16,981 nt of DNA from Candidatus Bathyarchaeia archaeon (GCA_038883775.1 JAVZLM010000013.1:1-16981), one strand, 5' to 3'. Counted from the first letter of the stretch, positions 1 through 16,981 are shown. Translations and numbers: made by a program. The notes: generated by a model not told the origin, from the letters alone.

Positions 1-531
1 CTGGCCAAAGCCGTTTATTCCTTAGATGATGATGTGGATCACTTTTCCTTTTTCATTCTCAGATTGCTTCGAAATGCTGCCCAAGACTCTGTTATAGCAA
101 ATGAGTTTGGCATAGACTCATTGGACTGCATGGATTATCAAACTTTCATATATAGAATTGAACATGCTGCAGACTATTCTTCAAACATAGCGAAACACGT
201 AATAATGTTGGATGAAAGTGGACAAAAAATTCCTGAAAACATTTTGGTGCTTATGTTTGCTGCGGGCACAGAGGCTGTGGATTCTTATGCTAAGGCTGTT
301 AAGGCTTTCTTTTCAAAGGATGTTAATGCATCAAATGAGGTATTGGAACGCCAGCGTAAAATTGAAAAGATGGATCAAGAGATAGCGTCAAAGGCGTTTA
401 TGAGTAAGCAGAAAAACGCATTAACGGTTTGTGCCATCTGTTCTATACGGGAAGACATAAAGAAGATTGCTGATTGTGCAGCGGATATAGCTGAAATTGT
501 TATTAATAGAGCTTATAAAATAGCTATTTAG
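1..531 (+). CDS. PhoU-domain phosphate uptake regulator (5'-truncated by window)
   Basis: Frame is open from base 1 (LAKAVYSLDDDVDHFSFFILR...). PhoU-repeat motifs DDDVD, RIEHAADYSSNIA and IKKIADCAADIAE are present. Confidence 0.8.
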   Translation: MAKAVYSLDDDVDHFSFFILRLLRNAAQDSVIANEFGIDSLDCMDYQTFIYRIEHAADYSSNIAKHVIMLDESGQKIPENILVLMFAAGTEAVDSYAKAVKAFFSKDVNASNEVLERQRKIEKMDQEIASKAFMSKQKNALTVCAICSIREDIKKIADCAADIAEIVINRAYKIAI

Positions 532-2254
532 TATCTTTTTTGGATGGTGGATAGCTTAGGGTTAATGTTAATTTGGATAGGGAAATTTCTTTTTGAAGGA
601 TTTTCCTTGCAATTTCCAAAGCCAAATTGTAGTTGTAAACTTCTTTTCCGTTACTTCTGGCTTCCCGCAAAATCTCCTTTTCCAACTTGTGTTTCAAATC
701 GCCTACTGTTAAGGCTCCGATTCCAAAGATTCCGGGCATTATTTCTCTCATATCATCTTTTAACTCTATTCCTTCAACTCCGAAGGGTGGAATCGCATTT
801 ATGTCCACTATAACTTTCATGTGTTTAACTTCCTTTAGCAAGTCCTTCTCTATCACTCGAGTGCCTCTTGTTCCTGCACATAGGATTACGTCCGCCTTCT
901 TTAGAATCTCAAGCTTTTCAACTGATGAGGGAGCGAAGACTCCTTGAACTTTTACTCCATATTTAGTGGCTAATAATTTCGAAATGCTCTCAGCATATTC
1001 TCTTCCATCCTTACGTCCTGGGTTGATACTAGCAATAATCACGTTGCATCCAAGTTTTGCCAAAAGAACAGCGGCTATCTGCCCCACAGCACCCGTGCCC
1101 AAGATAGCACACGTTTTGCCTTTTAATTCTCCGAGTTTATGGGATGCCAACGCATCTTCGACTTTTGCAACCATGGCCGCTGCTGTCGTGTATGCGCCGC
1201 CTGGGTCAACTATTATGCTTGTCTTGAATGGTGGAAACATCGTGTCTTTTATAGCTTCGAATACCTCTTCTGCCTTTTCAGCATTCTTGCCACCAATGAA
1301 AAAACAAGTGTGTTTGACGGCTTTTGGTCCTCTAGAAAATATTGCATCTTGAACTATTCTTTTAGCGTCTTCCGGCGTTACATTTTCATAGGGTACAACA
1401 GCGTTGTATCCAGCATCATATGCCATACAAATGTCGAAGGGACTGGCTTTTTGGTCCGTGTCCAAGTAGAAAAGTAGGTATGGTGCATCCTCTGAGGTTT
1501 TTCCAATAATGGGTTTCACTTGTATCTGCATTGACTGCAACAGATTTTCAAGCTCACTCGTGCGGGGGGCTTCGGCATGTGTTGAAACAATTTTTTTTGA
1601 AAGTTTTAAAACTTCAACTTTAACGTCTAAAGATTCAAGAAGTTTTTTAACGCCTTCCACATGTTCTGGGCTGCATATGTGAAGGCATGTTACCTCCGTT
1701 TTATCGCTTATCTCTTTTGCGTGGTCCAAAATTTCCATGACAATCCAGCTTTCCCTTATTGGAAAGCTTATTTCGCGTTCTTGTTCTTCTAATTCGAGTT
1801 GTAAGCATTGACCATAAGCAATTAGATATTCTCTTTCAACAGAATCTTCACCCTTCTGTTTTGAAAGGTTATCCAAAGCTTTCAGTATATTATCTCTTAA
1901 CTCTCTTTTCTTGTCCAGGTTAGCTGCAAGATAAGCCTTAGCGTTCCCATCAATATCAACGGGATAGAATGGAATCTTCTCTTTCTGAAACATTTGAGTT
2001 AGGACGTTGTCTTTGTAGAATTCTTCCTGGGAGCGCATTCCCAACTCTTCTGTGGCAAAGTCTGGTTTAACCTTTCCAATGATATTTTCTAAGAACTTGT
2101 AGAAACCCACGGAAGGCTTAAAGAGGGAATGGAGCATTCGCGAATTTGAGTTGGATGGTGGCTCTATTATCCAGAAAGGTTCGTTATACTCTTTTTCTAC
2201 CATTAAAACGGTTAATTTTTTATCTTTTAGGGGTGCGATTTCAAGCGTCTTCAT
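524..2254 (-). CDS. mtdB: NAD(P)-dependent methylene-tetrahydromethanopterin dehydrogenase (MtdB/MtdA family) with ~255-aa N-terminal extra domain
   Basis: C-terminal ~320 aa has the MtdB-type motifs SPFDICMAYDAGY, DAIFSRGPK, DPGGAYTTAAAMVA, Rossmann GTGAVG and DINAIPPFGVEGI. The N-terminal region is unrelated to Mtd. Confidence 0.85.
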   Translation of the reverse strand: MKTLEIAPLKDKKLTVLMVEKEYNEPFWIIEPPSNSNSRMLHSLFKPSVGFYKFLENIIGKVKPDFATEELGMRSQEEFYKDNVLTQMFQKEKIPFYPVDIDGNAKAYLAANLDKKRELRDNILKALDNLSKQKGEDSVEREYLIAYGQCLQLELEEQEREISFPIRESWIVMEILDHAKEISDKTEVTCLHICSPEHVEGVKKLLESLDVKVEVLKLSKKIVSTHAEAPRTSELENLLQSMQIQVKPIIGKTSEDAPYLLFYLDTDQKASPFDICMAYDAGYNAVVPYENVTPEDAKRIVQDAIFSRGPKAVKHTCFFIGGKNAEKAEEVFEAIKDTMFPPFKTSIIVDPGGAYTTAAAMVAKVEDALASHKLGELKGKTCAILGTGAVGQIAAVLLAKLGCNVIIASINPGRKDGREYAESISKLLATKYGVKVQGVFAPSSVEKLEILKKADVILCAGTRGTRVIEKDLLKEVKHMKVIVDINAIPPFGVEGIELKDDMREIMPGIFGIGALTVGDLKHKLEKEILREARSNGKEVYNYNLALEIARKILQKEISLSKLTLTLSYPPSKKDTK

Positions 2255-2338
2255 CTTGATACCTAAAAATAGAATATGGAATGGCTGTATATATATTTCG
2301 TCGAAATACCTTATATATAGATATATGCCGTATATACG

Positions 2339-3205
2339 CTATTCCTTATAAAATTCCTCATCTAACGTTGGTGGGAGCATCAACTTAGTTTTGACTTTCG
2401 GTTTCCCATCCTTTCCATGAGGCTTTCTAACCAAAGTGTCATTGTATTTTTCGATTTCCCGTGCTTCTTCAGCCAATTTAGCAGCAATTTGAGCTATTTC
2501 ATGGGCGCTGGCGACTAGTGGAATGAATTTTTCGCTTTCTTTTTCCACAAAGCATGCTTGGGTGTTGATTTCTGCAATTTTTTCAGTCAGCCCATACGCG
2601 GCTATGGCTTTTGCTTTTGCATAGGGATTTTGAAAATCAGATCTATCCCGAATATAATTTGCATCTATTACCAGTTTTGGTAGAACAGGTGTTAATCCCT
2701 TCTTTAAGGCGTAAACTAATTTATCGATTTCTTGATGCACAATTCTGAAAACGCCTGTGATGGCAAGAACCTTAATTATGTTGGAGTTGAAAACAGCCAT
2801 CTCCACGGGGTCTAGGAATTCTCTTCTTGCGCCTATGAGCGGATCGCCAGTGATGATTATGTAGCCTAAACCTTGCTTTTCAAGATCGCCTTTGATGCGT
2901 TTGGCAGGGGCATCCGAAATGACAACGCTTGGAACACCGCTTGCAGCTAATTTTTCCCTAACTTTTGTTGGTCCTGGAATAGACGGGTTTGGACATATGA
3001 GCGCTATTAGGTCTGGGTCGAATTCGAAGAGTTTCGGCAAAGCTTCCTCAACATCTTCAACCGCCATTTTTGAGCCAGTGGTTACTGTTCGAGTTTTTAT
3101 GTCTTGACGATCAGCAAGCTCATCGAGGAGAAGTTCAAAAAGCGGGGAAACGGCAATGTTGCCACACTTAAAAACCCCAATTTTCTTGTATGGAATTTCT
3201 GACAA
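2339..3205 (-). CDS. mtd: F420-dependent methylenetetrahydromethanopterin dehydrogenase
   Basis: KIGVFKCGNIAVSPLFELLLDELADRQDI, GSKM, PNPSIPGP, DPLIGARREFLDPVEMAVFN, NPYAKAKA and SAHE are hallmark Mtd motifs. TTG start. Confidence 0.93.
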   Translation of the reverse strand: MSEIPYKKIGVFKCGNIAVSPLFELLLDELADRQDIKTRTVTTGSKMAVEDVEEALPKLFEFDPDLIALICPNPSIPGPTKVREKLAASGVPSVVISDAPAKRIKGDLEKQGLGYIIITGDPLIGARREFLDPVEMAVFNSNIIKVLAITGVFRIVHQEIDKLVYALKKGLTPVLPKLVIDANYIRDRSDFQNPYAKAKAIAAYGLTEKIAEINTQACFVEKESEKFIPLVASAHEIAQIAAKLAEEAREIEKYNDTLVRKPHGKDGKPKVKTKLMLPPTLDEEFYKE

Positions 3206-3328
3206 AGCGGCACCTCTAACATGTTATTTACAGCTTTTAACGTTTAAAAATTGCCATTTTATGGGTATGAACCACGAATGCCTTAAATATTCAGTGGCTA
3301 CAACTATGTGTAAGAGGGTGGACATAAA

Positions 3329-3550
3329 ATGACAGAGGTTGTTGAAAAAGGATTAAAGAAAATTGGCATAACAGTTTCAAAACCTGTTCTGGCTGTTCTT
3401 TGCATAATCTTCGGCATCCTTGTAATAGCTATACCAGCTCTTATTGGGATTATAATAGGTATTTTCTTAATAATCGAAGGGGTCTTGCTACTGACAGAAT
3501 ACTTGGAACTTCGAAAACAACAACCAACGCCTTCGCCAACACAATCGTAA
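3329..3550 (+). CDS. small two-TM membrane protein (DUF3096-like)
   Basis: 73 aa with two hydrophobic helices (IIFGILVIAIPALIGIIIGIFLIIEGVL). AGGGTGG RBS-like motif upstream. Confidence 0.65.
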   Translation: MTEVVEKGLKKIGITVSKPVLAVLCIIFGILVIAIPALIGIIIGIFLIIEGVLLLTEYLELRKQQPTPSPTQS

Positions 3551-3553
3551 GCT

Positions 3554-4264
3554 TCAACTTTTCTTTTCTGTTTCTCCCTCTAACAACTTAAACTTTAACA
3601 CACTAACCAGTAATGGCACACCCACAACAAACGAAACTAAAACCACAATTAAATCTTCAACGTATGAGTCGATGGCAGCTCTGACGAATTCTGCATAAAG
3701 TGCGTCGAAATTTGGAAAGAATAAGCCATGCAAACCACATGGAATTAGTAAGAAAACCCTAACAAGCGAGTCTGTGGCTATACAAACAAAAGAAATCAAG
3801 ACTAACTTAATAGGCAGACGTTTAAAATTCATATCAAACAAGTTTCCACCAAACTTGGCTGCTGGATAAATAAGTAAAAACGCAAAAATCACATCAAGAA
3901 TCGTCCATAATGGAAGCCCTTGCCCAAAAGGGTTTCCATAAGGATGTAGGAAATAGGCTGACAAGGTTATTACGTATAACCCTATAACTGGCTTCCATTT
4001 CTTTTTTGCTAGTAAACCCGCAACGAAGACGCTTAGTGGTTCGGCTATTATGCCAAACATCCAAAAATCAATGGGCTTAATCATTCGTGCAATTGAAGAG
4101 CCAATCAATGCGGCTATGAATCCCACTTTTGGACCTAAAAATATTCCTTCTATGGATTCTAGGTATATTCCCCAGTTTCGCCATAGTCCAAATGATATAA
4201 AGTAGAGAACCGCATGCAAAGCTGCGAATACAGAAGCAAGGCTTAATTGTAAGCTTTTTCGCAC
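3554..4264 (-). CDS. ECF transporter S-component-like membrane protein
   Basis: Multi-TM protein. The N-terminal pattern GIFLGPKVGFIAALIGS is typical of ECF S components. Substrate is not inferable. Confidence 0.6.
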   Translation of the reverse strand: MRKSLQLSLASVFAALHAVLYFISFGLWRNWGIYLESIEGIFLGPKVGFIAALIGSSIARMIKPIDFWMFGIIAEPLSVFVAGLLAKKKWKPVIGLYVITLSAYFLHPYGNPFGQGLPLWTILDVIFAFLLIYPAAKFGGNLFDMNFKRLPIKLVLISFVCIATDSLVRVFLLIPCGLHGLFFPNFDALYAEFVRAAIDSYVEDLIVVLVSFVVGVPLLVSVLKFKLLEGETEKKS

Positions 4265-4326
4265 ACAACCACTTCCGACAAATTAAAAATAGAGTAAACT
4301 TTGCTTGTGGTTTATAAGTTTTAAAA

Positions 4327-4926
4327 TTATGCGAAGAGTTGAATGAGGAAGATTATTAGTGCTGTGAAGGCGCCTACGGTTAACATTGCTACGCCATAAA
4401 ACCAGCCGTTTTCCTTTGCCACTTTTCCAAGGTATATGCCCAACAAGAAAAGCGTGATTAATGATAGTGCTAATGAAATTATGTAAGCATTAGACATCGA
4501 CATTAATCCAGCTATAGCGAAAATGAAGGGCGTAAGCGAAATAGTTGCAGTTAATGCTGGTGATAATCCATCAATTAGGGCTACGTAGAATGTGACAAAA
4601 CGTGCAGCTTCATAGTGTATTGGGTCAACCTTGTTTTTTGTCGCATCCTCCATCTCTCGCAAGTGGCGTCTTCTTTCAGCGTTTTCAGCCATAAACGCTC
4701 CAAAGAAGCCTGAAAAGCCCATGGCAAGGCTTGCTCCCAAACCAGCAAGCAAGATAATTTCTGGTTTTGAAACGTTGGCTATCCATGAACCCAAAACTAT
4801 TCCGAAGGCTGTCATGGCTCCGTCAAAACCATTCATTACAAAGTATCTTCTAGCTATGCCACTTGCCTTCGTAATGTGGAGGTAAACCCTAACCTTTTTG
4901 GAAAGTCTCTTGAAAATTTTACTCAA
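4327..4926 (-). CDS. VIT1/CCC1-family membrane protein
   Basis: ARRYFVMNGFDG, LAMGFSGFFGAFMAENAE and LFLLGIYLGKVA motifs; about 5 TM helices. Confidence 0.8.
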   Translation of the reverse strand: MSKIFKRLSKKVRVYLHITKASGIARRYFVMNGFDGAMTAFGIVLGSWIANVSKPEIILLAGLGASLAMGFSGFFGAFMAENAERRRHLREMEDATKNKVDPIHYEAARFVTFYVALIDGLSPALTATISLTPFIFAIAGLMSMSNAYIISLALSLITLFLLGIYLGKVAKENGWFYGVAMLTVGAFTALIIFLIQLFA

Positions 4927-5049
4927 CGGTTATCTCTTCACCCTTGAAAAAGGGCGAAACCTTTGCCCATGTTTAAATCTGGTTCTTTTATACCACAATT
5001 GTTTAATATAAAGTTTTAGAATTCCAACTAAACTCTAAAGGTGAATTAA

Positions 5050-6093
5050 ATGGTGCTTGCCGAAACATTAGAAAAACTGTCTAATGCTTGTGGCGTTGCT
5101 GGTAGAGAAGAAGAGGTTAGAAGTTTGATGAAGACTTTCTTAAAACCATACGTGGACGAAGTTAGAGAGGATAAACTTGGAAACGTAATCGGAGTGAAAA
5201 AGGGAAAGAAGAATGCGCCAAAAATTATGCTTGCAGCTCACATGGACGAAATAGGCTTACTAGTGAAGACAATCTCCAAGGATGGCTACCTACAATTTAC
5301 AAAGATGGGCGGAATAGACGACCGCATACTATTAGCCCAAAAAGTGATAGTCTACACGGAAAAAGGACCCTTACACGGAATAATAGGTTCTAAGCCACCC
5401 CATATCCAAAAGGAAGAGGAACGCAAAAAAGTCCTCACCTACGATGAACTATTCATAGACATTGGAGCCGAAAACGAAGAACAAGCCAAAAAAATGGGAG
5501 TAAAAATTGGAGATCCTGTGGGCTTCGACATAAAATTCGCCAAAGTTGGAAAAGACATTGTTATCGGCAAAGCCTTTGATGACCGTGTGGGATGCGCCGT
5601 AATGGTCGAAGCAATAAAACAATTGAAAGAAACCGAATGCACAGTATACGCCGTAGGAACCGTGCAGGAAGAAGTCGGTTTAAGAGGCGCCACAACAGCC
5701 GCCTTCGGAATATGCCCAGACGTTGGCATAGCCCTCGACGTAACTGTTGCAGGCGACGTGCCAGGAGTAAAAGAAGTTGAGGCTCCAATAAAGCTACGGA
5801 AAGGGCCGTCAATAGAGATTGCGGATATGGGGTTGATTACGCATCCAAAAGTTTTACGTTTGTTGGTGGAGGCAGCTGAAGAAAACAAAATCCCATACCA
5901 GCTTGAAACTGGTTTGCCTGGCTCAACGGACGCAGCCCGCATATCATTAACAAGAGAAGGTGTTCCAAGCGGCGTTATATCGGTGCCGACACGTTACATT
6001 CACAGTCCAGCATCCCTACTTAGCCTAAAAGATGCGGAATATGCCGTAAAATTAACCGTTGCAAGTCTTCAAAAAATTCCAAAATACTTCTAG
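5050..6093 (+). CDS. M42 family aminopeptidase (TET-like)
   Basis: AAHMDEIG, GGID, KAFDDRVG, VQEEVGLRGA, DVT and RYIHSP metal-binding motifs. Confidence 0.95.
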   Translation: MVLAETLEKLSNACGVAGREEEVRSLMKTFLKPYVDEVREDKLGNVIGVKKGKKNAPKIMLAAHMDEIGLLVKTISKDGYLQFTKMGGIDDRILLAQKVIVYTEKGPLHGIIGSKPPHIQKEEERKKVLTYDELFIDIGAENEEQAKKMGVKIGDPVGFDIKFAKVGKDIVIGKAFDDRVGCAVMVEAIKQLKETECTVYAVGTVQEEVGLRGATTAAFGICPDVGIALDVTVAGDVPGVKEVEAPIKLRKGPSIEIADMGLITHPKVLRLLVEAAEENKIPYQLETGLPGSTDAARISLTREGVPSGVISVPTRYIHSPASLLSLKDAEYAVKLTVASLQKIPKYF

Positions 6094-6097
6094 ATAA

Positions 6098-6589
6098 TTG
6101 TCAAATTTTCAACATCAAATCAAGAAGGAATGGAAAATCTTGTCTCAGAAAAACTTGCTTTGCGAAAAGGCGGTGAAACGGTTTCTTAATGGCTATAACT
6201 GCGCCCAAAGCGTCCTATTAACCATGTTTGAATATTGGAATGGAGAAAACGAGCTTATTCCAAAAATTGCTACCGCTTTTGGTGGAGGAATTGGAAGATG
6301 CGGTTCCATTTGTGGAGCTTTGACTGGCGGTGTTATGGCTTTGGGAATTAAGTATGGAACCAATGAACCTTCCTTAGAAAAGCGATTAAAAGCTTACGAA
6401 AAAGCGCAGAAATTTTACAAGCAATTTGGGAGACAGCACGGAAGCGTTTTTTGCCGAGAACTAATCGGATATGACCTTTCAAACCCCAAAGAATTAGAAG
6501 AAGCCCGTAAAGCGAAAGTTTTTGAAGAAAAATGCGCCAACTTCGTTAAGAGCGCCGTTAAAACCTTGTTAAAAATTAGTGGACATTAA
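6098..6589 (+). CDS. C-GCAxxG-C-C family putative redox protein (true start may be TTG at 6140)
   Basis: GYNCAQSV, FGGGIGRCGSICGALTGG, FCREL and KCANFV motifs. Confidence 0.85.
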   Translation: MSNFQHQIKKEWKILSQKNLLCEKAVKRFLNGYNCAQSVLLTMFEYWNGENELIPKIATAFGGGIGRCGSICGALTGGVMALGIKYGTNEPSLEKRLKAYEKAQKFYKQFGRQHGSVFCRELIGYDLSNPKELEEARKAKVFEEKCANFVKSAVKTLLKISGH

Positions 6590-7530
6590 ATTTCCTTCAT
6601 CAAACATTTTATGAAGAAAAACGCCGCCACCGCGGCTATTGCGTAGGCTAAAAACCAAACCAAAATTTGACTAAAAAATGGAGTTTGCTCAAACAAGTCC
6701 CGCGCCACTCTATTTTCCACAATTCCTGTTGGAAAGCTGTTCCAGAGCCCATGGGTTATAATTAATGGGACAAAATTTTTGGCTTTGCTGTAGAAATAAC
6801 CAAACAATAAGCCTATAAAAAATGTAGTAGTTATGTACTGAGCCATGGCAAACGGATTAAATGGATAAAGGTTCCAAACAAAATGCCAAAACCCGAACAA
6901 AATTGCTTGAATAAAAATGGCCTTCCAATCGTAGAATTTTTGAAAGTGCGTTTGAATATAGCCTCTGAAAAGTCCTTCTTCGCTTATGCCAACCAGTAAT
7001 GTATGAAAGGGCATTGATAAAATGAAAGGCAAAATATTGTAGGACAACACTGGCGTTTGATTGGTGAAGGCGTAAATTAGAAGATAAAGAATGAATAATG
7101 CCATTCCGCCGAAAATGATATAGAAGGCTATTCCGTAGAAAATAGCTTTTCCCAATTTTTGTGTTTTGAAACCAAAGGCCGCAACATCAGTTCTTTCAAT
7201 AACGATGATGGTTAAGGTTAAAAGGTAAATTAATGGCAACTTTTCATATGGCATGTTAAACAACAACACCGAAGGGATGCGCACTAGCAGAGCTAAAAAG
7301 AAGAGGGCGAGAACCCATAAAAGAACTACGCCTTTAGCTCTTCCATTAACTTCTTTCGAAAGCTCTGCTGTTGAATAATTTTTCTTCCAAAAATAAAGCG
7401 GAATCAGAAACAATAGTGAAACGATTATTGGAATGAAGCTTTCTCCCGGAAGAACACACCCGCTTATAAGTATAATCAAAGCAACACTGAAATATATTAA
7501 AACAACAGCGGCAACTGTTTTCTTCCCCAT
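6586..7530 (-). CDS. CPBP/CAAX family intramembrane glutamic protease
   Basis: SEEGLFRGY, LFGFWH and HGLWN motifs; many TM helices. ATG at 7530 is preferred over TTG at 7548. Confidence 0.9.
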   Translation of the reverse strand: MGKKTVAAVVLIYFSVALIILISGCVLPGESFIPIIVSLLFLIPLYFWKKNYSTAELSKEVNGRAKGVVLLWVLALFFLALLVRIPSVLLFNMPYEKLPLIYLLTLTIIVIERTDVAAFGFKTQKLGKAIFYGIAFYIIFGGMALFILYLLIYAFTNQTPVLSYNILPFILSMPFHTLLVGISEEGLFRGYIQTHFQKFYDWKAIFIQAILFGFWHFVWNLYPFNPFAMAQYITTTFFIGLLFGYFYSKAKNFVPLIITHGLWNSFPTGIVENRVARDLFEQTPFFSQILVWFLAYAIAAVAAFFFIKCLMKEI

Positions 7531-7648
7531 GTTTTCACAAACTCGCAAGCTTAGCTTATTCCAAAGTGGGAATTAGGGTCTTTAAAATTTATGTAAAAAC
7601 AAAACTATTTTAAAAACGAGATGTTCCAAGATTTACACGGTTAAACCC

Positions 7649-8086
7649 ATGACAGATAAGAAAGGCTACGAGTTTTTAGAGCATATGGCGGATGTTTACA
7701 TTGCTGCTTATGGGAAGAATTTGTCAGAGGCTTTTGAGAATGCCGCCCTTGCAATGTTTGATGTGATGACTGAAGTGGATAAGGTTAATCCAAAAATTAG
7801 GGATGAAGTTGAAGTTGAAGCGAAGGATGAGCATGCGCTTCTTTACAATTGGCTTGAGGCTTTGCTTGTAAAATTCGAAATTGAAGAAATGCTCTATTCA
7901 AAATTTAAAATTTCAAGCTTAGAACATAATTCTGATGGTTTTAGGCTTAGGGCTGAAATTTGGGGAGAAAAGTTTAATCCAAAAAGGCATCCGCAAAAAG
8001 TCGGCGTCAAAGCCGTTACATATCACCGTATGGAAATAATTAAAGAACCAGAAAAAGTCACATTGAAATTTATTCTCGACATATAA
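7649..8086 (+). CDS. archease (RtcB cofactor)
   Basis: YEFLEHMADV, AFENAALAMFD and VKAVTYH motifs, with C-terminal FILDI. Confidence 0.95.
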   Translation: MTDKKGYEFLEHMADVYIAAYGKNLSEAFENAALAMFDVMTEVDKVNPKIRDEVEVEAKDEHALLYNWLEALLVKFEIEEMLYSKFKISSLEHNSDGFRLRAEIWGEKFNPKRHPQKVGVKAVTYHRMEIIKEPEKVTLKFILDI

Positions 8087-8097
8087 ATGCTAGCGTT

Positions 8098-8760
8098 TTA
8101 AGCTAATTTTAATTTTCTTAAACCTTTGAGAATTTCTTTAACAGCTACTTCTGGCGGTATGTCCACACTTTCACATTTAAACTCTACAAAAGGAATTTTC
8201 TTTTCCCTATAATATTGTAGGATAGGTTGAGTTTGCTCTTCATAAACTTGAATTCTTTTCTTTATGACTTCTGGTGTGTCGTCTGGGCGTTGGTAAAGGT
8301 TTCCTCCACACTTGTCACATATCATATCCACTTTGGGTTTTAAATAGCGTATATTGTAGACTTCGCCGCAGTTCTTGCAAATTCTCCTTGTGGATAAGCG
8401 TTCAATGATTATCCATTCTGGCACTATTAGCTGGATAATAACGTCTATTTTGGCAAGATTTTCAAGGAATCTTGCCTGGTCCAAATTGCGTGGGTAACCA
8501 TCCAAAATGAAGCCTTTTCCAAGTGGAATTTTTGCTAATCGTTGCTTTAAAACTTCCACTACCACATCGTCTGGGACAAGCAACCCCTTCTCTACAAAAC
8601 CCTTAACCTTTCTGCCTAATGGCGTGTTTTCCTTCATTATTTCTCTGAAAATATCGCCCATAGCAATAACTTCAACATCAAGCTTAGATTGTAAACGCGA
8701 AGCGTAAGTGCCCTTACCCGAACCAGGCGCACCGAAAATTATTGCATTAACCATTTCCAT
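8098..8760 (-). CDS. adk: adenylate kinase (bacterial-type, Zn-binding LID)
   Basis: P-loop GAPGSGKGT, GDIFRE, GLLVPD, LDGYPR, LID CKNC...CDKC, and QRPDD. Confidence 0.93.
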   Translation of the reverse strand: MEMVNAIIFGAPGSGKGTYASRLQSKLDVEVIAMGDIFREIMKENTPLGRKVKGFVEKGLLVPDDVVVEVLKQRLAKIPLGKGFILDGYPRNLDQARFLENLAKIDVIIQLIVPEWIIIERLSTRRICKNCGEVYNIRYLKPKVDMICDKCGGNLYQRPDDTPEVIKKRIQVYEEQTQPILQYYREKKIPFVEFKCESVDIPPEVAVKEILKGLRKLKLA

Positions 8761-9058
8761 TCACCATGAACATGGCCTACCTTATTTCCGTAAGAAAATT
8801 GTGGGTTGATAAGTATTGCTGTTCAAAGCTTCTGAAAAATTGTTTGAATCCATTTTTGTCATGTTACTTTAGTTTTGAAAATTTTCTAAAAGGTTTCTAT
8901 TGGTCTTAGTTGTTTTTGGTTCAAAAATTCTAGAGAGAGGTATTCAATTTATCTGTGTGGCGAAGCTTAAATTTGATGTTTATTAGCAAGTTTCCAGTTC
9001 TCATCATCAACACAAGACTAAAATTTATAGAAATTAAAATTAGGAAACGGCGGTTAAA

Positions 9059-9661
9059 ATGAAAATTTTGGGCATTTCAGGCTCAAATAGGAAGGATGGC
9101 AACTCATATTTTCTTCTTAAAGAAATGCTTGAAGGCATCTCTCCAATTGAGACGAAAATTGTTCAGGTTGGAGAGTTAAATATCAAGCCTTGTGAGCTTT
9201 GTTTCGAATCTTGCGCCGTAAAGCCCTTTGAATGTGCAATTAAGGATGATTTTCATGTATTATTTGAGGAAATGAAATCTGCAAATGGCATAATCTTCGC
9301 TTGCCCATTCTATTTTTATATCCCATCAAAATTTCAATCAATCCTAGAAAGAATTAGCTGTTTGGACTATTTCACACAGAAGAATCATGGAGAAGGGCAC
9401 AATCCATTAGCTGGCAAACCGTGCCTTCTCATAGCGGTTTCGGCTTCGGGCAGCAGTTTTAACGCTTTCTAAATTCTCCATCACTTGCAAGAGTTTGCCT
9501 TAATGCTTCGCATGAAACCCATAACCATCGATTCTTGGCCGTTTATTGGGTTTTCTGCAAAAACTGGAGAAATGGAGAAAGGCGCAATTCTAAAGGAGAA
9601 GGAAGTTGTAAAGCAAGCTAAAGAATTGGTGCCGCTATTAATAAGAAAGATTAGAAAATAA
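9059..9661 (+). pseudogene. flavodoxin-family / iron-sulfur flavoprotein (NADPH-dependent FMN reductase-like) interrupted by in-frame TAA at 9470-9472
   Basis: MKILGISGSNRKDGNS, PCELCFESC...CAIKDD and ACPFYF motifs. The same frame continues after the TAA for 62 codons (ILHHLQEFALMLRMKP...KQAKELVPLLIRKIRK) to TAA 9659-9661, giving a normal ~200-aa length. Confidence 0.8.
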
Positions 9662-9664
9662 CTT

Positions 9665-10135
9665 TTAACGGATTAAGAAGGTTATTTCTTTCACGAGGGT
9701 TTCTGGAATTATTGCTCTTCCCTTTCGCTTATTTAGTTTAACAAAGCCGAATTTGCTTAGCACTTTTAGGTCTTGGTAAACGTTTTTCACGTTTCGCCTC
9801 ACTTTTTGGGCTAAATCGTTTATTGACTCCACCCTTAAAGTGGCAAGTTGATGCAGCAATTCCATCCTTTTAGGCGTCAACAAAGCCGCCTGTTCAGGCT
9901 TAAAATTTCTTATTTCTTCAACCACATAGTCAACGGTTCCTTCTTCCATGTAAACCTTATAACTATCTACAAGCTCCGCCCACTCAAAATAAGCTCTTAC
10001 ATTTTTGGCGTCCAACTTTTGTCTTAAAAAGAGTTCCTCAAACTTTTCGAAGCCCATGCCAAACTCTTTCTCAAACTTTCTAATCTTTTCCAATATTTCT
10101 TCAGAGGTTAAGTTTCGAACAATTTTTAGAAACAT
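9665..10135 (-). CDS. HTH transcriptional regulator / antitoxin-like protein (HVO_A0114/COG4190-like C-terminus)
   Basis: LLTPKRMELL...ESINDLAQKVRRNVKNVYQDLKVLSKFGFV is a winged-HTH pattern. Confidence 0.7.
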   Translation of the reverse strand: MFLKIVRNLTSEEILEKIRKFEKEFGMGFEKFEELFLRQKLDAKNVRAYFEWAELVDSYKVYMEEGTVDYVVEEIRNFKPEQAALLTPKRMELLHQLATLRVESINDLAQKVRRNVKNVYQDLKVLSKFGFVKLNKRKGRAIIPETLVKEITFLIR

Positions 10136-10249
10136 GAAGGTTCACAATTAAAAGATATACTCATTTGCTTAAAATGTTCACTATGGAAATACTTAAGGCA
10201 ACGAATGTACACTTTAAAATTCCATTTAAAATTATGAGTTGAAGGAAAA

Positions 10250-11167
10250 ATGCCAACAAAAATTGGAGAAAACCTCTATCTTATCGACGTCCAAGCTGGC
10301 GGAGTCAAGAATTTTATCGCCAGCTATGTCCTTAAAGGAGAGAAAGTGGCAATAATTGAAACAGGTCCCACTTCTTCTGTGCCAAATTTGCTTTCAGAGT
10401 TAAAGGGACTTAATGTAAAGCCTGAAGACGTAGCTTACGTAGCTGTCTCTCACATACACCTTGACCATGGAGGTGGTGTTGGAACACTACTAAAATTTTT
10501 GCCAAAAGCCAAAGTAATTGTCCACCTAAGGGCAGCACCTCATCTGGCGAACCCGGAAAAACTTTGGCAACAATCAAAAGCAGTCCTTAAGGACATAGCC
10601 GAAATTTATGGCGAACCAGAACCAGTTCCTGAAGAAAGGATTATTGCTGCAACGGATGGGATGACTTTTGATGTTGGGAATGATGTCAAACTAAGGGTTG
10701 TGGAGACTTTGGGGCATGCTTCCCATCATCAAAGCTATTATGAACCATCCAGCGAGAGTCTTTTTCCAGGGGATGCTGCGGGCATTTATTTAAGCGAAAT
10801 TGACGCAATTGTGCCTACTACGCCTTCTCCTTTTCGTTTAGATATAGCATTAACCTCTTTGGATAAGTTGATGAGCCTAAAACCTAAAACGCTATATTAC
10901 ACTCACTTTGGCAAAGCAAGCAACCCCCCAGAAAAACTTCAGGCATATTCGCAGCAGCTGAAACTTTGGGCAAAAATTGTAAAGCAAAGCTTAGAAAGTG
11001 GGGAAAATTTGGAAATGATAAGCGAGCGAATAATAAAGAGCGATAGGTCAGTTCAGAGGGCTTTTGAACACATTCGGGTTCATCCAGTTTTAAACCAAAC
11101 AGTGTTTAACGAAAGTTTGCGCGGTTTCATGAATTTTGTAGAGAAATTTGGCTGGAACCAACCTTAA
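10250..11167 (+). CDS. MBL-fold metallo-hydrolase
   Basis: IETGP, SHIHLDHGGG, GHASHH, FPGDAAG and THFG motifs. Confidence 0.92.
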   Translation: MPTKIGENLYLIDVQAGGVKNFIASYVLKGEKVAIIETGPTSSVPNLLSELKGLNVKPEDVAYVAVSHIHLDHGGGVGTLLKFLPKAKVIVHLRAAPHLANPEKLWQQSKAVLKDIAEIYGEPEPVPEERIIAATDGMTFDVGNDVKLRVVETLGHASHHQSYYEPSSESLFPGDAAGIYLSEIDAIVPTTPSPFRLDIALTSLDKLMSLKPKTLYYTHFGKASNPPEKLQAYSQQLKLWAKIVKQSLESGENLEMISERIIKSDRSVQRAFEHIRVHPVLNQTVFNESLRGFMNFVEKFGWNQP

Positions 11168-11234
11168 TTGTTTTGGTGTAAACGCCAAAATTGTTTATAT
11201 TCCAGCCACAATATTCGTATAAACTGGTGAAAAA

Positions 11235-12713
11235 ATGGGAGAAGAAGAAAGCCGTCCCCCTCCAGAAAAGGTTCCATTAGAAAAAATAGACAATTACACA
11301 TGGCGCATACCAAAATACAAACCAGGCATGCGGGTTCCAGGAATAATCTTTGCCAATGGCGAGTTATTGGAGAAAATGCAGACGGATAGAACGCTTTGGC
11401 AATGCGCAAACGTTGCCCATTTACCAGGCATATACAAATACTCTATAACCCTTCCAGACGGGCATGAAGGTTATGGTTTCCCAATAGGCGGAGTAGCCGC
11501 AACAGACTACGAAGAAGGAGTAATCAGCCCAGGCGGGGTGGGTTACGACATAAACTGCGGGGTTCGCCTATTAACAACAAACCTTTCAGAACAAGACATA
11601 CGCCCAAAACTCGCCCAACTAACAAACACAATTTTTGAAAATGTTCCATGCGGGCTTGGAAGTCGCAGAAAGGATTTTAAAGCCACAGCCCACGACCTGG
11701 AAAGGCTTGTTACGGAGGGAGTTCAATGGGTCATCGATCAAGGACTGGGCTGGTCTGAGGATGCTGAACACTGCGAAGAGCGTGGGTGCATGAAAAATGC
11801 GAATCCGGACAAAGTTTCAACAACCGCCAAAAACCGAGGCGTAACACAGATTGGCACTTTAGGCTCAGGAAACCACTTCCTAGAAATTCAAAAAGTAGAC
11901 AAAATCTACGACGCCAAAACCGCTAAAATCTTCGGAATAGAACATGAAGGACAAGTAACAGTTATGATTCACTGCGGCTCCAGAGGCTTCGGCCATCAAA
12001 TATGTTCAGATTATTTGAGGGTTATGGAAAGAGCTGTGCACAAATACAAGATAGTTTTGCCAGACCGAGAACTTGCATGTGCCCCGGGAAAAAGCAATGA
12101 AGCGGAAGACTATTATCAGGCGATGGCTTGCGCTGTTAATTATGCCTTTGCTAATCGTCAAGCCATAATGCATTGGGTTAGACAAAGCTTTCAACAAGTT
12201 TTTAAAGAAGACCCAGAAAGGTTTGGTTTAAAACTTGTCTATGACGTAGCTCATAACATTGCAAAAATAGAAGAGCATAGAATTAATGGAGAGAAAAAGA
12301 AGGTTTGGGTTCACAGAAAAGGTGCAACAAGAGCCTTCCCAAAAGGGCATCCAGAAATTCCAGCTGATTATGCTTCAGTGGGTCAGCCCGTGCTTATTCC
12401 TGGTAGCATGGGGACAAGCTCTTGGCTCTTGGTGGGTACTGAAAAAGCCATGCAAATAAGTTTCGGCTCCACAGCCCACGGCGCTGGGAGAATGCTAAGC
12501 AGAAATGCTGCCAAAAGGAGATTCTGGGGTGGAGACGTGAAAAAGGCTTTGGAGCAGCGAGGAATCTTTGTTAGGTCTGAAAGTTCTGTTGTTTTGGCTG
12601 AGGAGGCAGATCCAGCCTACAAAAACGTTGACATAGTTGCAGATGTGAGCGATAAGGTTGGAATAGCCACAAAAGTTGCGAGATTTGTTCCAATAGCTGT
12701 GGTAAAGGGCTAA
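11235..12713 (+). CDS. rtcB: tRNA-splicing ligase RtcB
   Basis: PDGHEGYGFPIGG, GYDINCG, GTLGSGNHF, HCGSRG, HN, HRKGAT, PGSMG, HGAGR, EEADPAYK and terminal VVKG motifs. Confidence 0.97.
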   Translation: MGEEESRPPPEKVPLEKIDNYTWRIPKYKPGMRVPGIIFANGELLEKMQTDRTLWQCANVAHLPGIYKYSITLPDGHEGYGFPIGGVAATDYEEGVISPGGVGYDINCGVRLLTTNLSEQDIRPKLAQLTNTIFENVPCGLGSRRKDFKATAHDLERLVTEGVQWVIDQGLGWSEDAEHCEERGCMKNANPDKVSTTAKNRGVTQIGTLGSGNHFLEIQKVDKIYDAKTAKIFGIEHEGQVTVMIHCGSRGFGHQICSDYLRVMERAVHKYKIVLPDRELACAPGKSNEAEDYYQAMACAVNYAFANRQAIMHWVRQSFQQVFKEDPERFGLKLVYDVAHNIAKIEEHRINGEKKKVWVHRKGATRAFPKGHPEIPADYASVGQPVLIPGSMGTSSWLLVGTEKAMQISFGSTAHGAGRMLSRNAAKRRFWGGDVKKALEQRGIFVRSESSVVLAEEADPAYKNVDIVADVSDKVGIATKVARFVPIAVVKG

Positions 12714-12716
12714 GCG

Positions 12717-13115
12717 CTAAGCTTTCTTTTTCCTTGTTTTTAGTTCTTGTTCTCTGTAGCCTTGTTCAGAATTTAGTTTCTTTTGGATTTTTATTCTCTT
12801 TTCTTCCACGGAATGCGCCTTATGTATTTCCTTCATGTACCATCCTCTTTCCCTGGCGTAATGAACGCTAACAATAATTCCAGCTAAGAGTAAAACCAAA
12901 CCAACAGATGTTAAAGTTAAACCTAAAAGGCTGTATGGATGTGATGTTAGATGGTATGGAATTATCAAAAGCCACTCTGGATTCTCAACTTTTATAACTG
13001 TTTCAAGCAGTCCGCCAACAAAAAATATGGAGCCTATTATAATTATTAAATATCCAACAGTTTCATTATGTCTCGATTCTTCCGCCTTTTCATGCAAGTA
13101 TTCGCTAAAAAGCAT
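12717..13115 (-). CDS. hypothetical two-TM membrane protein
   Basis: ATG start, two hydrophobic segments and a charged C-terminal tail. Fits neatly between neighbours. Confidence 0.7.
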   Translation of the reverse strand: MLFSEYLHEKAEESRHNETVGYLIIIIGSIFFVGGLLETVIKVENPEWLLIIPYHLTSHPYSLLGLTLTSVGLVLLLAGIIVSVHYARERGWYMKEIHKAHSVEEKRIKIQKKLNSEQGYREQELKTRKKKA

Positions 13116-13237
13116 AAAAATTCACGATTTGAGCAGCAACATGGTTGTCTATAAACTTTATTGCAATTTCCGAATAGCTTTATAACAAAAGCCTCAAATA
13201 GTTATTAAACAACGCCTCGCGTTTACATGTGGTTTGG

Positions 13238-13906
13238 ATGCCGTTAAAAGACGAATGTGGCATATGCGGCAGAGTTCTTCCTTACGCCTACCTTAGACGC
13301 TGTCAAAGGTGTGGAAAACTTTTCTGCAAAGATTGCATGGTCCCGGATGTTTCAACCGGCGACCGCACAAAAATGCTGTGCCTTCACTGTGCAAGAAAAA
13401 TTGTTTCTCCAAAATCGACCACAAAATATGGAGCACTCACCAACTATCTAAAATTCAGGGCAGCCTTCACCAATACCGTTAAGCTTTCCCTTGCCGAAAT
13501 AGATGGAATAATAAAAGATAACTTGCCCATAAACGCCTATAAAAACGAGGAATGGTGGAACAACCCAACCAACGCCCATGCCAAGGCTTGGATAGACGCT
13601 GGATGGAAAGTGCAAAAGATAAATTTGAAAGAAGGCTACGTGATCTTCCAAAAAGTAAAGAAAATACAAGCAGAGGGTTTTAAGAAAAAGGCTGAAGGCA
13701 AAGAAACCAAAAAGCCCTTCACACCTGTTCCTGCGCGTTTTCCAAAAAGCAAAAAACCATCAAAAACAAAAGTTTCAAAACTCTACGCCAGACTCAAAAA
13801 CATAGAAAGACAAAAAACTGCCATGCCTCTATACCCTGGCAGTTTTAAACAAAAACCAACACATGAAAAGAAGCTATTCAAGCCGGAAAAGAAACCACAA
13901 GTATAA
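13238..13906 (+). CDS. Zn-finger protein with DUF7662-like domain and Lys/Pro-rich tail
   Basis: Four CxxC pairs (CGIC, CQRC, CKDC, CLHC), then KYGALTNYL...LAEIDGII...LP...WWNN...AKAWIDAGWKV. The DUF7662-like assignment is from memory and unverified. Confidence 0.7.
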   Translation: MPLKDECGICGRVLPYAYLRRCQRCGKLFCKDCMVPDVSTGDRTKMLCLHCARKIVSPKSTTKYGALTNYLKFRAAFTNTVKLSLAEIDGIIKDNLPINAYKNEEWWNNPTNAHAKAWIDAGWKVQKINLKEGYVIFQKVKKIQAEGFKKKAEGKETKKPFTPVPARFPKSKKPSKTKVSKLYARLKNIERQKTAMPLYPGSFKQKPTHEKKLFKPEKKPQV

Positions 13907-13919
13907 AAAGAAATTTTAT

Positions 13920-14243
13920 CTATACCCATTCTAAATATCCAATTAGAAGCAATTGCGGTCGTCGTCTAGTCTGGTTAGGACACAAGCCTTCCAAGCTTGC
14001 GATCCCGGGTTCAAATCCCGGCGACCGCACCATAGAACTTTCTCTTTTTGGTAAAAGAGAACCTTCACTAAGAGAAAATCCATTTTTAGAATTGTTTTGT
14101 TGTCGTATTTGGTTTTGGATTTGTTCTATTCCTTTTAGGTAGAAATGAAGTAGGTTTTCAACTGTTCTGCTTAAGCTAAGTCCGTATTGTTCTGCTTTTT
14201 CTAAAAGCTCTTTTTCTATGCGTATTGTTGTAACTGCTTTCAT
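13920..14243 (-). CDS. integrase N-terminal fragment Int(N) with RHH/CcdA-like head, overlapping tRNA-Gly antisense
   Basis: ATG 14243 with GGTGAG RBS. MKAVTTIRIEKELLEKAEQYGLSLSRTVENLL is RHH-like. The frame enters the tRNA 3' end as MVRSPGFEPG, as expected for an att site embedded in an integrase gene. Confidence 0.75.
   Translation of the reverse strand: MKAVTTIRIEKELLEKAEQYGLSLSRTVENLLHFYLKGIEQIQNQIRQQNNSKNGFSLSEGSLLPKRESSMVRSPGFEPGIASLEGLCPNQTRRRPQLLLIGYLEWV
13955..14032 (+). tRNA. tRNA-Gly (anticodon TCC), intronless, encoded CCA
   Basis: Acceptor stem GCGGTCG/CGACCGC, D-arm GTCTAGTCTGGTTAGGAC, anticodon arm CAAGC-CTTCCAA-GCTTG (TCC at 13990-13992), T-arm CCGGG-TTCAAAT-CCCGG, then ACCA. 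Confidence 0.97.
14035..14066. repeat. inverted repeat/hairpin immediately downstream of tRNA
   Basis: TTCTCTTTT (14040-14048) - TGGT - AAAAGAGAA (14053-14061), extendable by GAA/TTC after a 2x2 mismatch. Confidence 0.6.
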
Positions 14244-14275
14244 AAGCTCACCATATATCAACTGATATACATTAG

Positions 14276-14431
14276 CTACTCTTTCTTTTCCGTTTCTATG
14301 AGTTTTGATATTGCGTATTCTATGGCATGACTTCTATTCGCAAACTTAAGTTTCTGCACCTGCTCATCTATCCATTTAACGAAGTCTTCTCTTATGGTTA
14401 CGTAAACTCTTATTTTTGGCATTTCAACCAT
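14276..14431 (-). CDS. CopG/ribbon-helix-helix DNA-binding protein
   Basis: MVEMPKIRVYVTIREDFVKWIDEQVQKLKFANRSHAIEYAISKL: alternating beta strand plus NRSHAI helix. GGAAGTGA RBS-like motif before ATG 14431. Confidence 0.85.
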   Translation of the reverse strand: MVEMPKIRVYVTIREDFVKWIDEQVQKLKFANRSHAIEYAISKLIETEKKE

Positions 14432-14466
14432 GTTTATTTTCACTTCCTTTATGAGTATTTTATCCA

Positions 14467-14503
14467 CAACTATACTCAACTATACACAAATCTTATAAGA
14501 TTT
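14467..14503. promoter_or_regulatory. palindromic TATA-containing site plus tandem operator-like repeats
   Basis: Perfect 16-bp palindrome AAATCTTATAAGATTT (14488-14503) centred on TTATAA. CAACTATAC occurs at 14467 and 14477 (10-bp period). The site lies between divergent ORFs. Confidence 0.6.
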
Positions 14504-14545
14504 TCCATTTACATAATAGGATTTGCCTTTAAGGTGAGTGAGAAA

Positions 14546-14650
14546 ATGGAAAGCGAAAGCGTTTTCAAAACTGTTGATTTTGGCATCATAGACTTTGGCG
14601 AGGGAGATGCTGAAATAACAAGTATAGTGGTCAATGAAGCAGTTGCATAA
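14546..14650 (+). CDS. putative 34-aa acidic peptide
   Basis: AAGGTGAGTGAG RBS, then ATG: MESESVFKTVDFGIIDFGEGDAEITSIVVNEAVA. Confidence 0.4.
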   Translation: MESESVFKTVDFGIIDFGEGDAEITSIVVNEAVA

Positions 14651-14795
14651 AGCATGAACGATGATAATACCGTTTGCTTGTCTTAACGACAACTTCGCCC
14701 TTCTGGATTTCTTTGCCACAAACAGAACATTCAATTTTATGGTTTAATTTTCTGTTAAGATGACTTTGCATTAACCTAAACTGTTCCATACGCAT
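14631..14795 (-). CDS. 54-aa zinc-finger microprotein (CxxC...HxxC)
   Basis: Manual translation MRMEQFRLMQSHLNRKLNHKIECSVCGKEIQKGEVVVKTSKRYYHRSCFMQLLH. It is below the ORF-track length cutoff and directly follows the 133-aa ORF on the same strand. Confidence 0.7.
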   Translation of the reverse strand: MRMEQFRLMQSHLNRKLNHKIECSVCGKEIQKGEVVVKTSKRYYHRSCFMQLLH

Positions 14796-14821
14796 CTATG
14801 TTTAAAGAAACCATGAAAAGT

Positions 14822-15223
14822 TTAAATATTTTCATTGAGAAATTCTTTAATCATATCATCCTTATTCAAAGGTTCAAACATATTATACCATTCTCTAAGT
14901 GAGTGATGTTCTATTATTTTGGATTGTGATGTAATAATTTGTTTGTCTGGAATGATGATTATAGCTCTGTTAAAGAGGTGATTTGGTTTAAACCTTAGAT
15001 ATTGGTAAAATTCGTGTTCTCTTTTTGGGTGGCAATAGAATCCTGGTAATGGCAATTTTTTAAGAGGTAAATGTTTGAGGTGTCTATGAATTATTATTCT
15101 AAAGCTGTTTCGGTCTGGATATTGTTTTTCAAAGTCTGAATAAATTACGTCTATTAATTCTTTGGGAGTGCCAAAGCTAAACATGTCAAAAAATTTGATT
15201 ATGGCAATGTCAATGTCATCCAT
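14822..15223 (-). CDS. hypothetical protein, possible N-terminal winged helix
   Basis: 133-aa ORF with ATG start. MDDIDIAIIKFF...TPKELIDVI...IIIHRHLKHL loosely resembles a wHTH. Confidence 0.6.
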   Translation of the reverse strand: MDDIDIAIIKFFDMFSFGTPKELIDVIYSDFEKQYPDRNSFRIIIHRHLKHLPLKKLPLPGFYCHPKREHEFYQYLRFKPNHLFNRAIIIIPDKQIITSQSKIIEHHSLREWYNMFEPLNKDDMIKEFLNENI

Positions 15224-15239
15224 TGTTACATCTGTAACA
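15224..15239. promoter_or_regulatory. inverted repeat operator candidate TGTTACA-TC-TGTAACA
   Basis: Perfect 7-bp arms abutting the ATG of 14822..15223, in the 64-bp divergent spacer before an RHH gene. Confidence 0.5.
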
Positions 15240-15287
15240 TATCAGACTTTATGACAATTTAAGACTTGTTGACAAAGGTGTGTTAAA

Positions 15288-15446
15288 ATGCAAAAAGTAA
15301 GAATAAGCGTGAGAATTGATGGAGAAGATTTCCAGAGAATCCAGGAAACCATAAAGAAAGCATATCCAACTTTACGGTCTATTTCAGACGTTATCCGTGC
15401 CTCTTTGAAAGAATTTCTTAAAAAGTATGAGGAGGGGTGTGTGTGA
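15288..15446 (+). CDS. ribbon-helix-helix DNA-binding protein (52 aa)
   Basis: Manual translation MQKVRISVRIDGEDFQRIQETIKKAYPTLRSISDVIRASLKEFLKKYEEGCV. AAGGTG RBS. Classic RHH pattern (RISVRI...SISDVIRASL). Confidence 0.85.
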   Translation: MQKVRISVRIDGEDFQRIQETIKKAYPTLRSISDVIRASLKEFLKKYEEGCV

Positions 15447-15626
15447 GTGTGTGTGTATTGTCTTTGTTCTTTTCTTCTTTCTTCTTTACTCATCATACTC
15501 ATATACTCATACATACACACATACACACCCCTTCATTAATGAATAGACTCTCCGAAACTGAAGACTCCGAAGCTGGAAGCTCTGCAACTTCTCTGATAAT
15601 ACACACACTCACACATACACACACCC
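15434..15626. repeat. (GT)n/(CA)n imperfect inverted-repeat region with internal short repeats and palindrome
   Basis: GGGGTGTGTGTGAGTGTGTGTGTATT (15434-15459) is complementary to ATACATACACACATACACACCCC (15509-15531) and AATACACACACTCACACATACACACACCC (15598-15626). Also TACTCAT x3, palindrome TTCATTAATGAA (15532-15543) and CTCCGAARCTG x2. Confidence 0.85.
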
Positions 15627-15641
15627 TGAAAGGTGATGTTC

Positions 15642-15881
15642 ATGGTTAGACGTGACGGAGCAGAAATAAGAAAAGAAAGAATCCAGGAAGTTGTCAAAAG
15701 AGTAGTAAGTTTACTGTTCAATAATGATGAGATAGAGCTGGAATCCACAATTGCATTGTTGGAATATGAAACGGGGTTAACTCCAGAAAAAATAATGGAA
15801 TATTTGGATATTGGAGAACGTCTTAAACGGTTTGAGGTTGACATTGACAAAGACAGAATCAGAAAAATAAAAGAAAGCTGA
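15642..15881 (+). CDS. 79-aa hypothetical protein, possible winged-helix DNA-binding
   Basis: AGGTGA RBS before ATG 15642. LLEYETGLTPEKIMEYLDIGERLKRFEVD resembles an HTH plus wing. Confidence 0.7.
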   Translation: MVRRDGAEIRKERIQEVVKRVVSLLFNNDEIELESTIALLEYETGLTPEKIMEYLDIGERLKRFEVDIDKDRIRKIKES

Positions 15882-15886
15882 TTCCA

Positions 15887-15979
15887 ATGGATACTGAAAC
15901 TTTGATTATTGCCGTCTTATGTTTTATAATCGGTTTCTTATTGCGTGATAAAATCGTTAATTGGAGAACCAAAAAATGA
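15887..15979 (+). CDS. 30-aa single-TM peptide
   Basis: MDTETLIIAVLCFIIGFLLRDKIVNWRTKK. Starts 5 nt after the previous stop, and its TGA overlaps the next ATG (ATGA). Confidence 0.6.
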   Translation: MDTETLIIAVLCFIIGFLLRDKIVNWRTKK

Positions 15980-16077
15980 GTGTTGAAGCGTGGTTCTGGT
16001 TTGTTGTTGGAATCGGTTTCGGGTGGAGTTTGTGTTTGCTGGTTCAGTTATTGTTTGGTGATGGAAATGAAGACTAA
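15976..16077 (+). CDS. 33-aa single-TM peptide
   Basis: MSVEAWFWFVVGIGFGWSLCLLVQLLFGDGNED. ATGA-coupled to the upstream ORF, with GGAG upstream. Confidence 0.6.
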   Translation: MSVEAWFWFVVGIGFGWSLCLLVQLLFGDGNED

Positions 16078-16264
16078 ACGCAGATACGTGATTAAGCAAA
16101 AAATCTGCAAAACTGCAAGTGTCATGCTAATATGGTGCTATATCCTGGCGATCCTGGAATCGCTAATTTCCAAATCCTTATTTCCCTTACTTCTGGTTTC
16201 CCTATGTGATTATGCCATAACAGTTTTGCCAAGCTTCTTTATCAAAGAAAAAGAGGAAACATAA
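16067..16264 (+). CDS. 65-aa membrane protein with basic N-terminus
   Basis: GGTGA RBS at 16057, then MKTKRRYVIKQKICKTASVMLIWCYILAILESLISKSLFPLLLVSLCDYAITVLPSFFIKEKEET. This is the 3' part of track ORF 15980..16264. Confidence 0.6.
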   Translation: MKTKRRYVIKQKICKTASVMLIWCYILAILESLISKSLFPLLLVSLCDYAITVLPSFFIKEKEET

Positions 16265-16359
16265 TGGATGCATTACAAAGTTTAATCGCTATAGTTATTC
16301 TTGCATTGTTCTTTTTAATTCTACTTGCATTATGCAAAAAGGGATTAGAACCCATATAG
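16264..16359 (+). CDS. 31-aa single-TM peptide
   Basis: MDALQSLIAIVILALFFLILLALCKKGLEPI. TAATG stop/start coupling, with GAGG upstream. Confidence 0.6.
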   Translation: MDALQSLIAIVILALFFLILLALCKKGLEPI

Positions 16360-16584
16360 TTGTTACAAGTGTAGTGTGTAGCGTAGAGGAGGGTTATTTT
16401 TCAGAAAAATTGCTACAACTACACAATTCATTTATGATTTTCATGGAAAAAGACGCAAGCTTAAAACGCTTGCAGTTGTTCGTAGAAATATAATTTTTCC
16501 ACGGTTCAGCTATGAAAGACAAGCACATTTTTACTCAGTTAGGCCTACCCTTTCCGATTAAAAAGTCTAAAAGAAAAAGGGAAG

Positions 16585-16981
16585 TTAAGAGATTTGGGTT
16601 TGAATCTCAGCTATTGCTTTGAACACTCGCTCTTTGAGATCGCATATCAAAGCTGGATTGAAATAGTGTTCCATGAAAACGTTTGAGCTTACTCTTCCCT
16701 GAATGAAATCTATCTCTTCCCTGCGTAAATATTTCGTGTAGAATGTAGCTGCCACTTCTCTAATATCATTGAACCTTAACGTTAATCCTTTCTTTCTAAT
16801 TCTCTCTTCAACTGCATATCTGGAATTTGGCAAAGGATTATTGAAAGCTATCTTTTCAATTAACCCTTTAGGAATGAAACTAATGAATACTTTTTTGCTA
16901 CGTCTAAGAAAAATGTCTTTAAACTTGTAATGCTCTAACGCTTCCTTCTCTTCATTATAATAATCGCTAAGCTTATGCTTC
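16585..16981 (-). CDS. int: SSV1-type tyrosine integrase, catalytic C-terminal fragment (5' end beyond window)
   Basis: Frame is open to the window edge: KHKLSDYYNEEKEALEHYKFKDIFLRRSKKVFISFIP...RFNDIREVAATF...EEIDFIQGRVSSNVFMEHYFNP. It has RxxK, NDIR, IDFIQGR and the catalytic HY typical of archaeal SSV-like integrases. Confidence 0.88.
   Translation of the reverse strand, partial: KHKLSDYYNEEKEALEHYKFKDIFLRRSKKVFISFIPKGLIEKIAFNNPLPNSRYAVEERIRKKGLTLRFNDIREVAATFYTKYLRREEIDFIQGRVSSNVFMEHYFNPALICDLKERVFKAIAEIQTQIS

Follow-up and report, generated by a model that had tools for sequence, protein, structure and literature searches.

In the window, by which is meant the whole 16,981-nt stretch of DNA analysed, positions 14033-16981 most probably (with a probability of about 0.8) represent the left ~85% of a ~3.45-kb suicidal-integrase element located at the 3' end of a tRNA-Gly(UCC) gene. 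The host of the element is a hot-spring archaeon, and the source contig was co-binned with Bathyarchaeia. The window is the entire contig C13 of its assembly, so the right-hand att copy is not visible in the record and the right end of the element lies beyond it. ARAGORN identified a single tRNA gene, tRNA-Gly(tcc), at 13955-14032 on the plus strand, with which Rfam concurs (tRNA, 67.7 bits); this gene is the integration target and is still intact, because the identical 3' part is supplied by the element. At three orthologous loci used as empty-site comparators (G000:C4, G001:C17 and G003:C30), similarity to the window stops directly after 14032. The attL core (13988..14032) comprises 45 nt and matches exactly the far-end copy at 552-596 of G004:C7, and exact string matching over the window and that contig gives a period of 3,451 bp between the two copies. 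With the right end taken from another assembly's contig, this gives a predicted element length of 3,451 bp, and the size of 3.5-4 kb estimated in the preliminary description holds. The flanks of the tRNA-Gly gene are rearranged among members of the genus.

The integrase gene is split into two parts, Int(N) and Int(C), both of which are open and free of internal stops. An ORF of 113 aa (13920..14261, minus strand) reads ...SSMVRSPGFEPGIASLE... antisense across the 3' part of the tRNA, and is not a chance reading frame because it shares homology with the N-terminal parts of intact integrases, namely those of L052 (E 5.7e-19) and of P0004 (E 3e-14), with which it shares the identical peptide VRSPGFEPGIASLE. 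The start codon was picked through comparison with L126 and P0004 and is an ATG at 14243 (MKAVTTIRIEKELL...), so that Int(N) occupies 13920..14243 on the minus strand, with an RHH domain, a linker, att at 14032-13988 and a stop at 13920; the portion encoded by the element is 14243-14033, and the remainder is att and tRNA antisense. The RHH domain is recognised by Pfam as CcdA/RHH (E 3e-5, 24.8 bits versus a cutoff of 22.4). Int(C) (16588..16980, minus strand; ORF 16585..16980) comprises 131 aa and is 5'-open where the contig end cuts it. It matches Pfam PF16795, 'Archaeal phage integrase' (E 8e-9, 36 bits versus a cutoff of 27), and covers positions 65-152 of the 161 in the profile; therefore, the window fragment is the C-terminal catalytic part. 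At the aa level it is 89% identical to the corresponding part of P0001 and 81% identical to that of P0004, an intact form. The alignment shows that the putative catalytic motifs KK, DIRE, GR and HYF are kept, with Ala at the position of H309 in intact relatives. The first predicted catalytic Arg falls outside the window fragment and appears in G004:C7 as GMRL. The preliminary description had claimed that a minus-strand ORF reads into the tRNA 3' end, that the catalytic end of a tyrosine integrase lies on the same strand and that the integrase is split in the manner of SSV1; the first two claims are borne out by the 113-aa ORF and the PF16795 match, and the third is supported by an attP within the int ORF and by halves that are in the same phase about att.

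The right end of the element is seen in G004:C7 (= L004/L016), a contig from a same-genus genome, of which positions 1-94 overlap the window at 16888-16981 with 98% identity. The right end thus rests on another assembly, through a 94-nt overlap with 2 mismatches. Over the 31 aa of Int(C) within this overlap, identity is 97%. Beyond it, G004:C7 extends into the remainder of Int(C), reading ...LVRSPGFEPGIASLEDSEV..., and then into an exact 45-nt att repeat, equal to positions 34-78 of tRNA-Gly(UCC), within which the Int(C) frame opens. Int(N) of the window and Int(C) of G004:C7 share the same phase relative to att, and the fragments tile an intact relative (residues 1-97, 67-262 and 235-363). 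The tRNA-derived repeat that had been proposed to lie upstream of Int(C) is therefore present in G004:C7, in frame with Int(N), and the idea that Int(C) might belong to an intact, self-starting integrase is not borne out there, as it has no N-terminal domain of its own in that contig. In L031, a close relative, Int(C) is 91% identical to that of the window at the nt level and is preceded by the same 45-nt att, but att is read in the other frame because of a 13-nt duplication directly after it; P0002 and P0003 likewise read att in that other frame. If the true right end were of the L031 kind, the window halves would be out of frame. It is also conceivable, if highly improbable, that Int(N) and Int(C) derive from different elements, whether inserted in tandem, recombined or joined in a chimeric contig, and that no single 3.45-kb circle exists. 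The contig stops inside Int(C) and several assemblies break within these integrase genes, the tRNA-Gly flanks are rearranged, L042 holds an intact integrase of the window's family within a larger composite element in a tandem or hybrid arrangement, and the two parts diverge separately, since Int(N) is 71% aa identical to that of L126 and Int(C) ~69% nt identical over a 166-nt match. Nevertheless, one and the same att is read in a common frame by Int(N), by Int(C) of G004:C7 and by P0004, which is intact, and the cargo order matches that of L126 and L036, complete relatives each contained in a single contig, which argues for one element.

RHH domain, linker with att, and core were found in one uninterrupted ORF at 10 of the 91 loci examined. 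In P0004 the intact integrase has 359 aa and its linker carries VRSPGFEPGIASLE, and all ten intact integrases match both PF16795 and CcdA/RHH in Pfam. Alignment of these relatives shows that R216, K261/K262, R306, R328 and Y338 are invariant; these would include the Arg/Lys/Arg/Tyr catalytic positions of tyrosine recombinases. An AlphaFold model (pLDDT 79.7) has an N-terminal helix pair consistent with RHH, followed by disorder at residues 47-81, the att region, and then by the recombinase fold. Foldseek matched this model to XerA (4a8e, E 6.9e-4) and to the SSV1 integrase catalytic domain (3uxu/3vcf; TM(target) 0.62-0.63, probability 1.00, with E only 0.05-0.1), and a sequence profile gave no match in the PDB.

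On this basis, the integrase would be of the SSV1/pTN3 'suicidal' type, and the free circle would carry a single ORF of ~369 aa encoding, in order, an N-terminal RHH DNA-binding domain, a disordered linker and a tyrosine-recombinase core. The DNA of the linker would constitute a 45-bp attP identical to the 3' part of the tRNA, and recombination between attP and the tRNA would restore the tRNA and split int, with Int(N) left on the tRNA side and Int(C) on the far side; the split itself is shown. Neither half can be active by itself, so the integrated copy would leave only if an episomal relative, or one newly entering the cell, provided an intact integrase in trans, as may be inferred from what is established for suicidal integrases. 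No intact integrase of the family was found among the contigs of the bin, which thus shows no trans-acting source, and public-run contigs (as distinct from raw reads) yielded no attP or empty-attB junction of the exact element.

For the remaining 2.3 kb, the predicted products are limited to two RHH proteins, one zinc-finger protein and two possible wHTH proteins, all of them small and DNA-binding, and to three or four tiny membrane proteins; a conserved (TG)n/(CA)n non-coding region lies among them. The cargo had been described as 'only micro-genes', none above 133 aa, and indeed no ORF between Int(N) and Int(C) exceeds that length, the largest being 14822..15223 on the minus strand. RHH67 (14279..14431, minus strand) is a 51-aa CopG-like ribbon-helix-helix protein (MVEMPKIRVYV...) with weak Pfam RHH_1 and HicB-like matches, and its family occurs in 7/21 elements. 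Compared with L126, it shows 98% aa identity and 13 synonymous versus 1 nonsynonymous codon change, and by such codon counts the micro-genes are under purifying selection. ZF54 (14634..14795, minus strand) is a 54-aa zinc-finger protein (CxxC...HxxC) matched by several zinc-finger models, Pfam LIM (E 1.5e-5) among them, with family members in 5/21 elements. The largest cargo ORF, orf133 (14825..15223, minus strand), has homologues in 3/21 elements and belongs to no Pfam or PHROG family; it is possibly a winged-helix DNA-binding protein, as ESM Atlas structures point to HTH/wHTH families, every one of them under the bar. RHH52 (15288..15446, plus strand) is a 52-aa Arc/CopG-like ribbon-helix-helix protein (Pfam RHH_1, E 0.006; PHROG Arc-like repressor, E 0.005) with 79-88% aa identity in L036, L042 and L011.

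A conserved non-coding region at 15430..15632, marked by the inverted repeats I1, I5, I6 and I11, consists of a (TG)n arm, a polypyrimidine tract and two (CA)n arms, and is a candidate regulatory region or origin. It is kept in L042, L036 and L011, and the (CA)n arm adjoining orf82 is also kept in L126, whose slice missed the rest of the region; the L034 circle has a CA/TG-rich stretch, seen only through its ORF translations. The region matches no Rfam family, and its folding z-score is only -1.29. Next to it, orf82 (15633..15881, plus strand) encodes an 82-aa conserved small protein with 72-79% aa identity in L036, L126, L042 and L011; it is a possible wHTH protein, and its ESM Atlas matches are unnamed Bathyarchaeota clusters (0.91-0.95). 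A run of four tiny predicted membrane proteins follows on the plus strand (15887..16359), with hydrophobic stretches read by eye, and comprises ORFs of 30 aa (15887-15979), 38 aa (15961-16077), 67 aa (16061-16264; two hydrophobic helices, family in 7/21 elements) and 31 aa (16264-16359; no conservation backing). The first three have homologues both in L126 and in the element of 2.9 kb on G004:C2. Searches of all cargo ORFs against Pfam and PHROGs gave only RHH, zinc-finger and weak matches, with no capsid or packaging match and no recognisable replicase, capsid or transfer gene; the absence of a replicase refers to these profile searches.

The window element would represent the stripped-down core of a compact integrative-element family of 2.6-7.2 kb, whose members would be mostly integrated, with a circular stage, and in which larger members would bear accessory or defence genes. 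Eighteen complete integrated relatives, mostly from Bathyarchaeia, were mapped (2,574-7,176 bp, att pairs of 35-80 nt), with exact att repeats of 41-49 nt in 14 of them; among the sized relatives, the target tRNA genes cover eight or more amino acids (Gly, Thr, Val, Pro, Ala, Arg, Glu and Leu). In two relatives, contigs with terminal direct repeats represent circles of 5,551 and 4,301 bp, although such contigs could in principle arise from tandem copies instead. The window element shares synteny with L126 (3,795 bp, tRNA-Ala), and L036 (4,842 bp) has the same module with additional genes, including one for a 357-aa GH99-like protein. The products of the 19 larger ORFs examined in relatives include Shedu SduA_C, ABC-3C parts, NosD/beta-helix, GH99-like and dockerin proteins, with no replicase domain in profile searches. 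Elsewhere in the same bin, a second split pair on C3 can be seen at both ends (tRNA-Val, 44-nt att, 5.9 kb), and a third is divided between the end of C8 and the start of C19 (tRNA-Thr, 44-nt att). The bin has four split integrases.

That all four are split, with none intact, would also suit a decaying deletion derivative of a larger element, trapped by its integrase and immobile, as would the sharing of the module with larger, gene-richer relatives such as L036 and the inactivation of this integrase type by integration, described in the available part of PMC7253208. Such a dead remnant is very unlikely, as the integrase halves are open, the att copies are exact across 45 nt, the cargo genes are under purifying selection and the same att peptide occurs in intact integrases of the attP form. 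Moreover, this small architecture also lies at a different tRNA in L126 (tRNA-Ala), and therefore has moved as a unit.

The pSSVi and pSSVx satellites of Sulfolobus spindle-shaped viruses are small circles of about 5.7 kb, one of which has an SSV-type integrase, and they need a helper virus for spread. The window element would resemble them in being small, with a circular form and an SSV-type integrase, and it may be asked whether it is a putative virus or plasmid satellite, with replication, transfer and intact integrase supplied by a spindle-shaped or other Bathyarchaeia virus or by a larger plasmid whose integrase is of the same family, and with small membrane proteins and regulators that would manipulate helper or host. 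Neither the element nor its relatives yielded a recognisable replicase or structural gene, relatives have circular forms, L042 holds its intact integrase inside a larger composite element, and a Bathyarchaeia spindle-shaped provirus with a tyrosine integrase is on record (PMC10848311, in the part available). Satellite status is nonetheless rather unlikely, since the analysis brought no helper to light, none of 57 pattern matches in IMG/VR was confirmed as a relative of the integrase and no capsid or packaging match was obtained with PHROGs.

For the suicidal-integrase element, it can only be guessed that host machinery replicates the circle, at the repeat region. A bolder and improbable proposal is that the family represents the smallest self-sufficient archaeal mobile replicons, 2.6-7 kb circles without a dedicated replicase, in which the RHH-fused integrase would act as initiator or copy-control factor at (TG)n/(CA)n and the membrane proteins, among them the 67-aa protein whose two hydrophobic helices recall spindle-virus capsid proteins, would serve vesicle or minimal-virion export; if true, this would be a new ultra-small class of archaeal virus or plasmid that ferries defence cassettes between Bathyarchaeia. 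These archaea rank with the most abundant of sediments and hot springs, have scarcely been cultivated and lack genetic tools, and a compact integration module (one ~360-aa integrase with attP in a disordered linker) could seed a vector. The family illustrates a recombination site housed within coding sequence; because att lies in a linker tolerating any peptide, in either of two frames, the target could change without harm to the protein. It appears to carry defence genes (Shedu, ABC-3C) on 5-7-kb elements and may drive tRNA-gene rearrangements, and the breaking of metagenome assemblies inside its integrase genes is a practical caution for binning.

Fusellovirus genomes measure about 15 kb, whereas the window element has 3.45 kb and a host in Bathyarchaeia, not Sulfolobales. 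PHROG and Pfam searches found no Fuselloviridae VP1/VP3 or other core gene in the cargo, the 67-aa protein included. The likeness to SSV1 lies in the catalytic domain, which matches PF16795 and the solved SSV1 structure, but the N-terminus here is an RHH domain, a term not found in the two integrase papers compared. Plasmids of the pTN3/pT26-2 kind are roughly 10-20 kb or more and encode their own replication proteins, whereas the window family spans 2.6-7.2 kb, has no recognisable replicase and is similar at the Pfam-domain level only. No plasmid replication protein (primase-polymerase/helicase or Rep, of the pTN3/pT26-2/pRN kind) was found in the window cargo or in the relatives' 19 larger ORFs. 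As in SSV1 and SSV2, attP lies within the int ORF, integration splits int and att matches a stretch of a tRNA gene exactly, over 40-50 bp in the excerpted text of PMC8371274 and 45 nt here. The self-splitting integrases of pTN3/pT26-2 in Thermococcales, Methanococcales and Archaeoglobales include hybrids with separate N and C histories and chromosome rearrangement at att sites, according to the portions available of PMC7253208 and PMC5495485, and analogous signs are seen in the window family.

The excerpt of PMC6563490 describes cryptic integrated elements (CIE) of Thaumarchaeota, from 2.6 kb upward, as integrase-bearing, without viral or conjugative hallmark genes, often in tRNA genes and commonly with RHH and zinc-ribbon cargo; one, NitEve-E3, has a split SSV1-like integrase and encodes MCM. 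The window element fits this definition, having an integrase and att repeats and no capsid, packaging or conjugation hallmark found, although membership says little on mechanism because the class is defined by exclusion. The two differ in host class, in size (a median of 17 kb in that excerpt versus about 4.4 kb for the 18 relatives here) and in the replication protein, none being recognised here. The preliminary description had proposed a candidate new family of minimal elements, and no printed description of this family of small tRNA-integrated elements was found; however, integrated elements as small as 2.6 kb and split SSV1-like integrases were already known in other archaea from the available parts of PMC6563490 and PMC7253208, and the element is no singleton: in a widespread family with 19 sized members, only three are smaller. 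It is a variant within known kinds, namely suicidal integrases and cryptic integrated elements, and relative to the CIE described in that excerpt, only the window family has the RHH-fused integrase and the common backbone module.

At the left side of the element, the sole tRNA gene detected in the window by ARAGORN is tRNA-Gly(UCC), on the plus strand at 13955-14032. A minus-strand ORF of 113 aa (13920..14261), hereafter Int(N), begins to the right of this gene, runs antisense through its 3' part with the translation ...SSMVRSPGFEPGIASLE... and ends at 13920, as had been proposed in the preliminary description. The N-terminal part of Int(N) matches the ribbon-helix-helix (RHH) CcdA model above the gathering score (E 3e-5). 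In contig C4 of the same bin (G000), the left flank and tRNA-Gly(UCC) are as in the window and the likeness ends at 14032, the last base of the tRNA; similarity likewise ends at 14032 at the orthologous loci of two other genomes of the genus (G001:C17 and G003:C30). The left insertion boundary is therefore placed at 14032/14033. At the right edge, a frame of 131 aa on the same strand (Int(C), 16588-16980) runs off the contig and gives a match to PF16795 ('Archaeal phage integrase') with E 8e-9 over profile positions 65-152 of 161, which confirms the integrase catalytic end reported there. The longest ORF between the two fragments is of 133 aa, and the ORF listing agrees with the earlier statement that none is larger.

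The missing right end appears to be supplied by a contig of another genome of the genus. In a DNA search of 61 related genomes, the first 94 bases of G004:C7 were 98% identical to window 16888-16981, and the rest of Int(C) is encoded on the minus strand of this contig beyond the overlap. At G004:C7 552-596, positions 34-78 of tRNA-Gly(UCC) recur as an exact repeat of 45 nt, so the in-frame tRNA-Gly 3' repeat anticipated to the right of the window is indeed seen in that contig; the Int(C) frame translates this att repeat as LVRSPGFEPGIASLEDSEV..., in the same phase as in the window Int(N). The right repeat falls at window-equivalent 17439-17483, and the element therefore measures 3,451 bp with its right end taken from G004:C7, in line with the circle of roughly 3.5-4 kb that had been predicted. 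Against an intact integrase from locus L052, the window Int(N) aligns to residues 1-97, the N-part of the G004 Int(C) to residues 67-262 and the window Int(C) to residues 235-363. The three fragments tile this intact protein with equal phases, as expected if Int(N), att and Int(C) rejoin as one integrase, and a self-splitting integrase has inserted the element site-specifically into the 3' part of tRNA-Gly. The main caveat is that C13, the window contig, and G004:C7 come from separate assemblies, yet they would fit as neighbouring pieces of one species, because G004 is without the left flank of the window and the host part of its C7 is ~88-90% identical to the main G000 genome.

Other right ends were weighed. 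Locus L031 and two relatives from the protein search (P0002 and P0003) carry the identical 45-nt tRNA-Gly att but read it in the other frame, as CGRRDLNPGSQAWKT, a switch due to a 13-nt duplication directly after att (L031:6938-7010; P0002, P0003). The window halves would be out of frame if the true right end were of this kind; an in-frame right end is the more likely version, because the match to G004:C7 is 98% and that to L031 is 91%. Contig C19 of the bin was rejected as a continuation of C13. Its start (1-335) holds the N-part of an Int(C) with an exact 44-nt att from the tRNA-Thr(GGT) 3' part, and pairs with the RHH-bearing Int(N) beside tRNA-Thr(GGT) at the end of C8 (126084-126431), in a different element with an integrase of the same family. 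The right end could not be placed by synteny, since tRNA-Gly(UCC) right flanks differ among genus members and the C4 flank has no homologue among the contigs of the bin.

The search for attP (circle) and attB (empty site) junctions gave no clean junction in assembled contigs of public runs, which covered the element only in patches (at best a share of 0.24). One public-run contig of 366 nt is identical to window 16849-16981 and extends 233 nt beyond the window end. A joint going back from 16679 to 13984 with 17 extra letters, present in three runs of one study, has a short side of only 35 letters. At window 13984 (tRNA-Gly position 30), high-depth contigs of runs X2 and X4 hold 30 extra letters in a matching tRNA-Gly, which may represent an intron-bearing tRNA-Gly of other community members.

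Intact, attP-form genes of this integrase exist, and they offer proof that Int(N) and Int(C) are one gene. The 359-aa intact integrase P0004, found by protein search and 81% identical to the window Int(C), consists of an RHH domain (MKVRTSILIEKAIL...), then ...LVRSPGFEPGIASLEDL..., then the recombinase core. Similar uninterrupted ORFs were present on 10 of 91 checked loci (metagenome or genome contigs), and all 10 match both PF16795 and the CcdA/RHH model. In an AlphaFold model of one intact integrase (mean pLDDT 79.7), an N-terminal helix pair consistent with RHH is followed by a disordered stretch (residues 47-81) containing the att-encoded peptide, and then by a helical core-binding domain and a catalytic domain. 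Foldseek placed the model among tyrosine recombinases, including archaeal XerA (4a8e, E 6.9e-4) and the solved SSV1 integrase catalytic domain (TM(target) 0.62-0.63, probability 1.00); a sequence profile search of the PDB gave no meaningful match. The linker is the only unconserved part of the alignment and its sequence tracks the targeted tRNA, which puts att at a place where any peptide is tolerated by the protein. By analogy with the SSV2, pTN3 and pT26-2 integrases (PMC7253208, PMC8371274), the intact integrase would carry out both integration and excision without a directionality factor and the split copy would be inert, so that excision would need an intact integrase in trans.

The proposal that related elements should be sought proved fruitful, with 18 complete integrated relatives recovered. 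Sixteen come from loci L031-L131, where 16 of 101 loci have paired att copies, one of the two inside a tRNA gene, and the remaining two elements are on G038:C7 and G000:C3. Their sizes are 2,574, 2,881, 3,287, 3,795, 3,984, 4,072, 4,102, 4,161, 4,284, 4,608, 4,827, 4,842, 4,974, 5,613, 5,905, 6,270, 6,323 and 7,176 bp, with a median of ~4.4 kb; with its 3,451 bp, the window element would rank fourth smallest of 19. A pattern scan of species-representative genomes returned 21 loci, 16 of them in records titled Candidatus Bathyarchaeia or Bathyarchaeota. Of 261 relatives in JGI metagenomes the best 80 were retained, and no relative of the integrase was found in IMG/VR. Among sampled genomes of the class, 35 of 301 (G000 included) had an integrase match at E <= 1e-10, and besides G000 matches occurred in 24 of 48 genomes of the window's taxonomic family.

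Circular contigs also exist among the relatives. Two contigs have direct repeats at their ends that imply one circle of 5,551 bp (repeat of 48 nt) and another of 4,301 bp (repeat of 127 nt), and in both the integrase is uninterrupted across the junction. The larger circle (L034, a 5,599-nt contig) was assigned to a bin whose title names a bacterium (Thermodesulfovibrionales), and two other small contigs belong to bins whose titles name Archaeoglobaceae and Aenigmatarchaeota; these small mobile contigs are likely mis-binned. Several contigs end inside integrase genes of this family (G000:C13, G000:C19, G004:C7, G188:C16, G112:C82, G294:C23, G309:C26 and G288:C8), which suggests assembly breaks at near-identical stretches of co-resident elements, or from population heterogeneity.

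The G000 assembly (28 contigs, 1.69 Mb), of which the window is the whole of C13, mixes two related populations. C13 matches parts of the large contigs C2 and C4 at ~88% identity (window 1-13954 compared), C11, C12, C18, C26 and C27 are also diverged doubles of large contigs, and tRNA-Gly(UCC), tRNA-His and tRNA-Cys are each present in two copies. Because C13 and several small contigs are such doubles, C13 is taken to derive from the second population and not from the main genome. Contig C3 carries a complete pair of the window's integrase family around tRNA-Val, in an element of 5,905 bp; the Int(C) frame begins within a 44-nt copy of the tRNA 5' part, and the Int(N), which bears an RHH domain, runs into the tRNA. 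In tRNA-Gly(GCC) lies a complete element of 2,933 bp (L027, G000:C8:36044-39054) with a 47-nt att pair. The split integrase of this element belongs to a different subfamily: the Int(N) is without RHH, and the Int(C) gave no tblastn match to the window's integrase family. The cargo of the tRNA-Gly(GCC) element includes an AbrB-like ORF of 88 aa and an ORF of 188 aa. A stretch of ~11.9 kb between RtcB and a gene for a 132-aa membrane protein (G000:C4:31500-43374) is absent at window 12690-12713; the main genome may have received a further insertion there. In G001:C17 (L024), the DNA to the right of tRNA-Gly(UCC) is homologous to G000:C8:27081-36090, the flank beyond the att repeat of the tRNA-Gly(GCC) element. 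Glycine tRNA flanks have been swapped, possibly through recombination between att sites sharing ~30 nt. A simple repeat scan found no CRISPR array in the bin, and blastn of the element against the bin gave tRNA matches only.

The cargo of the window element is a set of micro-genes kept in relatives, encoding RHH67 (an RHH protein of 51 aa, 14431-14279), a zinc-finger protein of 54 aa, orf133, RHH52 (an RHH protein of 52 aa), orf82 and small hydrophobic proteins of 30, 38 and 67 aa. L126 keeps the same gene order; this element, of 3,795 bp and inserted in tRNA-Ala, lies whole on one contig of 4,059 nt. L036 (4,842 bp, tRNA-Thr) combines the window module with a GH99-like protein of 357 aa. Between RHH67 and its L126 homologue, 13 codon changes are synonymous and 1 is nonsynonymous, and synonymous change in RHH52 and orf82 is in excess over random-substitution expectation; the micro-genes are real genes. 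This purifying selection on cargo, the exact att copies, the open integrase frames and the existence of a syntenic relative at another tRNA all make it less likely that the element is a dead remnant or a hybrid.

Beyond this module, the integrase is the only gene common to all 21 compared elements, the next commonest real families occurring in 7, 7, 6, 5 and 5 of them, and integrase and cargo are recombined freely. The RHH67 of L036 is 94% identical to that of the window at the aa level, against only 60% for Int(C); L031 has the integrase and att in common with the window and none of its cargo. A tandem or hybrid arrangement is seen in L042 (6490-9366), where a larger composite contains an intact integrase of this family; the RHH52/(CA)n/orf82 module comes next, and after it another Int(N), this one split, reads into tRNA-Ala. 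The RHH52-orf82 spacer of 200 nt is made up of a polypyrimidine tract together with one (TG)n and two (CA)n arms, and its conservation extends to L042, L036 and L011; in L126 the (CA)n arm beside orf82, the only slice compared, is conserved as well. The spacer belongs to no Rfam family, the only Rfam match being the tRNA, and the hairpin potential of (TG)n/(CA)n is no better than that of shuffles (z -1.29); a role in regulation or as a replication origin is a guess.

The ESM Atlas gave only sub-threshold helix-turn-helix hints for orf133, and for orf82 only unnamed clusters. No replication, capsid, packaging or conjugation protein was recognised in the window cargo (Pfam and PHROGs) or in 19 larger ORFs of relatives (Pfam). 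Among the larger ORFs are those for a NosD/beta-helix protein in L070 and a dockerin-bearing protein in L034, for both an aspartyl protease and a zf-AN1 protein in L100, and for a weakly matched STAND-like NTPase. In addition, two of the larger relatives carry defence genes, a Shedu SduA_C nuclease in a 5.6-kb element (L062:1226-2545, E 7e-15) and ABC-3C parts in a 7.2-kb element (L046:9089-11830; DUF2326, E 2e-32, CTD10 and an HNH nuclease). Because no replicase or similar function was recognised, and the larger ORFs are other cargo instead, the family may be read as compact integrative carriers of which the window element is a nearly bare backbone; that it lives as a satellite is improbable. 

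Self-splitting SSV-type integrases and small cryptic integrated elements have already been described from Sulfolobales, Thermococcales, Methanococcales, Archaeoglobales and Thaumarchaeota, the cryptic elements from 2.6 kb upward and one with a split SSV1-like integrase (PMC8371274, PMC7253208, PMC6563490). For Bathyarchaeia, one report records a spindle-shaped provirus with a tyrosine integrase (PMC10848311). A literature search returned no paper linking suicidal integrases to Bathyarchaeia or Bathyarchaeota, and such elements were absent from the titles and abstracts retrieved; the terms 'RHH' and 'ribbon-helix-helix' do not occur in two papers on integrases searched for them. Compared with these known integrases and cryptic elements, the novelty lies in the joint occurrence of a suicidal integrase fused to RHH, replicase-less elements that form a family with sizes centred near 4 kb, and a Bathyarchaeia host.
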